Sequence record: LR756501.1
Length of the DNA stretch: 64,000 bases
Reading direction: 5' to 3' (one strand)
Of the stretch, positions 1-64,000 are shown piece after piece. The translations under genes were made by a program, and so were the position numbers. A model generated the notes under the pieces. The model worked only from the letters and a program-made list of their open reading frames with translations. It did not search any database and was not told where the DNA came from. How positions within the stretch are numbered: the stretch's first letter is position 1; every line of letters starts with the position of its first letter.

Positions 1-75
1 AGCGAATATAATTGGAATAAATGGCAACCAGTAATCGATTTTATTGGAATTACAGACACAGAAAAAAGAAACTGG

Positions 76-273
76 TTGACTCAATATTTACAAAATTTAG
101 AGGATAACGGTAATACAATTGATATACCAAAGAAATCAGCTTCGGACGCTAAACTAGATATTTTAGAAAGTGTTATCAGAATTTCAAATACCTCTAAAGT
201 TAAAAACACTAATATAGAATTTAGTAACGATGATAACCTAGAGACAAGCAAAATCACAATTACAATAGAATGA
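76..273 (+). CDS. hypothetical protein (start uncertain, may extend upstream)
   Basis: ORF track; ATGA overlap with next gene. Confidence 0.4.
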   Translation: MTQYLQNLEDNGNTIDIPKKSASDAKLDILESVIRISNTSKVKNTNIEFSNDDNLETSKITITIE

Positions 274-839
274 CGGAAGTAACTGAAAATAGGGCTTATG
301 TGAGAATAGATGCTGAAAAAGCTTTATCTAAGTGGGAGCCTATTATAAATGCTTTAAATGTATCTGATCCCGATATAAAAAGGATCATGGCAGATTACGC
401 TGAGCACGACGGTACTATTGAAATTGGAGATAGAACTTTAGAACAAAAGCTTTATAGTTTATTACCAGTTTCTTTAAAGGTATTATCACAGTTAAATTTA
501 AAGAATAAGAAAGTTGTTTTAGTGGACTCTACATATTGGATGAATAAAAATAGAACTGATTTAATAGATAAGATGTTAGATGAAGTAGATCCAATGAATG
601 AACACAAGAAACAAATTAAAATAAATATTGATAGTGATCTATTGGTCACAATAGGAACTGAAAAGACTATAGATCATTGTGAATCAGCGTTAATGAATCA
701 ATTAATCGTTATGATAAATAAAGAATTAGAAAATGGCACTACATTATATTTAACAAAAATGATTAGTTCTATCGATATTGAGCCAAATAGTTTTGGACCT
801 AATAAAATGGTAATGACTTCTTATTATAACGTAGAATAA
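270..839 (+). CDS. hypothetical protein
   Basis: 189-aa ORF in a tightly packed + strand run. Confidence 0.75.
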   Translation: MTEVTENRAYVRIDAEKALSKWEPIINALNVSDPDIKRIMADYAEHDGTIEIGDRTLEQKLYSLLPVSLKVLSQLNLKNKKVVLVDSTYWMNKNRTDLIDKMLDEVDPMNEHKKQIKINIDSDLLVTIGTEKTIDHCESALMNQLIVMINKELENGTTLYLTKMISSIDIEPNSFGPNKMVMTSYYNVE

Positions 840-853
840 AATAATTACATAAA

Positions 854-1111
854 ATGACAAGAGAAGAATCAATTGAAAGAGCAAACGCAACTATTAGGGG
901 ACTAAGAAACGCCGCAGACGATATAGAACATTTCATGAAATTTTTAATAGATTTTGATGACGACATGGAAGGTCTAGGACCTTTAGATAATATTGGTGGC
1001 GACGAAAATTGTCAGGCGATTGGAATAGCATGCGAAGAAAATTCTAAAGTATTAAATATATTGTTTTATAGAAAATACGATCTATATACAAAGACAATGT
1101 TAAAAAAATAA
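854..1111 (+). CDS. hypothetical protein
   Basis: 85-aa ORF with A-rich start context. Confidence 0.65.
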   Translation: MTREESIERANATIRGLRNAADDIEHFMKFLIDFDDDMEGLGPLDNIGGDENCQAIGIACEENSKVLNILFYRKYDLYTKTMLKK

Positions 1112-1121
1112 TTGAAGTGAT

Positions 1122-1841
1122 ATGATCTATAGTTTTCCGAAATATTTACAACATATAAAAGAAGGTCTTATCAAAACTTATGATATAGATTTTGTTTTAG
1201 ATAAAAGTATTAGGGAGTTAGATGTTTTAAATGTTAAATATAAAATTGAAAAAAAAGTAAATAATACAATAAAACTAACAATTTACAATTTTAATAAAGT
1301 TTATATTAAACATTTATTTGGATTATTAAATAAAAATTTCACTAATTTGTTTGGTTGGTTTCCAACTTATATGTATATTACCAATTTATCCGGTATGAGC
1401 AATGCTATGAATTATGATGAAAATTATTTAAAAACAACATATGAATATCTAGATGAAGTATCTATTATATATGAATCTAAATTTGATATAGAGACAGAAA
1501 TACCGAATAAGTTATACCATATTTCTATTCAAGAATACATGAATAAAATATTATCTATTGGATTGGTACCAAAAACTAAAAATAAGAAATCTTCACACGG
1601 AGAAAGAATCTATGTTTGTAAAAGCGTCGAAGATTGTTTGTTTCTGGTCGAAAAAATGAAATTTTATTTCTTTAGTAAAGATAAAATAAATACAAATTGG
1701 ATAATTTATGAAATTGTTACAAAAGATTTGAATTTATTATTATATAATGATCCTAATTTTATAAATAAGGGTTATTATTTATTAGGAAATGTGCCTCCGG
1801 TGAATATAAAGGTAGTGTTAAAAGAAAAAAATAACCAATAA
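1122..1841 (+). CDS. putative ADP-ribosyltransferase-fold protein (Tpt1/KptA-like C-terminal domain)
   Basis: LYHIS...ILSIGLVPK...RIY...IYEI...YYLLGNVPP pattern typical of ART-fold domains; N-terminus MIYSFPKYLQHIKE resembles a capsid-targeting peptide. Confidence 0.5.
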   Translation: MIYSFPKYLQHIKEGLIKTYDIDFVLDKSIRELDVLNVKYKIEKKVNNTIKLTIYNFNKVYIKHLFGLLNKNFTNLFGWFPTYMYITNLSGMSNAMNYDENYLKTTYEYLDEVSIIYESKFDIETEIPNKLYHISIQEYMNKILSIGLVPKTKNKKSSHGERIYVCKSVEDCLFLVEKMKFYFFSKDKINTNWIIYEIVTKDLNLLLYNDPNFINKGYYLLGNVPPVNIKVVLKEKNNQ

Positions 1842-1845
1842 AACA

Positions 1846-2859
1846 ATGGCAAAGTTAACGAGTTTTAGCGATTTCGTAGGAGGTGATAAACCTTACTATA
1901 ATCAAACGAAACCTTATATCTATGTTATTAGATATATTATGGGCAAAGACGATTATATTGACGAACTCAAAGAGTATATTCTAAATTATAGAGACGAAGA
2001 GTCTGATTACGAAGACGACGATCATTACGATGAATTTATGGAAAGACTAAAAATCTACGCCGAAGAAGAAAACATGGAAGAGATAGAGGAAATGATACTC
2101 AACTACGAAGACGAAGCTCTTGAAGAAACTGACGACGATGACGACAATTACGAAGAAAGAATGTATAATAAAGAATATTCAGTAGAAGACGATGATTTAG
2201 TAGAAGATCAAGACGTCTTTGATTCAGAAGACGACGTCATACTAGATTATATGGAAACTAACGATGAGATAGAAGACTCAACTTTAAGCGATAAATTAAA
2301 AGATTTTTTAAAGATCGATATAGAATTTGAAGATCTCGGTAAAGACGAAATAGATTACTCTGAATTTGGTGATGATGTTACAGAACCACCTATTAAATAC
2401 GCTGATTACATGGAAAAAGACGTTCAAGATATTGATTACATAGAAGTTACAGATGAAGAAGAAATTATGGAAGAGTCTAGATTGAATAAAGAATGGATAG
2501 ATAAGAAGAGGAAAGAAAAACTGATTGACGAAATAGAAGAAGAAAACGAAGGAGCATTTATTAATTCTGAATTAAGAAGTCCCATAGATAATCTTCAAGA
2601 TGAAATTCCTTTTAGTGAAGAAGAATATGTTAAAAGAGGTAAGAAAAACATAGACGATTTCGTGAAAAAATCTAAAGAGAAGAGACCAGCTTATTTGGAT
2701 AAACTGCCTTTATTTGTACATACAACAGACGGTAAAAAACCTACAAAGAAGCAATTAGAAAATTTAGTTCAAATCATTAAAGAAGAATTCCCCGAAGAAG
2801 AGGAAACAAAACAAAAGGGAGACGATGATGTTATAAAAATAAACGGTGAATACGAATGA
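1846..2859 (+). CDS. highly acidic protein, candidate internal head protein
   Basis: Extreme D/E content; N-terminus MAKLTSFSDF. Confidence 0.7.
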   Translation: MAKLTSFSDFVGGDKPYYNQTKPYIYVIRYIMGKDDYIDELKEYILNYRDEESDYEDDDHYDEFMERLKIYAEEENMEEIEEMILNYEDEALEETDDDDDNYEERMYNKEYSVEDDDLVEDQDVFDSEDDVILDYMETNDEIEDSTLSDKLKDFLKIDIEFEDLGKDEIDYSEFGDDVTEPPIKYADYMEKDVQDIDYIEVTDEEEIMEESRLNKEWIDKKRKEKLIDEIEEENEGAFINSELRSPIDNLQDEIPFSEEEYVKRGKKNIDDFVKKSKEKRPAYLDKLPLFVHTTDGKKPTKKQLENLVQIIKEEFPEEEETKQKGDDDVIKINGEYE

Positions 2860-3089
2860 AAAGAGCCTATTACAGAGGAATACCAATTTATTACGACCCT
2901 TGCACAGAAGATATAAAAGGAAGAAACTGGTTTTACGAAATTCTTGTAGATGTTATGTTGTGGTTAGACGTAAATATATTATTTATGTTTAATCACGACG
3001 AAGGTTTCAGGATACGGATGGAGATAGATGATAAAGATCAGGAAATATTAGGTATGAAGAAGAAAAAAGAAAAAGAAGAGTCCAAGTGA
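2856..3089 (+). CDS. hypothetical protein
   Basis: ATGA-coupled ORF. Confidence 0.6.
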   Translation: MKRAYYRGIPIYYDPCTEDIKGRNWFYEILVDVMLWLDVNILFMFNHDEGFRIRMEIDDKDQEILGMKKKKEKEESK

Positions 3090-3099
3090 CTCTTCTTTT

Positions 3100-3291
3100 T
3101 TACGATACCATTTTACTTTCGTAATTTATAATTTCATTAACTTGTTTTCTTTTCTGGTGATTGAAGAAATGAAATCCTCTTTTATCGTAACCGAGCATGT
3201 TATAAGCAGAGAGAATGTTAAAGATACTATAAGGTACCCATATAATCTCGCCTGATGGAACTTCTACAATATATCGCATTTCCCGTTTCAT
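3100..3291 (-). CDS. hypothetical protein
   Basis: 63-aa ORF directly preceded by a TAATTTTG box. Confidence 0.55.
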   Translation of the reverse strand: MKREMRYIVEVPSGEIIWVPYSIFNILSAYNMLGYDKRGFHFFNHQKRKQVNEIINYESKMVS

Positions 3292-3295
3292 AATA

Positions 3296-3303
3296 CAAAA
3301 TTA
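3296..3303 (-). promoter_or_regulatory. Bacteroidota-type sigma-A -7 box (TAnnTTTG)
   Basis: TAATTTTG on minus strand 4 nt before the ATG at 3291, T-tract upstream. Confidence 0.5.
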
Positions 3304-3347
3304 ATCAAAATCTACCAAATAAAAAAATAAATGTAACACGCCATTTT

Positions 3348-3356
3348 TAATATATA
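3348..3356 (+). promoter_or_regulatory. putative late promoter TAATATATA (representative of a recurring family)
   Basis: Same 9-mer sits intergenic and gene-oriented at 7149, 10295, 13643, 13942, 20934, 29022, 31293, 35321, 37368, 55670, 59396 (+) and 46454, 50853, 51185, 52043, 54158 (-). Confidence 0.6.
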
Positions 3357-3376
3357 AAAGAAAAAACATATAAATA

Positions 3377-6082
3377 ATGGCAAGTTGTCCCCTTTATAAA
3401 CGTCTAAGAACACGTGGCACGACGTTCTTAGCATTTCCTTCAGCAGCGAATGATTTCAATGTTTACCCCTTTCAAGAGGCATTTGATGTTCAAGTTACAA
3501 AATTCGTTTTGTTAAATATACCTAAAAGTGACGATCCTACAACTGGTCCAGTTTTGAATTTTTCAAAACAAGACGTAGTTGATACAGGACGCGGTATAAA
3601 TACATATAATTTCGATCCAAACGCTGGTAATCCAACTAAATATTCTGACCAATTAGTTGAATCTATTAGAAACTATATAGCAAACCAAGACGCCTGTTTC
3701 AGGGAAACAAGAATCACCGCTAATAAAGATTTCTATAATCCTATGGAAAGAAAAACACCAACAGAAGAAATTTTCTGGAAATGGTGTAGATTACACAATA
3801 TCATTGATTTAGAACCAGCCGAACATAAAATTGACTGGGACAAAAATCTTTCTGATTTTGATAATAATAACGCTTCTACTATAACCAATTCAGATTATTT
3901 TAGAAAATATTTATGGAAAGAAAGAGAAGTTAAAAATTACACTTGTTCTGTTGATGGTTCATTGGGGTACGCTGTAGTTACAATAAATAGTTACTCTAAA
4001 TTTAGAATTGGAGATAATATACTCTTCTCTGGATCAACTACACCCGCTGAATTAACTGGTATAACTTGTGAAATAACGGATATATCCTACCCAACAAATC
4101 AAACAATTATAACTTTATTCAACACCTTAACACCATCTGCTTTCGGTCCTACCGATACAATATGTTATTTAAGTTATCATAAATTAGTTCAATATATTGG
4201 TGAAATTCAAGCAACTAGTAAAGTACAATCATCTCAACAGACTTTTACAGAGTTTACTGCTATGATACCAGCACACGCTGGAATGACTCCAACAGTATTA
4301 TTTGAAACACAGACTAATACTAATTATTATCCTGGTTTATCTATTCCAATTCTTGACGATCAAATTCAAGATGAAATTATAGGATCAGAGAATTTAAGTT
4401 CTCCTATAAGAAGTAATCCTAATGATTATCCTGGTTCTTATTTTGGTTACTTTGATACTTACGATAAAACATATAAAATGAGTACTGGTGATCCTATTAG
4501 ATATAGTGGTGATTACTTTGGTGTTCTTAGAGTTAATAACGTTGGATTGGCAGCAGATGACGCTTTTGAATTTTTAAATGATTTTGACGACGCTAACATT
4601 GATGGTGTTTGTATGGATTTTAATTTAAAACATTATTATAAAGCTCAAACAGCGTCTTCAAATATTTTAAATTTTGACGAATTTAATTCTATTTCACAAA
4701 ACGGCAATCCGCCATCAGATTTTGATTTTAACGCTATCCTATGGTACTATCAAGTACACGATCACGGAACAGATAAAGTATATACAAATCTTTACGGTAT
4801 AGAATTTCTTGATAACCCAGATAACGATTTTGGAACATCTAGTGATAGAATGATTACTTTAACAAAAAAACTTGTTACTAATTCAAATCAAGATGGTTAT
4901 TCGTATATTTATAACTTAAATTTAGATTTTAAAGTTGATAACGATATGTTACCTTTAAGATACGATCCAACTTCCATTTATAATATATTTGGATTTGACT
5001 TATATAATAAAGTTATGAGTAACTACGTTCTCTTATCCGAACAATTCTCCACAATTATAACTGAATTCATAACAATGAACGACGATATAGTCAGACTTAA
5101 AAGCTTAATCTATTCACAAACAGATGTTAGTGAGATTAAAAACAGATTGAGAAATATGGAAGATATATTAAAATTATATCAAACTAATCAATTTGTTGAT
5201 TCTGATACTGTTAAAATTGGAATTGATTACACTAAAAATTATCCAGCTTTAAGTTTCAACGCTGTTAACGTTGATTATAGTGAAATTTATAATATGTTCT
5301 CAACGGACATCGCAAATTATAATATTGCTCACTCTGGACAAACTGGTATAACAACAACTATATCACAATTAATTACTGTACCAAATACTGGTAAATTCTT
5401 GGTAAATATATTTAACGATATGGTTGTAGAAAATAAAGGTTTAGTCTTACAAGTGGCACTCGACCAAGATCTAGCATTTAAACAATCAGTCGATTTTATA
5501 TTACGACCTGATATCGCTCTATATTCCAACGAGTTAAATATTAACGTGATGTTCAATGACGGTACACCAAATGCTAAGACAGAGCAATTGTTAATAGGCC
5601 CAGTAGATTTACCTGTTGATATTTCAACTTATGTGCCAACTAATCCAACTGGTTCCACATTCAATAACTCTTATTATATGAAGTTGAGTACATTCATTGA
5701 TAGATTAACAACAGGTGCTACTTGGGGAACAGGAACAACCATAGATTTAAAAGAAGATTTATTCTACGTTAATGACTGGATTTACATTGAAGACTTATAT
5801 CTTTTAAGCGGTAATACATATACTGACTGGTCAGGACTATATAAAATAGTAGGACTAATTGGTATTCAGGCCATATTAGATTGGGATACAAGTAATTGGC
5901 AAGTTAAATTAAGAGGTACACCAAAGGCTCATTATTACAAGGGAATTAAGCTAAGTGTTGTGAGGATAGATTCTAGTGATACTAGCGACATCAATCACAG
6001 GTATTTAGTGACTAAGGACTTTATAAATGAGGAGATTCAGAATGTTCAATATTCTCCTACGACTTATATAGGTCCTTCATAA
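3377..6082 (+). CDS. large virion structural protein (possibly baseplate-associated)
   Basis: 901 aa, N/T/S/G-rich beta-type composition, TAATATATA box upstream. Confidence 0.55.
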   Translation: MASCPLYKRLRTRGTTFLAFPSAANDFNVYPFQEAFDVQVTKFVLLNIPKSDDPTTGPVLNFSKQDVVDTGRGINTYNFDPNAGNPTKYSDQLVESIRNYIANQDACFRETRITANKDFYNPMERKTPTEEIFWKWCRLHNIIDLEPAEHKIDWDKNLSDFDNNNASTITNSDYFRKYLWKEREVKNYTCSVDGSLGYAVVTINSYSKFRIGDNILFSGSTTPAELTGITCEITDISYPTNQTIITLFNTLTPSAFGPTDTICYLSYHKLVQYIGEIQATSKVQSSQQTFTEFTAMIPAHAGMTPTVLFETQTNTNYYPGLSIPILDDQIQDEIIGSENLSSPIRSNPNDYPGSYFGYFDTYDKTYKMSTGDPIRYSGDYFGVLRVNNVGLAADDAFEFLNDFDDANIDGVCMDFNLKHYYKAQTASSNILNFDEFNSISQNGNPPSDFDFNAILWYYQVHDHGTDKVYTNLYGIEFLDNPDNDFGTSSDRMITLTKKLVTNSNQDGYSYIYNLNLDFKVDNDMLPLRYDPTSIYNIFGFDLYNKVMSNYVLLSEQFSTIITEFITMNDDIVRLKSLIYSQTDVSEIKNRLRNMEDILKLYQTNQFVDSDTVKIGIDYTKNYPALSFNAVNVDYSEIYNMFSTDIANYNIAHSGQTGITTTISQLITVPNTGKFLVNIFNDMVVENKGLVLQVALDQDLAFKQSVDFILRPDIALYSNELNINVMFNDGTPNAKTEQLLIGPVDLPVDISTYVPTNPTGSTFNNSYYMKLSTFIDRLTTGATWGTGTTIDLKEDLFYVNDWIYIEDLYLLSGNTYTDWSGLYKIVGLIGIQAILDWDTSNWQVKLRGTPKAHYYKGIKLSVVRIDSSDTSDINHRYLVTKDFINEEIQNVQYSPTTYIGPS

Positions 6083-6158
6083 TGTTGGTGGGTAATTTCC
6101 AGTGATTTTGGTTAAGTTGTGCCACTTTGCTATACAATACACTGGGTCCACCTTTTTT

Positions 6159-6187
6159 AAGATCCTCCGAAAGAGGATCTTTTTTTA
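6159..6187 (+). terminator. rho-independent terminator
   Basis: AAGATCCTC-CGAAA-GAGGATCTT hairpin plus T run. Confidence 0.8.
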
Positions 6188-6414
6188 TTATATATAATGA
6201 CGAACGAATAACAAATACTGACTAGTCAGTTAACTAACCATACGTGTTTACACGTGCTACAATCCTCACCCGCATAGGGACATACTAATAATTAGGTTAT
6301 CTACACCTATCCTCATAGGATGCTTTTCGGAAGAATACGATGCCCGTTAAGATTAAATCATACTCAGATAAATTTTTCTTAATCTCTCATTAGGGACAAA
6401 AAGTAATTATTACT

Positions 6415-7071
6415 ATGGAAGAAAATTACAATTTAAAATTTTGGGGTTGTGTATTACCAGTATCAGGCTACGGTTTGGCTGATGGTAAAATAAAAATACA
6501 CATACAGGACGGTATAGCACCGTTTAAAATTGAGCTGAAAGTTAATAACAATTTGTATCGTACAATTGAGAACATTCCAGCTCCTCAAATAACTGCTCAT
6601 ACACCCGAAGAAATGATCTTGGCAGCAGAAGATTATAACTGTATCATAGAAGATCTACCACCTGGGGTTTACGGGTTAGTTGGTTGGGACAGTACACCAC
6701 CACCAGAAGGTCCACAAGACGTTAGAGGCGGGGCTAATTGGAACGCTGTATCACCACCATTTGCTACTCTTAATGGTAGTTGTAACCCACTGGGTGAATC
6801 TACACACGTATATTTTGATTACGGTACTGGAACCACTTACGATTACGAGGCGTCATTTGGTGTTGTAAATGGAAACGAAACTGTAATGTGCTCTTTACAA
6901 TTAAGCTCTGGTGGATATAATAGTACATCAGTTCTTATTCCTGGCACTTTATATCATTTCAGAATAAAGGCTACAAACAGTGTTGGAACTGCTTACGGTG
7001 AAGATATGACGTTTACTACACCAGCATCTTTACCAGTTGTACAAACTTTACCAGCTACAAATGTGGGATGA
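6415..7071 (+). CDS. SprB-repeat-like plus FN3-like domain protein
   Basis: DGKIKIHIQDGIAPF...LPPGVY (SprB-like) and ATLNGSCNP...VYFDYG...LIPGTLYHFRIKATNSVGTAYGEDMTFTT (FN3-like module of Bacteroidota surface proteins). Confidence 0.6.
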   Translation: MEENYNLKFWGCVLPVSGYGLADGKIKIHIQDGIAPFKIELKVNNNLYRTIENIPAPQITAHTPEEMILAAEDYNCIIEDLPPGVYGLVGWDSTPPPEGPQDVRGGANWNAVSPPFATLNGSCNPLGESTHVYFDYGTGTTYDYEASFGVVNGNETVMCSLQLSSGGYNSTSVLIPGTLYHFRIKATNSVGTAYGEDMTFTTPASLPVVQTLPATNVG

Positions 7072-7106
7072 CCACCATTGGTTAAAACTTTACCTGCTAA
7101 ATTGTG

Positions 7107-7135
7107 AAAAAAGATCCCAGACTGGGATCTTTTTT
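7107..7135 (+). terminator. rho-independent terminator
   Basis: AAAAAAGATCCCA-GAC-TGGGATCTTTTTT. Confidence 0.8.
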
Positions 7136-7182
7136 CGTTTTTAGTTTTTAATATATAGGCTTAACCAAAATAATTTTAAAAT

Positions 7183-8427
7183 ATGAATAACGTAATAACG
7201 ACATACGACGAATTCTTAAATGAAGAATTGTTGGATGAAACTAGAGCTAAGATTTTGAAATGGTGGAACAACTTTCAAAATAGAGATAATGTAATAAGAA
7301 AGATTCACATGTACCTTAACGCTGGTTCGTGGGCAGCTCTTTTCATTTTTATAGCCACTCTTATAGCTATGTGGACACCTACCGATGTTGGTAGAACAAT
7401 ACAATCTTTAATTAAAGAACATAAGTTAATATACTGGGCAATTTTTGCTATGTTGAGTAGTGTAAACACCGGTGATAAACAATTAATGAAGAAAAGAAAA
7501 GAATTAGTAGAAAAGAAAATGAAAGAACTCAGAGAAATGTTCGCTGAGAAAAATTATACAAGTCATTATTACGTTGTTTTGGGCGATAAAAAAGATATTA
7601 AAGCAGTTTTAGATAAACTTAAAGCTGATGATCTTATTACAGACGCAAATGTTATTGATGTTGCTGATGTAACACTGGTTGATTTTTCAAAAACTTATAA
7701 TATCAAAGAACCAGATAAAGCTGCAGATCCTTACGGTGAAGAAGACTGGGCTGATCAAGAAGTTGATGAGAGAGAAGCTTTACAAATATCAAACGCTGCT
7801 AAGAATTTAGAGGATAAATATAAAGTTAATTTTAGAAAAGTAGAAGACGTAGTAGATTACATGGATAGTAAATGGGAAGATTATTCTATAGCTAAGAAAT
7901 TTACAAAATTTGGTAAAACTACATCTAAAATGTGGGATAGAGAATATCTCAGAAGCGTAGATAGAGTAAAACAAAGAAGAGAAGAAAGAAATAGAATACC
8001 TGAACCAGAAGGATTCGATGACGACGATGATGATATGGACGGTATAGATCCTATGGATGATTATTACCTCAATATAATGCCAAATGATTTAGAATATAAC
8101 AAAGTGCCTTTGACTGACGCTGAAGCAAATAATTATAACGTAGGTGATGTTATACCAATTGGAGGTGAAGACTATACAATAACAAGAATTGATACTGAGG
8201 AAGATGAGGCTTACGCTTACCCAAATCGTTTATTACCTAATAACTGGTTAGAAGAAGAAAGAGCAAAGGGCAACGTGAAAGATTTACCGGATGGTAATCG
8301 TAACGGTCAGAATTATCCAAGAGTGGCAGTGAAAATTGAACCACCAAAGAAAAGATTTATGGATAGATTCAAGGATTTTGTAGTTCCTGGGTTTGACGTA
8401 AAACCACCAGAAGTAATGGAAAGATAA
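7183..8427 (+). CDS. CTS-like and DPYGEExW-motif protein with hydrophobic helices
   Basis: MNNVITTYDEFLNEE; hydrophobic AALFIFIATLIAMW and LIYWAIFAML; DPYGEEDW at 7726-7749. Confidence 0.75.
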   Translation: MNNVITTYDEFLNEELLDETRAKILKWWNNFQNRDNVIRKIHMYLNAGSWAALFIFIATLIAMWTPTDVGRTIQSLIKEHKLIYWAIFAMLSSVNTGDKQLMKKRKELVEKKMKELREMFAEKNYTSHYYVVLGDKKDIKAVLDKLKADDLITDANVIDVADVTLVDFSKTYNIKEPDKAADPYGEEDWADQEVDEREALQISNAAKNLEDKYKVNFRKVEDVVDYMDSKWEDYSIAKKFTKFGKTTSKMWDREYLRSVDRVKQRREERNRIPEPEGFDDDDDDMDGIDPMDDYYLNIMPNDLEYNKVPLTDAEANNYNVGDVIPIGGEDYTITRIDTEEDEAYAYPNRLLPNNWLEEERAKGNVKDLPDGNRNGQNYPRVAVKIEPPKKRFMDRFKDFVVPGFDVKPPEVMER

Positions 8428-8429
8428 TT

Positions 8430-8795
8430 ATGATAAAAGAATTTGAATTATTTATCGAAGGAGTTCGTTGGTACGAAAAAGGGAAACTTGGCGAAAAAGA
8501 AGCTAGAGAAATAGATGAAGTCTTTAAAATAGGTGATAACGTTAGACCAATAGATACGTCTAATATTTATAAATGGCACGATGGGTACGATATAAAACAC
8601 CCTAAACCTGGTGAAGATGGATTCTGGGAAGAATCTAACGCTTTTAAAAATGAAAGTACAGATAGATACTGGGAAGTTAACGGGGTATGTGACTTTAATA
8701 GAGATGGTTACGACGGACAATTAATTCAATTAACTGAGAAATATCCTTGGTATCAAGCAAGAGGATTTAAAAAAGTAAATAAATATGGCGAATAA
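8430..8795 (+). CDS. hypothetical protein with CTS-like N-terminus
   Basis: MIKEFELFIE. Confidence 0.7.
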   Translation: MIKEFELFIEGVRWYEKGKLGEKEAREIDEVFKIGDNVRPIDTSNIYKWHDGYDIKHPKPGEDGFWEESNAFKNESTDRYWEVNGVCDFNRDGYDGQLIQLTEKYPWYQARGFKKVNKYGE

Positions 8796-9456
8796 AATAT
8801 CAATTAGAGACATAGAAGCAGCCATCAAAGAGGCTATGAAAGGCAGCGAAATACAATTCTCAGATTCAGTCTACGAAGAAAAAGATGGTAAACTCCGCCT
8901 CATAATCTTTTTTAATAAACTATTTACTAGCACCAACGTAGTTCTCTATACTAAACTCCTCTTTGAAGTCGATCAAAATAAAGAATACCTTGTTGAAAAC
9001 AGTAGCGGACAAAACTTCTTCAAATATCTTTATGATATTAACTGCCAATATAATATGAAAATTATTGACGATATGAATGATTTTAAGACACAATGGAAGA
9101 AGATTATAGACAGTAATGAATTTGGTCCTAACTTGAAAGTTTTATCTGAATTTATAAAACAGCCTTCTTTTATTGTTAATGAGTGGTTTAATAAGAATGA
9201 CGTTAAGGACATTTCTATGACTGGGTTTAAATACGAACCTAAGATGAAGATAATGCCTTGTAAGATATTATCGTTTCATTTTGTAATGAATGTGAATAAT
9301 TCAGAAGAAGTGGAACTCTTTATAAAGAAAGAAGGTAAGAATGATTTTATGTTAACCTTTACTATTAATGGTAAGAAGATAGATGTAGAGAAACCAGATT
9401 TAAGTGCTTTAGTGCAGACTATTGGTGAAACTCTAAAAGATAATATGGGACAATGA
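8785..9456 (+). CDS. hypothetical protein
   Basis: 223-aa ORF overlapping both neighbours. Confidence 0.75.
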   Translation: MANKISIRDIEAAIKEAMKGSEIQFSDSVYEEKDGKLRLIIFFNKLFTSTNVVLYTKLLFEVDQNKEYLVENSSGQNFFKYLYDINCQYNMKIIDDMNDFKTQWKKIIDSNEFGPNLKVLSEFIKQPSFIVNEWFNKNDVKDISMTGFKYEPKMKIMPCKILSFHFVMNVNNSEEVELFIKKEGKNDFMLTFTINGKKIDVEKPDLSALVQTIGETLKDNMGQ

Positions 9457-9860
9457 TAAAACTATTTGAAGCATATAAGAAGAGTTTAGATGAAATAGAA
9501 AATTTCAAAGATTTTTACGTCGTTGATAATGTGGGCAAATTCTTTGATATGTGTGATAGAAATGCCAATGAAGTTGTTAGATACATGACTCTTTTAAGTG
9601 ATAGTAATAGGATAAAAATAGAGAAACAAGATGGTAATATTATAAAATTCAGAGGGTTTAAATCAACTGATAATATGTCTTCTGCTTATCTAAAAACTTT
9701 TTGGGACGTGAATGTTGAAAAATGGAGATATATAATTTATTTAGTTGATAGCAAAGGTGAAGGATATAGAACGTCAGTTTACGATAAAATAACTTTTTAT
9801 AGACCAAAAGGAATATCATCCCCTTTAGATCCATACGGTGAGGAGGTTTGGGATGATTAA
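9453..9860 (+). CDS. CTS-like and C-terminal DPYGEEVW protein
   Basis: MIKLFEAY...DPYGEEVWDD*. Confidence 0.75.
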   Translation: MIKLFEAYKKSLDEIENFKDFYVVDNVGKFFDMCDRNANEVVRYMTLLSDSNRIKIEKQDGNIIKFRGFKSTDNMSSAYLKTFWDVNVEKWRYIIYLVDSKGEGYRTSVYDKITFYRPKGISSPLDPYGEEVWDD

Positions 9861-10281
9861 GAATTATTCAAAATATATAAAAGAAAGTGTTCAACCTGAC
9901 GGACCACCGCCTTTTAATTTAAAAGAGTTTAATCCTTATAACGACGTTTACGCTTATTATAAAGAAAAATATCAAAGTAATGGTTTTGAGTACGGTGAAT
10001 GGTCTAAAAAGTACGTAGATTACATGTTAAAAATATTAGAAAAAGGTAAATTCGTTATATTTTACGGTAATTCAACTTTAAAAGACGGTGAAAAACAAAA
10101 TAGAGGATATATTAAAGACGCTATACAACCAAATGATCAAAAAGCTGTAATTCATATTATTTTAGATGACGATATTGAATACGGTATGTACCCACACGAA
10201 ACAGTTAGAATATTTGATGAAGAACCTGAAAAAATACATAAAGAAGACGATCCGTACGGTGAAGAAGAATGGTATGATTAA
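9853..10281 (+). CDS. CTS-like and C-terminal DPYGEEEW protein
   Basis: Start moved to in-frame ATG at 9853 (MIKNYSKYIKE); ends DPYGEEEWYD*. Confidence 0.75.
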   Translation: MIKNYSKYIKESVQPDGPPPFNLKEFNPYNDVYAYYKEKYQSNGFEYGEWSKKYVDYMLKILEKGKFVIFYGNSTLKDGEKQNRGYIKDAIQPNDQKAVIHIILDDDIEYGMYPHETVRIFDEEPEKIHKEDDPYGEEEWYD

Positions 10282-10324
10282 GCAGAGCCAATTTTAATAT
10301 ATAAAAGAAAAAAGACATCCGCAA

Positions 10325-12163
10325 ATGCAAATAATAAATTTCATAGAACTCCAATATGATAAACTTAGCGAACAAATAAAAAACTGGTTGCAGGTAACTT
10401 ATTCTAAATCAGATATAAACTTCAGCGAAGCGTCAACATACGGACAAATACTTAAAGTTGATAAAGAACTTTTCACTCACAATATTATTTATAATAAGAA
10501 CTCTGTTAATCAAATAGCTATAGATTACGCTACTGATGATAGAATCATTGGTAATTTGGCTCGTATAAGTGGACATAATCCAACACGTCCTATATCAGCA
10601 ACAGGAACAATCAATCTCAAACTGAAAACAGGTATTGATATTGAGAGCCAAATTGGTGGTTCAAAAATTAAAATAAACAATAGAACCCTCCTTAAAAATA
10701 AATCAAATAGCCTTTATTATAATATAGTCCTAGGTACAGATTACGTTCTCTACGACGTTACAGCAGATATGACCATTCAACTTAACGTTATTCAAGGTCA
10801 GTACGAATCACAACAATTTACAGGACAAGGACTTAAAAATCAATCATTTAGTGTTAACGTTGATGGTATAACTAACATTGAGAATTTTAATTTTGCGGTG
10901 TTTTATAATGGTTTATTATTGAGTCCTAAGGTGGGTATGGTTGATATGTTGCCAAATGAACTTGCTTTCTTTTCAAGAACTGGATTTCAAGGTGGATTAG
11001 ATCTTTATTTTGGTACTGGTGATTTTGGGTTTGTGCCAGGTATTGGTGCCATAATTGAATGTAGATATTTATTATCAGATGGTAAGAACGGTAATATTCT
11101 TAATAATAAAGTAAATGATTTCACATTTATTGATTCAGTTTATGATGGTAATGGTGATATATTATCAATGGAAACTTTATTTGATATAACAATAGAAAAC
11201 GATATAACTTTTGGGGCAGATAAAGAGAATAAAGTATTCACAAAGAATGTAGTACCTTTTGTATCTAGAAATTTTGTTTTAGCAACTCCTGATCAATTTA
11301 TTTATACATTAAAGAAATTGAATATGTTTTCTTTGATTAACGCTTATAATACTCTTGATGAGAATAACGTAAATAATAATTCATATATTGATCAATTTAT
11401 CACATCTACATTTGGACAAAACGTTCCAAATAGAGATAAAATAAGAGAAAATTTAAAAGACTTCTTTCCCAACATTTATGATAATGTAATCTATTTATAT
11501 TTGATCCCAAACGTTAAGAATTATTTTGTTAGTGATTATAATTATTTCACAATACCTTTTGACGCTTTTTATCTTGATGCCAACGAAAAGAAAAAGGTAA
11601 TGGATTATTTAAGACAAATGGGAACTTTATCTATTACTACAAATGTGAAGATTGTTGATCCTGTTATTTCTAGATATGTAATAAATGTTTATGTAAGAAG
11701 ATTTAGTGACGATTTTGAAGATAATATTAGAAATAAGATAATTGGTATTGTATCTGATTATTTTATCAACGTTAATAGATATGATAGAATAGTTAAAGCT
11801 GATTTAATAACAAGAATAAAAGAACAAATACCTGGTGTTGATTCAGTAAACCTAGATTTCATTTGTAAAAAGAACGAAGATTATCATAGAGATCGTAATA
11901 TTAATGTGGTTAACGCTAGTGTAGCGAATACAAATGATACATCGTTATTGGCTCCTCCTACACCAGTAAATCCAGATAGGTACGACCCAAATAAAGTTTT
12001 AGGATTAGATCCAGTTCAAGGTGATATTATAGCTGATAAGACTGAGTTTGCTGTGTTAAGAGGTGGTTGGTACGATAGGAATGGTATTTATTATAACGAT
12101 GTACCAATTATTAATGGTTTATCTACAATAAATATTGTTTGGACAGGTGTAAGTATAAAATAA
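10325..12163 (+). CDS. baseplate wedge subunit (T4 gp6-like / baseplate J-like)
   Basis: N-terminal QYDKLSEQIKNWL...IGNLARISGHNPTRPISATG pattern and C-terminal wedge-type region; late box upstream. Confidence 0.7.
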   Translation: MQIINFIELQYDKLSEQIKNWLQVTYSKSDINFSEASTYGQILKVDKELFTHNIIYNKNSVNQIAIDYATDDRIIGNLARISGHNPTRPISATGTINLKLKTGIDIESQIGGSKIKINNRTLLKNKSNSLYYNIVLGTDYVLYDVTADMTIQLNVIQGQYESQQFTGQGLKNQSFSVNVDGITNIENFNFAVFYNGLLLSPKVGMVDMLPNELAFFSRTGFQGGLDLYFGTGDFGFVPGIGAIIECRYLLSDGKNGNILNNKVNDFTFIDSVYDGNGDILSMETLFDITIENDITFGADKENKVFTKNVVPFVSRNFVLATPDQFIYTLKKLNMFSLINAYNTLDENNVNNNSYIDQFITSTFGQNVPNRDKIRENLKDFFPNIYDNVIYLYLIPNVKNYFVSDYNYFTIPFDAFYLDANEKKKVMDYLRQMGTLSITTNVKIVDPVISRYVINVYVRRFSDDFEDNIRNKIIGIVSDYFINVNRYDRIVKADLITRIKEQIPGVDSVNLDFICKKNEDYHRDRNINVVNASVANTNDTSLLAPPTPVNPDRYDPNKVLGLDPVQGDIIADKTEFAVLRGGWYDRNGIYYNDVPIINGLSTINIVWTGVSIK

Positions 12164-12172
12164 ATTAGATTT

Positions 12173-12508
12173 ATGTTATCTGACGAACAAAGAGAAGAAA
12201 TCAGAAAAGATACAGAATATTTAAAAATATCACTTGATGATTTTAAAAAGAATCCTGATAAATATACAACGCCGGAATATACAACACCAGACGGTTCTGT
12301 TATATGTGTTATAAATTCTAATGAATATACAGCAATAGGAGTTATTTTACACGGACCATTTAAAGGACTTATAAATTCTTTCTTATGGAGTGAACTATCA
12401 CCGATTGGAATAACTAAGATAACAGAAGAAGATCCATACGGTGAAGAACAATGGGAAGGTAATGATATGAAAAATAGAATAAAGAGATTTAGAGATTTTA
12501 TTCAATAA
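12173..12508 (+). CDS. DPYGEEQW-motif protein with C-terminal CTS-like tail
   Basis: ...DPYGEEQWEGNDMKNRIKRFRDFIQ*. Confidence 0.7.
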   Translation: MLSDEQREEIRKDTEYLKISLDDFKKNPDKYTTPEYTTPDGSVICVINSNEYTAIGVILHGPFKGLINSFLWSELSPIGITKITEEDPYGEEQWEGNDMKNRIKRFRDFIQ

Positions 12509-12544
12509 AAATAAAATTAAAATTAAAATTTTATATATAGCTTT

Positions 12545-13054
12545 ATGTTGAAAATATATCAAGAATTCTTAGCTGTAAATGAAGAGATGGCAGCCTTTGA
12601 TCCATCAGATAGATTAAGATGGGCTGTTCACGAGATCATGATGCGTCTTAAAGACGGTGCTACTATGAAATTCGGTGAAATGAGTAAAGTTTTAAAATCT
12701 GATTTTAAAATAGATATAGCAGAGGATCTCCTTAAAGATATATTTGAAGCGTGGGATAAATATAACGATCCAGATTATAGTTTCTTTAAAAAGGAAGATA
12801 AAAACTGGATGGATGCCTTTTGTTTCCAGGGACACGTTAAACGTAAATGTAGAGATAAACAGAGTTTCGGTAAACACAGAAAGAAAGAAGTTACATATTC
12901 AACTGGCAATGCTTATGGTTATTGGCAAGGTAACAAATGGATACCATATAATACAGGTGTATCTAGAACAGCAAAAGGAAGTAGTGCTCTTGACGATTTA
13001 GAAGACGATAGATGGTTAAATCCTTACGGTAACGGCGTTTATTACGGTGATTAA
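12545..13054 (+). CDS. hypothetical protein with CTS-like N-terminus
   Basis: MLKIYQEFLAVNEE; C-terminal NPYGNG variant motif. Confidence 0.7.
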   Translation: MLKIYQEFLAVNEEMAAFDPSDRLRWAVHEIMMRLKDGATMKFGEMSKVLKSDFKIDIAEDLLKDIFEAWDKYNDPDYSFFKKEDKNWMDAFCFQGHVKRKCRDKQSFGKHRKKEVTYSTGNAYGYWQGNKWIPYNTGVSRTAKGSSALDDLEDDRWLNPYGNGVYYGD

Positions 13055-13066
13055 AAAATTTATAAA

Positions 13067-13645
13067 ATGGTGAAGAAATATAAACAATTTCTGTTTGAAT
13101 GGGGGTACGGAGGTGAAGGAGGCGTTGCTTCTAAAGATCCTATCAAAGTTAGAAGTGCCATGCTCACAGAGATAGATCCTATTGAAGCAAGAGAAGAAGA
13201 GGAAGAAGAAGATAATACAGATATTCCTATTCTATCAGACGCGAACGAATCAGTTGATAACGATAATGATCCTTACGGTGAAGAAAATTGGGAAGAAAAT
13301 TTACCAAGTTATAGTTATATGTCGTGGGATAACGGTATTTATAGTTTCTTAAAACAATTGAAAAACTCATTCATAGATGAATGTCTTGCTGGTCTAGAAA
13401 GAGTAGAACAGAAAGACGCGGAAGAATGGTTAGATGATATAAGAAATGAAATAGACGATGGCGATTACAACTTTAGTTCAGAAGAAATTAGAGCCATACG
13501 TGACGATATAGATGATTTACTCGAATTATGTGTGGATAATGAAGATGATGACGATAGAGACGAAGGACCAGATCCAGATGAATATTACGATAGAAAAAGA
13601 GAAGAAGAACATGAAAGATGGGAGAGGGAGTACGAGGATAAATAA
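13067..13645 (+). CDS. acidic CTS-like and DPYGEENW protein
   Basis: MVKKYKQFLFE; DPYGEENW at 13268-13291. Confidence 0.75.
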   Translation: MVKKYKQFLFEWGYGGEGGVASKDPIKVRSAMLTEIDPIEAREEEEEEDNTDIPILSDANESVDNDNDPYGEENWEENLPSYSYMSWDNGIYSFLKQLKNSFIDECLAGLERVEQKDAEEWLDDIRNEIDDGDYNFSSEEIRAIRDDIDDLLELCVDNEDDDDRDEGPDPDEYYDRKREEEHERWEREYEDK

Positions 13646-13656
13646 TATATACACGT

Positions 13657-13914
13657 ATGATAGAAAGAGAATCCCAAATAAAAGAATTGTTCGACCTTAA
13701 ACACAGGAAAGATAACGAAATACATCAACACTTCGATTACGAAAACGAATTGATGAATAAGTTAATGCCAGAGTACGCCAGAAGAAATGATACAGTAAAT
13801 GAATTCGTTTTGAGAATTCAAAAATTGTTTGTTTGGGGAATTGAAGCTCAATTAACAATTCGTAATTTTTATAACTATACTGTTGATAAATACTACAATA
13901 GACACAATAATTAA
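13657..13914 (+). CDS. hypothetical protein
   Basis: ORF with TAATATATA at 13643. Confidence 0.6.
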   Translation: MIERESQIKELFDLKHRKDNEIHQHFDYENELMNKLMPEYARRNDTVNEFVLRIQKLFVWGIEAQLTIRNFYNYTVDKYYNRHNN

Positions 13915-13958
13915 AAGTATCCGAAAACAATTTAATTTCTTTAATATATATTCTTGAT

Positions 13959-14273
13959 ATGATAACTATGTTCGAGCAATATAATGAATTAGATCCTTAC
14001 GGTGAAGAGAATTGGAGTGATAAACCTAAAATAGAAGAAGGATATTTCTGCATTAGAATGTTAAGAGATTTTAATATTAATCTATCACACGGTAGTTATG
14101 ACGAAGATTACGCAGAAGAATATACAACAGTATTAAAATGTGATGCTGGTGACGAAATTTATGTGGATATAATTTATGTAGAAAATAATTACGTTACTAT
14201 AACAGCAGACACTGGTGAAGATTACGTTGGTGTAGGCAATATACCAACAGACTGTTTTGAAATAGTGAATTAA
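13959..14273 (+). CDS. CTS-like and DPYGEENW protein
   Basis: MITMFEQYNELDPYGEENW. Confidence 0.75.
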   Translation: MITMFEQYNELDPYGEENWSDKPKIEEGYFCIRMLRDFNINLSHGSYDEDYAEEYTTVLKCDAGDEIYVDIIYVENNYVTITADTGEDYVGVGNIPTDCFEIVN

Positions 14274-14331
14274 AATAAAACTTTTAGACCTAATTGGCTC
14301 TATATATAAAAACAAAAATTAAACCTAAACA

Positions 14332-14718
14332 ATGGTTGAAGAAATAAAAGACGATAACATACATTTTTACGGCAAAGTAGCAAAAATGCCTAAAAATTCC
14401 AAAGCTGCCCAATCTTATACTTTTTTGGAGAAAATTAAAATATCCAAACAGAAGTTGTGGTATATCTTGATCGAAAAGCAAGATAACGAACTTCAAATGA
14501 TCAAGTATAATAACAAAAAGGGATTCAATCTTAGAGCCTTCGTTGACGGTTTAAAAAATTATTACGCTACTAACGAATCTATGAAACAATACATAGATGG
14601 ATTAGAAATAGATGGAAACGATAAATTTTCTATAATAAAGAATATTCCCAACGTTGAAATAGACGGTAAGAAATTGATTTCTATCTTAGCTGAAGACCTT
14701 ATCAAATTACTCAAATAA
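14332..14718 (+). CDS. hypothetical protein, paralogous to the C-terminal domain of 49444-50232
   Basis: WYILIEKQDNELQMIKYNNKKGFNLRAFV...IDGNDKFSIIKNIP aligns by eye with WYLLTEKQNEIHVIRNNDKAFEIQPFM...ISGNNNFSVVTNIP. Confidence 0.7.
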   Translation: MVEEIKDDNIHFYGKVAKMPKNSKAAQSYTFLEKIKISKQKLWYILIEKQDNELQMIKYNNKKGFNLRAFVDGLKNYYATNESMKQYIDGLEIDGNDKFSIIKNIPNVEIDGKKLISILAEDLIKLLK

Positions 14719-14745
14719 AAAAAGCCTCTCATAAAGGCTTTTTTA
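14718..14745. terminator. bidirectional terminator
   Basis: AAAAAGCC-N7-GGCTTTTT between convergent genes. Confidence 0.7.
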
Positions 14746-14746
14746 A

Positions 14747-15073
14747 TTAGAAATAAGTCCTTTTTTCATTGAGTAAAGAAGGTCCAAATTTTTCTCTGTG
14801 GTAATTCTTTATAAGATCTAAATATTTCTGCATAGTAATATACTTGTTATCTTTCTTACGTATCGCTTGACGACCTGCACTATTACCGTGAGGACTATCA
14901 AGAAATTCAATATCACCAGTCTCAAGATATTCTTTAAGAACTTCTTTTATCTCATCGTCAGATAGATTAAAAGTATCAAGATAAAAACCTGATTCATATT
15001 GATCTTTTGATCTATCACCTCCAGCGGCGTGCCCGTGTCCACTCCAACCACTTATTCCTGATGTACCTTCCAT
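14747..15073 (-). CDS. hypothetical protein
   Basis: ORF coupled downstream of the glycosyltransferase. Confidence 0.6.
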   Translation of the reverse strand: MEGTSGISGWSGHGHAAGGDRSKDQYESGFYLDTFNLSDDEIKEVLKEYLETGDIEFLDSPHGNSAGRQAIRKKDNKYITMQKYLDLIKNYHREKFGPSLLNEKRTYF

Positions 15074-15074
15074 T

Positions 15075-17252
15075 TTATTTTTCTTCTTTTTCTATCAATC
15101 CAGCTTTTTCTATTGATTCAATTACCATTTCAGGTGTGATAGTTTTACTGCACTCAAATTGTCTATCTGTCCCTTTATGTGCTGGACACCAATCCCAGTC
15201 CCCTCTATCAAATTCGTATCTCAGATCATTGAAACAACCGTTACAAACTTTATCATTTATAACTCTTATACAATTTTCTTGAAACTCACAGAAAGGTTTA
15301 CTAAATCCACTAATCATAACAACTTTTTTACCAACTGCCCAAGCTACCCAAGCAAGACCACTACCAATAGTAACCATAAACTCAGAGTGTCTTATTTGAT
15401 TTATTCTTCTCTCAATAGATTGATCACCAGTCTCGTTAAGAATGTGTTTCAATGTAGTTCCTTGTTTACTAATAACTACAACTTTAAGACCTTGTTTATT
15501 TAAATAATCTACAACTGTTTGCCATCCATTTTTGTAGTGCCAATGTTTTGCGTTAGCAGTAGAATGTTCTGCTATAACAACATATTTATCCTTGTAGGGT
15601 CTTTCTTTATTTGGTATAGCAATCCTAGGTATAATCTCTTTATAAGGTAATCCAAGTATATCTGTAATAGTTTGTTGTAGTGGTACAATTCTATAATCAT
15701 TTGGTTGTTGATTTCTATCTCCTCCCCAAGGCGGTGAGAACCAACCTATATTATAAGTAGCGTACAAATTATCAGGTGTGGTATCTGGTTTTATGAAAAT
15801 AATGTCCCCGTAAACACTCTCAAATAAATGATTTTGATGTGTTGAGCAATACATTATACATTCGTGTTTCTTTCTAAATTCTTCCACATAAGGAATCCAA
15901 GCTATTGAATCACCAAGAGAACTACTATGGAAAGCAATTAAAACGTTTTTGCCTTTTGGTTCGAAATCAAATTGTTGTGTATCGTCTCCACTTACTTTAA
16001 TTCTCCATTTTCTGTAAAATGATGTGTTAGGTTTAGCCCACCTATTAGAAGTCATATCTAATCCGTAAACTGATCTATCAGATCCTTCCGTTAGATCTAT
16101 AAAATCTACGTGAATTTTCTTCTCTGTTAAACATTTCATTTCAAAATGTGCTCCACTAACACCATCCCTACCATTAAAATGAACGTTGTAAGTCATTTTA
16201 GGGTCAGTGTGTGGTTTGGCTATGACTTCACTATTACTATAAGCTTCGATAACGTGTTTACGCATATCTTCACGAGTGAAATTATTTTTAACTGAAAGAA
16301 CGAAGTTGTAAAAATCGTTAAGTTCTTTAACCACAATACTCCAATCATATAATTTAGCAGTATCGTGAACAGCGTCTTTAAAAGCGTCGTAATTATTTAT
16401 TACATTTTTAATTTTACTAGTCACATCAATTGTGTTTCTTATACACTTCTCTAATCCTGGTAAAGGTCTTTTACCGTCATAAGTACCAACAACTGGTAAT
16501 CCACACGCCATAGCTTCAACTAATGTTAAATTAGGATGACCAGCTTCTAATTCAGATGGATGCATAAATATAGTATGATCATTATAAATATCAACTAATT
16601 CTGTTTCAGTAGGATCTTTTATGAAATTGATCTTCTTATATTCTAAAAGATCTGGATTAGCGTTAAAAAAGTTTTTATTGTTATCTGGACCAACTATGGT
16701 TATTTCTAAATCAAGCTCTTTTGCAGCCTCAATTGCGTAACGGAAACCTTTTCTATCCGCTGAAGGTTCACTAGCGTAACCGTTGTTTGCTACACAAAGT
16801 AATTTATGTTTTTCGTGTTTAATCCCTTTATCGTAATATATTGAAGTATCAGCCCCGTGTGGTATATAAAATAATTTATCAGTAGTATCAAAATAATCAA
16901 TAAGAAAATCAGCGTAAGTTATCGAAGCTACAGACTTTTTCATAGCTAATAAATTAGTTGAATAAAGTGTAGATTGTTTACCGTACCTTACAACGTGATG
17001 ATCGTGTAAAGAAAAAACGTAAGGAATATTTCTATCGTTCCAAGCTTCAACGGCTTGATTACCAGCGTGAAAATGTACAATATCATATTTTAGTTTTCCG
17101 TGTTCGTCGTACAATTCCCAAGGAAAAACAACGTCGACAGTGTGACCAAGTTTTTCTAGTTGGAGTTTATAATTCCATATAACTTTTTCTATTGCTCCCC
17201 AACTCTTGGGTGGTATTTCTATGGCACCGAGATTTATTTGTGCTATTTTCAT
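15075..17252 (-). CDS. GT4-type glycosyltransferase fused to AAH/TibC-like (autotransporter strand-loop-strand) O-heptosyltransferase domain
   Basis: N-terminal GT-B motifs (IPPKSWGAIE; HPSELEAGHPNLTLVEAMACGLPVV); C-terminal SSSLGDSIAWIPYVEEFRKKH and Cys cluster CNGC...WDWCP...QFEC; start moved to ATG 17252. Confidence 0.75.
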   Translation of the reverse strand: MKIAQINLGAIEIPPKSWGAIEKVIWNYKLQLEKLGHTVDVVFPWELYDEHGKLKYDIVHFHAGNQAVEAWNDRNIPYVFSLHDHHVVRYGKQSTLYSTNLLAMKKSVASITYADFLIDYFDTTDKLFYIPHGADTSIYYDKGIKHEKHKLLCVANNGYASEPSADRKGFRYAIEAAKELDLEITIVGPDNNKNFFNANPDLLEYKKINFIKDPTETELVDIYNDHTIFMHPSELEAGHPNLTLVEAMACGLPVVGTYDGKRPLPGLEKCIRNTIDVTSKIKNVINNYDAFKDAVHDTAKLYDWSIVVKELNDFYNFVLSVKNNFTREDMRKHVIEAYSNSEVIAKPHTDPKMTYNVHFNGRDGVSGAHFEMKCLTEKKIHVDFIDLTEGSDRSVYGLDMTSNRWAKPNTSFYRKWRIKVSGDDTQQFDFEPKGKNVLIAFHSSSLGDSIAWIPYVEEFRKKHECIMYCSTHQNHLFESVYGDIIFIKPDTTPDNLYATYNIGWFSPPWGGDRNQQPNDYRIVPLQQTITDILGLPYKEIIPRIAIPNKERPYKDKYVVIAEHSTANAKHWHYKNGWQTVVDYLNKQGLKVVVISKQGTTLKHILNETGDQSIERRINQIRHSEFMVTIGSGLAWVAWAVGKKVVMISGFSKPFCEFQENCIRVINDKVCNGCFNDLRYEFDRGDWDWCPAHKGTDRQFECSKTITPEMVIESIEKAGLIEKEEK

Positions 17253-17443
17253 GATAAATCCTCCTTTTTGTAATTTTCTAATGGGCACCAATGTGGTATT
17301 ACCATATCAGCTTCCAATATTTTATTTGCGAATTCACAAGTGTATTCGTAAATTGGTAAGTCGTCATCCAAAGGTCTGCCTTTTATTGAATGAGGACAAT
17401 AGAAACAATCTTTATCTATTAAGTAACCATCTGTTATTTTCAT
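17249..17443 (-). CDS. small Cys-containing hypothetical protein
   Basis: CFYC...C...CP; overlap-coupled between the two GT genes. Confidence 0.55.
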   Translation of the reverse strand: MKITDGYLIDKDCFYCPHSIKGRPLDDDLPIYEYTCEFANKILEADMVIPHWCPLENYKKEDLS

Positions 17444-20400
17444 TCTTCGTCCCTTTCTGTGAATAATCCGTTTTCTATAATATCTTTATAGTTATTCATA
17501 TTCACGTTGAATTTTTGTACATCTAAAACAGAGTTAGTTGTAGAATCTAAAAATGTAGCAGTAATGTTATAATTATCTGTATTGGACATAATTACTTTTC
17601 TCAAGTAATAACTTCTTTCTTTTACGAAATGAGTACTAGTCTCTACCTTACCGTTATTTTCAAATAAGAATTCTATTCTTCTATTATCTTTATTATTAGA
17701 TGAATTAAACCACACAATGAAACTATTTCCTTGATTTTTAACAGGTAAAATCGCTAGATATTCAACGCCCGAAAATATATTAATATTTGAATTATTGAAT
17801 AATTTTTCTTCGTTAGTCTCCTCAATTATTAAATTTTTAGAGTGTTTTGATAATTTAGTATAGAAATAATTTTCCAAGAAATTATGTGAACCGTTATTCT
17901 CACATTCAGTATTATAATCCCAAGGAGTTCTTACCACCTTATCGAATACACTAGAGTAAAATTCAGTATTAACTATAAAAAATACACTCTTATATAATTT
18001 CATATCCCCCTCGTTAAAAGACATAAAATAACCTTTTTTATTCTCATTATCCATTCTATCACATATTTTATTGATAGTATCAATATTAGATTGATTAAGA
18101 ATAAAATCGTAACTCACACTTATAACTTTATCGTAACCAGCAGATTTAGCGAATTTTATAGAGTTCTCAATATTATTGAAAACTGTTAACGATTGATTAA
18201 GATTAGAATTCTTTTGTAATCTATCAAGTCTTATTTCTACTTTACCTTGTGGTAAAGTTGACCAATATAAATTATATAATGAGTGTCCAATTAAAGGGTT
18301 ATAAGCGTCGTAAAGATAATAATCTACTTTCTCTTGTAAACTTTTATTAACTGGATAATGTGAAGCTAATATAATTTTATTGCCTGTTGATTTAAGACTA
18401 TCTATACATAATTCTGTTGTATCTTCTTTTATTTTAGTATCTGGATAAGTGAGAACAAGATAAACATTTCCTTTTGGTTCAGATATAGGTGTTGGATTTT
18501 CTATAATTTCTTTAACTTCTATATCAATTATTTTTGGTTTTGTATCTCTTATTAGTCTAAGTTCTTTCACAAAAAGAAGTTTATCTTTTACCATATAATC
18601 AGCACTAAATCCGATAAAATTAGGATCTGTTTTATAATAATTTACTCCAGGTGAAATCCAGTTACAATATCCACCATTATTAAAAACTAAATTTTCAGCA
18701 GTATAAATAATATCACCTGTTTCTATATTCCTAATAAAAACATTTAGTCTAACATCTTTAAGGGGTCCGTTATAAGGAAGATATAGCTTATTTTCTTCTG
18801 CTTTAAAATCCAAATCGAAATCATCTTTTAATGGATATATAGATGTATCCTTACTAACTTCTACGAGTTCACTTATTTCTTTCCTAACTTTATCAGAGTC
18901 TGGAACAATGTCTAATTTTAATATTTTTGTAAATAAGAAAATACCATTATGACTAACGTCAAAGGAAAACTCATCATACTTCTGATGTCCGTATATCATC
19001 ACCCATATTGGATTATATGGTGATAACGTGGACTTAGCTGTATAAATATTTTTAGCTTCACCAGCGTTAACAACGATAGAAAAATCAGCTATATCCTGTT
19101 GGAAAAAATCACTTAAACAAAAATAAAATTTTTGATCCTCTTTATTATATTCTATTATTACGTCATTAGAATTTTTATCCTTTACTAAAGTATCAACATT
19201 TTTTTTTAAAAAATGCTCAACGTTCTCGCCTTGTATGGTAGAGACACCTTCAATCTGTGTAGTTAATCTTGGAGCAATAGCTTTAGTTCTTCTTTTAAAC
19301 ATATCGTTGTATAACAAATCAGACACGTCCCATAATATAGTTTCGTAGGATCTTTTTATATAATCAAAAGCAAATTTTGGAAACATAATAGATTGAATTC
19401 CAATGATCTTATTTGTTATATACATCCAATCATTTATTTTACCTTGATCATCTGAAACCAACTCTCCCGTTCTAAGATTTCTATTATCACCGAAAGACAT
19501 GTAATATATTCCTCTTTCGTTTATATGATCACAAGATTGAAATACCTTATCAGTAAATTCCTCAATAGGTACTGCTAGTTTACAATCAGATTCAAATATC
19601 ATTAGAAAATCTACATCTTCTGTAGCTTCTGTGAAAACAGCTTTTTTAAATGAATGGTAATTTCCGTAATGTGGTCCTTTTAAGGAATAAGCTCCTATTC
19701 TACCCACGTCATTTGGTCTAGCACAAAGCTCTCTTGGTGGTATTTCAGTATATCTTTGATTAATATGTTGAACGTAATCTATACCGAATTCTTTAAGTCT
19801 TTCCAATTGTTTTATAGACTCACTCTTTCTATCATCTTCTTCCAATAAAAGATGTACCGCTCTGATTTTATATTTTTTATCAGTTTTAATTTCTCTTGGA
19901 AATAAGAAATTCTTAACTAACCCAGCATCAATATCTTCGTCTCCATTAAGATAATGTATTGTTTCTTCTATATCATATTTTCTATTATATACGTCCAGCG
20001 GAAAAAGAAATTGATGTATTTGATGTTCTAAAGCCTCTTTAATAACTAAAGGATTTAATTCCTTGTTCCAACGAAATCCTCTTGATGTGAAAAGAAATAA
20101 ATCACAAGCATCTAACCATTCATCTATATCATCCCTTTCACCAAGTATATTACAGTTTTTCGGCTTTATCTTCATTAAAGGTCTCCAATAATCTTGGAAG
20201 TTATCAGCTTGATTACCAATGAAATGGAATTGAATTTTTTCATTTTTAAGTTTTCTAGCTATATCAAAAGCGTAGGCTTGATTTTTCCTTGGTGTAAATA
20301 GACCAACGTTAACAACGTGTTTAAATTTTGGATCTAGTCCAAGTTTTTTCATTGCCTCTGCTTTTCTTTCTGGTGTTGGTGTAGATTTTTCAACTGGATA

Positions 20401-20862
20401 TTCTATCACTTCTGATGGTATTCCGAATTTATTAAATTTGAAGCAGTTATATTGTGATACAAATAAGAATTTATCTGGAAACCAAATTTTATCGTCAACG
20501 TTGTAGTCGGATGAATGTGTAGTTTCAAAGATTTTGTATTTCCTATCTAGTTTATAAATATCTTTAGCTAGATTAAAATCTATATTAAAAAGTTCTGGTA
20601 TCTCTTCAAAATGAATATAGTCTGGTTGAACTTTTTCAATTATGTCTAATAGTTCCCTTTTATTCTCACCGAGAGTCCAAAAATGATCAGGAGCGAGAAG
20701 TTTTTTGAGCCTGTTCTTTTGAATAACAAAATCGTTTGAGTAGTTATTAAATTCAACTACATAGATATCGAGATCGTCTTTAACTAGTTCTACTCTTTTT
20801 ACCAATACTTGTGGGGCGCCCCCTGTTGATAAGTGAGGTGTAATAGACAATAATTTTTTCAT
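17440..20862 (-). CDS. multidomain glycosyltransferase (GT4-like N-terminus plus further GT-A-like domains)
   Basis: ITPHLSTGGAPQ, NVGLFTPRKNQ, DACDLFLFTSR...ELNPLVIKEAL; later IFESDC DxD-like motif. Confidence 0.75.
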   Translation of the reverse strand: MKKLLSITPHLSTGGAPQVLVKRVELVKDDLDIYVVEFNNYSNDFVIQKNRLKKLLAPDHFWTLGENKRELLDIIEKVQPDYIHFEEIPELFNIDFNLAKDIYKLDRKYKIFETTHSSDYNVDDKIWFPDKFLFVSQYNCFKFNKFGIPSEVIEYPVEKSTPTPERKAEAMKKLGLDPKFKHVVNVGLFTPRKNQAYAFDIARKLKNEKIQFHFIGNQADNFQDYWRPLMKIKPKNCNILGERDDIDEWLDACDLFLFTSRGFRWNKELNPLVIKEALEHQIHQFLFPLDVYNRKYDIEETIHYLNGDEDIDAGLVKNFLFPREIKTDKKYKIRAVHLLLEEDDRKSESIKQLERLKEFGIDYVQHINQRYTEIPPRELCARPNDVGRIGAYSLKGPHYGNYHSFKKAVFTEATEDVDFLMIFESDCKLAVPIEEFTDKVFQSCDHINERGIYYMSFGDNRNLRTGELVSDDQGKINDWMYITNKIIGIQSIMFPKFAFDYIKRSYETILWDVSDLLYNDMFKRRTKAIAPRLTTQIEGVSTIQGENVEHFLKKNVDTLVKDKNSNDVIIEYNKEDQKFYFCLSDFFQQDIADFSIVVNAGEAKNIYTAKSTLSPYNPIWVMIYGHQKYDEFSFDVSHNGIFLFTKILKLDIVPDSDKVRKEISELVEVSKDTSIYPLKDDFDLDFKAEENKLYLPYNGPLKDVRLNVFIRNIETGDIIYTAENLVFNNGGYCNWISPGVNYYKTDPNFIGFSADYMVKDKLLFVKELRLIRDTKPKIIDIEVKEIIENPTPISEPKGNVYLVLTYPDTKIKEDTTELCIDSLKSTGNKIILASHYPVNKSLQEKVDYYLYDAYNPLIGHSLYNLYWSTLPQGKVEIRLDRLQKNSNLNQSLTVFNNIENSIKFAKSAGYDKVISVSYDFILNQSNIDTINKICDRMDNENKKGYFMSFNEGDMKLYKSVFFIVNTEFYSSVFDKVVRTPWDYNTECENNGSHNFLENYFYTKLSKHSKNLIIEETNEEKLFNNSNINIFSGVEYLAILPVKNQGNSFIVWFNSSNNKDNRRIEFLFENNGKVETSTHFVKERSYYLRKVIMSNTDNYNITATFLDSTTNSVLDVQKFNVNMNNYKDIIENGLFTERDEE

Positions 20863-20960
20863 ACTGAATGATTTAATTTTAATTATATATTGTTGATCTG
20901 TGGGCAGGTTTAAATTTTTCGTTGCTTAATTTTTAATATATAGAATAAAAATCTACCTCC

Positions 20961-23048
20961 GTGAGTTTCAAAAAATTCCAAATAATTAATCCAGATACAA
21001 TAGGTAGTCCAGAACCAGGACACATATATCTAGGTAGAGACAATATAGGACTTTGGGAAAAATATCCAGACGGAGATTGGGTTTATATAGTAACTGGCGG
21101 TACAACAGGAGCTGGAACTAGTGGTACTAGTGGGGCTGCTGGATCATCTGGCAAAGATGGATCATTCATTGGATCGTCAGGTGTAAGTGGAAGCTCAGGT
21201 ATTTCAAGTAGTTCAGGTGTAAGTGGGAGTTCTGGTAGATCAGGAACAGATGGCACTGCTGGGACTAGTGGATATACTGGATCGTCTGGTACATCTGGTA
21301 CATCAGGTAAAACTGGTACTGCTGGTTCTAGCGGCACTAGTGGCACAACTGGTTCTAGCGGATCATCTGGTAAAGACGGTAATTTTTGGGGGTCTAGTGG
21401 TACATCAGCTACATCAGGTATAAGTGGAGGATACGGCGGAGCATCAAGGAAATGGAGATTCACAACGTCCACTTATCCAGTAACACCTGGTTATTTTTAC
21501 GCCTACGGAACAACATATAATTTAAACGATATAACTTATATAAGAATTAACGAACAAGATGGTGATAGTCAAGGAGTTAATAATTGGCTAAGTTCGTGGA
21601 CAAGTGGAATATTAAAAATAGAGGAGTGGGGGAATCCTCAAAATTTTGGATTATATTCGATAATAAGTGGAGTAACTACAAACAGCTTCATTGTGAGTTA
21701 TTATGAGATAAGTGGAATAACAGCTTATAGTGCTGATGGTGTTTTGACTAATGGTGTAGATTATTTAATATCTTACGTACCTGGTTCTGGTACATCTGGT
21801 GGAGGTAGTGGGAAGAATGGAACTAGTGGTTCTTCTGGTATTGGATATAATTATTTAGATATAACTATTGTAACGGCTTCAACATATACAGTATTACCAA
21901 GTGATACATTTTTATTAGTTGAAACTTTTCCGACTGTTGATGCTGAAGTGATATTACCTCCTTGTAATGGTGGTGGTAGAGTTATTAAAATTAAAAACAA
22001 TAATCTCAAACCTGTAAATATAGTTCCTAATACGTTTCTTTGGTATATTGTAGATACTGGTTATACTATATCTGATTATATTGATACAGAATTTTTTGCC
22101 CCTTGGTTTGTATTCACAGATGGAAATCCAAAATATCTATTGAATCAAGGAGTTATAGATATTGTGGATACTGAAACCCAAGATCAAATTTTACCTAACG
22201 GTGGATTGTGGGAAATAATAAATGAAGAAAATAGAAGTGTAACGATTTTAACAGGTTATACTGAACTACACGGCAATGATTTAATACCAAGATATATTAT
22301 ATGTTCGGGAGGTACTTATAATATATTATTACCACAGGCTTATAGAACGGGTGTAATTTTCAATTTCAAAAATGTTAGTAATGGTACTGTTACAATTAAC
22401 GCTCAACCTAGTGAATATATTGATGGTGCTTCCACTTTAATACTACCAGAGTATGTTTCTTTAGTTGATTCTGGTTATTATAATTGGAGCATATTCGAAG
22501 ATATAGATGTCGGGATAGCTGGATCTAGTGGTACAAGCGGGTCTTCTGGGACCAGTGGTAGTTCAGGAACAAGTGGCACTTCAGGTAGTTCCGGTGTAAG
22601 TCCTAATTTTAATACTGACGCAGATTTGTATTTTGAAACATCGACTAATACTTTATTTACACCAAACATATATTTAACTGGTTCTACTATAACTATAAAA
22701 AATATACAGAACACATCAGATAACGGTAGTAAATTAATACTTAGAGATAACGTTATAATGCAAGTAACAGGCGTTACATCTGGAATTACAGTATCAACAG
22801 GTTATACAACAACAACTAGTGATTATTATATAAGAGTCATAGCTTCAGGCATGACTATAACACTACACGACGCCACTCAATCTTATCAAGAATTAATAAT
22901 TAAAAACGCCTCAAACGGTAATATAAATGTACAAAGACAAAATTCTAACACAATGGACGGTCTAACAACAAAAACATTATTAACACTACAATGTTTAATA
23001 GTAAAAGACGGTGCTATAAATAGTTGGGATATAATATCTTTCTATTAA
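20961..23048 (+). CDS. putative tail fibre/appendage protein with (G-S/T-S/T)n collagen-like repeats
   Basis: GTSGSSGTSG triplet tracts near 21100-21440, 21780-21845 and 22510-22600; fibre-like ILLPQA...FNFKN repeats; late box at 20934. Confidence 0.65.
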   Translation: MSFKKFQIINPDTIGSPEPGHIYLGRDNIGLWEKYPDGDWVYIVTGGTTGAGTSGTSGAAGSSGKDGSFIGSSGVSGSSGISSSSGVSGSSGRSGTDGTAGTSGYTGSSGTSGTSGKTGTAGSSGTSGTTGSSGSSGKDGNFWGSSGTSATSGISGGYGGASRKWRFTTSTYPVTPGYFYAYGTTYNLNDITYIRINEQDGDSQGVNNWLSSWTSGILKIEEWGNPQNFGLYSIISGVTTNSFIVSYYEISGITAYSADGVLTNGVDYLISYVPGSGTSGGGSGKNGTSGSSGIGYNYLDITIVTASTYTVLPSDTFLLVETFPTVDAEVILPPCNGGGRVIKIKNNNLKPVNIVPNTFLWYIVDTGYTISDYIDTEFFAPWFVFTDGNPKYLLNQGVIDIVDTETQDQILPNGGLWEIINEENRSVTILTGYTELHGNDLIPRYIICSGGTYNILLPQAYRTGVIFNFKNVSNGTVTINAQPSEYIDGASTLILPEYVSLVDSGYYNWSIFEDIDVGIAGSSGTSGSSGTSGSSGTSGTSGSSGVSPNFNTDADLYFETSTNTLFTPNIYLTGSTITIKNIQNTSDNGSKLILRDNVIMQVTGVTSGITVSTGYTTTTSDYYIRVIASGMTITLHDATQSYQELIIKNASNGNINVQRQNSNTMDGLTTKTLLTLQCLIVKDGAINSWDIISFY

Positions 23049-25264
23049 GCCTGTGAATTATTGTTATTAATACTAGATTTGTTTGTTATAGCTGACTGAA
23101 CTAGTCTTGTGGTAGAACCAAATGATGTGAAATTAATAGTTTTATCAGTACTCTTAGTCCAACCAAAATCAAGAGCTAAATCTTTCACATTAACAATATT
23201 AGGTATCGCTATTATACTTTGTAATTTGGCTATTTCAACTCTTTCTAATAGAATAACAGTATTGCCAATTGTAGCTGGTGTCTGGTAAGCGTAATTTATT
23301 TGAACACCTAAATTAGTCAAATTAGATATAACCGCGTCTATTTGTGCGTTTGTTATTCCGCCTTTTATCCAGACTATAACATTTCTATAAGAATCAAGAG
23401 TGCCTCTTGCACCAGGTTGTAATAAAGGAATACCATCAGCGTTAAATTGTGGTGGTATAATATCATTTATTCCTCCACTTCTTTCAGCAGCTATTTGAGC
23501 TGATGCCTTTGCGTCTGCTGATGTTACACCACCAGTGGCGTTTGGAACGTCCTTTAAACCTAAATCTGCTGTAGTATTACCGGATGAAACAACTGGTGTT
23601 GTTTTAACATCTAAGAATTTAAGATTTTCAAATATTTTAAATTTACCTGAATATAATAAGGTTTTTGTTTTATTTGAATTTAAAATGATATAAAAGTTAT
23701 CTGACTTCTCTTTAGTCATTTGTTTCAATATAGGTATATCTTCTTGATTAACTTTAAAGACAACTACACCAATATCAAACTTATTTTCGTCTGTCTGGTA
23801 ATAAATTTCTTTCTCAACTGTTTTAGTATCAGATTTAAAAACTAAATTCAATTTGGAATTTAATAAAACTTCACTTAAATTATAAGGAGTTATCGGTGTA
23901 GTAGGACTATCTTGCTTAGCCATTTGAAACTTAATTATATTATCAAATGGTGTTAATATAATATTTAATAATCCCATCCCTTTATAATCACTATCAGCAC
24001 CAGGATTCCAATTATTTGCTAATATTTTATAATTATTTATAAGAATTGGGAAAGGAACTTTAACTATATTAATATCAACATTCGTAGTACTAGTCTTCAA
24101 ATCGTAAACCTTATCGTACTTGTAATTATAAATTTTTGGTTTTGATAAATTATCAACAGTTAATCTTGCTAACGTTTTACCATATTTTAATAAATTGTTT
24201 GTTAGTCCAATACTAGCAAATCTACTAAACGAACTACTATCTACTAAATCTATAACTTTCATTTCCACATCAATGGCAGCAGTGGTATTTGAATATTTTA
24301 TAATAGGTCTATATTCTATTTTTTGTGCAAAATTTTCTGTTACTAAAAATGTAATAGGAAATCCACTTATTAAATTTTCCTCGTATAAAGTTACTACGTA
24401 TTCTATATTTATCTTTCTTCCTTGTGATTCTAAATTATTAACAAAGTTATCCATGTTTTCATTTGAATTATCATAAACACCGTATATTTCAAAGAAATCA
24501 CCCTGCGTAGATTCTTCAATCATTACACCCAAAGTTTGGTATTCTGGTTGTATAGATAAAGAAGTTTTATAAGTATCACCAAGATAATAATAAGGAACAC
24601 TAAAAACTGTCTGTTTAGAAGATATGAACGAAAACTCCAAATAAATAGGAGCACTCATATTTAATCCAACACCGTCAGTTAAATGATCATTTACACTATC
24701 AGGCGTTACTATATTTGATGTGGGATTTATTTCTCTTTGATTAGCAGTAGCTTGTGTGCTTGGCACGTAGAATGTTAAATATTTACCCCATTCTTTTTGG
24801 TTGTATGTAAATGGAGTGGCTAGGTCCATTAATTGGTCGGCGTATTCTATAACACCGCTAACACTTTGTGCTTGTGTTTTATCAAAATAAAAATTAGAAA
24901 GTGGGTATTGTTTTTTACCTAAATAGTCAAGGGCTTGAATTTTCAAATAGAAACCGTAATAAACACCAAAGTTATAACTAGATGGGAAGTATAAAGTTAC
25001 TTTATCGTAAAGCATAGGTGCTGTAGCGTAATTTTGTAACTTTAAGAAGTTAAATTTAGTAGGATCTACTTTTGAATATTTTTTATTTGTTGCGTCTATT
25101 ACGAATAAGTTATGATCAATATCATTAATATTAGTGGTTGATAAGAAGTTTCTAGTGTTTTTTGTAAGGTCTGACCATACAATATAATTTTCTGTTACAT
25201 TTAAACTACTATATTCCCATTCTAATAAAACATTTTGGTCTAGATTTAAATATTTTTTAGCCAT
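23045..25264 (-). CDS. putative virion structural protein
   Basis: Start moved to ATG 25264 (MAKKYLNL), TATATA box upstream; beta-rich composition. Confidence 0.6.
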   Translation of the reverse strand: MAKKYLNLDQNVLLEWEYSSLNVTENYIVWSDLTKNTRNFLSTTNINDIDHNLFVIDATNKKYSKVDPTKFNFLKLQNYATAPMLYDKVTLYFPSSYNFGVYYGFYLKIQALDYLGKKQYPLSNFYFDKTQAQSVSGVIEYADQLMDLATPFTYNQKEWGKYLTFYVPSTQATANQREINPTSNIVTPDSVNDHLTDGVGLNMSAPIYLEFSFISSKQTVFSVPYYYLGDTYKTSLSIQPEYQTLGVMIEESTQGDFFEIYGVYDNSNENMDNFVNNLESQGRKINIEYVVTLYEENLISGFPITFLVTENFAQKIEYRPIIKYSNTTAAIDVEMKVIDLVDSSSFSRFASIGLTNNLLKYGKTLARLTVDNLSKPKIYNYKYDKVYDLKTSTTNVDINIVKVPFPILINNYKILANNWNPGADSDYKGMGLLNIILTPFDNIIKFQMAKQDSPTTPITPYNLSEVLLNSKLNLVFKSDTKTVEKEIYYQTDENKFDIGVVVFKVNQEDIPILKQMTKEKSDNFYIILNSNKTKTLLYSGKFKIFENLKFLDVKTTPVVSSGNTTADLGLKDVPNATGGVTSADAKASAQIAAERSGGINDIIPPQFNADGIPLLQPGARGTLDSYRNVIVWIKGGITNAQIDAVISNLTNLGVQINYAYQTPATIGNTVILLERVEIAKLQSIIAIPNIVNVKDLALDFGWTKSTDKTINFTSFGSTTRLVQSAITNKSSINNNNSQA

Positions 25265-25315
25265 TGTTGCACATTTCTTTTTCGTTATATATAAAAAACG
25301 GCAACACACAAAAAC

Positions 25316-25352
25316 AAAAAACCCCAACAAAAATTGCTGGGGGTTTCTTTTT
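25316..25352. terminator. putative terminator
   Basis: AAAAACCCCA...TGGGGTTTCTTTTT. Confidence 0.55.
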
Positions 25353-25567
25353 TACATCCACTTTTTACGATTTTCATCAAACTCTTTTTCAAGTTTGGTT
25401 AGTTTGTAACTCCATGTTTCAGGAAAATCAAGTAACCTGTACTTTTGATTCCTTACTTCTTGGTGAATGTTTCTAGGTTCTGCTTCAATAAAGTAATATT
25501 GAGCATGGTAACCTCTTCGGTTTACCATATCGACTCTCCAAAGTCGAAGTTTATCATTTGTTTTCAT
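25352..25567 (-). CDS. hypothetical protein
   Basis: 71-aa ORF. Confidence 0.6.
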   Translation of the reverse strand: MKTNDKLRLWRVDMVNRRGYHAQYYFIEAEPRNIHQEVRNQKYRLLDFPETWSYKLTKLEKEFDENRKKWM

Positions 25568-25652
25568 AACTCAGGATCTACCCGAGTTATGATGAGTTAT
25601 ATTTTTTCATATTACTATATATACAATATTTTTAGTGTAGTTTGGACAATTT

Positions 25653-26684
25653 TTAACGTCTTCCACCTCCGCCACCGCCACGAGATCCACCGCCTCCACC
25701 GCTAGATCCGCCACGCATTCCACCTCCACTTGAACCACCGCTTCTACCAGCAGGTGAGTAAGAACCACCACTCCTAGATGGAGTTGAATAACTACCTCCA
25801 CTTCTACTTGGTGAAGAATAATTACCAGTTCCTCTTTGTTGTGAGGGAGAATTATATCCTCTGTTATAACCAGGATTTTGTCTCTGCGAAGGAGAATTAT
25901 ATCCTCTGTTATAACCAGGATTTTGTCTCTGCGAAGGAGATCTATATCCTGGATTTACTGTACCCCTACTACGTGGACTCATATATTCTTGACTTGACCT
26001 AGCCTGACGATATTGTGCTGGATAATAACTCTTAGCGTTATTATATCTTTGCTGTGAATTAGTTCTTTGCTGTGTGCTAACTCCTCTATTAACAGGTTGC
26101 CTACTCTGTAAAGCCCTATTACTTGGTGTCCTTGTATTTATTCCGCTTCTTGTATTCACACCAGTTGTTCTAGTGTTTCTGTACATATCATTCCTTTTAC
26201 CGTTGTAATTACTACGTCCGTAACCAACATCTCTATGCCTTCCCATATATGTATTATAATGAGCTCCGTAGTTACCATAGTAACCTCCGTAATATCCACC
26301 ATAGTAACCCCAACCGTAATAAGGATAGCCCCAGTAACCACCGTACCAATAAGGATTATACCAACCAAACCCGTAGTAATATGGTGAATAATACGGAGCA
26401 TATCCCCAAGTATATCCCATGTAATAATACGGACTATAAACAGATACGTAGAAAGGATCTGGATCGAAGATATTAACGTAGAGATTTTTCTCAGCGTTAT
26501 ATACTGTACCAAAACCAAATTTGTTCTCATCGTAGTACTTTGTAGTATCTACCGATGTAGAATCTGGCGGTGAAGTATATGATAAATCATCTGTGTAATA
26601 TGATTGAGGGTTAACTGTAGCGTTGCGCGAAGCAGTACAACCGACAAAGATCAATAAAATCAGAAATAAGAAAATCTTTTTCAT
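25653..26684 (-). CDS. lipoprotein with Tyr/Gly/Trp-rich segment and Arg/Ser/Gly/Gln low-complexity tail
   Basis: Signal peptide II MKKIFLFLILLIFVG-C; DDLSY motif; YGG/RGG-type repeats. Confidence 0.75.
   Translation of the reverse strand: MKKIFLFLILLIFVGCTASRNATVNPQSYYTDDLSYTSPPDSTSVDTTKYYDENKFGFGTVYNAEKNLYVNIFDPDPFYVSVYSPYYYMGYTWGYAPYYSPYYYGFGWYNPYWYGGYWGYPYYGWGYYGGYYGGYYGNYGAHYNTYMGRHRDVGYGRSNYNGKRNDMYRNTRTTGVNTRSGINTRTPSNRALQSRQPVNRGVSTQQRTNSQQRYNNAKSYYPAQYRQARSSQEYMSPRSRGTVNPGYRSPSQRQNPGYNRGYNSPSQRQNPGYNRGYNSPSQQRGTGNYSSPSRSGGSYSTPSRSGGSYSPAGRSGGSSGGGMRGGSSGGGGGSRGGGGGGRR
25846..25940. repeat. 45-bp coding tandem repeat (2 full copies plus partial)
   Basis: Units 25846-25890 and 25891-25935 identical; encode SPSQRQNPGYNRGYN on the minus strand. 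Confidence 0.9.
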
Positions 26685-26718
26685 AATTATTTGATTATTT
26701 TTATATATTATATAACAA

Positions 26719-27348
26719 TTATTGTGCCAAAGGTTTTAATTCGTTCGGAGTTATCTTTTGGAACATCCAATGATCATCCGTTGTAACATGTCCTTTCCTA
26801 ACATATTTTGCGATAGATTTTTCAAAATCTTCAAATGAAAAACTAGAAGCCAATCTAATTACAAATCCCTCTTGTATTTCAGTATTAATTTTAAAATTCT
26901 CAATAAATTCTTTGTTATAGATACCACGCCAAAGAACTGGAACGTGCTCTAATCCAAGGAATTTACTAAATGTAACAGTATCGTCCCACGATAAACAAGT
27001 ATCGTCTTCGTCCCAGATAGAGAAAACCATAAAGTAACTAGGAAGATTTTTATAAGATAATGAATGTTGAGCGTAAAGATTTTCACCACAAATTTTCCAA
27101 TCGTCTGGTATATTATATTTAATATTGCCCCAAAGTCCTTTTACCCAATGTCTTGAAGGATGATCAGCACTATCTAACGAACGGGCGTGAATACAATCAT
27201 TCATCATAGTAGTATTTTCACCATCCATTTTCTCTGTGATAACAATCTCTTTACCTTCGAAAAAAGCAATATCCTGATGGATTTTATCATCCGAAGTCGC
27301 TCCAGGGCTCCAATTTACGTGAAAAGTACGTGGGTATTTACGTTTCAT
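26719..27348 (-). CDS. RNA ligase (Rnl2-like nucleotidyltransferase family)
   Basis: KYPRTFH...SPG...DD, ITEKMDGEN (motif I KxDG), GENL, FMVFSIWD, EGFV, KYVR. Confidence 0.85.
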   Translation of the reverse strand: MKRKYPRTFHVNWSPGATSDDKIHQDIAFFEGKEIVITEKMDGENTTMMNDCIHARSLDSADHPSRHWVKGLWGNIKYNIPDDWKICGENLYAQHSLSYKNLPSYFMVFSIWDEDDTCLSWDDTVTFSKFLGLEHVPVLWRGIYNKEFIENFKINTEIQEGFVIRLASSFSFEDFEKSIAKYVRKGHVTTDDHWMFQKITPNELKPLAQ

Positions 27349-27349
27349 A

Positions 27350-27643
27350 TTATTCGTGTACTTTCTTCCCTTGTTTGAATTTTTCTAGCCAAGTCTCAAA
27401 TGGCGTATAATATCCATTTTCTATCATGTGACCGTATTCTTTACCAGCTTCAAACGCCTTTTTCATATGTTTCAAGGATATTTCAGCGCATTCTTCTGCC
27501 GTACCATACACATATTGATAATCATCTTCATGTTTAGCCCAATCTGAAGCTATTATATTCCAATATTCTTTTTCAAAATTTGAAAGAGAATCATATCTTT
27601 CCTCCGAATTTTGATTTTCATTAAATCTCTTAATGTTTGCCAT
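27350..27643 (-). CDS. hypothetical protein with CTS-like N-terminus
   Basis: MANIKRFNE. Confidence 0.7.
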   Translation of the reverse strand: MANIKRFNENQNSEERYDSLSNFEKEYWNIIASDWAKHEDDYQYVYGTAEECAEISLKHMKKAFEAGKEYGHMIENGYYTPFETWLEKFKQGKKVHE

Positions 27644-27658
27644 ATTTTTATATTATTT

Positions 27659-27982
27659 TTAAGAAAAACATTCAGGACATCTACCGTCACTTACAAATTG
27701 AGTTCCACAATCGTCACAAGTTCTTAAAGGCATTTGTGGAGCAGTCTTTCTTCCTTTTATAAAATTATTCCACTGTTTATGATATTTCTTTTTATAATGT
27801 TCACAATTTTTTTCAGATTGTGATAAATAACATTCTGAATCACAAGCTAATCCTGCTTCTGAATTTGGGTATAGATAATCTAAAAAACAACCCCCTTCTG
27901 GACATTCACAAATTTCCCAATTCTCTTCACCGTAGGGATCAAGTTCTTTTTTAGAATCAAACATTTTAAATTTTTTTATCAA
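27659..27982 (-). CDS. Cys-rich DPYGEENW-motif protein (start may be the later ATG, MFDSKK)
   Basis: DPYGEENW at 27917-27940; CECPEGGC, CDSEC, CDDC...CPEC. Confidence 0.65.
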   Translation of the reverse strand: MIKKFKMFDSKKELDPYGEENWEICECPEGGCFLDYLYPNSEAGLACDSECYLSQSEKNCEHYKKKYHKQWNNFIKGRKTAPQMPLRTCDDCGTQFVSDGRCPECFS

Positions 27983-27984
27983 TG

Positions 27985-27992
27985 CAAATATA
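27985..27992 (-). promoter_or_regulatory. Bacteroidota-type -7 box TATATTTG
   Basis: TAnnTTTG with T-tract about 17 nt upstream. Confidence 0.5.
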
Positions 27993-28102
27993 CTTAATTT
28001 TGTCCACTTAAAAAAATATAATTTAAACTAACTAATATATTGATATATATTAAAAATAACAACAATAAAAAAGATATATAAGGAGAAAAATTTAATTCAA
28101 CT

Positions 28103-29011
28103 ATGAGAAACCAGAAGATAAGGACGTTCTACAAAAAAGAAATGGCTTTAAATGATATAGTCGCAGAGAACTACTCAATGTCGCCCAACAAACCGAAGTT
28201 GTTCATGGACCACGTCGAAAAGAAAGACAAGAAAGACCTCCTTATAGTTGACGAAGACTTCGATCCTTTCGGTAGAGAAGATTTCTACATCGCTCATACA
28301 AAAGAATACGTTGACGCCTTCTTTGATAACATTCCAAATCTTAACGTTAGTAATAAATTAAAGTGGACACCAGAGTTTGCTGATACAGTAAGGTACACAA
28401 ACGCTTCACTTTACGCTGCTATTAAACATAGCATTGATTATCCTGATATAGTGAGTTTATCACCAACTGCTGGATTTCATCACGCTATGCCACATAGAGG
28501 TTTTGATTTCTGCACGTTTTCTGGTCAAGTTATAGCTTCTGCTAAAATATACCAACAATACAAATTAGCTGGCGCTTACATAGATTTGGACGCACATTTT
28601 GGTAACTCCATTGGAGACAGCATGGGTTACGTTAAAGATTTAGATAAGGCCATTGTGATGAACATTAACCCTGAAGATTACCACGATTGGTACATTAAAA
28701 ATCTAAAAAGAGATCTTAAAATTTTAGAGAAAAAAATATTAAATAATGAGGCCGACTACATAGTATTTGCTCACGGTGCTGATAGCACAGAAGACGATGA
28801 TTTAGGCGACGGTCAACTAACTGATAAAGGCTGGGTCAGAGTTAGTGAAATAGTCTATAACTTCATTAACAATATTGATTTAAAATTAGGAAGACCGATT
28901 CCTTTAACTTTATCTTTATTTGGCGGATACAGAAGAGCCAACTTCGATAGTGTGTTGGACTTACATTTAACAGATATAGAAAAATGCCACAGTATCCTCT
29001 GTAAAAATTAA
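28103..29011 (+). CDS. Zn-dependent histone deacetylase-family (HDAC/AcuC-like) protein
   Basis: AHTKEYV, AGFHHA, GFDFCTF, IDLDAHFGN, HGAD...DDLG, LFGGY motifs. Confidence 0.85.
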   Translation: MRNQKIRTFYKKEMALNDIVAENYSMSPNKPKLFMDHVEKKDKKDLLIVDEDFDPFGREDFYIAHTKEYVDAFFDNIPNLNVSNKLKWTPEFADTVRYTNASLYAAIKHSIDYPDIVSLSPTAGFHHAMPHRGFDFCTFSGQVIASAKIYQQYKLAGAYIDLDAHFGNSIGDSMGYVKDLDKAIVMNINPEDYHDWYIKNLKRDLKILEKKILNNEADYIVFAHGADSTEDDDLGDGQLTDKGWVRVSEIVYNFINNIDLKLGRPIPLTLSLFGGYRRANFDSVLDLHLTDIEKCHSILCKN

Positions 29012-29035
29012 TTCTAAAATTTAATATATAGTGCC

Positions 29036-30313
29036 ATGAAATATCTTGGATCTATATTTGAAGAATTGGGTGTGAAAACATTACCAGTGTCGTCTTATTT
29101 GAACTGGAGTGATTTAGAATTCGATAAAATTAGAAAATCCAGAGGCGATAAATATAAGAAGTACGGTGGTAAAGAATTAGCTGAGGAAAGAAGAGCTTTA
29201 AAGAAGAAAATTAAAGCTGATATAGATGAAATCAAAAAACTAAAAGACACTGGAATCTTTTTCATAGAGAAAGAGTCTTTCCCTATGCAATTCTTCACTC
29301 TATATTTTTATAACGTTAGATATAAAAAACCTATATCAGATATATTCAATAAATGGGGAATTGATCCACTCGCTGCTAAAACTCATTTCAGTTTAGAAGA
29401 TAGACTAAATAGGATGCACTTTCTTAAAGGCGTTGATCCTCAGTTAAGAGGGACAGGTCTCGCCGAATTACTTTACAAGGAATTTATACATTATATAGGT
29501 TGGGCCACTTCAAATGCTGACGCTAAACCAGGTGTTAAAATCATATGGTCTAAATTGGCGAAGGATGATGATTTTTATACAGTTGTAACTTATTTTGATG
29601 TATTGGCTATAAGTAAAAAGAAAGGATATACTGACGAAGAGATAAGACAAATAGTAAATAGATTTTTGGAATCTAAAGTTGAAGACGTTTATAAATATAA
29701 GGGTAAGACTATCATAGACGACGAACTTCTTGAAATGTTTCCTGAACTAAAAGATAAATATTACAAGAAAGGTAAAGTAGTTAAAAGGTACGAGAACATT
29801 ATAAAGAAAGAATTAAAATATCTACCTTTTATAAACGACTCTCTAATCATTGACGTTAAAGGGAATGAAGAGTATTGTCTGATTAGAGATGTATATTTCA
29901 CACACGGTAAAATATATTACTGGGGAGTTGTTAGAGCTGGCGATATAATTATATCTCCTTATATTGAAGACGGGGAGATAGGATTCAGTAAAGTTCTATG
30001 GAAAGAAGTTGACGGTTACGATAAATATACTGTATTACAACAAGACGTTGACGTTGTTGGAATTATACCAAACTCAAATGATATAAGGTTAACAAGAAGA
30101 AACGTTAGTGTACAGGATATGATAGATGGAGTAAGATTAACATATATTCCAAGAAGAGTTGTATATAGTGGTGAAGAATTAGATAGATTAGTCTTCTCGA
30201 GAACTAGAGTTAAAAACTCCATTGAAGTTAGAATATCATATCACGACGAAAGAAGAAAGTTGCAACTCATTAAGAACCATGAGTATTACAAAAGAATGTT
30301 TATCGCTAGGTAA
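29036..30313 (+). CDS. protein with GNAT acetyltransferase-like motif A
   Basis: FLKGVDPQLRGTGLAELLY matches the V.P..R..G.(A/G)..L acetyl-CoA-binding loop; late box at 29022. Confidence 0.5.
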   Translation: MKYLGSIFEELGVKTLPVSSYLNWSDLEFDKIRKSRGDKYKKYGGKELAEERRALKKKIKADIDEIKKLKDTGIFFIEKESFPMQFFTLYFYNVRYKKPISDIFNKWGIDPLAAKTHFSLEDRLNRMHFLKGVDPQLRGTGLAELLYKEFIHYIGWATSNADAKPGVKIIWSKLAKDDDFYTVVTYFDVLAISKKKGYTDEEIRQIVNRFLESKVEDVYKYKGKTIIDDELLEMFPELKDKYYKKGKVVKRYENIIKKELKYLPFINDSLIIDVKGNEEYCLIRDVYFTHGKIYYWGVVRAGDIIISPYIEDGEIGFSKVLWKEVDGYDKYTVLQQDVDVVGIIPNSNDIRLTRRNVSVQDMIDGVRLTYIPRRVVYSGEELDRLVFSRTRVKNSIEVRISYHDERRKLQLIKNHEYYKRMFIAR

Positions 30314-31209
30314 TTTATTAGGCTATCGTCACTTAAATCCTTAATATCGTTTTCCCATATATAAAAAACTTTATAACCAAAAGATTCTGCTAATATCTTT
30401 TTATTCAAATCCCTTCTCCATATAGTTTTTACTCTTTCCTTTTTGAATGGGAATTTTAAAACGTCGTTCTCATTATAGATAACAGGATTGGCGTGCCATA
30501 AATCACTATTAACATCTATCAAAGTATTCTTTATCTTTATATCAAAAAACTTCCTACCAATCATAAATCTTTTAGTATAAGTTATATTCAACTTATCAAG
30601 GCAGTTAGTGACTTTAGATTCTATTGACGAATATATTTTATCAAGGAGGAAATCTTTTTGTTCGTCTGATAGGTTTATCCAGTGATTATAACAGATTCTA
30701 TATAAACTCTTTAATTCATTTTGTACTTCTTCATCTATTGAATCATTTTTCATATTTAATGTCTTGGATATGAATAGGTCACGCAGATTTATGAAATTCT
30801 GTATGCTTTTAGAAGCGTTTAGATTCTTCACAAGTTTCTTATTTTTAACGGATTGGAGTTTTGAAACGTTATCTACTCCATATTTAGTCATACAAGTCTT
30901 TTTGTATTTCTTAGTTGATATTTGTTTAGAACTGACTTTCATAGTTCTTCTTTTGATGTTGTAATAATCTAGAAGAAAGATTATATTCTTGTAACTTATT
31001 CTGTGATCTTTTCTGATCTCTGGTAGACTTTTAAGTTTGACGACGTATTCATCGAAGAGAGTATTCTTAGAACTTATCATGGGGAAGTTATAAGATAGAA
31101 ATTCAAATTTGATTCCTTCCTTTGTCCATACTTTCATGTTCTTGTTACATCTATAAATATGGCGACCGTCGTAGCGGTTGATTCTATTTTTACAAAAAGG
31201 GCAGTGCAT
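30286..31209 (-). mobile_element. free-standing homing endonuclease, Vsr/EDxHD (DUF559)-like, possibly degenerate
   Basis: KYGVDNVSK repeat; SSIESKV...FFDIKI...LIDVNSDLWHANP...RDLNKK..A...GYKVFYIWEND; the usual EVNGDYWH reads DVNSDLWH. Confidence 0.7.
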
Positions 31210-31368
31210 CTTCTCCCGTATATATAAATAGTGAGAAGTTGGATAACTTCATATTTTTCAGTTGGAAAACTATCAAAAAATGAGAAAAATTATAATATAT
31301 ATAGTATTAAACGTATTAAATTGTATGTGCGTCGTGGGACAAACATAGTAAAAAATAATTAAAAAAAT

Positions 31369-34300
31369 ATGCCAATAAGTAACAAAGATTTAGGAAAGTA
31401 CAAACGTCCAGGTATTTTCATCGAAGAGATAGATCTATCGATGATTGAACGTCCAATTCAGGAAGTACTAATCAACTTAGTACCTGGCTTCTCTAAGAAG
31501 GGTCCTTTCAATAAGCCTGTTAGGGTTAATAGCCCACAGGAATTTGAGGACATTTTTGGACCAGTGGACAAAAACCTTGAAAACAAAGGTTCATACTTCC
31601 ACAGATTTGTAGAGGATATGTTGACTGTGGGTCCCGTTTGGGCACTCAATTTATTGAAGACTGATCCTACTAGAGATCAATTGGAATGGGAATCTATCTC
31701 AGTTTCAGCTCAGTACGATAACGGTCCTAAGAACTCTTCACCTTATGAAAGATTTTTCAATAGACAAGATTTCTGGGAAAGAGACGTAGAATCCTTTATG
31801 GATATTGTTGATCTAGAATTTATTGATAATCCAAATCAACCAAATCCAGCACATGATTTGTTTAGTATAACAAATATGGGGGATAAGAAAATCACATTAT
31901 GGACATTCAAATCTTCAATAACAGGATTTGACGTATCTGCTGAAAGTTGGTACGGTGGAGCTGATAAAGTTCCTTTATTCATGAACACAAAAGATTACAT
32001 CTCTGATTATATGATTAGTGTTTTATCAGTTGTAGGTGACTATACTGATTACGCAACTCTAAGTGTTGACCCATATTGGGGCAAATACTTTAACGCTAAT
32101 GGTTTAATCAAGACACAAGTTCAAAATTTTGTTAGTGATAGATTAACAACAGTTAACGCTTATTACGATGTATGTTTAATTCCAAATTTCAGAGATACAT
32201 CTGGAAGAGATATGTATATCAAGAATGTTATTAACGCAGCAACCGAGCAAACTGGTTTATTCTGTTATTACAACGAAGAATATCTGTTAAACTCAGATTT
32301 CTACAAAGGTAATATTGATACAATTGGTGCAACTTTAGTTCTTACAGAAGACGTTATTAACAATGTTATTCCAAAAACTTCAATTGATTTTATGTCTTAT
32401 AAAACCAATTTAAGTGAAAGTGTAACATACGCTGAAAAAGGATTAGATTACGTTGGGAACCCATTTGGTAACTACGACGACGATATGATAACATCATGGG
32501 TTAGTGGTAGAACAGGTCAATATACAAACTGGTACACCAACATAGCACCAACAGCAGTAACTAATATGTATTCAACTGTTATAACAGGTGTTGTTTCATC
32601 AGCTATCACATTAACAAGTGTAACAGGTGTTGAAGTTAACGATACAATCTATTTCAGTAAATCATTCGGTATCTTAGAAAAAGATTTACCATATTATGTT
32701 TTAACAATAGTTGGTAATAACATAACAATATCTAAAACCAAAGGTGGTCCAATTTTAACGGGACTTTCTTCTGGCACAAATGTTTTCGCTTATAGTTTAA
32801 AACAAAAATTCTACGATGCTATTGGAAGTTTCTCTTACAATATCAACACAGGATATACATTATCAGATAGTGTATTATTCTTAGAACCATTTGTTGTTAA
32901 CAATAGTGCACAAACATACAGTAGATATGATATTGTATATTTAAGTACAGATAATTCAACAATACATACAGTAAAAGGAAATCAAGTAACTGGTACATCA
33001 CCAAGTAAACCAAACTTCCTTTTAAGCAACGCCAATACAATCATCCTTGGTTATATGAAAATTGAATATAACTTAGTGTCTAGTGTAACTCCAACTTTTA
33101 CAAAAACTTGGACAGCAGTAACAGTAGATGAAACTAAATATTTAGTTTTAGCTGATGGTACAGACGTTTCAGCAGTATCTGGTGTAACAGTAGCTGGTAT
33201 CAAATATTTAGATCTTTATTTCTTAGGAACATCTGGATCAACAGATTATACCAACTATCTCAAATTAAGAAAATCAAAAATTTTCACCGAGATTTACACC
33301 AATTTATTAACTGGTAAATCTGTTATAATTAACAAAGCAGACGGAAGTAAATATTCTGTAACAGCTACAGTTTTTGAGGCTACAACCACATCTGACGCTC
33401 ACGTTATCATATACTTCGATAGTTTAACTGCTACAAATCCATTTAATTATTACGTAAGTGGAAGTTTCTTAATCTATTATATAGACTACGAATTAGATTT
33501 TACCCCAGGTACAAATTCATTGGACACTTTAACAACAACTAATAAACCAATTGGTTATTATTCTGGTCTTAATACTGGTATAGTTGCCAAATACTCAACA
33601 TTATACCAAGATTATTACAACGGTATAATTAATAATGGTGATTACATTTATCAAAATAACGATAGTGGAACAACAATAAAAATTTATTTGAAAATGTTCT
33701 TGAATTCAGATAAGAACTTAACAATTAAATTTGCTAGTTCTCCAGAAGGTGATCCAGATACTACATTAACTAATGTTAGTGTAAATTATCAAGACGCTAA
33801 TGGTAACATAGCTTTAATAGTTTACTCAAATAAATCAAATTACAAGCAATCACTTGAAATTGAAAACACAAGTTATATCACAGATTTTAATAATGTAAAC
33901 TATGTTTATGTTGATAAAACTAGATATTCAGAAGTAACTAAAGGCTGGTACTTAGAAGCATATTATGACGCATCATATTATGATTCCCCAGGTGAAGGTT
34001 ATATCTTAGGAGCAGTTCCAAGAAAACTTGTTCGTATAACAAAGACAGCTATCGATACTGTTAACCCAATGTTAAAAATCTTATACGCTGACGGCCCAAT
34101 TAGAATTTTAAGTAACCCAACAGGTTCAACTTACGATTACTATACCACAGCTTATATGTCGATTGATAACTATGTTGGTGAATACAATGGTTTAACATTA
34201 AAACCATTTACAGTACATCCAGATTCAATGCCAAATAACACAGACGCTAGATTAGATAGCATAATGAGTGTGTTAGATAAATCAACAAACTTAGCTAAGG

Positions 34301-35226
34301 GTTTGGCTAATAAGAACAGAATCACATGGAGATACTTAGTAGACTCCTTCGGTTTAGGTCTTACAGATTATTCTAAACAAGAATTTGTTGATCTTTGCGG
34401 TATGAAACTCAACTGTCTTGGTTTCATCAATATGCCAAGTGCAAGACAATTTAAAACATCAATCAACCCAAGTTTTATCAATGACGATAGAACTATAAAT
34501 ACTACATACATTAAAGAAGGTGGAAACCCAGACCTTAACCCAAGCTTTGAATATAGCTTCGGTAACGGTGTAGGTATGAGTTGTGTAGGTTATTTCTTCC
34601 CATATGTTAAGGACGTAAATGACGTTACCAAGTTTATACCACCTGCAGCTAAAGTATGCAAAACCTACATGAAGAAATTCACTGGTGGTTTAGGAAACGC
34701 TTATCCATGGCAAATCATAGCAGGTCCACAGTTCTCATTAATAACAGACATTTCAACAACTGAAATGAGATTTACTAATGAAGACCTCGAAAACTTCTAC
34801 GCAATGGGAGCTAACCCAATTGTTTACTCACTTAACAGAGGATATAACATCAACTCAGAAAGCTCAGCACAGGTTTATCCACTTAGCTCACTAAGTTATA
34901 TTCACTCAAGAGAAGTTCTCATCGAACTTGAAAACAGACTTTATGATATGTTACTCAACTATCATTGGAGATTTAACACTCCTGAAATTAGAGCTGAAAT
35001 CAAGTTCAGAGCAGATCAAATCTGTAAAGAACTTCTAGACTCAAATGCACTCTATGACTTCAAGAACGTTTGTGATAAAACAAACAATACTGATTACATC
35101 ATAGACTTACAAATGGGTGTACTTGATACATATATCGAAATCATCAAGGGTATGGGTATCATCGTAAACAACATCACAATCCTCAAAAAGGGTACTATCG
35201 CATCTGGTGGGTTCTTACCAGCATAA
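31369..35226 (+). CDS. contractile tail sheath protein (T4 gp18-like), enlarged
   Basis: RPGIFIEEID, VPGFSKKGPFNKPV, EDIFG N-terminus; MGANPI...LSYIHSREVLIELE...FNTPEIR C-terminus. Confidence 0.92.
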   Translation: MPISNKDLGKYKRPGIFIEEIDLSMIERPIQEVLINLVPGFSKKGPFNKPVRVNSPQEFEDIFGPVDKNLENKGSYFHRFVEDMLTVGPVWALNLLKTDPTRDQLEWESISVSAQYDNGPKNSSPYERFFNRQDFWERDVESFMDIVDLEFIDNPNQPNPAHDLFSITNMGDKKITLWTFKSSITGFDVSAESWYGGADKVPLFMNTKDYISDYMISVLSVVGDYTDYATLSVDPYWGKYFNANGLIKTQVQNFVSDRLTTVNAYYDVCLIPNFRDTSGRDMYIKNVINAATEQTGLFCYYNEEYLLNSDFYKGNIDTIGATLVLTEDVINNVIPKTSIDFMSYKTNLSESVTYAEKGLDYVGNPFGNYDDDMITSWVSGRTGQYTNWYTNIAPTAVTNMYSTVITGVVSSAITLTSVTGVEVNDTIYFSKSFGILEKDLPYYVLTIVGNNITISKTKGGPILTGLSSGTNVFAYSLKQKFYDAIGSFSYNINTGYTLSDSVLFLEPFVVNNSAQTYSRYDIVYLSTDNSTIHTVKGNQVTGTSPSKPNFLLSNANTIILGYMKIEYNLVSSVTPTFTKTWTAVTVDETKYLVLADGTDVSAVSGVTVAGIKYLDLYFLGTSGSTDYTNYLKLRKSKIFTEIYTNLLTGKSVIINKADGSKYSVTATVFEATTTSDAHVIIYFDSLTATNPFNYYVSGSFLIYYIDYELDFTPGTNSLDTLTTTNKPIGYYSGLNTGIVAKYSTLYQDYYNGIINNGDYIYQNNDSGTTIKIYLKMFLNSDKNLTIKFASSPEGDPDTTLTNVSVNYQDANGNIALIVYSNKSNYKQSLEIENTSYITDFNNVNYVYVDKTRYSEVTKGWYLEAYYDASYYDSPGEGYILGAVPRKLVRITKTAIDTVNPMLKILYADGPIRILSNPTGSTYDYYTTAYMSIDNYVGEYNGLTLKPFTVHPDSMPNNTDARLDSIMSVLDKSTNLAKGLANKNRITWRYLVDSFGLGLTDYSKQEFVDLCGMKLNCLGFINMPSARQFKTSINPSFINDDRTINTTYIKEGGNPDLNPSFEYSFGNGVGMSCVGYFFPYVKDVNDVTKFIPPAAKVCKTYMKKFTGGLGNAYPWQIIAGPQFSLITDISTTEMRFTNEDLENFYAMGANPIVYSLNRGYNINSESSAQVYPLSSLSYIHSREVLIELENRLYDMLLNYHWRFNTPEIRAEIKFRADQICKELLDSNALYDFKNVCDKTNNTDYIIDLQMGVLDTYIEIIKGMGIIVNNITILKKGTIASGGFLPA

Positions 35227-35238
35227 TTTGAAATAAAT

Positions 35239-35268
35239 ATGGAGAGATCTTCGGGTCTCTCCATTTTA
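35239..35268 (+). terminator. terminator with cUUCGg loop
   Basis: ATGGAGAGATC-TTCG-GGTCTCTCCAT plus Ts. Confidence 0.75.
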
Positions 35269-35363
35269 TAAAAAAATAACAAAATAATATCAATATATAT
35301 CTGAGGAACAATAGCAATATTAATATATACTAGAAAAGATATAAAAAAATAATAATAAAAAAC

Positions 35364-35957
35364 ATGGGATTAGGACATTTTACCAACGTAGCAACAGCAA
35401 CAAATATGTGGGAACCAGTATTTAAGAGTTTGTTTGAAATTCAAATTGACTTACCCCCACTTATCAATTTAGGGCCTGATATCAAATCGATTTTAATAGA
35501 GAACGCCACAAGTGTACCTCTACCATCATACCCAAAAATTGAAGTAAAACCACAAAGGTTTAAATACTCAACTCGTATCTACCCAACACTACCAGGTCAA
35601 ACTCACTTAACAGAACAACAAATTAAATTCAATTTGAACGAATCTGTAAACGTGAGACAAAACGTAAGTGGTGTAGTAGCAGGTAGAGTTCCAGTATTTA
35701 GAGCAATAAAAGACTGGTACGACCTCATTTGGAACAACGAAACAGGCCAATTAAACTACAAAGGAAACTTAGTAGGAACTGTTACAATCGACCAACACGA
35801 TAAGGAAGGACTAGTCGTAAGACGTGTTATATGGCATAACGCTTTTATAACAGGATTCTCAGGTTGGGACGAAGGTCTCTCATGGGAATCAGTAACAGAA
35901 ATCCACGATCTAACCGCGAGCTTCGCTCTCGATTACTGGGAGGACTTCTACTATTGA
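35364..35957 (+). CDS. tail tube protein (T4 gp19-like)
   Basis: Follows sheath; EPVFKSLFEI...WYDLIWN...G...K...TIDQHDKEG...SFALDYWED. Confidence 0.85.
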   Translation: MGLGHFTNVATATNMWEPVFKSLFEIQIDLPPLINLGPDIKSILIENATSVPLPSYPKIEVKPQRFKYSTRIYPTLPGQTHLTEQQIKFNLNESVNVRQNVSGVVAGRVPVFRAIKDWYDLIWNNETGQLNYKGNLVGTVTIDQHDKEGLVVRRVIWHNAFITGFSGWDEGLSWESVTEIHDLTASFALDYWEDFYY

Positions 35958-36056
35958 TAAATAGTTGATTATCAATCACTTATGATACAATAAAAATTAT
36001 AAGAAAATTACTGAGAGGACCGCTTTATTTTTATATAAGAATAAAGCGGTTTTATC

Positions 36057-36713
36057 ATGTTATATAAAAAATGTAGATTGTGTGGTGAAATGAAAGAAAT
36101 AACGGAATTTCACAAGAAAAATGGAGCACCAGATGGTGTACGTAATGAATGTAAAGAATGTGTTAAAATTTATTTGAAGAAGTGGAAAGACACTCCCGAA
36201 TATAAACAACGAGAAAAAGAATATGATGATAAAAGGTATTCTGAAAAAAGGGAAAAAATTCTCGAAAGAAAGAAAGAACATTATCAAGAGAATAGAGACA
36301 AATTATTAGCTTATAAAAAAGAATACAGAAGCACTGATGAATATAAAGAACACAACAAAAAATGGAGATCCGATAATAAAATCAGATTGGATCAACTCCA
36401 AGCTAATTATAGAGAAAAATATCCACATGTGATAGCTTGGAGATCTATACTCCACTCAACGTTAAATAGATTAGGTAAACAAAAAGAAGGGCACACAATA
36501 TTAATGTTAGGTTATTCAGCATTAGAATTAAAGGAACACATAGAAAAACAATTCCTTGAAGGGATGACTTGGGATAATCACGGTGAATGGCATATTGATC
36601 ACATAAAAGCTGTAACAAATTTTTCAAATATAGCATCTATAAAAGAAGTTTGTGCTTTAACTAATCTACAACCTTTGTGGGCTTTTGATAATAGAAGTAA
36701 AAACAGACATTAA
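36057..36713 (+). mobile_element. free-standing HNH endonuclease
   Basis: CRLC...ECKEC zinc motif, basic helical linker, GMTWDNHGEWHIDHIK...NLQPLWAFDNRSK. Confidence 0.8.
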
Positions 36714-36744
36714 ACTTTTTTAATCTTTTACTATATAAATATTT

Positions 36745-36885
36745 ATGAGAAAAATTATACACTTCTTCATATTCATTTTCCTTTTGTCTTTATTGGTATC
36801 GTGTATGCCACAAAATAAATGTTCGGCTTACGGTGAGAAACAGAGGTACCAAAGGCCACCTACTTATTGGAATCAAAAAAGATAA
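36745..36885 (+). CDS. small lipoprotein (46 aa, not in ORF track)
   Basis: MRKIIHFFIFIFLLSLLVS-CMPQNKCSAYGEKQRYQRPPTYWNQKR; lipobox-like LVSC. Confidence 0.6.
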   Translation: MRKIIHFFIFIFLLSLLVSCMPQNKCSAYGEKQRYQRPPTYWNQKR

Positions 36886-36893
36886 ACAAAATT

Positions 36894-37370
36894 ATGCATG
36901 ATCCTAAAAGTTTAGCAGATCTTAAAAACATGAGATCTACCGTTGATAATATAAATTTAGTTAATAAAAACAAATTATCCAAACTTGATAAAATTGCCAT
37001 GTGGATCACAAAGAATGTTGGCACAATGGGGTTTTTTATAATTATTTTTATTTGGACAGTTTTTTGGATAAGTTGGAATTCTTTATCTCCAATTCAATAT
37101 AGATTTGATCCATATCCAGCATTTGTATTATGGTTATTTATTTCTAATATGATACAGATATTTCTTATGCCTTTAATTATGATAGGGCAAAATATACAAG
37201 GTAATTATTCTGAATTAAGGGCTGAAGCTGATTATCAAATAGATACTAAAGCTGAAAGAGAAATTGAGGCTATACTGATGCATCTGGAAAATCAAAACGA
37301 AATAATATTGAAAATTCTTGAAAAATTAGAAAAAGAAATAGAAAAAGAGGACAGGCCGCCACTCCTTTAA
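36894..37370 (+). CDS. DUF1003-like membrane protein
   Basis: KIAMWITKNVGTMGF, FDPYPAF, PLIMIGQN, RAEADY; start moved to ATG 36894. Confidence 0.8.
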   Translation: MHDPKSLADLKNMRSTVDNINLVNKNKLSKLDKIAMWITKNVGTMGFFIIIFIWTVFWISWNSLSPIQYRFDPYPAFVLWLFISNMIQIFLMPLIMIGQNIQGNYSELRAEADYQIDTKAEREIEAILMHLENQNEIILKILEKLEKEIEKEDRPPLL

Positions 37371-37417
37371 TATATAATATTGAAAGGAACAACCTATAAA
37401 AAAAAAGTAAACAAAAA

Positions 37418-38347
37418 ATGGAAGAAAAAAAGGACGCATTAGAGAAATTTATTTCAGAATCAACAAAACCAACACAAACACAAATTATTCAAGAAGAGCC
37501 TCTAGTTGGAGGTGGTAATACACTAAATTATATTACAGTAGATTTGAGTGTACTCCCAGCAGGAGCATTCTACAAACCAGGTACAGTAGTTATGATTAGG
37601 GCAGCTTCTGTATCAGAGGTACAAGCTTATTCTGCTGTAGATGATCAAAATTTTCTTGACGTTACAGACAAGATGAATGAAATGCTTGGACGTTGTGTTA
37701 GAATTAAACACCCAGGTGGACTAGTAGGAACATATAAAGATTTGAAAGATAACGATAGATTATTCTTAATCTTTATGATTAGAGAGTTAACGTTCCAAAA
37801 GAATAGTAATTTAGCTAAAGATGTTACTTGTGGAAATTGTAAACACGAATTTAAAATTCAGTTTAGATCAACACCAGGACCAGACAGTCCAAAGACATTT
37901 TCAAATTACGAAATGGACCCAGAACTCGAGCCGTATTTCAACAAACAAGATAGAACATTTGATTTTGTTTTAGGTGAAAAATTATGGAAATTGGCTCCAC
38001 CATGTATTAGTCTTCAAGAAATTTTCTTTAAGAATATTAAAGAGAAGGTAACTGCTGATAAGACACCAAACGTATCATTCTTGAAAATTATACCATTTAC
38101 TCTTTGGGATAGAAAATCTATTACAGAAGACGGTATTAAAGCCAAGGAAGAAGAATTTAAGAATTTAGATATGGACACCTTCTTATTCTTAGATGAAGTA
38201 GTAAGTAAGATGTTATTTGGTATCAAGGAATTGAAAATGAGCTGCCCAGTGTGTGGTGAGGAGGTCCACACGGATATGACGTTTCCCAAGGGGGCCTCAA
38301 GTATTTTCAAACCAGGTATTAAGTTACTCGATAGACTCAAGAAGTAA
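37418..38347 (+). CDS. baseplate hub/tail assembly chaperone (T4 gp26-like)
   Basis: LPAGAFY...IRAASVSE, DRLFLIFMIRELT, CGNC and CPVCG motifs. Confidence 0.7.
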   Translation: MEEKKDALEKFISESTKPTQTQIIQEEPLVGGGNTLNYITVDLSVLPAGAFYKPGTVVMIRAASVSEVQAYSAVDDQNFLDVTDKMNEMLGRCVRIKHPGGLVGTYKDLKDNDRLFLIFMIRELTFQKNSNLAKDVTCGNCKHEFKIQFRSTPGPDSPKTFSNYEMDPELEPYFNKQDRTFDFVLGEKLWKLAPPCISLQEIFFKNIKEKVTADKTPNVSFLKIIPFTLWDRKSITEDGIKAKEEEFKNLDMDTFLFLDEVVSKMLFGIKELKMSCPVCGEEVHTDMTFPKGASSIFKPGIKLLDRLKK

Positions 38348-38426
38348 AATAGAAGATTTCGAAAAGTCTGTATTCTCAGTCTTTACAGTTTCTTGGGAAA
38401 ATTTAACAGGAAATAAATTCGAATTC

Positions 38427-38651
38427 ATGAACCAACTTCAAATGCCTACTGTTGTTGTAGATGGTTGGCCATATTACGAATTTGAAAGATATATAAAACT
38501 GTTGAATGAAAAGAATGAAAATGAAAAGAAACGACACGAGGACAGTGAAAAGAACCAACCTAATATGCCTAATATGAATAGTATAGGAAATCTAGCTAAA
38601 AGCTTTAATCCATCAAATTATAAGCTACCTAATTTTAACTCCCCATTCTAA
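38427..38651 (+). CDS. gp51-like small chaperone ORF, probably extended upstream by frameshift
   Basis: WPYYEFERYIKLL; frame open back to 38280 with no ATG/GTG/TTG. Confidence 0.55.
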   Translation: MNQLQMPTVVVDGWPYYEFERYIKLLNEKNENEKKRHEDSEKNQPNMPNMNSIGNLAKSFNPSNYKLPNFNSPF

Positions 38652-38668
38652 AAATGGGGTTTTTTTAT
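38638..38668. terminator. bidirectional terminator
   Basis: CCCCATT-CTAAA-AATGGGG plus T run at a convergent junction. Confidence 0.7.
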
Positions 38669-39265
38669 TTTATCTAAAATGTTATTTACATTATCTTTCC
38701 AATCTTCTTCCGTGTTAATAACAAAATCTGAATTCTTTATTTTATAATCCTGATTCATAAGTTTATTTAACCTATTATCTATTTCTTCATCAGTATAATT
38801 ATTCCTGTGTTTCAATCTTTTCCTTATAGTATCGATATTAGCGTAAACACAAATAATATAATCGTAATCTTTTTCCACTTTATGCTCGAAAATTAAAGCT
38901 GATTCGTAAAAGATAATCTTCTCACTTTTATGCTTTTCTACAAAATCATACCAATCTTGTCTTAAATGAACTTTGAATATCTTATTTAATTTATCTAACT
39001 CGTTCTTATCATTAAATACTATATTAGCAATATATTTAGTGTTATAAACACCATCTTTATATGATTCTTCACCGAACTCTTTTATTATATCATTTTTCAA
39101 TTCATTATTTCTATTGGCTATACTTTTAGCTTCGACGTCACTATAATAAACTGTATAACCTTTATTCTGTAAATATTTACAAACGGTTGATTTACCAGAA
39201 GCTATACCACCAGTAATGGCTACTGTTACAGGTTTATTAATAAAAGATTCGAATGTTATTATCAT
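38648..39265 (-). CDS. coaE: dephospho-CoA kinase
   Basis: VAITGGIASGKSTV, YYSDVEAK, FYESALIFE, DFVINT; N-terminal MIITFESFIN extension. Confidence 0.9.
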   Translation of the reverse strand: MIITFESFINKPVTVAITGGIASGKSTVCKYLQNKGYTVYYSDVEAKSIANRNNELKNDIIKEFGEESYKDGVYNTKYIANIVFNDKNELDKLNKIFKVHLRQDWYDFVEKHKSEKIIFYESALIFEHKVEKDYDYIICVYANIDTIRKRLKHRNNYTDEEIDNRLNKLMNQDYKIKNSDFVINTEEDWKDNVNNILDKIKKPHF

Positions 39266-39711
39266 AATCCTTTTCTAATTTGAGTTGAGCTTATATTTTC
39301 CACGTCTTTTGTGGCTATCATATAAATAGTTTCTATTTCTGGAGCAACTCCTTTATTATAATTATCAACTGCTTTTTCCCAGGTAAAATCTTTTTCGTCT
39401 CTCATTCCTCTCAACATATATTTAGCACCTATCTTCTTACAGAAATCAACTGTTAATCCGTTGTAAGATTCTACTATTATTTTAGGATTATTAATCTTAC
39501 TTTTTATGATCTCTTTTCTTTCTTCAATAGTATAATGTCCTTTCTTATCTTCATTTATACCTATAGCCACTACTATTTTATCGAAGAGTGGAAGGAATCT
39601 TTCAACTAATTGAATATGACCGTCGTGCACTGGATCGAATGAACCTGGAAAAACGGCGATTCTATCACCGTATTTAAATTTCTCGTTATATGATTTTATT
39701 CTCATAGACAT
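39262..39711 (-). CDS. coaD: phosphopantetheine adenylyltransferase
   Basis: IAVFPGSFDPVHDGH, LRGMRD..DF..E, ISSTQIR. Confidence 0.92.
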   Translation of the reverse strand: MSMRIKSYNEKFKYGDRIAVFPGSFDPVHDGHIQLVERFLPLFDKIVVAIGINEDKKGHYTIEERKEIIKSKINNPKIIVESYNGLTVDFCKKIGAKYMLRGMRDEKDFTWEKAVDNYNKGVAPEIETIYMIATKDVENISSTQIRKGL

Positions 39712-39776
39712 TATATATAAAATTACGAATTTAGATTTTAAAAATGGAGAATTTTATTTTTATATATAGCCATAAG

Positions 39777-40676
39777 ATGAAAACTTTTAATCAATTTATC
39801 AATGAAGGCAAACTAGGACCAGGTTCAAGAGCAGAAACCGCAGGTAAGTTCATGGGTAGAGCTAAAGACGATAAATACGCAGATGAAGTCTTCAACGAAA
39901 TGATAAAAGACTACGAAGAAAGCGGTAAAAATCTTAAAAAGATTCATATTTCATCTAGGTTTAGTACAATGAGATATTATTTTGGAACTACAAGGTGGGA
40001 CGCTGGTAACAGGAAAGTTGGAGATAAAGAAGTAAGAGTCAACGCCGTTAATAATACTGGTGCTTTATTCGAAATTCTTGAATGGCACGAGAATCCAAAA
40101 CACGATCCAAATTACCAGATGGATGTTGATATTGAATGGGAAGGTAACTTTCCACATGTAATTAGAAGAAATGATAATCAGGATAATAGAGATAAAATGA
40201 GAATCTATGATCAGTACGAAGAACAATTTTATATTTCAAGAAATCTTGCTAGAAAAATGATTATTTATTTTGCTAACGAGTACGATAAACAATACCCACA
40301 ATTAAAGAATAATCAAGAAGGCAGAAGTTATTGGCAAATTAAAGCCATAGAAAATGGTGAAAAAATAAGAATTGGATGGGTTGATCAATTTGCTAAGAAC
40401 GGTGTTGAGTGTATATTTGACGTATTTGAACCAGGCGAAAAAGAAAAATATGAAAAATGGATTAAAAACAGTTTTGCTGTAAAGACAAAAAGTAAAGACG
40501 GTTATCCTATAACATTTTGTTATCCAGCACCAGATATAGATGTTGATAAAGTGGTTGATCCTTATGGGGAAGAGGAATGGGGAGATGATTCAGAACAAGG
40601 TGTAATAGAGTGGTTAAACACGTTAACTAAAAAAGAGATTGAAGAAAAAATTCAAAAAGAAATAAACAAATACTAA
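39777..40676 (+). CDS. CTS-like and DPYGEEEW protein
   Basis: Start moved to ATG 39777 giving MKTFNQFINE (T4 IPII/IPIII CTS is MKTYQEFIAE); DPYGEEEW at 40557-40580. Confidence 0.8.
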   Translation: MKTFNQFINEGKLGPGSRAETAGKFMGRAKDDKYADEVFNEMIKDYEESGKNLKKIHISSRFSTMRYYFGTTRWDAGNRKVGDKEVRVNAVNNTGALFEILEWHENPKHDPNYQMDVDIEWEGNFPHVIRRNDNQDNRDKMRIYDQYEEQFYISRNLARKMIIYFANEYDKQYPQLKNNQEGRSYWQIKAIENGEKIRIGWVDQFAKNGVECIFDVFEPGEKEKYEKWIKNSFAVKTKSKDGYPITFCYPAPDIDVDKVVDPYGEEEWGDDSEQGVIEWLNTLTKKEIEEKIQKEINKY

Positions 40677-40696
40677 AAAATAATAACAAAAGTGAG

Positions 40697-40978
40697 ATGG
40701 GAACGATCGTCAAGACATACGAAGAGTGGGGATTTTTTAAAAAGGAATTGACCCCAGATGAAGAATATCAAAAACAAAAAAAACAAGCTTTAAGAGATAA
40801 GGTGAAACCAGGTAACGCCCCTGAAGTAGAACCAGGTGAAGATGAAGATAAAGAACAAGAAGATAGACAAATGAATAGAAGAGAAGTTAACAAGATTAGA
40901 AATCTCAAAAATGACGATTACGGTGAAGAATTTTGGGAGGACGAAGCAGGAGATAAAAACACAAAATCACCTTGTTAA
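40697..40978 (+). CDS. CTS-like protein with DDYGEEFW variant
   Basis: MGTIVKTYEEW; N-terminus paralogous to 41362-41580. Confidence 0.7.
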   Translation: MGTIVKTYEEWGFFKKELTPDEEYQKQKKQALRDKVKPGNAPEVEPGEDEDKEQEDRQMNRREVNKIRNLKNDDYGEEFWEDEAGDKNTKSPC

Positions 40979-40995
40979 AAATTAATTAAAATGTT

Positions 40996-41361
40996 ATGGC
41001 AGATTTAAAAAGATTCGAAGAATTCGAATATAATGAAGAAGAAGATGACGAGGCGGTCCAATTCAAAGAAGGAGACAAAGTTGTATATCTTAGACCCGGT
41101 TATAAGCACGATAACGAAGTAGGTACAATTAGACGTGTTCGTAAAGACGGTAGATATAGTATTTTATTAGACGACGATACTCATTTCGCAGCTAGTGCTG
41201 AATACGTTTTCCCTTCTTCAAAGAAGAGAAAAGTGAAAAAGAACGATAGAGTTTATAACGATTACGACGATTGTGGCCAAGGTGGCGGTGGTTGTGGTGG
41301 TGGTTATCGTCCAGCCGACTACGGTGGTTGTGGTGGTGGTAGAAATAATAATTATTGCTAA
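40996..41361 (+). CDS. CTS-like, KOW/SH3-like domain and Gly/Cys-rich tail
   Basis: MADLKRFEEF; FKEGDKVV...GTI..V...YSILLD; GGCGGG twice. Confidence 0.7.
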   Translation: MADLKRFEEFEYNEEEDDEAVQFKEGDKVVYLRPGYKHDNEVGTIRRVRKDGRYSILLDDDTHFAASAEYVFPSSKKRKVKKNDRVYNDYDDCGQGGGGCGGGYRPADYGGCGGGRNNNYC

Positions 41362-41580
41362 ATGGAAAACATAACAACATTCGAAGAATTCTCCTTTTTC
41401 AGAAAGAAAGAGTTAACTCCTGACGAGGAATATAGAAGACAAGCTAAAGAAGCTGAAAGAAATAGACCTAGAGATCCTAATACTAAATATTCTAAATATT
41501 GGGGTATTTATGACGACGGGATGGAAGAAGAGGAAGAAGAAGACGAAGAAGATGAAGAAATTGAATACGATACACCATGA
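41362..41580 (+). CDS. small acidic CTS-like protein
   Basis: MENITTFEEFSFFRKKELTPDEEY; poly-E tail. Confidence 0.65.
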   Translation: MENITTFEEFSFFRKKELTPDEEYRRQAKEAERNRPRDPNTKYSKYWGIYDDGMEEEEEEDEEDEEIEYDTP

Positions 41581-42443
41581 ACAACGAAATAGCATTTTTT
41601 GATTTAGATGGAACCTTGTGGAATATCAAGAATGACGACATATGGATAATAGATAAAGAAAAACCATTTAGACCAGTTATCATTCTTAATCACCTTGATT
41701 TTTCCTTGATTAAAGCAGGAAGATATAGAAAAGACGAACTACCACTTGATTACAACGGTCAAACATATTTTATAAGTAAAGATTTATTCGAAAAGATTAA
41801 GAAGAAATCTGGAAGTGAAAATATCGAAAGATTTGGTATTTCTTTTATACCTATGCTTAGAAAAGAAATTCTAGACAAAAGAGAAGTTGATATACTTAGC
41901 CATAACATTGAACATCTCAGGTATAATAAATTCGTAGATATTGGTTTACTTACAGCTAGATCAAATCAACGTAATCACTCAGATCTTGTTAATAAACTCA
42001 GATTGGAATTAAAGAAAATTGGAATAGAAATTAGTAAAATATTCTTTGTTGGTAGTGGTGTTCATAGTGGAGTAGATCCTAAATTGAAAAGTTTTGTTTT
42101 ACTGGAACATCTTCTTGGGCTCAAAATTAAAGACGGTAGATTTATATCAGTTAAACAGGATTGGTACAAGAAAGTTAGTTTTTACGATGATGATAGTAAA
42201 AATATTGATTACGCTAACGATATTCAAGATTGTTTTGAAGAACTTTTAAGAAAGACAGACGATGAACTATTCAGAATTATAATAGATAGAATTGAAACAT
42301 TTGAATTAACATTAGACACCTATCTTGTAGTAGATAATGAAGTAAATAGATTTAAGAAAAGTTCGGTAACATTAAGACCCCCATTAAGATTTCCTATAAA
42401 GGAGAGCTTAAAAAATTATAATGATTTTTTAAGGAATGTATAA
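41577..42443 (+). CDS. HAD-superfamily hydrolase-like protein
   Basis: FFDLDGTLW motif I, LLTAR motif II, FYDDD motif IV. Confidence 0.7.
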   Translation: MNNEIAFFDLDGTLWNIKNDDIWIIDKEKPFRPVIILNHLDFSLIKAGRYRKDELPLDYNGQTYFISKDLFEKIKKKSGSENIERFGISFIPMLRKEILDKREVDILSHNIEHLRYNKFVDIGLLTARSNQRNHSDLVNKLRLELKKIGIEISKIFFVGSGVHSGVDPKLKSFVLLEHLLGLKIKDGRFISVKQDWYKKVSFYDDDSKNIDYANDIQDCFEELLRKTDDELFRIIIDRIETFELTLDTYLVVDNEVNRFKKSSVTLRPPLRFPIKESLKNYNDFLRNV

Positions 42444-42753
42444 GATACTCAAAGCGGGTAAGAAGATTGAAAGTGAAGTTCCAGGAATCTACGGCGGTTA
42501 TAAAGTAGATAAAATCTTTGGAACTTTAACTTGTAAATCAGGCATGAGAATGAAGAAAGAAAATAGAGTCTTTTTCCATACTTTAGAAGACGCTGTTAAA
42601 CAGGGATATAGACCTTGTAAGAATTGTAAACCTATTGGTGAAAAAGAATTTCAAACTATAAAACATTTAATACCTGAAAAGACGTTAGAAGATTTCTATA
42701 ATAGAGGTAAAAAGATAAAGACTTTTGAATCTTTCATAAACGACAAAGCATAA
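42436..42753 (+). CDS. Ada metal-binding (Zn) domain protein
   Basis: KIFGTLTC...ENRVFFHTLEDAVKQGYRPCKNCKP. Confidence 0.8.
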   Translation: MYKILKAGKKIESEVPGIYGGYKVDKIFGTLTCKSGMRMKKENRVFFHTLEDAVKQGYRPCKNCKPIGEKEFQTIKHLIPEKTLEDFYNRGKKIKTFESFINDKA

Positions 42754-42782
42754 AAAAACCCAGTCTCACGACTGGGTTTTTT
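42753..42782. terminator. bidirectional terminator (CCCAGTC family)
   Basis: AAAAAAACCCAGTC-TCAC-GACTGGGTTTTTT; same stem at about 49400 and 63845. Confidence 0.85.
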
Positions 42783-42784
42783 AG

Positions 42785-42985
42785 TGCCCCTACCTTCACA
42801 CCTGTCTTCCTCCAGGTCGACTTACTTGTCTTATCGGATCCATAATGGACATTTTTTAGTCAGAGGTTCACTTTGTAACTTGACTTCGTAACCGTTACCA
42901 GTTACAAGATAGGGTGCTGCTCTGATATTGGTGGTCTTCCCGACACTTGTGTTTTTCGCGCTTTCTGAAGGACATCTAAAACAAA
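42785..42985 (-). ncRNA. candidate structured RNA, domain C
   Basis: GC-richer noncoding; nested pairings TCAGAG/CTCTGA, TTGTAACT/AGTTACAA, ACCTG/CAGGT, CCTTCA/TGAAGG; TTTATATAT box upstream, terminator downstream. Confidence 0.55.
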
Positions 42986-43004
42986 CCAATATATAAAAGA
43001 AAGA

Positions 43005-43362
43005 AATGAAAAAAATAATTTGATGGGAGTCCTGACTACCCATAGTCCTCGGAATTCGTCAATCATTATTCACCCACAATCCACAAAAGTGATCGGCCCT
43101 TGTGTTTTACCTTTCGACACCCCCTTGCGGGGCAGTCACATCAGGTGATTGGGAGGTTTGTTTCCTCCAACCAGATACAGCCATCAGTATAGCTCTATAC
43201 GATTTGTCTGGTTCTTACGTCACTCACGGTTGGCCAACCGCGGCTACTTCAGGTTTATGATACGAAAACTGTAACATCCGCTCCGTCAGGCTTTTCAGCC
43301 AACGGCTACAGTGCGTTAGGGGCTGGCGACCCCTTGTTCCGCCACAAATTATTTTTTCATAC
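43005..43362 (-). ncRNA. candidate large structured RNA, domain B
   Basis: Ends pair (ATGAAAAAATAATTTG inverted repeat); GGCT-GAAA-AGCC and CCCC-GCAA-GGGG GNRA hairpins, CGGTT/AACCG, AACCAGA/TCTGGTT, GGAGG/CCTCC. Confidence 0.65.
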
Positions 43363-43363
43363 T

Positions 43364-43374
43364 TTCAAAGAACT
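43364..43374 (-). promoter_or_regulatory. boxA-like antitermination element AGTTCTTTGAA
   Basis: Identical 11-mer also at 43700-43710, each directly 5' of a structured domain. Confidence 0.5.
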
Positions 43375-43379
43375 TGATC

Positions 43380-43695
43380 CACAATGTTCGTAAACTTCGT
43401 AACTGTCGTGGACAATTCAAAATAGAACTAAGTCGTAATAGCTGTTACATTTTACAGTAACAATTTAAGTGCGAAGGGCCTCCACCTTTCGGTCATACAC
43501 AGTCTCACTTTCCTCACACACTATTACAGCCGACTGAACCTAAACTTTTACTCAGTCCTATAAGAGCTTCAAATGGAAGCGAGTGCCCAAACTCGCAAAT
43601 GAGGGAAAATAAAGCCTAGTATATAGGGAATTTAAGCCTCACATAACTATCCATATCAATACCCAATTAAGGACTACTTGGAATCGTTTACCATT
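43380..43695 (-). ncRNA. candidate structured RNA, domain A
   Basis: AGTCCT/AGGACT, GCGAGT/ACTCGC, GCTTC/GAAGC, GACTGA/TCAGTC, GTAATAG/CTATTAC, ACC-GAAA-GGT, GTTAC/GTAAC. Confidence 0.55.
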
Positions 43696-43727
43696 TATAT
43701 TCAAAGAACTTGCTTCGAATTCTTATA

Positions 43728-43887
43728 CAAAGATAAGAAGTCTTGTTGAGATAAAAAAATCTTTTGTAAGAATTTTTATCAAATTTTAAAATACCTACTT
43801 GTGGGTTGAATGGTTATCTCGCCTTTCAGTATTCAGTCAGTCTGTGGACTGAAAATTTGATTATCTCATTTTGACTATACAAAGATA
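43728..43887 (-). promoter_or_regulatory. two tandem Bacteroidota-type promoters driving the ncRNA locus
   Basis: TATCTTTG at 43728-43735 and 43880-43887, both in the context TTTTTTTATCTC-N13-TATCTTTGTATA. Confidence 0.6.
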
Positions 43888-44044
43888 CGCCACTTTCACG
43901 AGATAAAAAAATTATTTGATAAATTTTTTAAAACAACACTAAACAAAGAGCTTTTACTAAATCGTCAGTAATAACAGATTTTATATATTATATATACTCA
44001 CGAAATTCCTTTGTTTTAAAAAAAATTCAAGAAAATATAAAACT

Positions 44045-44215
44045 TTGAAAGACAGACCTTTAAAAGAAAAAGAGAGTATTTGGCTTTGTCCAGACTGTGA
44101 TGGTAAAGGTTATATTGATAAAGGTCAATGTCCTCTATGTAAAGGTAAAGGTGAACTTAGATTTCCTACCACTTCCTCTCAAAAGGATTTCGAAGATCCC
44201 CAGCCTTCTGATTAA
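44045..44215 (+). CDS. small DnaJ-type CxxCxGxG zinc-finger protein (56 aa, TTG start, not in ORF track)
   Basis: CPDCDGKG...CPLCKGKG; overlaps the terminase 3' end by about 50 nt. Confidence 0.5.
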   Translation: MKDRPLKEKESIWLCPDCDGKGYIDKGQCPLCKGKGELRFPTTSSQKDFEDPQPSD

Positions 44216-46433
44216 ATGGTGATAAGAAAGGTATAGGTTTTATTTCAGGTTTAACTTTAGGATAGAATCTTTTATACGCTCCACTAAATGATTGAAAATC
44301 AACCATTGATCCGTCGTCTTTACTACCTAAAAATTTAAGTATAACTCCTTTTTCTTTTTCTGTAATATTAAAATCTGAATAAGTATCTACCATGTTCTTG
44401 TAATAGTTATTATCAAATAAACTACTTAAATTTATAAGCGACATTACACAGTCATCATTACCTGTTTCCGAACGATAAGTGATCTCCCCGTTTGGAGTCT
44501 CTTTTTTGGAGAATGATTTTAATTCTATGATATTCTTCTCGTTATGAAGTACTAGATTATCTTTCTTCACAGCGTCTTGGAAATCTTTTAGGAGTAATTT
44601 CTTATTGTAACCTATAAGTAATCCTATTTTTGGTTTGGGGTCTGTTTCTCTGTGTTTATATCTGGCAAATATAGCGTCCATAAAATCATTGTTATCATTG
44701 AATACGTGACGCATATTGTTAATTAAATCGTTGCCCAGATTCTTATTCATTTCCACCACTATCTTAACCTTCTCGGGATCAAATATTTCAAATACTAAAA
44801 GATATAATATGTGAGCCACTTCATTTATAGAGTAGACGTTATTTCTGAATAATCCTATTTGTTCTAGTTTGAATAAGTCATATTTATTGGAATAAAAGTC
44901 TTTCTTTTTTTCTATTAGTTTTTCGTCTTTCATCATTAATCTAAAGATGTTAAACACAGTATAATCAAGACCTAACCCTTCTGCCAAGTCTATACCTATT
45001 GTTATATAATAATCTTTAGCTTTGGCTAAATCAAATATTTCTGGATGATCTAGTAAGAAAGTTAGACTATCGTAAGGTAGTGTTAATTTCTTTTCGAAAT
45101 TTTCTAAATGAGGAGTTCCAAATTCGTATTGTTCGTTCATGAAACTTTCAAACATAACACTATCGAACAACAATTTATCGTCTGTAATGAACTGAATCTC
45201 GTACTCTTGATTGAACATCGCCTGGCCACCAATAAGAGATGTTTGCTCTTCTTGCCAGTTAGTTATTCTTACTACTTCGGGTAAAGGTATAACTTCATTT
45301 ATTCTTACTTGCCTTATCTCATCTATTTTACAATTATCTCTTACAGTTTTACCGTCGTCTTCGAAGAATTTAATGAAATACCAAGTTTCTTGTTCAAGTC
45401 TTTTACTATACATCTCGTAACCCAATTCCTTTAAACGGTTTAATATTTCTTCTTGGGTCACGTTGTATTGTCTCATTTTATGTTCAAGAAACATAAACTT
45501 GGTATCTCTTCTACCTTTAACTTGATGCCAGTAGACACGCATGGCTTCGTATTTATTCCATCTTGGATCTTCTTTAGGTCTTTCAGCGTCTACCAATAAT
45601 TCCCAGAATAAATTATAACCATCTGGCGTTGATGTTATAATAATTTTAGAATTTTCTACCTGTACAACAGTAGGTACAACAGCACCGTAGTACTGACGTA
45701 CAATATTCTCTGGTACTTTCGCGAACTCATCGAGATATAACAAGTCAATGGTAAAACCGATGGATGGGTCCTTAGATCTCGCCTGACTCTGAATTCTACT
45801 ATTGTTATCAAAGGCAATCTGCTTTTCGTTCCAGTTTGTTACACCAGTCTTCAAAAAGAAAGGTAATAACTTGTAAATATCTTTTATCTTTCTAATAATT
45901 TCTTTTACAGTATCACCTTTATTAGCCACGATCATAACACCCTTATCGTCATTAAACATAACAAGGTGTAATATAACAATAGAAGCAGATACAGTATTAA
46001 GATTTAATATATCGTTAGCGTAATAACTATGTTCGTTAGACTTTATAGATAAGTCAAACATAGATACTTTATTATTTAATTTGTTAATTGATTTTATTTT
46101 AGAAAGACCTTTCTTTGTTAGAATTATATCGTTAAGAGTTAAATCTTTAACGAATTTAATCATATGTCCTTCGCAGAATATACTATGTATATCGGCACAC
46201 TTTATCTTTAAACCATTTTCAAGTTCAAGTTCGTGTATAGCGTATGGTTGTGTGAAATTGATCTCTTCAATAGGTACAAATCCGTAGTCTGTTTCAACTG
46301 AAAGATTTTCTAATGGTAGAATGTTTATAACCTTTTTCAGAGGATCGTTTTGATCAAATACAACGTTTCTATATTCGTATTTCTCAATTAATTCTAGTAA
46401 TTTATATATAACTCTTCTTAAAAATTTTCGCAT
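44166..46433 (-). CDS. terL: terminase large subunit, C-terminal part, preceded by a 146-aa split C-intein
   Basis: IntC ...KCADIH...MFDLSIK...YYANDILNLN|TVSAS; Walker B IDLLYLDEFA; nuclease IDLAEGLGLDY and NDDCVM. Confidence 0.92.
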   Translation of the reverse strand: MRKFLRRVIYKLLELIEKYEYRNVVFDQNDPLKKVINILPLENLSVETDYGFVPIEEINFTQPYAIHELELENGLKIKCADIHSIFCEGHMIKFVKDLTLNDIILTKKGLSKIKSINKLNNKVSMFDLSIKSNEHSYYANDILNLNTVSASIVILHLVMFNDDKGVMIVANKGDTVKEIIRKIKDIYKLLPFFLKTGVTNWNEKQIAFDNNSRIQSQARSKDPSIGFTIDLLYLDEFAKVPENIVRQYYGAVVPTVVQVENSKIIITSTPDGYNLFWELLVDAERPKEDPRWNKYEAMRVYWHQVKGRRDTKFMFLEHKMRQYNVTQEEILNRLKELGYEMYSKRLEQETWYFIKFFEDDGKTVRDNCKIDEIRQVRINEVIPLPEVVRITNWQEEQTSLIGGQAMFNQEYEIQFITDDKLLFDSVMFESFMNEQYEFGTPHLENFEKKLTLPYDSLTFLLDHPEIFDLAKAKDYYITIGIDLAEGLGLDYTVFNIFRLMMKDEKLIEKKKDFYSNKYDLFKLEQIGLFRNNVYSINEVAHILYLLVFEIFDPEKVKIVVEMNKNLGNDLINNMRHVFNDNNDFMDAIFARYKHRETDPKPKIGLLIGYNKKLLLKDFQDAVKKDNLVLHNEKNIIELKSFSKKETPNGEITYRSETGNDDCVMSLINLSSLFDNNYYKNMVDTYSDFNITEKEKGVILKFLGSKDDGSMVDFQSFSGAYKRFYPKVKPEIKPIPFLSPFNQKAGDLRNPFERKW
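45996..46433 (-). mobile_element. split intein, C-terminal fragment (IntC)
   Basis: Hint-fold blocks B, F, G; terminal Asn followed by Thr+1; no endonuclease. Confidence 0.85.
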
Positions 46434-46484
46434 AAATATGCCTGATTTTTAAGTATATATTAAAAAAGAAAGGCCTATTTTGAA

Positions 46485-47438
46485 TTATGGGGTGTGGCCA
46501 TTGCCTTCTGCTCTTACTAGGAAATCTTCCCAAGGTTCCCAAGAAAACTCGTCATTTTGTTTATTTCTTTGGAACTGCCAACCTAAGTGTTGCATAGTCA
46601 TATTTCTACTTGAGCAATCGTTATAGATTATATTTAATCCGTTATCTTCTATATATTCTATAACTCTATAAGTATCAAATATTGATGGTAAATAATGACC
46701 AGCGTATATTAATTTTTCGTTCAACCCCTTTTTCTTTAACGCGTCTCTATTATCATCGCACACAGAAAGTTCGTGCAAATTAAGATAATCTAATCCAATC
46801 TCATTTAATCTTGGTAAGACTGAGATAAGTTTATCTACTTGCCAAAATTCAGAAGGTACTTCAACACAAATCTTATCAAAAATCTTCTTACAGTAAACAA
46901 GTTTATCTATTATATCTTCTCTATATCCTGTTGCAGCGAGATCAAATCTAATCTCATTAATACCGTGTTCTTTTAATTTAATACAATCTTCTTCTGTAAC
47001 AAGAGTTCCATTAGTATAAATCCATTTATAAAGATTAAGTTGTTCAAAATTTTCGTTGATAAAATCTAACCATTCATATACTTTATCAAGATACATAAAA
47101 GGTTCACCACCAGAAAATGATATACCAGTTATTCTTGGATTCTTATAAATAACTCTTTTTAAATCAACTAAAGAATGTATATCATCGTTACCGCCATTTG
47201 CCCATATGAATTCATCAACACCGTGTCTTGATATTTGTGGACAAGAAGCACATTTAAGGTTACAACTAACACCTATATAAACACATATCCATTGCCCACT
47301 CTTACAGGCGTAACAACCCTGTGATAATTCCTTACCTATTGGTACTATGGTAGCACCTGAATTTGATATTTCTATTTTATCTATAATTCTTTGTCTAAGT
47401 GAGTCTGATATATTTCTAGCATCTACATATTCTATCAT
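46485..47438 (-). CDS. radical SAM protein
   Basis: CNLKCASC CxxxCxxC, SFSGGEP, YTNG; extra N-terminal GCYAC. Confidence 0.88.
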   Translation of the reverse strand: MIEYVDARNISDSLRQRIIDKIEISNSGATIVPIGKELSQGCYACKSGQWICVYIGVSCNLKCASCPQISRHGVDEFIWANGGNDDIHSLVDLKRVIYKNPRITGISFSGGEPFMYLDKVYEWLDFINENFEQLNLYKWIYTNGTLVTEEDCIKLKEHGINEIRFDLAATGYREDIIDKLVYCKKIFDKICVEVPSEFWQVDKLISVLPRLNEIGLDYLNLHELSVCDDNRDALKKKGLNEKLIYAGHYLPSIFDTYRVIEYIEDNGLNIIYNDCSSRNMTMQHLGWQFQRNKQNDEFSWEPWEDFLVRAEGNGHTP

Positions 47439-47454
47439 ATTAAGTTATTATTTT

Positions 47455-48159
47455 TTACGTCAAAATAAAAGACTTTTCGTGTCCTAAAATGACTTCTGTA
47501 TTTACCCATGTTGGGTATCCAATTTCAGCAGCCTTCAAACAAAAAGATACATCTTCCGATGTAAAGTCTGTTATAGTGGTACCATCTTCTGTTTTCATAT
47601 GTATAAATTTTGGTTCAAACCAAGGATATTGAATTTTATCGAAAACTTCTTTTTTTATTAACATAAATCCGAATCCGTTGTATGGAACTTTAATGATAGG
47701 GAAAGATGGTTGTTTACTGAATTTTTCATTAATTATGTCCATTTTATTTATAAATTTGAAACTACCGTTTATCATGAAATGTTTTTCATCCCATTCTTCT
47801 ATGGCGGCGTAATCATCATTATTCTTTAAATATAACCCAGATATTATAGAATATCCCATCTCGGCGTTTTTAAGCAATTTGAAAAAATCATCAGGTTTAA
47901 AAATCATGTCTGAATCGATCCACATAACATAATCAATCGTCGTCCCTTTCATCCCATCTTGATTAAAAATCTTCTGATTAATCCCTCTCTTAACATCTCC
48001 TCCCAAACATTTATTTCTAACATAATAAACAACTGGATCATAGTGTTGAGATACCATAGAGTTTATACCTTTTGTTATTAACGCATGAAGTAATTGAGTC
48101 CAGCTTTGTAAAAATAATCCTGAAAAGTTTTTTCCCGGTAAACAAAAAACTATGTTCAT
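47455..48159 (-). CDS. GT-A-fold (GT2-like) glycosyltransferase-like protein
   Basis: IVFCLPG, VRNKCLG, MWIDSD DxD, GFGFMLIK, SEDVSFC. Confidence 0.7.
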   Translation of the reverse strand: MNIVFCLPGKNFSGLFLQSWTQLLHALITKGINSMVSQHYDPVVYYVRNKCLGGDVKRGINQKIFNQDGMKGTTIDYVMWIDSDMIFKPDDFFKLLKNAEMGYSIISGLYLKNNDDYAAIEEWDEKHFMINGSFKFINKMDIINEKFSKQPSFPIIKVPYNGFGFMLIKKEVFDKIQYPWFEPKFIHMKTEDGTTITDFTSEDVSFCLKAAEIGYPTWVNTEVILGHEKSFILT

Positions 48160-48878
48160 ATCAAATTATTATTTTTTTCATCGTAGATAACAAATATTTC
48201 CCCCAATTCTTCTTTTAGTTCATCTTCAATGTTATTAACAAGTATATTTCTAATATTTATATTCTTACTATCTAATTTAACTTTGTTATCAACCTTGGTG
48301 TTTTCAGTATAAAAAACGTTGTTGAATTGATTGTTATTCAAGAAGATATCGATCTTATTTTTATATTCAGCTTTATCTAACAGTTCACTATTTATTGTAA
48401 TATCTATAAAATCTTTAGTTATATTAATCTGATCAATATCATCTATTTCTTTTATTATATATTCTACAAACCTGGGGCTAAACTTGTTTGGAATGAATTT
48501 AATTTTATTATCTTTGACTATATTATAACCAATTTGATCTGTGCTTTCTTTAGATAGTTGGAATAGTGATATATCTTTAATATCGAAGTTTAACTTATCA
48601 ACTACTTTAATATATTCGTTGAATAAAGGGTAGCAATAATCGTTACCGATCATAAATACATTCGAGAACTGGGTGAGAACACCAAGAATTCTTTTTACTT
48701 CGTTAATAAGATTAAATGTGGTATGTTTATTATTATAAAAGAAATCACCATTAATAATAACTTCATGCTCTTTGGACCCAGATTTCATTAATGTTTGTAT
48801 GAAATCGTGGAAAAAATCTAATTGATATTTAGATAGTTTAGGGTGCCCAAATTTTATGTTAGTAAGTATAAAAATCAT
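48156..48878 (-). CDS. degenerate gp47/SbcD-like metallophosphoesterase
   Basis: LTNIKFG, INGDFFYN and IGNDY align to D-x-H-x-G, GDLFD and GNHD but metal ligands are lost. Confidence 0.5.
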   Translation of the reverse strand: MIFILTNIKFGHPKLSKYQLDFFHDFIQTLMKSGSKEHEVIINGDFFYNNKHTTFNLINEVKRILGVLTQFSNVFMIGNDYCYPLFNEYIKVVDKLNFDIKDISLFQLSKESTDQIGYNIVKDNKIKFIPNKFSPRFVEYIIKEIDDIDQINITKDFIDITINSELLDKAEYKNKIDIFLNNNQFNNVFYTENTKVDNKVKLDSKNINIRNILVNNIEDELKEELGEIFVIYDEKNNNLI

Positions 48879-48980
48879 AATCTATTTATATAGAATACCA
48901 TTAAAAGTTTAATGAAAATACATTGTTAAAAATAAAACAAATGAATATATAGACTATATAAAAAAGAAAACATATATCTT

Positions 48981-49397
48981 ATGAAATATTTATTTTATTT
49001 AATGATCACCGTATCATTATTATTTTTAGGCTCTTGTAATAATCCATCAAAACAAACACCTGTTGTACACCACGACACTATAATTATTCACGACACTATA
49101 AACCTAGCAGGACTAAATGTAGATAGTGCTGAGATTATGTCCCTAAAAGATTTAAAGGGTAGAGGTTTATATTCTAATCATTGTAAATTTTGCCACGGTA
49201 ATAAAGGTAAAGGTGATGGTATTAAAGCCCGTATAGACACAGCACTTTGTCCACACGATTTAACTAAAATAGATAAACCAGATCAATATGTTTATTACGT
49301 AATATTAAAAGGTGATAAACATATGCCACCAAACGAGTCGGATTTAAATGACGAACAAGTATGGATGTTAGTGGTACATATAAAGAAATTTAAGTAA
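48981..49397 (+). CDS. c-type cytochrome lipoprotein
   Basis: Lipobox LGS-C; CKFCH heme motif at 49182-49196 followed by G..GKGDG; distal MPP. Confidence 0.85.
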   Translation: MKYLFYLMITVSLLFLGSCNNPSKQTPVVHHDTIIIHDTINLAGLNVDSAEIMSLKDLKGRGLYSNHCKFCHGNKGKGDGIKARIDTALCPHDLTKIDKPDQYVYYVILKGDKHMPPNESDLNDEQVWMLVVHIKKFK

Positions 49398-49432
49398 ACA
49401 AAAAACCCAGTCAAATGACTGGGTTTTCTTTT
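49398..49432. terminator. bidirectional terminator (CCCAGTC family)
   Basis: AAAAACCCAGTC-AAAT-GACTGGGTTTT. Confidence 0.85.
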
Positions 49433-49443
49433 TAAAGTTAAAA

Positions 49444-50232
49444 TTATTTTGAAAGTAAAGCTATTAAACTATTTAATAATTGTTTGTGAATATTTTGTGG
49501 TATATTTGTTACAACTGAAAAATTGTTATTTCCAGATATTTTAATTTGACCAAAACTTTCATTTAATAATCTATCTGGTTTTGATGTCTTTAAAAAATGT
49601 CCAACAAGAGCATTCATAAATGGTTGAATCTCAAAAGCTTTATCGTTATTTCTTATAACGTGAATTTCATTTTGTTTTTCAGTTAAAAGGTACCAGTAAT
49701 CTTCTTTTGATAGAAGTCTTTTTTCGAACATTGTATTTATATCTGAAAATTTAATATCTTTATAATAAATTAATTTACCTATTGTTTTAACTCTTTCAAT
49801 TGTTAAATCTACTTGGTTATCAGGTGTATTTTTTTCAGTTTCTTCTTCTTCGTCTTCGATTACTGTTTTCTTTTTCTGTTGCACTCTTTCTACTGGTTTT
49901 TCAGTTTTCTGTGGAGGTGGAGTTTGAGTAGATGATACAGGAGCAATAGCTGCCTCTGTAAATTTTCTTATTGTAGTTTTATTTTCAAATGCCCTATTTT
50001 TAGGATAATGCTCTGTAACATCATCGATAGTAACTTTAACTGCTCCACCATTTTTAGCTTTTATAAGATAGTAGTTTTCATATACACCAGATACTTCGCC
50101 TCTAATTTCTCTACTGTTATAGATAGCAACAAGAATATCCCCTACTTTAACTGGATTTACGTTCTCAGTAACAGGTAGTTCTTCCACTTTTATATTAGCG
50201 TTATATAAGTTATATAATTCGTGCAATTCCAT
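49444..50232 (-). CDS. hypothetical protein: SH3-like N-terminus, linker, domain paralogous to 14332-14718
   Basis: VKVGDILV...GEVSGVY; C-terminal alignment by eye. Confidence 0.7.
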   Translation of the reverse strand: MELHELYNLYNANIKVEELPVTENVNPVKVGDILVAIYNSREIRGEVSGVYENYYLIKAKNGGAVKVTIDDVTEHYPKNRAFENKTTIRKFTEAAIAPVSSTQTPPPQKTEKPVERVQQKKKTVIEDEEEETEKNTPDNQVDLTIERVKTIGKLIYYKDIKFSDINTMFEKRLLSKEDYWYLLTEKQNEIHVIRNNDKAFEIQPFMNALVGHFLKTSKPDRLLNESFGQIKISGNNNFSVVTNIPQNIHKQLLNSLIALLSK

Positions 50233-50311
50233 ATTTCTATCTAAAAATAAAGGTCTATCATCATTGGAGAGGTAGATAGACCCTTATTCGTATTACTTAT
50301 TTTTTATTTTA

Positions 50312-50830
50312 TTATATAGCCTGTCCGCCACCTTGTGCTGGAGGTATCTGAGCTGCTGTCTGTTGTGCTCCTTGTGCTGGAACTTGTGCTTGTCCGCCTT
50401 GTGGAACTTGTGCTTGTGGTTGTGCACCTGGTTGTCCTTGTGCCTGTGGTTGAGCAGGTAATTGAGCTTGAGCAGGTTGTGTTTCATCAAGATCTTCTGT
50501 TTGTGATTGTGGACCTTGTGCTTGTGCACCTTGAGCCTTTGCGTATTGATCACCCAAGATTAAGTTAACAGGAAGGTTTTCGATGCTAACATATGATGTG
50601 ATGATATAATCTGCAATTTCTTCTGATAATTCAACGTCAGAATAGAATTGGCTGATGTTTTTACCACTTTCGTCTTTTACTTTCTTTTTGAAAGCGTTAA
50701 CGAGAGACATAGGAATATCAATACGTTTTCTAACTCTATAAACGTCGTCGACAGCTTGAACGTTTTCAGTTAAAGGTGTGATATTTCTTTTACCTTGAAA
50801 TTCTCCAAATTCGTATAAATTCTTGTTCAT
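50312..50830 (-). CDS. hypothetical protein with Q/A/P/G low-complexity tail
   Basis: MNKNLYEFGEF; AQPQAQGQP repeats; late box at 50853. Confidence 0.75.
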   Translation of the reverse strand: MNKNLYEFGEFQGKRNITPLTENVQAVDDVYRVRKRIDIPMSLVNAFKKKVKDESGKNISQFYSDVELSEEIADYIITSYVSIENLPVNLILGDQYAKAQGAQAQGPQSQTEDLDETQPAQAQLPAQPQAQGQPGAQPQAQVPQGGQAQVPAQGAQQTAAQIPPAQGGGQAI

Positions 50831-50879
50831 AATTTTAACTTTATTTTTTATGTATATATTAATATTTTATTCTGTTTTT

Positions 50880-51179
50880 TTATCTTCTTGTGACCCTTTT
50901 ACTCACCTTTAAATAATATTTTGTTTCACCGTTCTTTTCCATTGATATAACATCCATTATCATATATCCTAGTGGGGAAATTAAATTTGTTATTCTATCC
51001 ATTACCAAATCTTCATCGTTATCATATTTATCCATATTTACTTTTATTTTATCTACTATATCTAAAATTTCCTTTTTATAATTTTTAGGAAAACACTTAG
51101 CAAATTTTTTAACAGATATAAATATGCCTAAAGGTACATTAATAGAAATCTCCTCAAATAATTTAATATATCCTTTCAT
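50880..51179 (-). CDS. hypothetical protein with CTS-like N-terminus
   Basis: MKGYIKLFEE; late box at 51185. Confidence 0.7.
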   Translation of the reverse strand: MKGYIKLFEEISINVPLGIFISVKKFAKCFPKNYKKEILDIVDKIKVNMDKYDNDEDLVMDRITNLISPLGYMIMDVISMEKNGETKYYLKVSKRVTRR

Positions 51180-51208
51180 GCTACTATATATTAAAGTTTA
51201 AAACTGGT

Positions 51209-52027
51209 TTATTTGCCCCATCGCCAGTTCCATATTGAATAATGTAATGAAACACCCATACTCCAACCAAATCTAGGATTTGCTAAGTTATAATCTGTGT
51301 TTAATCCAAATCCAATATATGGTCCAAATCCAAAATTAGGTCTTGGCTTAGGTGCTGGTGCTGGTTGTTTATTAATAATATAAGCTCCTTCTAATCCACT
51401 CACTTTTAGAACTGGAGATTTATTAATAATAAACACTTCATACTTTTCTTTCGACTCTCTCATACCGTATTGTAAATGTAGTGTGGTTAAATTAGTTGTG
51501 AATAGTGTAGTATCTGGTTTTAATATCCATTTCTTAGTAGTTTCATCTGGGTAAGCGTAGAATCTGCTTTGTCCTTCTATTTTCTGTGAAAAACTAGAAT
51601 CAGCGTAATTAAAACCAAAATCTAATCCGTATTTATTTGTTTGTTTATCAACTATTGTGAGTTTATTGCCTGCTGATATACCACCAAGATCTCCAGTTAC
51701 TTTAGCGTCGATATATGCGATAACGTCACCTTTTACTTTACTTATTTGATCGTAAAGTTTTTGGTTATACGCTTTTAAGTCTTTAAGCTCATTAACTACG
51801 TAGTTATCTTTGGATATTTCGTAGGCTTTTAATTTCTTATTGAATTCGATAGTTATACTATCTTTCATGGCACTCATATTTTGAGCGTCCTGTTTCTGTT
51901 GATATTCCCACGTGGCTCTTTCGTTTCTTAAAGTGCTACACGTTGTGAAGAATAATGTAAATCCTATAATACAGAGTACAAAAAGTGCAATAGGATAATA
52001 TTTTTTAATAATTTCCAGTGTAGTCAT
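51209..52027 (-). CDS. envelope protein: N-terminal TM helix, coiled coil, C-terminal amphipathic beta-hairpin (lysis/spanin-like candidate)
   Basis: IALFVLCIIGFTLFF; FGFGPYIGFGL...FGWSMGVSLHYSIWNW. Confidence 0.55.
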   Translation of the reverse strand: MTTLEIIKKYYPIALFVLCIIGFTLFFTTCSTLRNERATWEYQQKQDAQNMSAMKDSITIEFNKKLKAYEISKDNYVVNELKDLKAYNQKLYDQISKVKGDVIAYIDAKVTGDLGGISAGNKLTIVDKQTNKYGLDFGFNYADSSFSQKIEGQSRFYAYPDETTKKWILKPDTTLFTTNLTTLHLQYGMRESKEKYEVFIINKSPVLKVSGLEGAYIINKQPAPAPKPRPNFGFGPYIGFGLNTDYNLANPRFGWSMGVSLHYSIWNWRWGK

Positions 52028-52067
52028 AATTAATTTTTATTTTATATATTAAAAGGTTTTAGTCCTA

Positions 52068-54137
52068 TCAGAGATTACTCACGTTTTGTTGAGGAGCTTT
52101 TAACGGTAATTCGCCGTATTTTTTAGTTATCACTCTAGTATTTATGTAATTGGTTTTCACTGTTCTATTAGTTAATATTGAAGTCTTATTACACGCCAAA
52201 TTTCCAAATATACCTGTTACCCATACACCTCCCCAGAATACACCGTAGAAATTGCCTTCATGAAATGTTCCTCCGAAAAATCCTCCAAACCAAGGGCCAG
52301 TTGCACAATCAACGTAACCGTTATAGAAATTACCACCGTAAAAATCTCCATTGTACCAATTTATGTAAGTAGAAGCGGCAGGATGCCCAAATGTTCCGTT
52401 ATTAAAAGTTCCACCACTCCAATTTATAGATGGTTCTGCACTATTTATTAGTACACCAAGTGTTCCGCTATTCCATATACCAGTTTCCCAATCAACGTTA
52501 TGGAAATAAGAATTATTAACTGTTCCATTTTTAAAATTACCATTTAACCAGTTACTATTTGTAAATGTTCCGTACCTAAATGTGCCATCGTACCATAGAC
52601 TACTATCTATAAAATTTCCGTCGTTGAATGTTCCACCACTCCAAACACTATTACTGAATACTCCACCGTTAAAAGTTCCAGTTTTCCAACCTTTACTAGG
52701 ATTAGAATAATTTATTGTTTCACCTGATATACTAGCAGCGTTATTACCAGAATTAAATACACCCCCGTTAAATTTACCATTATTCCAATAAGAATTAGAT
52801 AATCTACCACCGTTAAATGTACCATTAGACCAATTTATATCTGTAAGAGTTCCATCGTAACAAGTACCATTAATCCAGTTAGTGTTCAATAAAGATCCAC
52901 CGTTACAAGCACCGTTGTACCAATTACATTGTTGCATATTTCCACCGTTAAAAGTTCCATTTGCCCATTCAGTATTTTTTATTAAACCACCACTAAATGT
53001 TCCACCACTCCAAATACTATTTTCCATTGTTCCGCCTTGAAACAATCCATTTCTCCAAGTAGATCCAGAGAAAATTCCGTCATTGAAAACTCCGTCTCTC
53101 CATTCTTTACCTATGAAACTTCCACCGTTCCAAATACCATTATACCAAATATCTTGTGTAAAAGTACCACCACTCCAAATACCATTAAACCAATAACAAT
53201 CTGCGTCAAGTGGAGTATTGTAAAAAATACCACCATTTATAGTGGAAGCTTTTATTTCAGAATTTGTGAATAATCCACCATTTATAGTACATTCTGTTAA
53301 AACACAATTATCGTAATAACCGTTATCTATTTGGCAATTATGTAGATGATTATAATAAATGTAATTATAACCGTAACTATTATTGTTATTAGTGTAATAA
53401 GATGAAACTGGTGTAGGATCTTGGTTTAATGTATCAGTGCCTTTATAAACATAAGGTTTGTAAACTGAAGCAGTTGTTCCAGTGTTTATTGATGAATTTG
53501 TTGTGATATATAAATTATCGTATTTATCTTTATATCTCATGAAGAAAGATACTCCACTAAATACAACAGCCTGAACTAAATTTATGTCTATCGCTACGTC
53601 AGCTCCTGTATTAAAATTAGCATTGATAATTTCAGCCCCGTCTATTTCACCACCAGTCAAAGTGATATTCCTTATGTATATTTCAGCAATATAATGATCA
53701 TATATCTTCTTATTAACAAATCTATCGTCGTAATACCTATCAATTGTTATCTCGTTATTATTATCATTTATTTCAATTACCGTATATCCTTGTAATTGAG
53801 GAAGATATATATAATTAGTACAACCAGAAAATTCCAGATAGTTATCTAGTATCACGCTATCAGTTGTGCCTGAAGTTGTACCTGAAGGGTTGAACATTAT
53901 AAATATTTTATCACCAACTCGTATATTTGAATTTATTTCTGTGTATAATTTTATCTTTCCACCGTTGTTAGTAATAACAGGTAATAATTTCACAGCATTT
54001 GGCGCTTGTGAATAATTGGTATTATTGAACACATTAATTTTTTCTTGTTGAGGTACTGTTTGTACTACGTCTTGAATTGGTTGTGTTCCTGATGTTGTTA
54101 CTACTAAATCTTGTGAAAAAATATCAGCCGTTGGCAT
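52068..54137 (-). CDS. putative structural beta-helix protein with W-x-N-G-x-F-N-G-G repeats
   Basis: About 15-aa periodic repeats in the C-terminal half; late box at 54158. Confidence 0.65.
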   Translation of the reverse strand: MPTADIFSQDLVVTTSGTQPIQDVVQTVPQQEKINVFNNTNYSQAPNAVKLLPVITNNGGKIKLYTEINSNIRVGDKIFIMFNPSGTTSGTTDSVILDNYLEFSGCTNYIYLPQLQGYTVIEINDNNNEITIDRYYDDRFVNKKIYDHYIAEIYIRNITLTGGEIDGAEIINANFNTGADVAIDINLVQAVVFSGVSFFMRYKDKYDNLYITTNSSINTGTTASVYKPYVYKGTDTLNQDPTPVSSYYTNNNNSYGYNYIYYNHLHNCQIDNGYYDNCVLTECTINGGLFTNSEIKASTINGGIFYNTPLDADCYWFNGIWSGGTFTQDIWYNGIWNGGSFIGKEWRDGVFNDGIFSGSTWRNGLFQGGTMENSIWSGGTFSGGLIKNTEWANGTFNGGNMQQCNWYNGACNGGSLLNTNWINGTCYDGTLTDINWSNGTFNGGRLSNSYWNNGKFNGGVFNSGNNAASISGETINYSNPSKGWKTGTFNGGVFSNSVWSGGTFNDGNFIDSSLWYDGTFRYGTFTNSNWLNGNFKNGTVNNSYFHNVDWETGIWNSGTLGVLINSAEPSINWSGGTFNNGTFGHPAASTYINWYNGDFYGGNFYNGYVDCATGPWFGGFFGGTFHEGNFYGVFWGGVWVTGIFGNLACNKTSILTNRTVKTNYINTRVITKKYGELPLKAPQQNVSNL

Positions 54138-54226
54138 TATAAGGTTTTATTTTACTCTATATATTAAATTTTGAAAACTAAATCACAAAAAAATAATATA
54201 ATTTAAAAATAAGTGAATAATGTAAC

Positions 54227-54595
54227 ATGAATGACGATGTAGAGAGTAAAAAGAAAGAACTAAAAGAAAGACTGGAAAGTGACTTATACGTTGATAGATA
54301 TAGCTCTTTTAGAGAGTCAGTTGAACTTATCAATAAAGCACTTGAGTCTTTTAAAATTAACTATCAGTACACTTATAACGAATTTTGTTCTGATTTTACA
54401 GATGAATGTTTGAAATACATTGACGAACATCCAAAAGTAGATATGACCGATCCACAACAAATGATGGTATATACTTTTCCAATAGTTATGTCGATAGTGG
54501 ATCGTGCAAAAAATAAATACGGAATCAAAGATGATAAACATAATAGCGAGATTATTGAACAACAGGTTCAAAAAGAAGATGGAGAAAAGCAATAA
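54227..54595 (+). CDS. hypothetical protein
   Basis: 122-aa ORF. Confidence 0.65.
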   Translation: MNDDVESKKKELKERLESDLYVDRYSSFRESVELINKALESFKINYQYTYNEFCSDFTDECLKYIDEHPKVDMTDPQQMMVYTFPIVMSIVDRAKNKYGIKDDKHNSEIIEQQVQKEDGEKQ

Positions 54596-54699
54596 ACCAT
54601 TAACAAAAAAGAAATTAGTACCTCTTGTTTATGGAGGTATTCCAAAACCACCAAGACCTAAAATTAGAACTGTCGGTGAGTAAAAAGTAATTAACGAAC

Positions 54700-55323
54700 A
54701 TGATTAATTTTATAGCAAACAAACTAAATAATAGATATAAAAGGCTTTTAGAAGAAGATATAGAAAGACAGATAGCTGAAGACGAAAGAAAGAAAGCCGA
54801 AGAAGAAAGATTAGCAAATATACCACTAAATATTCCAGATAATAAATGGTGGGTTAGTAGTAATCCTATTGAAGAGGATAAATGGTACGATGGTGTATTT
54901 TCAAGTGGCACTACAATACCAGATAGTAAATGGTCAAACGGTACTTGGTTAGGAGTATCTGGATCATCTGGTTACGGAGTATCAGGAAGTGCCGGTGTAT
55001 CAGGTAGTGCAGGCGTATCAGGAACTAGAGGACTTAGTGGATCATCTGGTTTTTCAGGGACTTCTAGTTATTCTAATCCAGGTATAAAATACGCTGAATA
55101 TTTAGCAGAACAAATAGATAAATCTATAAATTATCAAGAATATATAGCAGAACAACTTGATAAAAGTATTCAATATAGTGAATATGTAGCTGAGCATATT
55201 GATGTAACAAATTATACAAATTGGATGAACGGTTACGCTCAAGCACACGCTAAACCAAAAAAAGAAGTTAAAAGGGTTTATAGTCAAGAAGATCCTTACG
55301 GTGAAGAAGATTGGTCAGTATGA
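54700..55323 (+). CDS. mosaic protein: GxSGSS repeats, 14-aa YxEYxAExxDKSIx repeats, C-terminal DPYGEEDW
   Basis: Read directly from the translation. Confidence 0.75.
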   Translation: MINFIANKLNNRYKRLLEEDIERQIAEDERKKAEEERLANIPLNIPDNKWWVSSNPIEEDKWYDGVFSSGTTIPDSKWSNGTWLGVSGSSGYGVSGSAGVSGSAGVSGTRGLSGSSGFSGTSSYSNPGIKYAEYLAEQIDKSINYQEYIAEQLDKSIQYSEYVAEHIDVTNYTNWMNGYAQAHAKPKKEVKRVYSQEDPYGEEDWSV

Positions 55324-55640
55324 TGAAGATAAGACACGTTATTGAGAACGACATAGTTGAAGATATATCAGTTTATAAAAACATATATCAAGACTTCATA
55401 GATTTAATCAAAACGGAAATAGACGAGAATTACGTTCCTAGTTTTACTTTTAACGAATTTTGCGCTATGCTAATAGATAATTTCGAAGGAGTCGACGACG
55501 ATATAAACGACTACTCAGAAACTAAAGGTAATCCACTGACTAATAAGTTATTAAACTCACTTATGGTAATAACAATGAATGAGTTTAAAGATGACGAAGA
55601 AGCTACTGAAAAAATAGCTAAAATTATCAAAAATATGTAA
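55320..55640 (+). CDS. hypothetical protein
   Basis: ATGA-coupled ORF. Confidence 0.6.
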   Translation: MMKIRHVIENDIVEDISVYKNIYQDFIDLIKTEIDENYVPSFTFNEFCAMLIDNFEGVDDDINDYSETKGNPLTNKLLNSLMVITMNEFKDDEEATEKIAKIIKNM

Positions 55641-55817
55641 TAAATTGGGTGTTTCGGACCGCATTTTTTTAATATATAATGTGTATTAAATTTTCAAACT
55701 TTAACGAAAGTTTAGTATAGAATAAATGTGGTTCTGCAGAACACTAAAGGCTTTTTCAGGCATTAAATGGAGTAATGGGAGTTATGGCTTTCATTGATAA
55801 AAAAAATCGTATGCATT

Positions 55818-56849
55818 ATGGCAGAGTACAAAGACAAAGATGAAAATTGGATGTTTGATTCATCAAATGACGAACAAAACCAAGAGTTGGCTTTCTTAAA
55901 CAAGGAAACCAAAAACCAAGACGGTATTTATCGTCCAAACGTAAAAGACGCAGCAGACCCTAAGGGTGCTGGTTACAAAGCAACAATCAGATTTCTTAGA
56001 AACGTATTTTTAGATGGCTCGGGCACAGGTCCAGCAGCTATTACAAAGCACGTTCACTATGTTAAACCAGAAGGTTCTTTAGAGGACTATCCAGATTTAG
56101 CAGGATATTATGATTGTGAAAAGAATGTTTCTCAACAAACACCATGTCCGTTGTGCCAAACTTATTGGAAACTTTTTAAATCCAATAATCAGGCAGATGT
56201 TATCAAGTCTGGTTTAATCAAAAGGAGTACTAAATTTTATTCCTATATTATGGTTATCGAAGACGAACAACATCCCGAGTTGGTTGGTAAAATTTTAGTT
56301 TATCCTTACGGAGCTAAGATCAAAGGAAAAATCAATTCAGAAATTAACGGTGATGTTAGTGGAGAGAAATGTAATATTTTCGACTTCGTAACAGGAAAGG
56401 ATTTTAGACTTATTATTAAGATAGTTAAGACTCCAAATCCAAATGGTAGTGGCACAGTTGATATGCCAAACTACGACACCAGCACATTCTTACCATCTTC
56501 ACCTATCAAAATTTGGAACGAGAAAACAAGTAAATTTGTTACTCCTCCAACAACAGAAGATGAAAACGGTAAAATTATGCTCACAGACAAGAAATGGCAA
56601 GCTAAGATCAGAGAAATCATTTTAGCTCGTCCAGCCAATGTAAATCTTGACGACCATACACCTTCAAAGGACGGATGGGACGACGCTAAGAGATCAAATG
56701 TGGAGAAAATTGTTCAGGTTCTTAACGGAAACAGTGTTCAATATGCTGAATCGTCAGTAAAGAAATCTAGTGTGAAAACACCAGCGGCAGAAGTAATTGA
56801 AGAGGAATCTTTCGACGATCTCTTTGATTTCGAAGCAGATGATAAGTAA
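55818..56849 (+). CDS. single-stranded DNA-binding protein (T4 gp32-like)
   Basis: YKATIRFL, H...C...CPLC Zn site, YSYIMVIEDEQHPELVGKI, G.DFRL, NYD.S.F, acidic tail; start moved to ATG 55818. Confidence 0.85.
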   Translation: MAEYKDKDENWMFDSSNDEQNQELAFLNKETKNQDGIYRPNVKDAADPKGAGYKATIRFLRNVFLDGSGTGPAAITKHVHYVKPEGSLEDYPDLAGYYDCEKNVSQQTPCPLCQTYWKLFKSNNQADVIKSGLIKRSTKFYSYIMVIEDEQHPELVGKILVYPYGAKIKGKINSEINGDVSGEKCNIFDFVTGKDFRLIIKIVKTPNPNGSGTVDMPNYDTSTFLPSSPIKIWNEKTSKFVTPPTTEDENGKIMLTDKKWQAKIREIILARPANVNLDDHTPSKDGWDDAKRSNVEKIVQVLNGNSVQYAESSVKKSSVKTPAAEVIEEESFDDLFDFEADDK

Positions 56850-56869
56850 TCTAAATTTTCATTCTAAAA

Positions 56870-56902
56870 GAAAAGCCCTCAATTTTTTGAGGGCTTTTTT
56901 TT
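56870..56902 (+). terminator. rho-independent terminator
   Basis: AAAAGCCCTC-AATTTTTT-GAGGGCTTTT plus Ts. Confidence 0.8.
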
Positions 56903-56914
56903 ATATATAGTGTT

Positions 56915-57172
56915 ATGGAAAAATATATTAAAAAATTCGAACAGGTTAGTGATGAATCTAATAGAATAAAACTATTAGAGGAAGAGATAATTAAAAGAGA
57001 CGAATTGATTTACTCTATGATGAGGAATCTATCACATGGTTACATGAATTTCATGGCTGATAAAACCATAGATATAGATGAAATGCGTAGAAGATTCAAA
57101 ACGGAAGAAGTAGTGAATAGACCATTAGTGAGAGAAAGAATAGATCTCTTACATAAAGATATTATAGGATAA
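56915..57172 (+). CDS. hypothetical protein with CTS-like N-terminus
   Basis: MEKYIKKFEQ. Confidence 0.65.
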   Translation: MEKYIKKFEQVSDESNRIKLLEEEIIKRDELIYSMMRNLSHGYMNFMADKTIDIDEMRRRFKTEEVVNRPLVRERIDLLHKDIIG

Positions 57173-57714
57173 TGAAAGTATTTAAAGTTAACGAGTTATT
57201 CGAAATGAGTCAGACTTATGTTTACAAGCCTGTTTCTGAAAAGAGGAGTGGTTTCAAAAACATGACTACTTATGTTTATAATTTTGTTTCAGACGACGGC
57301 ACTGAATACCTAGTAGATATAGTATTATATTCAAAAACTGTTCTTAATATAAAAACAAATAAACTAAAAACTAAGGTTTTTGCGACCACTTGTTTTGCTA
57401 ATAAGGAAAACTATAACAGAGGTAAAAGATTTAAATGGAAATACAAATTAACTAATAAACATGACGCTATTAAAGTTTTAAATACTGTTATAAAGATTAT
57501 AAAAGATTTTTCAGATAGTCATAATATGGATGAATTTGGAATTAATACGTCAAAAGATAGGTTGGAAACATATAAATATATTTTCAATAAATATTTTAAA
57601 GGTTGGAAAGTTTTTGTTTCTATTGATGATTCGTATTATTTAGATACAAGATTTAATATAATCTGCACAAAAGAATCTAAAGAAGATAATCCAAATAATT
57701 TTATCGTTGCTTAA
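57172..57714 (+). CDS. hypothetical protein
   Basis: MKVFKVNELFE; TAATG coupling. Confidence 0.7.
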   Translation: MKVFKVNELFEMSQTYVYKPVSEKRSGFKNMTTYVYNFVSDDGTEYLVDIVLYSKTVLNIKTNKLKTKVFATTCFANKENYNRGKRFKWKYKLTNKHDAIKVLNTVIKIIKDFSDSHNMDEFGINTSKDRLETYKYIFNKYFKGWKVFVSIDDSYYLDTRFNIICTKESKEDNPNNFIVA

Positions 57715-57938
57715 AGATTATTAGAAACAATGAAGTCAGAAAAATCTTTTAGAGTAGTTAACTCGTAATCATTTATATTAAACCCACGTGTTGAATCCCC
57801 AGCGATATTACTTGATAAATTATCAAATAAAATTACACAAGAAGTCTCTTCATCGGAAGAAACATTAGTTAAAATTATAAATGTTTGATTTGTAATAGTT
57901 CCAGTTTTTGATTTTAAAATATCTCCTAATTTATACAT
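57711..57938 (-). CDS. hypothetical protein (SH3-like YKLGDIL start)
   Basis: ORF downstream of the methyltransferase. Confidence 0.55.
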   Translation of the reverse strand: MYKLGDILKSKTGTITNQTFIILTNVSSDEETSCVILFDNLSSNIAGDSTRGFNINDYELTTLKDFSDFIVSNNL

Positions 57939-57947
57939 TTTTTCTTT

Positions 57948-58802
57948 TTATTTTTTTAAAGGCATAGTAGGACCAGTTATAATAAACTCTCTTTCCGCCT
58001 TCTTTTCTATTTTCTTTTCACCTGTTTTTATTCCAATAAATGTTCCTCTACTACTTGTATGATAATAACCGTTAGTCATTGATTCATGCACATTATCACC
58101 AATATTATCAAATTGTTCAAATACTAAATCAAAACCAGATTCCTTTAAACTATGTAATATCCACTCCCTAGTTATCCAAAAAGATCTGATCCACCCTTGA
58201 CTGGTGTTCTTATTTTCCCAACCAGCGAAATTATGCAACTCTTTAGTTTCTAACGGTATATCTTCAGGGTATTCCCAAAACCATCTACCGTCTACACCGT
58301 TTTCATTGGTTATTTCTTTCAAATTCCAATTTATACTTTCTTCAAAATCAGGATCTAGTGGTCTTTCTGTAGCAAAATGTGTTTGTATTATTAACACTTT
58401 TTTTGTAATTTTAGAAATCATATTTATAAACTCTCTTGGTTTATCTAAATGATATAATAACCCACCACAATATACAGCGTCAAATTCTCCGTATTTTTGT
58501 GAATTCCAAACATCGTCTTTGTAAAATTCTACATTCTTTAATCCCGAATGCTTCTTATTTAAAAGACAGGCTTGATAATTCATATCTCGAACTTCTACTC
58601 CAACAGATTTAAACCCCATTTTTGCAAATTCGATAGCGTATCCTCCATCCAGACAGCCCAAGTCTAAAATGTTATAGTCTTGCTTATCTTTCGGGAAAAC
58701 GACGTCTAAAACTCTTTTAGTTGATTTAAACCAAGGCTTGTTGGCTGTAATCTTTTCATCTATCTTTACTTCAACCCCGTTCTCAATTAGTGCGTGTTTC
58801 AT
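57948..58802 (-). CDS. class I SAM-dependent methyltransferase
   Basis: ILDLGCLDGGY, GVEVR, FDAVYCGGLLYHL. Confidence 0.85.
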   Translation of the reverse strand: MKHALIENGVEVKIDEKITANKPWFKSTKRVLDVVFPKDKQDYNILDLGCLDGGYAIEFAKMGFKSVGVEVRDMNYQACLLNKKHSGLKNVEFYKDDVWNSQKYGEFDAVYCGGLLYHLDKPREFINMISKITKKVLIIQTHFATERPLDPDFEESINWNLKEITNENGVDGRWFWEYPEDIPLETKELHNFAGWENKNTSQGWIRSFWITREWILHSLKESGFDLVFEQFDNIGDNVHESMTNGYYHTSSRGTFIGIKTGEKKIEKKAEREFIITGPTMPLKK

Positions 58803-58804
58803 AT

Positions 58805-58972
58805 TTAATCTAATTTTTCTAATAACTTATATAAGAACACTTTAACTTTTTCTAAAGTTGTTAATTTTCTATGTTTTGCTAGTGTTTGGTAATATAATTT
58901 ACCTATATTTATTTTATAGACGTATCCTGTTGGATCGTCCATTACAGTAAGAACAGATGTAAAATCGATACA
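58805..58972 (-). mobile_element. split intein, N-terminal fragment (IntN)
   Basis: Cys1 immediately after the Walker A Lys; CIDFTSVLTV...KINIGKLY resembles the short IntN of atypically split TerL inteins. Confidence 0.85.
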
Positions 58973-59350
58973 TTTACCAACCTGTCTTGAAGCCATTAAA
59001 ATACTATATCTGTTTTCAGTATAGAGTTTAATAATATCTTTTTGGTAATCTCTAAGTTTCATTTGTCCTACAGTACCATCTTCCAATTTAATTTTACAAT
59101 AATGCTCGGCGAAATAATATACTGATAATTTACATTTAATATATTCTTCTAACTCCTCGGGAGTCATAGCAAATTTGATACCTTTTCTACGTACTCCTTC
59201 TAAGTTATTGAACCATAATTTCTCTGTTCTCTTTAATTGTAGAGCTAGTTTTTCTTTCTCTAAAATTTCACGAACCTTTATCGTTGTTATGATATTGGTC
59301 TCGTCACGTTTAGCATCAGCTCTAATAGTTTCCTCTTTTTTCTTTGCCAT
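58805..59350 (-). CDS. terL: terminase large subunit, N-terminal part, ending in a 55-aa split N-intein
   Basis: YFAEHYCKI, LRDYQKDII, Walker A ASRQVGK|CIDF. Confidence 0.92.
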   Translation of the reverse strand: MAKKKEETIRADAKRDETNIITTIKVREILEKEKLALQLKRTEKLWFNNLEGVRRKGIKFAMTPEELEEYIKCKLSVYYFAEHYCKIKLEDGTVGQMKLRDYQKDIIKLYTENRYSILMASRQVGKCIDFTSVLTVMDDPTGYVYKINIGKLYYQTLAKHRKLTTLEKVKVFLYKLLEKLD

Positions 59351-59543
59351 AATTTAAAATTTTTGTCTAAAAAACTAGTTTCCAGAATTTTTTTTTAATA
59401 TATATAAAATACTTTATGACCAAATTACAAACAACCACATTTCTATTATTTTTTAAAAATTATTAAACCTTATATTGAGATTAGTATATAAAATCAATAT
59501 GAAGTGGAGGTATTGGTATGCCGCGAAAAAAGAATAATTAAAC

Positions 59544-60293
59544 ATGACAGAAGATTTAGAACCAAAAGATGACGAACTAGAAAACCTCAATGAAGATGAA
59601 ATAAAAGACGAACTACTTGAAGCTGATCTTCTTATGCAGGAAGAAATGGACTACGAAGAATTTGAAGAAAAATTGGAAGCATTAGTTGATGTAGATGATG
59701 TGGATGAAGATGAAGATGAAGAAAAAGAAAGTATTAATAATAGTATAAACTACGATGAGGCTGAAAGTGAATTAGATGTATATTTTAAATACGGTACAAA
59801 TAATCACAAACTGGATGGTAAACATAGTTTAAAGAGAGATACTATTTTAAATGGAAAATTGACGGAAGGAAGTGATCTTGATGACGCCACCCAATTGCAC
59901 GGAATGGAATTCGAATTACACGACACTGGTGATATTCCAATAGAAAGAGGCAGTATGTTTGAGGAAGAAAGTAAACACGCTGAAGACGTACAAGTTAAAA
60001 GGAAATTGGCAGAGGACGTTTATTATCTTTTGAAAAACAATACAGAGTTAGATTTTAGATCCAATAGAAGAAAACCAAATAAAGCAACGTTTAATAATTA
60101 CTACAAAATGCTTTTAGCCAATATTGATAAACAATATACTAAGAGTGAAATATTCGTTGAACTGGCTTATTATTTCACAGATAATATATTCAATATGTAC
60201 AAATTATTGGATAAGAAATACGCAACAACAATTATTATGGAATTACGTGAAAAAGGGTTCTTAAATAATTTGAATTCTATCAATTTCATGTAA
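59544..60293 (+). CDS. hypothetical protein with acidic N-terminus
   Basis: 249-aa ORF. Confidence 0.7.
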   Translation: MTEDLEPKDDELENLNEDEIKDELLEADLLMQEEMDYEEFEEKLEALVDVDDVDEDEDEEKESINNSINYDEAESELDVYFKYGTNNHKLDGKHSLKRDTILNGKLTEGSDLDDATQLHGMEFELHDTGDIPIERGSMFEEESKHAEDVQVKRKLAEDVYYLLKNNTELDFRSNRRKPNKATFNNYYKMLLANIDKQYTKSEIFVELAYYFTDNIFNMYKLLDKKYATTIIMELREKGFLNNLNSINFM

Positions 60294-60357
60294 ACTTCAT
60301 GCTTGTTAGCATGTATAATCAAAGCTTTCTAGCAATTAAAAAAATTAATATTAGAAT

Positions 60358-63300
60358 ATGAAAGGTAATCAATTTACAGACGAACTAAGTCGCGAAATAT
60401 ACGAACAAACATATAAATACGGCGATGAAACAATAGACACTACACAAGAAAGAATAGCCCGAGATATTGCTTCAAATGAAGCAGACCCGGAGAAATGGAC
60501 CAAGGAATTTCTTTCTGTACTAGAAGATTTTAAATTCGTTCCAGGTGGTAGAATTATATCCAACGCTGGAACACAAATCAGAGGAACTACATATATTAAC
60601 TGCTTTGTCGACGGGTTCGTTGGTAAAGACCAAGATTCAATAGGCGGAATACTCGAAGCACTAAAAAGACAAGCCTTTATCCTTAAATCAGAAGGAGGTT
60701 ACGGATTTTGCGCTGACGTTATGCGTCCTAGAGGTGGTTATATAGAAGGTATAGCCAACGATACACCAGGGGCAGTTAAATGGTTAGATAACTGGAACAC
60801 CCAATCAGACGTTATTACCGCTGGTAGTGGTAGAAAATCTGGTAATAAAAAGGCTAAACAGAAAATTCGTAAAGGTGCTCAAATGGTAACTATGTCCTGC
60901 TGGCATCCTGATATTGAAGAATTCATTACAGCTAAACAAACATCAGGTAGATTAGATAAATTCAATATGAGTTTACTTATTACTGATGATTTTATGGACG
61001 CTGTTATGAATAACAAGAAATGGGATCTTATATTTCCAGATTTCGATAAAGTAAAACAATATTATAACGATAACTGGGACGGTAACCTCGGTAAATGGAT
61101 ATTAGACGGTAACCCAGTTAAAGTCTATAAAACCTTTAAAGACGCTAACGAACTCTGGGACCTTATTATGAAATCTACTTACAACAGAAACGAACCAGGT
61201 GTTCTTTTCGTTGATACAATGAATAGATTAAATAACCTAGCTTATTGTGAATATATCAGTGCCACCAACCCATGTATAGTAGGAGACACCTTAATCGCTG
61301 TTGCTGACGGTAGGAATGCTGTTAGTATAAGACAATTAACGGAAGAAGGTAAAGACGTTCCGGTATATTCAACAAACGCTGAAGGTAGGTTAGAAATTAA
61401 ATGGGGAAGAAATCCAAGATTAACTGGTAAAAAGAAAGAGGTTTGGAAATTAACTATGGATGATGAATCTACTTTTATAGCTACTCCTGATCACAAAATG
61501 TATTTAAAGAATAATACTTATAAAGAATTGAAAGAACTTCAAGTTGGTGATTCCTTATCTTCATTTTATTCTTTTGATTCCAACAGAGGGTATAGACAAA
61601 TTGCCCAGATTGGTCAAAAAATGATTGGTGGAAGATATAGGAATAGAAGACAATATAGAGTAATTTATGAATTCTTTAATGGTATTGGTGTAGATTACAA
61701 ACAATTTTCTATTCATCACAAAGATTTCGACAACCAAAATGATTCTATTAGTAATTTAGAACTTATGCCAGTTGAAGAACATAAACATTTACATTCTGAT
61801 AGAATAAAAGGGTCAGCTAATCCATATCATAGAATGTCCGATGAACAAAAATTCGCTTTCGCTTCACATCCAGGTGAAAAAAATCCTAAATATACAGGTA
61901 TAACTAATGACGTTCTTTTACAAAAAGCAAAAGAACTTTATAAAAGAGACGGTAAAATCACAATAGATTCCTGGATAAAATACGCAAAAGAAAATGAATT
62001 ACCATATACAGTAACCAATGATTTTAGATTTAAAACTTTTAATAATTTTAAGAGACAAGTTGTTGATAATCATAAAGTTGTTAGTGTGGAATTTCACGGA
62101 TATGAAGATGTTTATAATATAACAGTGGATGATAACCACAATTATAATGTGATAACATCTTTTGATGATAATAAATATATTAGAAGCGGTGGTATTTGTG
62201 TTAAAAATTGCGGGGAACAAATCCTTCCGATTGGTGGTGTTTGTCTTTTAGGAAATCTTAATTTAACTCAATTTATTAAAGAAGATTTATCTGGTTGGGA
62301 TTACGATAAATTAAAAAAGGTTATTCCTGTGGCTGTTAGGTTTATGGATAACGTTAATGATTTAACTTACGTGCCTCTTGAAGATCAGAAAGATAATCTG
62401 ATGAATAAGAGAAGAATTGGTTTGGGTATTCTTGGTTACGGTAGTGCTCTTCTTATTATGAAGAAAAGATACGGTAGTCCCGATGCTATTCAACAAACAG
62501 AAGAACTTATGAGTTTTATAGCCAATACAGCCTACCAATCATCTGCTCTTTTAGCTAAAGAAAAGGGGCCATTCTTACTCTACGATGAAGAAAAATATTT
62601 AAAGAGCGAATATCTGAAAAATCTTTCAGACGAAACAAGAGCATTAATAAAGAAACACGGAATTAGAAATTCACATCTACTTAGTATTCAACCAACTGGT
62701 AACAGTTCCATTTTAGCAAATGTTGCTTCAGGTGGTCTTGAACCAGTATTCTTATTTGAGTATGTTAGAACTGTTATTCAACCTTACGCTCCTGATGGAC
62801 TTGTATTACCACAGAATGTAGATTGGGTGGGATTATCTTTTGGTATGCCTGGTGACGGTAAGCCTTTCCAAGAATGGAAGTGGATTAAAGAAGGTGACGA
62901 GAATATGTTGAAAACAGAATTCAACGGAGTTATCTTTAAATACGATAGAGGGCGTGGTATTCTTAAAGAATCAGTAGTTAAAGATTACGGAGTTCGTTTC
63001 CTTGAACAAAGAGGCGAGTGGGACCCCAGTGCAAATTGGGCAGCCAACATTAACAACTTAAAAATAGAAGAACATATCAACTCAATGAAAGTAATTTCAA
63101 AGTATATTGACTCTTCTATGTCTAAGACTATCAATCTTCCAAGTGATTATAAATTTGAAGATTTCAAACACGTTTATATTGATCTTTATAAGAGTGGAAC
63201 TATCAAAGGTGGAACTACTTATAGAGCAGGAACAATGGCAACTGTAATAAAGAAGAAAGATGAAGAAGAAGTACAACAAGCCACTCAAGAAAATAATGTA

Positions 63301-63840
63301 CCTAAACGTCCAAAAGTTTTAGAGTGTGATGTTGTAAGATTTACGAATAAAGGTGAAAAATGGATTGGTTTTATTGGATTGAAAAACGCTTCACCTTACG
63401 AAATATTTACTGGTCTTGCTGAATCTTTCGTTGTACCTGGTTGGGTAGAAAAAGGATTTATAAGAAAAGAGAAAGTAAAGAATAAAGAGGGCGTACTTGT
63501 ATCTAGATATGACTTTGTATATAAGGATAAAGAAGATTACGAAGTTATAATGACTGGTTTGAATAGAGCTTTTCAACGTGAATATTGGAACATTGGTAAA
63601 ATGACCAGTGCTCTTTTAAGACACCATATTCATCTTCCATCTGTAATTGAAATCGTGGAATCATTAAATCTTGATGGTGACGTGATGGGAACTTGGAAGA
63701 AAGGTATGACTAGAATGTTAAAAAAGTATGTTAAACCCGAAGACGGTGGAGATACTTGTCCTGTTTGTGGTTCTAGTAACTTAGTCTACAAGGAGAATTG
63801 TATATCTTGTTTAGACTGTTCTTGGAGTAAATGTGAATAA
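60358..63840 (+). CDS. nrdJ: class II (B12-dependent) ribonucleotide reductase with intein and C-terminal Zn ribbon
   Basis: FVPGGRIISNAG, NCFV, KGAQM, NP|intein|CGEQ, IQPTG, GLEP, CPVC...C..C. Confidence 0.88.
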   Translation: MKGNQFTDELSREIYEQTYKYGDETIDTTQERIARDIASNEADPEKWTKEFLSVLEDFKFVPGGRIISNAGTQIRGTTYINCFVDGFVGKDQDSIGGILEALKRQAFILKSEGGYGFCADVMRPRGGYIEGIANDTPGAVKWLDNWNTQSDVITAGSGRKSGNKKAKQKIRKGAQMVTMSCWHPDIEEFITAKQTSGRLDKFNMSLLITDDFMDAVMNNKKWDLIFPDFDKVKQYYNDNWDGNLGKWILDGNPVKVYKTFKDANELWDLIMKSTYNRNEPGVLFVDTMNRLNNLAYCEYISATNPCIVGDTLIAVADGRNAVSIRQLTEEGKDVPVYSTNAEGRLEIKWGRNPRLTGKKKEVWKLTMDDESTFIATPDHKMYLKNNTYKELKELQVGDSLSSFYSFDSNRGYRQIAQIGQKMIGGRYRNRRQYRVIYEFFNGIGVDYKQFSIHHKDFDNQNDSISNLELMPVEEHKHLHSDRIKGSANPYHRMSDEQKFAFASHPGEKNPKYTGITNDVLLQKAKELYKRDGKITIDSWIKYAKENELPYTVTNDFRFKTFNNFKRQVVDNHKVVSVEFHGYEDVYNITVDDNHNYNVITSFDDNKYIRSGGICVKNCGEQILPIGGVCLLGNLNLTQFIKEDLSGWDYDKLKKVIPVAVRFMDNVNDLTYVPLEDQKDNLMNKRRIGLGILGYGSALLIMKKRYGSPDAIQQTEELMSFIANTAYQSSALLAKEKGPFLLYDEEKYLKSEYLKNLSDETRALIKKHGIRNSHLLSIQPTGNSSILANVASGGLEPVFLFEYVRTVIQPYAPDGLVLPQNVDWVGLSFGMPGDGKPFQEWKWIKEGDENMLKTEFNGVIFKYDRGRGILKESVVKDYGVRFLEQRGEWDPSANWAANINNLKIEEHINSMKVISKYIDSSMSKTINLPSDYKFEDFKHVYIDLYKSGTIKGGTTYRAGTMATVIKKKDEEEVQQATQENNVPKRPKVLECDVVRFTNKGEKWIGFIGLKNASPYEIFTGLAESFVVPGWVEKGFIRKEKVKNKEGVLVSRYDFVYKDKEDYEVIMTGLNRAFQREYWNIGKMTSALLRHHIHLPSVIEIVESLNLDGDVMGTWKKGMTRMLKKYVKPEDGGDTCPVCGSSNLVYKENCISCLDCSWSKCE
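61273..62208 (+). mobile_element. 312-aa cis intein with HNH homing endonuclease at the RNR catalytic Cys
   Basis: TNP|CIVGDT...ATPDH...IHHKDFDNQNDSISNLELM...HKHLH...VYNITV...GICVKN|CGE. Confidence 0.9.
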
Positions 63841-63843
63841 AAC

Positions 63844-63874
63844 AAAAAACCCAGTCATTTGACTGGGTTTTTCT
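63844..63874. terminator. bidirectional terminator (CCCAGTC family)
   Basis: AAAAAACCCAGTC-ATTT-GACTGGGTTTTT. Confidence 0.85.
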
Positions 63875-64000
63875 TTATACCTTTAATCCTAGTGATTTTA
63901 GATAATCCACATTAATAATCTTTTCACCAGATTTCTTAATATCAGTAATTGCTTTCTGAATGACCTCTTTACCTCTTGGTGTATCAGCAAGTAACTGCAA
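63875..64000 (-). CDS. 3' end of a gene entering from the right edge
   Basis: Open frame LQLLADTPRGKEVIQK...SLGLKV* ending at the terminator. Confidence 0.6.
   Translation of the reverse strand: MQLLADTPRGKEVIQKAITDIKKSGEKIINVDYLKSLGLKV

What the first reader, a model, noticed from the sequence alone, without database searches (positions are those of the whole stretch)
38648..39711. CoaD-CoaE operon whose enzymes carry capsid-targeting-like leaders
Seen: overlapping coaD and coaE behind a TTTATATATA box. CoaE begins MIITFESFIN and CoaD begins MSMRIKSYNE ahead of the normal catalytic start. Established: these catalyse the last two steps of CoA synthesis. Inference: metabolic enzymes packaged in the virion and delivered at infection to raise CoA or control dephospho-CoA, possibly feeding the GNAT/HDAC pair.
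Basis: partly seen in the sequence, partly recalled or inferred. Interest (0 to 1): 0.68.

Follow-up and report, generated by a model that had tools for sequence, protein, structure and literature searches.

The report
CoA enzymes with T4-like capsid tags
The largest described "huge phage" (735 kb) carries working-looking genes for the last two steps of coenzyme A synthesis, and both enzymes bear a short N-terminal peptide of the kind phage T4 uses to load proteins into its capsid; over 100 other proteins of this phage bear it too, so the phage may inject a large protein cargo, though packaging is not shown.

Summary
coaD (39262..39711, minus) and coaE (38648..39265, minus) overlap by ATGA behind a TTTATATATA box, and both pass NCBIfam equivalog cut-offs. 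One correction: coaD most likely starts at its second ATG (MRIKSYNE...).

The N-terminal extensions are real and lineage-specific. Only the closest metagenomic phage relatives have them. Bacteroidota CoaD, solved PPAT/DPCK structures and CoaD/CoaE of two other huge phages lack them.

They are not isolated oddities. About 100-126 of 975 ORFs in this genome start with the same amphipathic motif, against about 5 expected. A profile built from these leaders ranks T4 internal proteins IPIII, IPII and IPI in the top four of 245 T4 ORFs. The motif is absent from two Bacteroidota phage controls. With the leader removed, the carriers are mostly unrelated; they include GluRS, PPK2, DeoC and radical-SAM enzymes.

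The TTTATATATA box belongs to a late, structural-gene promoter class. The phage also encodes untagged coaC and coaB.

Virion packaging remains an inference (about 0.4). CoaE and CoaD lack the canonical [ILV]-x-Glu cleavage end. I found no support for the proposed GNAT/HDAC link.

The parts
39262..39711 (-). coaD (phosphopantetheine adenylyltransferase), 149 aa from the first ATG. The probable true start is the second ATG at 39703-39705 (147 aa). The C-terminus ends about 20-25 aa earlier than in cellular PPATs.
   Evidence: TIGR01510 139.2 bits against a 103.3 cut-off. HxGH, ISSTxxR and the K/R/D/E core residues are conserved. PDB PPATs align query 17-146 to chain 3-134 of about 160 residues. 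AF2 pLDDT is 84.9.
39664..39705 (-). CoaD N-terminal leader (MRIKSYNEKFKYGD). It is conserved in the phage clade and absent from cellular CoaD.
   Evidence: Alignment A1. Profile score is 12.0 bits with a one-residue gap, p about 0.001. AF2 predicts coil at low confidence.
38648..39265 (-). coaE (dephospho-CoA kinase), 205 aa. Its start overlaps the coaD stop (ATGA).
   Evidence: TIGR00152 118.9 bits against a 65.55 cut-off. The P-loop GGIASGKST is present. AF2 pLDDT is 91.2. PDB DPCKs align from query residue 13-15.
39230..39265 (-). CoaE N-terminal leader (MIITFESFINKP). It matches the genome-wide CTS-like motif except that Lys replaces the usual Glu at its end.
   Evidence: Leave-one-out profile score 14.5 bits, p about 1e-4. 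Conserved in P0002-P0005 and absent from the other 21 sequences of alignment A2.
39712..39721 (-). Late-type promoter-like box TTTATATATA for coaD-coaE. It lies 6 nt before the second ATG, which predicts a leaderless mRNA.
   Evidence: TT[AT]ATATATA occurs at 215 sites in the genome, 151 of them within 45 nt upstream of a co-oriented ORF. Spacing to the ATG is bimodal: 5 nt, or 15-25 nt. Portal, protease, capsid, terminase, tube and wedge genes carry it.
39759..39768 (+). Divergent copy of the same promoter box, 8 nt before the ATG at 39777.
   Evidence: Read directly from the sequence; spacing class.
39777..40676 (+). Neighbouring gene whose probable product starts MKTFNQFINE-G, a canonical leader with an I-N-E end. 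It also carries DPYGEEEW near its C-terminus. No family match.
40697..41580 (+). Three small ORFs (40697-40978, 40996-41361, 41362-41580) that each begin with the same leader type (VKTYEEW, KRFEEF, TTFEEF).
38641..38659 (+). Hairpin plus T-run terminator of the convergent plus-strand gene 38427..38651. It overlaps the last codons of coaE.

Best explanation
coaD-coaE is a genuine two-gene operon of the 735-kb Bacteroidota-associated huge phage LR756501.1. It encodes an intact-looking PPAT and DPCK. Together with the unlinked, untagged coaC and coaB genes, the phage has four of the five steps of CoA synthesis.

The operon is read from the phage's late, structural-gene promoter type (TT[AT]ATATATA), probably as a leaderless mRNA that begins at the second ATG of coaD. 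coaE is translated by ATGA coupling.

In this lineage only, both enzymes have gained a 10-14-residue amphipathic N-terminal peptide. It belongs to a leader family carried by about 100-126 of the phage's 975 ORFs, and by profile it is the same motif as the T4 capsid-targeting sequence (MKTYQEFIAE).

Most likely mechanism (inferred): the leader docks newly made enzyme onto the scaffolding core of the prohead. A fraction is then enclosed in the capsid and enters the next host cell with the DNA. There it can convert the host's 4'-phosphopantetheine and dephospho-CoA into CoA before phage genes are expressed. The unpackaged remainder does the same late in infection. Neither leader ends in the canonical [ILV]-x-Glu site, so the tag would probably stay on the enzymes.

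Shown: the enzymes, the operon, the lineage-specific extensions, the genome-wide motif and its match to the T4 CTS, and the promoter class. Inferred: late timing, leaderless mRNA, packaging and injection.
For: Enzyme identity. Catalytic motifs are conserved in alignments A1 and A2, and the folds are confident.

Extensions: they are conserved only in the closest phage relatives, at 70-97% identity for CoaD and 65-84% for CoaE. This holds even where the two genes are divergent and each has its own TTAATATATA-N5-ATG promoter. They are absent from Bacteroidota CoaD (50-55% identity), from solved structures, and from huge phages LR745206 and LR756502.

Leader family: 115-126 ORFs score at least 8 bits against 5-8 expected. 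With the leader removed, 109 of 126 carriers are singletons in an all-against-all comparison. The profile ranks T4 gp61.1, IPIII, IPII and IPI as the top four of 245 T4 ORFs; the CTS sequence and its function are taken from PMC8442874 and PMC5694885. Of 98 strong leaders, 42 have Glu at +6, and 36 of those 42 have I/L/V/M at +4. That gives a hydrophobic-x-Glu end; T4-type prohead proteases cut after Glu.

Controls: crAss001 has 0 of 100 and Lak-B5 has 3 of 326 or 4 of 442 ORFs with the motif. The related huge phage LR745206 has 54 of 533. Synonymous codons in the leaders are no more AT-rich than in gene bodies, so selection acts on the peptide.

Head machinery: the genome has a portal, a head maturation protease with weak similarity to the T4 gp21 family, a second small protease paralogue, and a capsid protein, plus a T4-type terminase N-terminal domain and a gp32-like protein.

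Promoter: structural genes carry it, whereas the gp32-like gene, the ribonucleotide reductase, coaB and coaC do not. Leader genes are enriched behind it, 44 of 150 against 82 of 825.
Against: There is no virion proteome, no transcript data and no cultured host; no RNA run holds the locus.

CoaE has Lys where cleavable leaders have Glu, and none of its four leader-bearing relatives (P0002-P0005) has Glu there either. CoaD fits the profile only with a one-residue gap.

The same leader sits on GluRS, a sigma factor, PPK2, DeoC, radical-SAM and GNAT proteins. If the leader means packaging, more than 100 protein species would have to be packaged, which is far beyond T4's handful.

The leader is over-represented on genes of the predicted leaderless-mRNA class (37% against 8.5%). 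That leaves room for a role tied to expression rather than to sorting.

Similarity to the T4 gp21 family is below Pfam's cut-off (24 bits against 27). The loss of the PPAT C-terminal helix region leaves enzyme activity unproven.
Confidence: 0.4

Rival explanations
1. The enzymes are ordinary auxiliary metabolic enzymes that act only in the infected cytoplasm. On this reading the leader is a peptide signal for something other than capsid loading: docking to another phage assembly or compartment, controlled turnover, or a feature co-inherited with a mobile promoter-plus-leader cassette that helps expression from leaderless mRNAs.
For: Leaders occur on many cytoplasm-type enzymes, including GluRS, a sigma factor, PPK2, DeoC and radical-SAM proteins. 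They are strongly associated with the predicted leaderless class. Neither the CoaE nor the CoaD leader has the canonical [ILV]-x-Glu end. The phage has a fuller CoA pathway (coaC, coaB), which fits general pool boosting. Leader status is gained and lost between orthologues.
Against: The only experimentally defined function of this motif is capsid targeting in T4, and the profile picks out exactly the T4 internal proteins. Synonymous-site usage shows peptide-level rather than nucleotide-level constraint. Of the 101 ORFs that match the strict core pattern, 57 have no promoter box directly upstream, coaE among them. AT-rich phages of Shine-Dalgarno-less Bacteroidota hosts lack the motif. The association with late promoters fits virion components.
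Confidence: 0.35
2. The extensions are structural idiosyncrasies of this enzyme clade, for example an N-terminal segment that compensates for the lost C-terminal helix of PPAT. On this reading their resemblance to the leader motif is coincidence helped by AT-rich codon bias.
For: In CoaD, gain of the N-terminal extension and loss of the C-terminus co-occur in the same clade. The CoaD match to the motif is weak without a gap.
Against: AF2 places both extensions as detached, low-confidence segments that do not pack in place of the missing helix. CoaE has a full-length fold and still carries a leader scoring 14.5 bits (p about 1e-4). Two adjacent enzymes acquiring the same motif by chance is unlikely. 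The motif frequency in internal windows of the same proteome is below 1%.
Confidence: 0.1
3. The proteins have been repurposed. One would be a nucleotidyltransferase and the other a P-loop kinase acting on a non-CoA substrate, such as a precursor for DNA, glycan or virion modification, and not on 4'-phosphopantetheine or dephospho-CoA.
For: The PPAT C-terminus is truncated. The neighbourhood is rich in glycosyltransferases, radical-SAM and structural genes. Expression is probably late.
Against: Both proteins exceed curated equivalog cut-offs. All core substrate and ATP motifs are conserved. The two genes stay paired in relatives. The phage also encodes the two preceding pathway steps.
Confidence: 0.07

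Closest known systems
[quoted passage not shown]
   Same: Both lie at the extreme N-terminus, span about 10 residues, and follow the amphipathic pattern hydrophobic-K/T-x-F/Y-x-x-F/Y-I/L/V-x-E. A profile built only from the huge phage's leaders ranks the three T4 internal proteins within the top four of 245 T4 ORFs. A prohead protease distantly related to T4 gp21 is present. Many leaders end in [ILV]-x-E followed by a small residue.
   Different: Here the leader is attached to more than 100 mostly unrelated proteins, including housekeeping-type enzymes, whereas T4 has a handful of small basic proteins. The CoaE and CoaD versions lack the canonical [ILV]-x-Glu end. No packaging or cleavage has been demonstrated.
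Phage-encoded coaD/coaE auxiliary metabolic genes (e.g. Microcystis phage MaAM05 coaD, Myxococcus phage Mx1 PPAT, huge phages LR745206 and LR756502)
   Same: They belong to the same enzyme families in phage genomes.
   Different: In LR745206 and LR756502 the genes are unlinked, have standard N-termini (MKTIAIYPGSF..., MIRVGITGE...) and are not truncated at the C-terminus. Here the genes are paired, tagged and sit behind a late-type promoter.
Bacteroidota CoaD (about 152 aa)
   Same: They share 50-55% identity across the catalytic core, with all motifs conserved. This group is probably the donor lineage.
   Different: The phage clade has 14 extra N-terminal residues and lacks the last 20 or so residues (the ...NGGDxSxFVP... 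tail).
Processed ejection and inner-body proteins of giant phages (phiKZ, 201phi2-1, SPN3US)
   Same: These are large capsids loaded with dozens of proteins. Their propeptides are removed after Glu by a protease related to T4 gp21, and a diverged protease paralogue is present (PMC5694885).
   Different: Those propeptides are longer and follow S/A/G-x-E. No shared short N-terminal motif on metabolic enzymes has been described for them.
Eukaryotic bifunctional CoA synthase (COASY: PPAT fused to DPCK)
   Same: The last two steps of CoA synthesis are coupled in one genetic unit (own knowledge).
   Different: Here they are two separate overlapping genes of bacterial type. No physical association was tested.

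Membership tests
CoaD / PPAT (TIGR01510) | Profile score above the curated equivalog cut-off | tested here: met
   139.2 bits against 103.3. PDB PPATs match with E down to 5e-29.
CoaD / PPAT (TIGR01510) | Nucleotidyltransferase HxGH motif, ISxTxxR motif, and conserved Lys, Arg, Asp and Glu of the active site | tested here: met
   H29-D-G-H32 and I140-SSTQIR146 are present. K56, R101, R104, D108 and E112 are invariant in A1.
CoaD / PPAT (TIGR01510) | Complete fold including the C-terminal helical segment after ISxTxxR | tested here: not met
   The profile is matched only to position 130 of 155. The protein stops 3 residues after the point where PDB chains continue for about 25 more. The truncation is shared by the whole phage clade.
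CoaD / PPAT (TIGR01510) | PPAT catalytic activity | not testable with these tools
   Needs an enzyme assay or complementation.
CoaE / DPCK (TIGR00152) | Profile score above the curated equivalog cut-off, and full-length coverage | tested here: met
   118.9 bits against 65.55, covering residues 15-196 and profile positions 2-186 of 188.
CoaE / DPCK (TIGR00152) | P-loop GxxxxGK[ST] and a P-loop kinase fold | tested here: met
   G19-GIASGKST27 is present, with invariant T18, G19, G24, K25 and D43. The AF2 model has pLDDT 91.2.
CoaE / DPCK (TIGR00152) | DPCK catalytic activity | not testable with these tools
   Needs an enzyme assay or complementation.
T4-type capsid-targeting sequence | Extreme N-terminal amphipathic motif of the MKTYQEFIAE type | tested here: met
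   CoaE scores 14.5 bits (p about 1e-4). CoaD scores 12.0 bits only with a one-residue gap (p about 0.001). The same profile recovers T4 IPI, IPII and IPIII.
T4-type capsid-targeting sequence | Leader ends in a prohead-protease site (hydrophobic-x-Glu, with the cut after Glu) | tested here: not met
   CoaE reads F-I-N-K-P, and its four relatives also lack Glu. CoaD has Y-N-E but out of register. By contrast, 36 other leaders in the genome do have [ILVM]-x-E.
T4-type capsid-targeting sequence | The phage has a T4/herpes-type prohead protease and T4-like head genes | tested here: inconclusive
   PF03420 gives 24.1 and 23.6 bits, below the 27-bit cut-off. The PHROG head maturation protease family matches at E 5e-27 and 3e-19, next to the portal and capsid genes. 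No scaffold (gp22-like) protein was identified.
T4-type capsid-targeting sequence | The protein is physically present inside the capsid, and the leader is sufficient for loading | not testable with these tools
   Needs virion mass spectrometry or a reporter encapsidation assay.

The most novel reading that the evidence does not exclude
This huge-phage lineage has expanded the T4 capsid-targeting system into a general sorting code. More than 100 different proteins would be loaded into the giant capsid and injected with the DNA, delivering a ready-made metabolic and translational starter kit to the host. The cargo would include CoA-synthesis enzymes, a glutamyl-tRNA synthetase, PPK2, a sigma factor and many orphan proteins. 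The second lineage-specific motif, DPYGEExW (90 proteins), could be a further docking or processing signal of the same system.
Probability: 0.25. Interest if true: 0.88.

Novelty: new variant of a known kind. Interest (0 to 1): 0.62.

Why it matters
Huge phages are known only from metagenomes, and most of their genes are orphans. A simple sequence rule that marks about a tenth of the proteome as one sorting class would give those genes a first functional handle. The class shares its motif with the one experimentally proven capsid-loading signal.

It is also directly testable in T4, where CTS-reporter assays already exist.

If the tag does mean packaging, metabolic enzymes such as PPAT and DPCK would be delivered as protein at infection. 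That would be a new kind of host takeover for bacterial viruses and a possible reason why such large capsids evolved.

If it does not, then the T4 CTS motif has a second, unknown role that is widespread in this clade.

In either case, the four-step CoA pathway adds CoA to the cofactors that large phages rebuild for themselves.

Tried and rejected
1. Alternative start codons that would remove the extensions. None exist between the annotated starts and the catalytic cores. Only the Met1/Met3 choice in CoaD is open.

2. Extension as a replacement for the missing PPAT C-terminal helix. AF2 shows residues 1-17 as a low-confidence coil. The CoaE extension is a short low-confidence helix detached from the core.

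3. Motif as a by-product of AT-rich codons or of Shine-Dalgarno-less translation. I rejected this for three reasons. Internal windows of the same proteome match at under 1%. crAss001 and Lak-B5 show only background levels (for Lak-B5 I ran both TAG-as-sense, from published knowledge, and table 11, with the same result). Synonymous codon use in the leaders is not more AT-biased than in gene bodies.

4. Paralogy as the source of the shared N-termini. Rejected: 109 of 126 carriers are singletons once the leader is removed.

5. Sigma-70-type promoter scan of the locus. It found nothing above the shuffled expectation.

6. Expression evidence. No RNA run holds the locus, and the one metatranscriptome from a holder sample has none of its words.

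7. Remaining CoA-related genes. No type I or type III pantothenate kinase and no phosphopantetheinyl transferase were found. The type II search was uninformative because its controls did not match anything.

8. GNAT in the window. Pfam found none among the ORFs I scanned.

9. Structure-library search of the CoaD model.

Full report
**What the window is.** The window matches positions 565061-629060 of LR756501.1 exactly. This is the 735,411-bp "uncultured phage" genome. It is the largest genome in the huge-phage survey PMC7162821, where it is placed in the Mahaphage clade and predicted to replicate in Bacteroidetes. I rebuilt the public record from 20-kb pieces for genome-wide statistics. It has 32% G+C, and a simple greedy caller finds 975 ORFs of at least 50 aa.

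**The observation.** Two minus-strand ORFs sit at the stated coordinates: 39262..39711 (149 aa) and 38648..39265 (205 aa). They overlap by ATGA.
- The first is CoaD/PPAT: TIGR01510 139.2 bits against a 103.3 cut-off, and PF01467.
- The second is CoaE/DPCK: TIGR00152 118.9 bits against 65.55, and PF01121.

Profile and PDB alignments begin at CoaD residue 17-18 and CoaE residue 13-15, which correspond to residues 3-5 of native enzymes. No alternative start codon lies between the annotated starts and the catalytic cores. The extensions are therefore encoded and must be translated. The catalytic motifs are intact: HxGH, ISSTxxR and the K/R/D/E core in CoaD, and the P-loop in CoaE. AlphaFold models are confident for the cores (pLDDT 84.9 and 91.2). 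They leave the extensions as low-confidence, detached segments.

**Are the extensions phage-specific?** Yes.
- For CoaD, a tight clade of metagenomic proteins (70-97% identity, 147-150 aa) shares the extension M(R/K)IK(S/T)(F/Y)NE(K/Q)(F/Y). The same clade has a C-terminus that stops right after ISSTxIRKxL.
- Bacteroidota CoaDs (50-55% identity, about 152 aa) start 1-3 residues before the first strand and run about 20 residues longer.
- For CoaE, four relatives (65-84% identity) share (I/K)T(F/Y)ES(F/Y). All more distant homologues, including named Ignavibacteria and Kapabacteria enzymes, start at the first strand.
- The relatives lie on phage-like contigs. On a 152-kb contig the synteny is the same as in the window. 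On a 49.9-kb contig coaD and coaE are adjacent but divergent, each with its own promoter box. The leaders are therefore not a by-product of the gene overlap.
- Three other huge phages encode CoaE, and two of them encode CoaD-like proteins. All have ordinary N-termini and the genes are unlinked.

**The leaders belong to a genome-wide family.** Many ORFs in the window start the same way. Across the genome, the strict core [FY]-x-x-[FYW] with polar x occurs in the first 14 residues of 101 of 975 ORFs. In internal windows the rate is 2-3%.

Aligned on the first aromatic residue, the consensus is [ILV]-[KT]-[KNT]-[FY]-[ED]-x-[FY]-[LIV]-[NK]-E. A log-odds profile gives at least 8 bits for 115-126 ORFs against 5-8 expected, and at least 12 bits for 74 against about 1.

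CoaE scores 14.5 bits leave-one-out (empirical p about 1e-4). CoaD scores 4.8 bits ungapped (p 0.018) and 12.0 bits with a one-residue gap (p about 0.001).

With the leader cut off, 109 of 126 carriers have no detectable similarity to each other. The leader is thus a shared module on unrelated proteins. The carriers include cellular-type enzymes:
- a GluRS whose catalytic domain starts at residue 27;
- DeoC, whose domain match starts at residue 48;
- two radical-SAM proteins;
- PPK2, a TPM phosphatase, a GNAT and a small sigma factor.

**Is it the T4 capsid-targeting sequence?** The T4 CTS is MKTYQEFIAE. It loads internal proteins, or any protein fused to it, onto the scaffolding core, and gp21 then cuts it off (PMC8442874; PMC5694885). 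I scored all 245 T4 ORFs with the profile built only from the huge phage. The top four were gp61.1, IPIII, IPII and IPI. Five ORFs reached 10 bits against 0.25 expected.

Of 98 strong leaders in the huge phage, 42 have Glu at +6. Of those, 36 have I/L/V/M at +4, and 19 are followed by A, G, S or T. This is a hydrophobic-x-Glu end of the kind cut by T4-type prohead proteases, all of which cleave after Glu (the exact T4 L/I-x-E rule is my own knowledge).

The genome encodes a portal, an 807-aa head maturation protease, a capsid protein in a row, and a second small protease paralogue. Pfam similarity to the gp21 family is just under the cut-off. The window itself holds a T4-type terminase N-terminal domain, a gp32-like protein, a sheath, a tube, and baseplate wedge-like and hub-like genes.

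**Controls against a trivial origin.**
- A Bacteroides phage without T4-like heads (crAss001) has 0 of 100 ORFs at 8 bits or more.
- Lak-B5 (26.5% G+C, Prevotella host) has 3 of 326, or 4 of 442 under table 11.
- The related huge phage LR745206 has 54 of 533.
- Synonymous codon choice within leader codons is not more AT-biased than in gene bodies, so the constraint is on the peptide.
- Among 100 reciprocal-best-hit pairs with LR745206, leader status is correlated (odds ratio 27) but not fixed. GluRS, like CoaD and CoaE, is tagged only in the 735-kb lineage.

**The TTTATATATA box.** TT[AT]ATATATA occurs 215 times in the genome. Of these sites, 151 lie within 45 nt upstream of a co-oriented ORF.

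Spacing to the ATG is bimodal. There is a sharp peak at exactly 5 nt (36 genes), which implies leaderless mRNAs, and a broad peak at 15-25 nt.

Genes behind it include the portal, protease, capsid, terminase, tube, wedge, many tail-fibre and tail proteins, and peptidases. The gp32-like gene, the ribonucleotide reductase, coaB and coaC lack it. I read it as the late promoter, analogous to T4's TATAAATA (an inference).

At coaD the box abuts the first ATG and lies 6 nt before the second. Orthologues start at the equivalent of Met3 with 5-nt spacing. CoaD therefore most likely begins MRIKSYNE.

Leader genes are enriched behind this promoter (44 of 150 against 82 of 825, p 3e-9). The enrichment is strongest in the leaderless class (37% against 8.5%).

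**More of the pathway.** The phage also encodes CoaC (217518-218582) and CoaB (218579-219250) with ordinary N-termini and no late box. I found no pantothenate kinase and no phosphopantetheinyl transferase. The phage thus has four of the five CoA steps. Only the last two are paired, tagged and behind a late-type promoter.

**Interpretation.** The enzymes, the operon, the lineage-specific leaders, their membership in a CTS-like family and the promoter class are all shown. Packaging into the capsid is the best-precedented meaning of the motif and fits the late promoter, but it is inferred.

Several points count against it:
- CoaE, in all five leader-bearing sequences, lacks the Glu.
- CoaD matches the motif only with a gap.
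- More than 100 carriers, including an aminoacyl-tRNA synthetase and a sigma factor, would all have to be cargo.
- The link with leaderless genes allows an expression-related or cassette-type explanation. The T4 internal-protein loci are a precedent here: by my own recollection, a conserved promoter-plus-CTS region there acts as a recombination cassette.

I put packaging at about 0.4, another peptide-signal role at about 0.35, structural idiosyncrasy at about 0.1 and a changed substrate at about 0.07.

A plausible pay-off of delivering PPAT and DPCK is rapid conversion of the host's 4'-phosphopantetheine pool to CoA. This rests on my own knowledge that PPAT is a secondary control point in E. 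coli, and it is not tested here.

The proposed link to a GNAT/HDAC pair is unsupported. An HDAC-like gene exists at 28103..29011, but no GNAT was found among the window ORFs I scanned.

**Novelty.** coaD and coaE in phages are already annotated. I found no paper that combines "capsid targeting sequence" with jumbo, huge or mega phages, and none that mentions CoA in the source paper. The tagged, paired, late-type version and the hundred-fold expansion of a CTS-like leader are, as far as I can tell, undescribed. I rate it a new variant of a known kind.

Noticed in passing
whole record LR756501.1; in window e.g. 13959-14273(+), 27659-27964(-), 39777-40676(+) near its C-terminus, 9453-10281(+) C-termini, 54700-55323(+) C-terminus: A second, very sharp short linear motif, (E/D)(L/I)DPYGEE(N/D/E)W. 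It has 109 six-frame occurrences in 90 ORFs: 40 at the extreme C-terminus, 21 just after the N-terminal leader, and 44 internal, with up to 4 copies per protein. It has zero occurrences in LR745206 (first 400 kb), T4, crAss001 and Lak-B5, and two in a relative's contig. The small protease paralogue (record 11314-11850) ends with it. Its function is unknown; it could be a docking or cargo peptide, or a G-x-E protease site. No phage paper contains the string.
   Followed up: partly
whole record; window 39712-39721(-), 39759-39768(+): The promoter-like element TT[AT]ATATATA lies upstream of about 150 genes. In 36 cases the spacing to the ATG is exactly 5 nt, which predicts a large class of leaderless mRNAs in a phage of a Bacteroidota host.
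   Followed up: partly
window 39744-40676(+): The longest ORF starts at 39744, but the promoter box lies inside its first 11 codons. The real start is probably the ATG at 39777, giving MKTFNQFINE-GKLG, a textbook CTS-like leader with an I-N-E end.
   Followed up: partly
record 217518-219250 (outside the window): Separate, overlapping coaC-like and coaB-like genes without leaders. With them the phage has four of five CoA steps. The same search also found a CoaB-type domain (and a weak CoaC-type match beside it) in huge phage LR756500.
   Followed up: yes
record 133267-134895(+), 337628-338419(+), 180704-181237(-), 455943-456539(+): Other cellular-type proteins carry the same leader as an add-on: GluRS (catalytic domain from residue 27), DeoC aldolase (from residue 48), a radical-SAM protein, and an unassigned (no family match) protein whose LR745206 orthologue is also tagged.
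   Followed up: partly
window 60358-63840(+): Ribonucleotide reductase large subunit interrupted by an intein that carries an HNH endonuclease domain.
   Followed up: no
window 44166-46433(-): Large terminase with a T4-type N-terminal domain. A weak, below-threshold intein-like match lies at its N-terminus. A radical-SAM gene sits directly downstream of it on the minus strand (46485-47438 is the upstream neighbour).
   Followed up: no
window 28103-29011(+): Histone-deacetylase-family domain protein (58.6 bits, N-terminal half of the profile only) behind a late-type box. The adjacent 425-aa ORF has no family match.
   Followed up: no
window 26719-27348(-), 55818-56849(+): An RNA ligase family protein and a T4 gp32-like single-strand DNA-binding protein. 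Neither has the late box.
   Followed up: no
record 423001-425028(-), 31235-31777(+): NAD salvage genes: a nicotinamidase-like protein, a NadR-type NMN adenylyltransferase/ribosylnicotinamide kinase, and a NadD-like fragment. CoA is therefore not the only cofactor pathway in this phage.
   Followed up: no
T4 record AF158101 18966-19130(-): The uncharacterised T4 protein gp61.1 (54 aa, MKTFKEFIKE...) scores higher on the huge-phage leader profile than the known internal proteins. This suggests it may be an unrecognised CTS-bearing capsid cargo.
   Followed up: no
window 20862-23045: A stretch of about 2.2 kb between a glycosyltransferase gene and a 739-aa ORF holds only short ORFs and weak 18-nt tandem repeats, with no tRNA. 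It may contain a repetitive or unusual gene.
   Followed up: no

Follow-up and report, generated by a model that had tools for sequence, protein, structure and literature searches.

The manA RNA motif (Rfam RF01745) of T4-like cyanophages and marine bacteria, which is about 190 nt long and was first classed as a riboswitch candidate in 5' UTRs (PMC2864571), was recently reported in a preprint to form, in vitro, RNA-only decamers and a 60-mer cage held by kissing loops between molecules (bioRxiv 10.64898/2026.07.01.735769). ROOL and GOLLD are large ornate phage and prophage RNAs that likewise form RNA-only cages, rRNA operons are transcribed with the help of boxA, NusB-S10, NusA, and NusG, and huge phages such as Lak and related megaphages carry large tRNA/tmRNA arrays. 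The locus described here, a 1.2-kb gene-free stretch on the minus strand of a huge-phage genome, was compared with each of these systems. The window analyzed was a 64,000-nucleotide stretch of LR756501/LR756503, a 735,411-bp uncultured phage genome with no annotation.

Organization of the locus

The ORF-free gap at 42754-44165 is the longest in the window, and the locus itself (42753-43911, minus strand) has no conserved ORF; the ORFs of 54 and 70 aa on the RNA strand are not conserved in relatives, and no ORF in the gap is conserved in four homologous loci. A sequence-only reading had proposed a noncoding locus with three ornate RNA domains (A, B, and C), tandem promoters, boxA-like sites, and a terminator, and this observation was confirmed with several corrections. 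It is not the only GC-rich stretch, because 21001-21500 has 46% GC, although that is a collagen-repeat ORF; domain A is two cassettes rather than one; the 'TATATA box' is not conserved; and only domain B is beyond doubt ornate. The central inference of that reading, one or more new large phage ncRNAs transcribed like a stable-RNA operon, is supported by the comparative evidence, although it missed the distant relationship to manA, the usual position of the family in tRNA arrays, and the self-complementary loops described below.

The 12-mer TATCTTTGTATA occurs exactly twice in 64 kb, at 43887-43876 and 43735-43724, and both copies follow TTTTTTTATCTC. Promoter P1 (43876..43911) comprises a T-run/TTTTTTTATCTC (43911-43900) and the -7 box TATCTTTG (43887-43880), which fits the probable Bacteroidota consensus TAnnTTTG. 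It is conserved in the related loci designated L010, L006, and L083, and the same GTATCTTTG box heads tRNA arrays in other loci. Promoter P2 (43724..43759) is a duplicate of P1 (TTTTTTTATCTC at 43759-43748; TATCTTTG at 43735-43728) and is a 37-nt insertion specific to this lineage, which is present in the window and L083 but absent from L010 and L006. Between the two promoters lies a leader (43795..43870) with a small hairpin at 43852-43833 followed by CUGAAAGGCGAGAUAACCAUUCAACCCA, which is conserved at about 85-100% in four lineages, with one compensatory pair in the hairpin, and was found only in this lineage. At the other end, a 13-bp stem followed by a T-run forms a strong intrinsic terminator (42753..42782), which is shared with the convergent Ada-Zn ORF that ends at 42753 and is conserved in relatives with compensatory changes.

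The motif AAGTTCTTTGAA occurs exactly twice in the window, at 43711-43700 and 43375-43364, and the second copy of AAGUUCUUUGAA lies 3 nt upstream of domain B. The AGTTCTTTGAA motif behaves like a boxA and matches the NusB-binding B. subtilis consensus AUGAUCUUUGAAA at 11 of 13 positions (PMC13753749). In 620 kb of related loci, 23 distinct contexts were found, 22 of them on the strand of the RNA genes; typical positions were 17-27 nt after a TATCTTTG promoter box, before tRNAs, or before domain-B copies, and the motif also separates RNA cassettes. The same motif, or its variants UGAUCUUUGAAA and UGAUCUUUGAUA (which occur in L014 and L012), precedes domain-B copies in the loci L006, L008, L012, L014, L022, L029, and L073. 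Literature searches for the boxA string found nothing relevant, and no published boxA sequence was found for Bacteroidota.

Cassette A1 (43533..43699) is a closed, probably structured RNA, with 33 predicted pairs, of which 13 have compensatory changes, but this suggestive covariation comes from only 3 lineages. Cassette A2 (43376..43532) is variable, and relatives carry a different sequence here, preceded by a further boxA-like motif. Cassette C (42790..43005) is conserved in sequence only (CCUUCAGAAAG at 42972-42961; GGAUCCGAUAAGAC; CCUGGAGGAAGACAGGU at 42816-42800). Domains A and C fold no better than shuffled sequence, with MFE z of -0.7 and -0.2, respectively, and A2 and C have no structural support. 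Cassettes A1 and C and the leader were searched for outside the lineage using nhmmer, two pattern scans of viral contigs, and a fuzzy motif search, and no relatives were found. The operon is conserved directly downstream of TerL in five relatives, whereas L083 keeps P1, leader, P2, boxA-like motif, A1, and A2 but replaces B with other cassettes bounded by the boxA-like motif. Cassettes are swapped between related phages at these boundaries, and such differences between near-identical phages point to modular exchange of RNA genes.

Domain B, a structured RNA family of huge phages

Domain B (43006..43360) is a 355-nt RNA with a terminal helix, about 13 helices, and a pseudoknot. Hits were obtained on 25 viral, 52 metagenome, and 3 MAG contigs, including gut, rumen, and other metagenomes, and gave 63 distinct copies, of which 54 have same-strand tRNA/tmRNA in the locus, 46 have it within 500 nt, and none has an opposite-strand tRNA. 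The 3 MAG contigs, from uncultured organisms, were the only hits in a scan of a genome collection and are probably mis-binned phage contigs; no cellular homologue was found. In an alignment of 25 diverse copies, 62 base pairs, including the pseudoknot, were 96.4% paired, compared with about 40% when the partners were slid, and 45 showed compensatory changes. The covariation score was 0.68 against 0.10-0.12, and 0 of 500 shuffles reached it. The 16-bp terminal helix (43360-43345 with 43022-43006) is kept with unrelated sequences. MFE z was -3.5 on the minus strand and -2.2 on the plus strand, and the conserved G-U pairs also support minus-strand specificity. In pseudoknot PK1 (43180..43327), loop GCCA (43327-43324) pairs with UGGC (43183-43180), all 4 pairs show compensatory changes, and 94% of cells are paired; this pairing could be within or between molecules. 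A peripheral insertion with GCAA and GAAA tetraloops (43109..43147) is lineage-specific, being absent from 22 of 25 representatives, with a shorter version in L006 and L008.

Two apical loops stay self-complementary while their sequence changes, which suggests pairing between molecules, although palindromic loop cores could in principle reflect a constraint on the DNA. Hairpin P6 (43223..43243) has the apical loop UUGGCCAA (GGCC = 43235-43232) and is followed by the invariant GAGUGACGUAAGAA (43225-43212), for which literature searches also found nothing relevant; the central tetrad is GGCC, GUAC, GCGC, GAUC, GGCU, or GGUC in 48 of 49 distinct copies. Hairpin P10 (43082..43104) has the loop CCGAUCA (GAUC = 43094-43091), and 19 of 25 distinct hairpins have a palindrome of at least 4 nt in the loop and 12 of 25 have at least 6 nt, whereas shuffled loops give 36% and 6%. 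A pairing partner was also sought for the variable loop of hairpin P12, but no convincing covarying column was found.

Rfam searches at gathering thresholds gave nothing for the whole window, and searches by E-value on the locus gave only a terminator look-alike (BTnc231) and weak manA; no confident hit was obtained, and the family is missing from Rfam 15. ARAGORN found no tRNA or tmRNA in the window. There was no match to models of RNase P RNA, tmRNA, tRNA, 6S, SRP, group I/II introns, or self-cleaving ribozymes; RNase P, considered because GAGGAAAGU occurs in A2, has no model support, and tmRNA and tRNAs are found next to domain-B copies, not over them.

Interpretation of the locus

The explanation favored here, with moderate confidence and on sequence evidence alone, without transcript data of any kind, is that the locus is a phage stable-RNA operon that expresses a manA-related RNA likely to oligomerize. 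Host RNA polymerase is inferred to start at one or two Bacteroidota-type promoters and to transcribe a leader, each AAGUUCUUUGAA in the nascent RNA would act as a boxA that loads host NusB-S10, and the polymerase would then read through an untranslated, highly structured transcript to the final terminator, as in rRNA operons. The cassettes are probably cut apart. By analogy with manA, ROOL, and GOLLD, domain B probably forms RNA-only dimers, rings, or cages, and a role in sequestration or scaffolding linked to tRNA and translation is only a guess. The operon also suggests that phages use the host rRNA antitermination system for their own stable RNAs in Bacteroidota, a phylum where that system is hardly studied. 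A further possibility, which is tentative, is that domain-B RNAs are a new class of phage-encoded, self-assembling RNA particle, in which two homotypic kissing loops per monomer, perhaps with the covarying pseudoknot acting between molecules, would build rings or cages in the infected cell. The RNA would be made in bulk from rRNA-like, Nus-antiterminated operons or tRNA arrays, the particles would serve as an RNA-only compartment or a decoy acting on tRNAs or translation factors, and manA would be the small cyanophage branch of one broad superfamily of phage cage RNAs.

Without otherwise changing the operon explanation, domain B could instead work as a monomer or simple dimer that binds tRNA, a tRNA-processing or repair enzyme, or a host anticodon nuclease, and so act as a decoy, chaperone, or scaffold rather than a large cage. 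The position of the family in co-oriented tRNA/tmRNA arrays, the presence in the same arrays of other tRNA-related mimics (YrlA-like hits and a 23S L1-stalk-like fragment), and two conserved GGUA...AAUCC hairpins that, in our reading, end like tRNA T-arms are consistent with this, but two independent self-complementary loops are more than a dimer needs and the RNA in this window is not near any tRNA; this reading was judged unlikely. It is similarly doubtful that AAGTTCTTTGAA is, instead of a boxA, an internal promoter element for a phage sigma factor or an RNase cleavage signal that marks cassette boundaries. The motif lies 3-10 nt before cassette starts and ends in TTTG like the Bacteroidota -7 box, but it lacks the TA of TAnnTTTG, it also occurs just downstream of bona fide-looking promoters, where a second promoter is not needed, and it resembles a NusB-binding boxA as noted above.

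The remaining alternatives were considered less likely still. That domain B or its neighbors are ribozymes that cut the cassettes apart is improbable; the fold is complex, with invariant single-stranded stretches such as GAGUGACGUAAGAA, and the cassettes must be separated somehow, but no Rfam ribozyme, RNase P, or intron model gave a hit at E of 10 or below, and in tRNA arrays RNase P and RNase Z would suffice for release. A cis-regulatory element or riboswitch controlling a downstream gene, as first proposed for manA, with which domain B shares modules, is very unlikely, because domain B is followed here by cassette C, a terminator, and a convergent gene, is flanked elsewhere by tRNAs or its own terminator, and has no conserved downstream ORF. 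An action of the palindromes and motifs on DNA, for example as a packaging site next to the terminase gene, an origin, or operators, with incidental RNA structure, is also very unlikely. The locus lies directly downstream of TerL in this lineage and GGTTGGCCAACC is a perfect DNA palindrome, but covariation keeps G-U pairs that would be A-C mismatches on the other strand, most family members lie in tRNA arrays and not next to TerL, and the boxA-like motif is strand-specific in nearly every context.

Comparison with described systems

The similarity of domain B to manA is weak but consistent, and suggests a distant, roughly doubled relative. manA was the only Rfam family that hit domain-B copies recurrently, with 19 hits of 16-26 bits at the right place and strand, but the scores, 12 bits in the window, 19-20 bits in Lak phages, and 16-26 bits in 17 further copies, are far below the gathering threshold of 55.2 bits. 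The modules occur in the same order, namely GUGaCUGAAUAA-hairpin-UAAGG internal loop, then GACGUAA..., then a UG-GGUA...AAUCC hairpin. The internal loop CUGAAUAA / UAAG around a hairpin, closed by a short helix, was identified by cmscan alignment, and pairs 25-26/59-60 and 34-39/45-50 covary. Two sub-models of domain B were also searched against manA loci. The model of the 5' module, R1, gave its best hit in each of 7 cyanophage loci inside the genuine manA RNA, but these hits score only 10-13 bits, a level that background hits in phage DNA also reach, so that only their consistent position counts, and the 7 manA RNAs are not independent; the other model, R2, proved unspecific. The 3' hairpin UG-GGUA...AAUCC is present twice in domain B, as P8 and P12, and P12 (43023..43043), GGGUAGUCAGGACUCCC, is almost identical to the last hairpin of genuine manA RNAs (GGUAGUCAGGAAUCC against manA GGUAUACAGGAAUCC). 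Both RNAs are carried by phages, and the kissing loops of manA may have a counterpart in the two self-complementary loops of domain B. Domain B differs in its length of 300-355 nt, with the manA-like modules present twice, an added terminal helix, the palindromic P6 hairpin, and an apparently different pseudoknot, and it lies in tRNA/tmRNA arrays or an RNA operon of gut and rumen huge phages, flanked by tRNAs, terminators, or other RNA cassettes, whereas genuine manA lies between protein genes.

Like ROOL and GOLLD, domain B is phage-borne and non-coding, with a complex fold and likely homo-oligomerization through loop-loop contacts, but it is about half their size. No hit to GOLLD, ROOL, OLE, raiA, or HEARO was obtained at E of 10 or below on the locus or on Lak copies, and none appears among 99 listed matches on 20 loci. 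With respect to rRNA-operon antitermination, the motif AAGUUCUUUGAAA resembles B. subtilis AUGAUCUUUGAAA and E. coli UGCUCUUUAACA, lies in the leader after the promoter and again in spacers before each structured RNA, and has a small hairpin upstream in a transcript that is untranslated; the operon differs in being carried by a phage, in encoding neither rRNA nor, in this window, tRNA, and in having up to four boxA-like copies in about 1 kb. Finally, most domain-B copies are one unit of the tRNA/tmRNA arrays of huge phages, on the same strand and 7-300 nt from the next tRNA, with the same promoter and boxA-like signals, whereas the copy in the window has left the tRNA array and sits in a dedicated operon with other non-tRNA cassettes.

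Genomic setting and transcription signals

The window is identical to positions around 607,760-609,010 of LR756501/LR756503, a 735,411-bp 'uncultured phage' record without annotation, and the only other phage records with any similarity were those of Prevotella Lak megaphages. On the minus strand the locus follows a 755-aa large terminase (TerL, 44166-46433) and ends against a convergent small ORF of 105 aa (42436-42753, plus strand), which has an Ada metal-binding (zinc-binding) domain and shares the terminator of the RNA operon. The N-terminus of the terminase (46116-46403, minus strand; residues 11-106) gave a sub-threshold hit to the intein splicing domain (26 bits against a cut-off of 35.8), and the ATPase domain starts only at about residue 140. 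This extension is conserved in relatives and may be an intein remnant or a Hint-like domain. The gap of about 1.4 kb is the longest ORF-free stretch in the window, and the short ORFs inside it are not conserved in four homologous loci. The sequence-only reading had described the locus as the only long ORF-free, GC-richer stretch; other GC-rich spots are coding, and the peak at 21001-21500, for example, is explained by a 695-aa ORF with collagen triple-helix repeats (20961-23048, plus strand).

The sequence TATCTTTGTATA occurs exactly twice in 64 kb, both times in the locus and both times 12-13 nt after TTTTTTTATCTC, and its TATCTTTG box appears to fit the Bacteroidota -7 consensus TAnnTTTG. 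The second of these putative promoters lies in a 37-nt insertion that only the window and L083, a 152-kb viral contig, have. The motif AAGTTCTTTGAA also occurs exactly twice, again only here, and the locus is closed by a terminator with a 13-bp stem.

The latter motif was compared with known boxA sequences. The B. subtilis rrn leader motif AUGAUCUUUGAAA was reported in 2026 to bind NusB directly, and the E. coli consensus is UGCUCUUUAACA (PMC13753749). The phage motif AAGUUCUUUGAAA matches the B. subtilis consensus at 11 of 13 positions, and variants in relatives (UGAUCUUUGAAA, UGAUCUUUGAUA) match it even better. In 620 kb of related loci, GTTCTTTGAA was found in 23 distinct contexts, 22 of them on the strand of the RNA genes; it lies 17-27 nt downstream of TATCTTTG promoter boxes, just before tRNAs, or 3-10 nt before copies of domain B, the central RNA of the locus. 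Relatives of the window have three or four copies, one before each cassette. This is the arrangement of leader and spacer boxA in rRNA operons, although a boxA function is inferred here from sequence alone.

Cassettes flanking domain B

For cassette A1, the first of the two cassettes upstream of domain B, 33 pairs were predicted, 13 of them compensatory, but from only three lineages. Cassette A2, the second, differs between lineages. Cassette C, downstream of domain B, has invariant blocks and an invariant closing helix but no informative covariation. Domain A (A1 and A2) and cassette C fold no better than shuffled sequences, and neither these cassettes nor the leader were found outside the TerL-linked lineage. 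The contig L083, in which TerL is 96% identical, keeps the stretch from the first promoter through A2 almost base for base, but in place of domain B (8530-8760, minus strand) it has two other short cassettes, each preceded by GTTCTTTGAA, while the first bases of the domain B terminal helix (GAAAAAATAATTT) are kept. This shows that cassettes are exchanged at these boundaries.

Distribution and structure of domain B

Domain B is a real and widespread RNA. The Lak-B phages hold an element of roughly 300 nt that aligns with domain B end to end and lies between tRNA-Thr and tRNA-Met. A pattern derived from the invariant core (TGAGTGACGTAAGAA N4-6 CAAAYCG) found 25 viral contigs, 52 metagenome contigs, and only 3 contigs among 185,579 species genomes, those 3 all coming from uncultured bins. 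Of 63 distinct copies, 54 have tRNA or tmRNA genes on the same strand in the retrieved DNA, 46 of them within 500 nt, and none has one on the opposite strand. In L035, one of the loci with domain B, a second, exact copy of the 5' part of domain B starts 412 nt downstream of the first (1-95 and 204-515, minus strand). The two are separated by a tRNA-like element ending in CCA, and the second is cut off by the contig end; this is either a tandem duplication or an assembly repeat.

At curated thresholds, Rfam identified dozens of tRNAs and three tmRNAs in these loci but nothing over the domain B copies. The tmRNA genes, one of them permuted, lie in the same arrays as domain B copies: 21 nt downstream in L033 (2620-2962, minus strand), about 400 nt downstream in L012 (2918-3361, plus strand), and about 560 nt downstream in L075 (1342-1606, minus strand). 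In L077 (3034-3119, minus strand), a phage tRNA array that also holds a domain B copy contains a fragment matching positions 2128-2213 of bacterial 23S rRNA, which scored 53.8 bits, above the threshold. These positions probably belong to the L1-stalk region, and the fragment may be a phage-encoded L1-stalk mimic. Sub-threshold matches to YrlA (Y RNA-like), at 45.7, 38.2, and 24.5 bits against a threshold of 69, were found in the same tRNA arrays as domain B in L041 (2080-2203), L042 (2620-2696), and L065 (955-1069), all on the plus strand.

Structure was analyzed using 25 representatives below 90% identity. RNAalifold predicted 51 pairs, 35 of them with compensatory changes, and an additional scan added a helix and a pseudoknot between the loop of the first hairpin and a distant UGGC. 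Over the resulting 62 pairs, 96.4% of cells were paired, compared with 37-44% when the partners were slid; 45 pairs had changes on both sides, compared with 16-26 when the partners were slid; and the covariation score was 0.68, compared with 0.10-0.12 when the partners were slid. None of 500 shuffles reached the observed values. A terminal helix of 9-16 bp is present in nearly all representatives, with unrelated sequences, and the strand is fixed by invariant or frequent G-U pairs. The window copy folds 3.5 sd better than shuffles, against -2.2 for the other strand.

Comparison with manA and self-complementary loops

Among 4,227 Rfam families, manA (RF01745) is the only one that hits domain B copies repeatedly. 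It scored 12 bits in the window, 19-20 bits in Lak phages, and 16-26 bits in 17 of 20 further loci, always at the right place and strand, but these scores are far below its threshold of 55.2. The alignments show shared modules in the same order, and both the 5' part and the 3' part of domain B resemble manA, as if the unit were doubled. Genuine manA RNAs from seven cyanophages carry GGUAUACAGGAAUCC where domain B has GGUAGUCAGGAAUCC. A model of the domain B 5' module gave its best hit in each of the seven cyanophage loci inside the manA RNA; however, these reciprocal scores (10-13 bits) are no higher than background hits in other phage DNA, and the seven manA RNAs are related to each other, so this result was deemed consistent rather than conclusive. 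A second sub-model was unspecific. In addition, manA lies between protein genes and not near tRNAs. Domain B is thus not a manA member by the Rfam criterion, but it is probably a distant, enlarged relative.

In hairpin P6 of domain B, the four central loop bases are GGCC, GUAC, GCGC, or GAUC (all four possible G..C palindromes), or the wobble versions GGCU and GGUC, in 48 of 49 distinct copies. The two middle bases covary although they are neighbors, so they cannot pair with each other within one hairpin, but they can pair with the same loop of a second molecule. A second hairpin, P10, shows the same behavior with other sequences, including UCAUGA, UAAUUA, UAGCUA, UGAUCA, GCUAGC, and CGCG. Of 25 distinct P10 hairpins, 12 have a palindrome of at least 6 nt in the loop, against 6% of shuffled loops.

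The observation made in the sequence-only reading is confirmed, and its main inference, that the locus encodes one or more new large phage ncRNAs transcribed like a stable-RNA operon, is supported by comparative evidence, although transcription and processing are themselves inferred. The RNA family and its size, its normal home in tRNA arrays, the probable link to manA, and the two self-pairing loops are new beyond that reading.

In a 2026 preprint, manA RNAs were reported to form decamers and a 60-subunit icosahedral-like cage held by kissing loops between molecules. Two homotypic contacts per monomer of domain B would allow chains, rings, or cages, and the covarying 'pseudoknot' could also act between molecules, all of which is inferred from sequence. 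Domain B of this lineage also carries a peripheral insertion with GNRA tetraloops (43109-43147, minus strand), GCAA and GAAA in the window and a shorter GAAA hairpin in the domain B copies of L006 and L008, and peripheral GNRA contacts take part in one manA assembly.

Follow-up and report, generated by a model that had tools for sequence, protein, structure and literature searches.

A large terminase gene in two pieces 12.4 kb apart, probably rejoined by an atypically split intein, in a 735-kb phage genome

The large terminase gene (terL) of LR756501.1, a phage genome of 735,411 bp called the "largest phage", occurs as two separate genes, terL-N and terL-C, and we consider it very likely that the gene is fractured and that a natural, atypically split class-1 intein joins its two products after translation. 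The window analysed here is a stretch of 64,000 nucleotides of this genome, and its relevant features are listed in Table 1. Protein trans-splicing is then probably the sole route by which the largest sequenced phage, together with a whole clade of huge phages, makes an essential enzyme of virion assembly.

Table 1. Features of the divided terminase locus (window positions)
Feature	Position	Strand	Description
terL-N gene	58805..59350	-	181-aa precursor, N-extein plus IntN; from the ORF list
N-extein	58973..59350	-	aa 1-126; its end, SRQVGK, is the first half of Walker A
IntN	58808..58972	-	55 aa: Cys1, beta-hairpin, two helices
terL-C gene	44166..46433	-	755-aa precursor, IntC plus C-extein; from the ORF list
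IntC	45996..46433	-	146 aa: helix at aa 2-20, then beta-rich HINT core; terminal Asn146
C-extein	44169..45995	-	609 aa from Thr+1: remaining ATPase domain and nuclease domain
Spacer	46434..58804	both	12,371 bp; 17 ORFs of at least 75 aa; from the ORF list and Pfam
gp32-type SSB gene in the spacer	55794..56849	+	opposite to terL; PF08804, E 1e-13
Promoter-like element 5' of terL-N	59398..59421	-	GGTCATAA-N4-5-TTTTATATATA; conserved
TATATA box of terL-C	46454-46459	-	26 nt 5' of the ATG, the modal distance for the motif in the window

A preliminary description of this DNA had placed both genes on the minus strand, with TerL-N ending its extein in RQVGK before the Cys of a 55-aa IntN, and TerL-C opening with a 146-aa IntC whose last Asn is followed by TVSAS; the ORF list and the translations agree with all of this. 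The N-extein ends in SILMASRQVGK, IntN runs from CIDFTSVLTV to LEKLD and is directly followed by a TAA stop (58805-58807), IntC runs from MRKFLRRVIY to ANDILNLN, and the C-extein begins with TVSASIVILH, its Thr+1 being the T of the Walker A GKT. An in-frame TAA lies 18 nt 5' of the terL-C ATG. Excision of the intein joins SRQVGK to TVSAS, matching SRQVGKTISAS in the intact, intein-less TerL of LR745206.1, and the intein-less P0390 has SRQIGKTISAS across the corresponding junction. The earlier claim that removal of the intein rebuilds Walker A is thus upheld by the intein-less orthologues, and the match is far beyond chance. Compared with the intact TerL of LR745206.1 (710 aa), the N-extein has 48% identity to residues 11-119, and the C-extein has 43% identity over 549 aa, in an alignment that starts at the T of GKT. 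By tblastn, terL-N matches the TerL N-termini of thousands of phages, and Pfam Terminase_6N was found on residues 152-288 of the TerL-C precursor (E 1.6e-8). The conceptual spliced product of 735 aa can be aligned over its full length with intact TerLs, which have 710-732 aa, matches PF03237 and contains the Walker B motif LYLDEF. It would have the layout of a T4-type large terminase (Terminase_6), with an N-terminal ATPase and a C-terminal nuclease in about 700 aa.

The two fragments between the exteins appear to be an intein both by sequence hallmarks and by predicted HINT fold, as had been proposed. In IntC, D81, H83, D127, N146 and the following T147 are invariant in 24-31 sequences; block B reads A80 D81 x H83, with Ala in place of Thr and the His kept, D127 is the block F residue, and the end reads ILNLN before the +1 Thr. 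In block G, Leu thus stands here in place of the penultimate His; this position is Leu or Ile throughout the window's clade and His in most of the family. The Pfam Intein_splicing match to IntC (E 9e-6) lies under the family gathering score, and the profile search found gp41-1 at 1.5e-6 and CatC at 6.7e-5. The AF2 model of IntC has a mean pLDDT of 90.2, and its best 50 Foldseek matches in the PDB are all inteins or BIL domains with a probability of 1.00, the Cat-TerL intein among them. In IntN, Cys1 (Cys127 of TerL-N) comes directly after SRQVGK and does not vary among the 26 sequences compared, nor do Y153, E167, K170 and Y174, and the tail has the consensus RKLTxxEKxKxFLYKxLxKL. AF2 predicts strands at 133-137 and 144-148 and helices at 149-160 and 165-180 (TerL-N numbering; pLDDT 82-93); a sequence search of the PDB with IntN alone gave chance-level matches only. 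The split lies N-terminal to block B, which is absent from IntN, and blocks B, F and G are all in IntC; for this reason IntN is far shorter than IntC, and the split is atypical in the sense first described. With dN/dS of 0.07-0.16 for IntC, and for IntN of 0.09 against its closest relative (0.3-0.5 in saturated comparisons), both halves are under purifying selection.

The separation of 12.4 kb was measured again as 12,371 bp from the terL-N stop to the terL-C start. About 15 genes on both strands had been counted in this spacer; both strands are indeed used, and the number is 17 when ORFs of at least 75 aa are counted. They encode radical SAM, GT2, p240, cytochrome c, p262, Q172, p99, p272, the pentapeptide-repeat p689 (52068-54137), p122, p207, p109, the gp32 SSB, p85, p180, p75 and a methyltransferase, whose gene starts 2 nt past the terL-N stop. 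The SSB that had been recognized in the spacer is of the gp32 type and has 79-88% identity in collinear relatives. Likewise, the spacer was said to be free of endonucleases, and neither Pfam nor tblastn with the endonucleases from the spacers of relatives detected a homing endonuclease or its remnant there.

Each half was also credited with its own TATATA-type box, and we located these boxes at 46454-46459 for terL-C and at about 59398-59406, 54-56 nt 5' of the ATG, for terL-N. The terL-N element is found at the same place in WIN, M42261, M9694, M45006, L016 and L007, and among the relatives compared, seven also have a AATATATA-type box 5' of terL-C. The TATATA motif stands before 33 of the window's 69 genes and is therefore a promoter-like element of general use, nothing special to the terL halves. 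A scan for sigma-70-type promoters was uninformative, since it gave 88 sites against 91 expected.

The same split was found in 176 TerL-N-like clusters, of 165-190 aa and with a shared end point, and in 426 TerL-C-like clusters, each opening with the same IntC. In relatives with a split terL, terL-N always precedes terL-C on the same strand, and apart from the large spacers described below the gap is between 41 bp and 4.5 kb. Gaps of 0.7-4.5 kb often hold one free-standing gene for a Vsr-like, DUF7487 or GIY-YIG endonuclease (for example in L011, L044, L033, L120, L046 and L145), the Vsr-like ORF being a Ros/MucR zinc finger plus DUF559/MTES_1575. A large collinear spacer occurs in at least four independent metagenome contigs from other samples, where it measures 9,015, 12,036, 12,036 and 12,319 bp; they share with the window the order RNR, p249, terL-N, gp32 ... 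p240, terL-C, A288. L092, L095 and L016 also keep a collinear core of the block and show this order in part, and spacers of more than 10 kb were seen in L092, L093 and L016. The wide split is a trait of the whole clade and not of LR756501.1 alone. In the sister clade the order is p249, block, terL, with the gp32-containing block directly upstream of terL; in the window's clade this block lies between the halves and the endonuclease is absent. Nested within the latter clade, P0390/L149 has an intact, intein-less terL, and the block has moved beyond the RNR gene. This terL is apparently a re-fused gene, a reversion to the intact state, and the split is thus dispensable for this type of genome. 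In a sliding-window comparison, nothing around the P0390 junction pointed to a tract from a foreign donor, and no single inversion or translocation interconverts the arrangements of L149, L013 and the window. A search of IMG/VR for a contiguous copy of the window's intein returned only terL genes that were split, intein-less or carrying a different intein, and no terL-C partner was recovered to go with terL-N of L016/L017 or of L018.

From these sequences we strongly infer protein trans-splicing of the TerL halves, but other explanations deserve consideration. The two products might associate non-covalently through their intein-derived fragments and work as a two-chain terminase, which we regard as unlikely. 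Fragmented phage enzymes that are assembled with no splicing have a precedent (PMC3045599), as in the NrdA of Aeh1, whose pieces are brought together by interaction domains. In addition, the penultimate His has been lost in the window's clade, and the extra helices predicted on both fragments could be a pure dimerisation module. However, many natural inteins splice without this His. The break falls within the P-loop (GK/T), so that without splicing 201 intein residues would sit in the ATP-binding loop of the complex, and Cys1 and the terminal Asn are invariant family-wide, though neither is needed for mere association. It is very unlikely that the two ORFs are decaying remnants and that packaging is done by another protein, either a 390-aa paralog or a terminase unrecognisable by sequence. 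The paralog is a second terL-like gene, at 699,854-701,026 of LR756501.1, and is kept in relatives. Nevertheless, it has only the ATPase domain, lacks the entire nuclease domain, and has the Walker A lysine replaced by Ile (SRQMGIT); nothing else terL-like was found at E<1 by tblastn in the 735 kb, and the genome was thus free of an intact terL elsewhere, as the preliminary description had required. The halves are full-length and under strong purifying selection (dN/dS 0.01-0.1 for the exteins), and they have been kept in dozens of lineages at 69-97% identity.

An assembly artefact, by which the 12.4-kb interval was wrongly placed between adjacent halves, might be suspected because LR756501.1 is a manually curated metagenome assembly (PMC7162821). 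We think it extremely improbable, since the same order recurs in independently assembled contigs with only 70-80% protein identity to the window, and partly in L092, L095 and L016; these contigs also dispose of the chimera considered at the outset. Finally, joining at the RNA level, by a group I or II intron or by RNA trans-splicing, has a parallel in the group I introns that split terL in other huge gut phages (PMC12880540). We give it almost no credence, as no intron or other RNA family was matched by Rfam in the window, conserved intein halves, translated in frame and with a HINT fold, lie at the break points, and genes on the opposite strand intervene.

Under the preferred reading of trans-splicing, terL-N would be expressed from its own conserved promoter-like box, probably together with the methyltransferase gene, to give a 126-aa N-extein with the 55-aa IntN. 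A block of genes on the opposite strand lies between the two, so that terL-C, with its TATATA box at -26, would be transcribed separately and would give the 146-aa IntC followed by the 609-aa C-extein. The beta-hairpin of IntN would complete the HINT fold of IntC, and the extra amphipathic helices, at 165-180 in IntN and 2-20 in IntC, which follow one another directly where this intein is contiguous, probably pack together. Cys1, Thr+1 and Asn146 would then perform standard protein splicing and release a 735-aa TerL with the P-loop SRQVGKTVSAS restored. As the genome holds no other complete terL, packaging should depend on this splicing. It is conceivable, but rather doubtful, that the separation is exploited, with the two transcription units, each under its own promoter-like box, and the helix clamp serving as a post-translational AND-gate. 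In a genome that is very large and replicates slowly, such a gate would time or limit DNA packaging. The ATPase-only paralog without the Walker A lysine might take part in the same control.

We also infer an order of evolutionary events. A mini-intein in the P-loop would have been split by a free-standing homing endonuclease gene, a stage that seems to survive in many relatives, and the endonuclease would then have been lost in the window's clade. Later, a block of about 9 kb (gp32 ... p240), which flanks terL in the sister clade, may have come between the halves, and further additions may have brought the spacer to 12.4 kb. The suggestion that later rearrangement drew the halves apart is supported by the trees and in that relatives have adjacent or endonuclease-separated halves and the block stands just upstream of terL in the sister clade. 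We considered whether the likeness between the IntN tail (FLYKLLEKL) and the IntC head (VIYKLLELIEK) arose by overlapping tandem duplication and complementary loss, and rejected it because the contiguous inteins of P0268 and P0243, like others, already bear both helices in tandem. A strict lock-in, by which the split could not be reversed once the spacer held essential genes, is weakened by the intein-less P0390/L149 within the clade.

Taken as a natural series, these loci lead from a contiguous intein to halves 41 bp apart, to flanking of an endonuclease gene, to a separation of 9-12 kb with core genes, and to a re-fused gene, and they document the origin, spread, stranding and possible loss of a split intein. 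They also define a large natural family of atypical Cys1/Thr+1 split inteins in hundreds of clusters, and protein engineers may find the extra helix on each fragment of interest. Annotation is affected too, since gene calls and terL trees of huge phages will miss or truncate terL unless the halves are joined.

Several known systems resemble this one. Contiguous P-loop inteins, found at the corresponding place in TerL of Vibrio phage VAP7/VP-1, of Campylobacter phage CP220 and of the metagenomic proteins P0268/P0243, among others, align by tblastn with residues 33-146 of the window's IntC and the first 28 or so of its IntN but, unlike it, are single polypeptides that splice in cis. The existence of TerL inteins with a short IntN and a long IntC in metagenomes, which the preliminary description had stated, is borne out by the natural atypical split inteins AceL-TerL and GOS-TerL and their consensus intein Cat (PDB 6dsl), as summarised in PMC11766414 from Thiel 2014, Bachmann & Mootz 2015 and Stevens 2018. 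They share with the window's intein a phage large terminase host known from metagenomes and an N-proximal split before block B; the profile of the window's IntC aligns with CatC over positions 38-145 (E 6.7e-5), and its model fits 6dsl with a TM of 0.73, normalised to the target. In contrast, IntN has 55 aa against 25-37 aa in those inteins and IntC 146 aa against about 104 aa, an excess that the models attribute to one added helix on either side of the break. Since the nucleophiles are Cys1/Thr+1 and not Ser1/Cys+1 as in GOS-TerL, the two inteins probably sit at different points of TerL.

In the fractured genes of Dassa et al. 2009 (PMC2677866), the halves of a split intein flank a free-standing homing endonuclease gene; eight host proteins are listed there, terminase among them, and Vsr-like and GIY-YIG endonucleases are described, so that the statement that an endonuclease often lies between fractured phage gene halves holds both there and in many relatives of the window, which have exactly this layout. 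The window likewise has a phage gene in pieces with new start and stop signals, but its spacer is endonuclease-free and measures 12.4 kb and not about 1 kb. With 17 genes on both strands, including SSB, this spacer puts the halves in different transcription units.

Cyanobacterial DnaE, an essential enzyme rebuilt clade-wide by protein trans-splicing from distant dnaE-n and dnaE-c genes, is similar in that the two genes are far apart and the arrangement is fixed in a clade. It is encoded in a cellular genome, is split at the canonical site of endonuclease insertion, and its halves lie hundreds of kb apart on opposite strands. To our knowledge, no intermediates with an endonuclease exist for DnaE; in the window's family, in contrast, the separations that are preserved grade from 41 bp up to more than 12 kb. 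The window has a genuine and conserved variant of a known layout, and not an artefact, with halves 12 kb apart.

The large terminase gene (terL) of this locus is kept in two distant pieces. By tblastn, 100% matches to both ORFs occurred only in LR756501.1 and LR756503.1, from an 'uncultured phage' of 735,411 bp. The 735-kb genome was reported by Al-Shayeb et al. 2020, who placed it in the Mahaphage clade with Bacteroidetes as predicted hosts and made no mention of inteins or a split terminase (PMC7162821). In terL-N, residues 1-126 can be aligned with the N-termini of TerL proteins and finish in SILMASRQVGK, and residues 127-181 (CIDFTSVLTV...KLLEKLD, then a stop) are the N-terminal intein part, IntN. 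In terL-C, residues 1-146, the C-terminal intein part IntC, end in ...SYYANDILNLN, residue 147 onward reads TVSASIVILH..., and Pfam Terminase_6N begins at that residue. The intact TerL of LR745206.1 (710 aa), from a 634-kb relative, reads SRQVGKTISAS at the junction, so the Walker A loop would be exactly rebuilt on intein excision. The split anatomy with a restored Walker A motif, proposed in the preliminary description, is thus upheld. The spliced product, expected to have about 735 aa (~85 kDa), is predicted to contain ...SRQVGKTVSASIV..., in which a trypsin site (K|T) coincides with the junction.

Features of the split terminase and of related loci (window coordinates unless marked; record coordinate = window coordinate + 565,060)
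Feature	Position or contig	Strand	Description
terL-N	58805-59350	-	181 aa, ORF
terL-C	44166-46433	-	755 aa, ORF
TATATA, terL-N	59398-59406	-	at -54/-56, within GGTCATAA-N4-5-TTTTATATATA
TATATA, terL-C	46454-46459	-	at -26
Spacer	46434-58804	both	12,371 bp, 17 ORFs
Collinear spacer	3300042261_000671		9,015-9,018 bp
Collinear spacer	3300009694_000016 and 3300009692_000037		12,036 bp
Collinear spacer	3300045006_000141		12,319 bp
Stop-to-start gap class	L054, L028		41-42 bp
Stop-to-start gap class			~0.7-1.1 kb, single ORF usual
Stop-to-start gap class			up to 4.5 kb, two to four ORFs
P0390 terL	L149 (Logan SRR32054271_233910) 6027-8225		same flanking genes as window
terL paralog	record 699,854-701,026 = L115 22854-24026	-	390 aa, tblastn

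The identity of the intein was clear. Cys1 is invariant in 26 IntN sequences, and on the IntC side D81 and H83 of block B, D127 of block F, N146 and T147 do not vary. In PDB sequence searches with IntC, inteins were the sole matches, namely NrdJ-1, gp41-1 (profile E-value 1.5e-6), TFIIB and CatC (6.7e-5). In the AlphaFold2 model of IntC (pLDDT 90.2), a helix (residues 2-20) leads into a beta-rich domain, and every one of the model's 50 best PDB matches is an intein or a BIL domain, among them 6dsl, the atypically split consensus TerL intein. In the TerL-N model, IntN forms a beta-hairpin (133-137, 144-148) and helices at 149-160 and 165-180. Because blocks B, F and G all lie within IntC, the split site is N-proximal, and this, with the invariant catalytic residues and the intein-only PDB matches, confirms the atypically split intein described earlier. 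There are two departures from the textbook pattern: Ala replaces the block B Thr, and the penultimate residue is Leu in the clade of the window but His in most of the family. At 45996-46001, the IntC C-terminus, this Leu is clade-wide (Ile in protein P0155), and almost all other members have the canonical His (ILSHN|T). Both halves are under purifying selection, with dN/dS of 0.07-0.16 for IntC and 0.09 for IntN against the closest relative (higher in saturated pairs). In L095, the closest relative, IntC (10001-10438, against window 45996-46433) is only 79% identical and the C-extein 97% (dS 1.6 against 0.6), which suggests that the intein segment was swapped between lineages independently of the extein.

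The family is widespread. Limiting a TerL-N search to proteins of comparable length gave 176 clusters (165-190 aa, 50-97% identity) that span the entire protein, IntN included, and 426 clusters begin with the same IntC when the first 220 residues of TerL-C are the query. Contigs carrying split halves reach 0.59-0.71 Mb; one scaffold of 590 kb carries, in this order, terL-N, an MTES_1575/Vsr-like gene, terL-C and a GIY-YIG gene. With IntC alone, 689 relatives were found among 1.84 billion representatives, the majority at a protein N-terminus and therefore split, and a few internal and hence contiguous inteins. Some start at query residue ~33, giving a shorter IntC like that of AceL-TerL. In the contiguous proteins P0268 and P0243, the IntN-tail helix (RKLTLTEKVKRQIYRYY...) stands directly before the IntC-head helix (...LLKVIQFIEKIEYRH), so the break separates two neighbouring helices within an insertion specific to the lineage. 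These helices (IntN 165-180 and IntC 2-20) probably pair. With both helices in tandem there, a duplication is unnecessary to explain their resemblance. A different intein of ~344 aa, which starts with Ala, has LAGLIDADG-like motifs and ends in THN|T, occupies the same terL K|T site in other relatives (L124 2995-6189, L081/L082); at least two unrelated inteins therefore target the P-loop site.

Among 80 IMG/VR loci found with TerL-N, the N half always precedes the C half on the same strand, with gaps of several size classes. In the common spacer ORF of ~325 aa, a Ros/MucR-type zinc finger is joined to a DUF559/MTES_1575 (Vsr-like) nuclease, and other spacers encode DUF7487 or GIY-YIG proteins. 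Spacers with an endonuclease match the layout that Dassa et al. 2009 described as a 'fractured gene'; phage terminase is one of the hosts on their list, and the Vsr-like endonuclease family was defined in the same paper (PMC2677866). In the C-extein tree, fractured and intein-less alleles are interleaved at very short distances (L012/L037, with branches of 0.013 and 0.009, L120/L126 and L021/L084), so the cassette is still gained and lost. Locus L018 (IMGVR_UViG_3300025715_000014) has terL-N with IntN at 10001-10477 and no terL-C in the following 10 kb; 6.4 kb downstream of terL-N are homologues of p74 and p309, the genes that come after terL-C in the window. The halves may be arranged in a further way here.

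The spacer of the window is of another kind. It encodes a radical SAM protein, a GT2, a cytochrome c, a pentapeptide-repeat protein, the gp32 SSB, a methyltransferase and unknowns; genes on both strands and the SSB had been correctly described. No endonuclease domain or remnant was detectable in 46434-58804, in agreement with the earlier claim. A free-standing 307-aa ORF at 30286-31209(-), 13 kb from terL-C and outside any recognised split gene, resembles at its C-terminus the Vsr-like homing endonucleases of relatives' terL spacers (tblastn E ~1e-7). When TerL-N and TerL-C loci were paired on the same contig, spacers of 9,015 to 12,319 bp were found, and the window shares with those contigs the order RNR (ribonucleotide reductase), p249, terL-N, gp32, three or four small genes, p689, (p272), Q172, p262, p240, terL-C and A288. 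L092, L093 and L016/L017 each carry over 10 kb of this block, and L095 is 94% identical. Because these contigs came from different samples and have only 70-80% protein identity, a chimeric assembly can be excluded. These collinear relatives lack the methyltransferase-p75-p180-p85 group, cytochrome c and GT2, and radical SAM is common to the window and L095 only; from this gene content, all look like later additions. The lipoprotein-like cytochrome c (PF13442), GT2 and radical SAM genes, at 48981-49397(+) and 46485-48159(-), look like accessory genes of recent acquisition.

How the halves were parted can be partly traced. In the sister clade, where L013 is fractured and L036 and L039 lack the intein, the same block, gp32(-) ... 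p689(+) p272 Q172 p262 p240(+), lies between p249 and the whole terL, immediately upstream of terL, and in L041/P0395 terL follows p249 with gp32 downstream. The window order p249 - terL-N - block - terL-C therefore differs from that of L013 by a transposed 0.55-kb terL-N cistron or a transposed block. Such a transposition would be tolerated only if terL already consisted of two independently expressed cistrons. The path could not be reduced to a single defined event, but the gene order supports the later rearrangement originally proposed. In an unbiased search with the C-extein alone, IntC stood at the start of 29 of the 30 closest clusters (>=69% identity). The exception, P0390, is an intact intein-less TerL (732 aa, 82% identical, SRQIGKTISAS) nested inside a 37-member clade (SH-aLRT 99; inner nodes 96 and 93). 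Its flanks are 73-89% identical to those of the window (left RNR and p249; right A288, p74, p309, p218, p197 and p1285), p109-gp32 is inverted beyond the RNR gene, and the region of the junction shows no foreign tract. This nesting implies re-fusion of a gene once split by 9-12 kb; the split state with a spacer would thus be stable yet not irreversible.

The search for an intact terL in the rest of LR756501.1 (15 pieces; tblastn with four segments and an intact TerL as queries) found none, and the one other match was a 390-aa paralog. It has N-terminal and ATPase domains (PF03237, E 2.4e-14) without an intein or a nuclease domain, and in its Walker A, SRQMGIT, Ile takes the place of Lys. The same substitution occurs in L143 (83% identity) and L144 (69%), and the stop is also the same in L143, the one contig reaching the 3' end. 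Judged from these features, the paralog cannot replace TerL and may be a pseudo-ATPase. The RNR gene (60358-63840) has its own contiguous 312-aa intein at 61273-62208(+), which interrupts the active-site motif NP|CGE and has an HNH-like segment; the RNRs of relatives are 1081-1564 aa long, so lineages differ in their intein content.

The TATATA-type box noted earlier is present at each half, but it is a general upstream element and not specific to terL: it precedes 33 of the 69 window genes (mode 26-31 nt before ATG) and its density in intergenic DNA is ~10-fold that in coding DNA. It probably represents a promoter class of the phage's own; sigma-70-like sites were not enriched across the window. 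The block upstream of terL-N is kept in six relatives, and a methyltransferase ATG stands 2 nt beyond the terL-N stop. The halves are kept apart by genes on the other strand (54227-57714) and by a terminator-like, bidirectional hairpin (49400-49429), which place them in different transcription units. No RNA families, introns included, were detected.

Systems of this kind are already known: TerL inteins with a natural atypical split, fractured genes, and split-intein halves encoded far apart, the last as in cyanobacterial dnaE. What is new is a multi-gene spacer free of endonuclease, which includes core genes and has become fixed throughout a clade of huge phages, a split intein of extended size with one helix on each fragment, and a preserved series of putative intermediates that includes a reversion.
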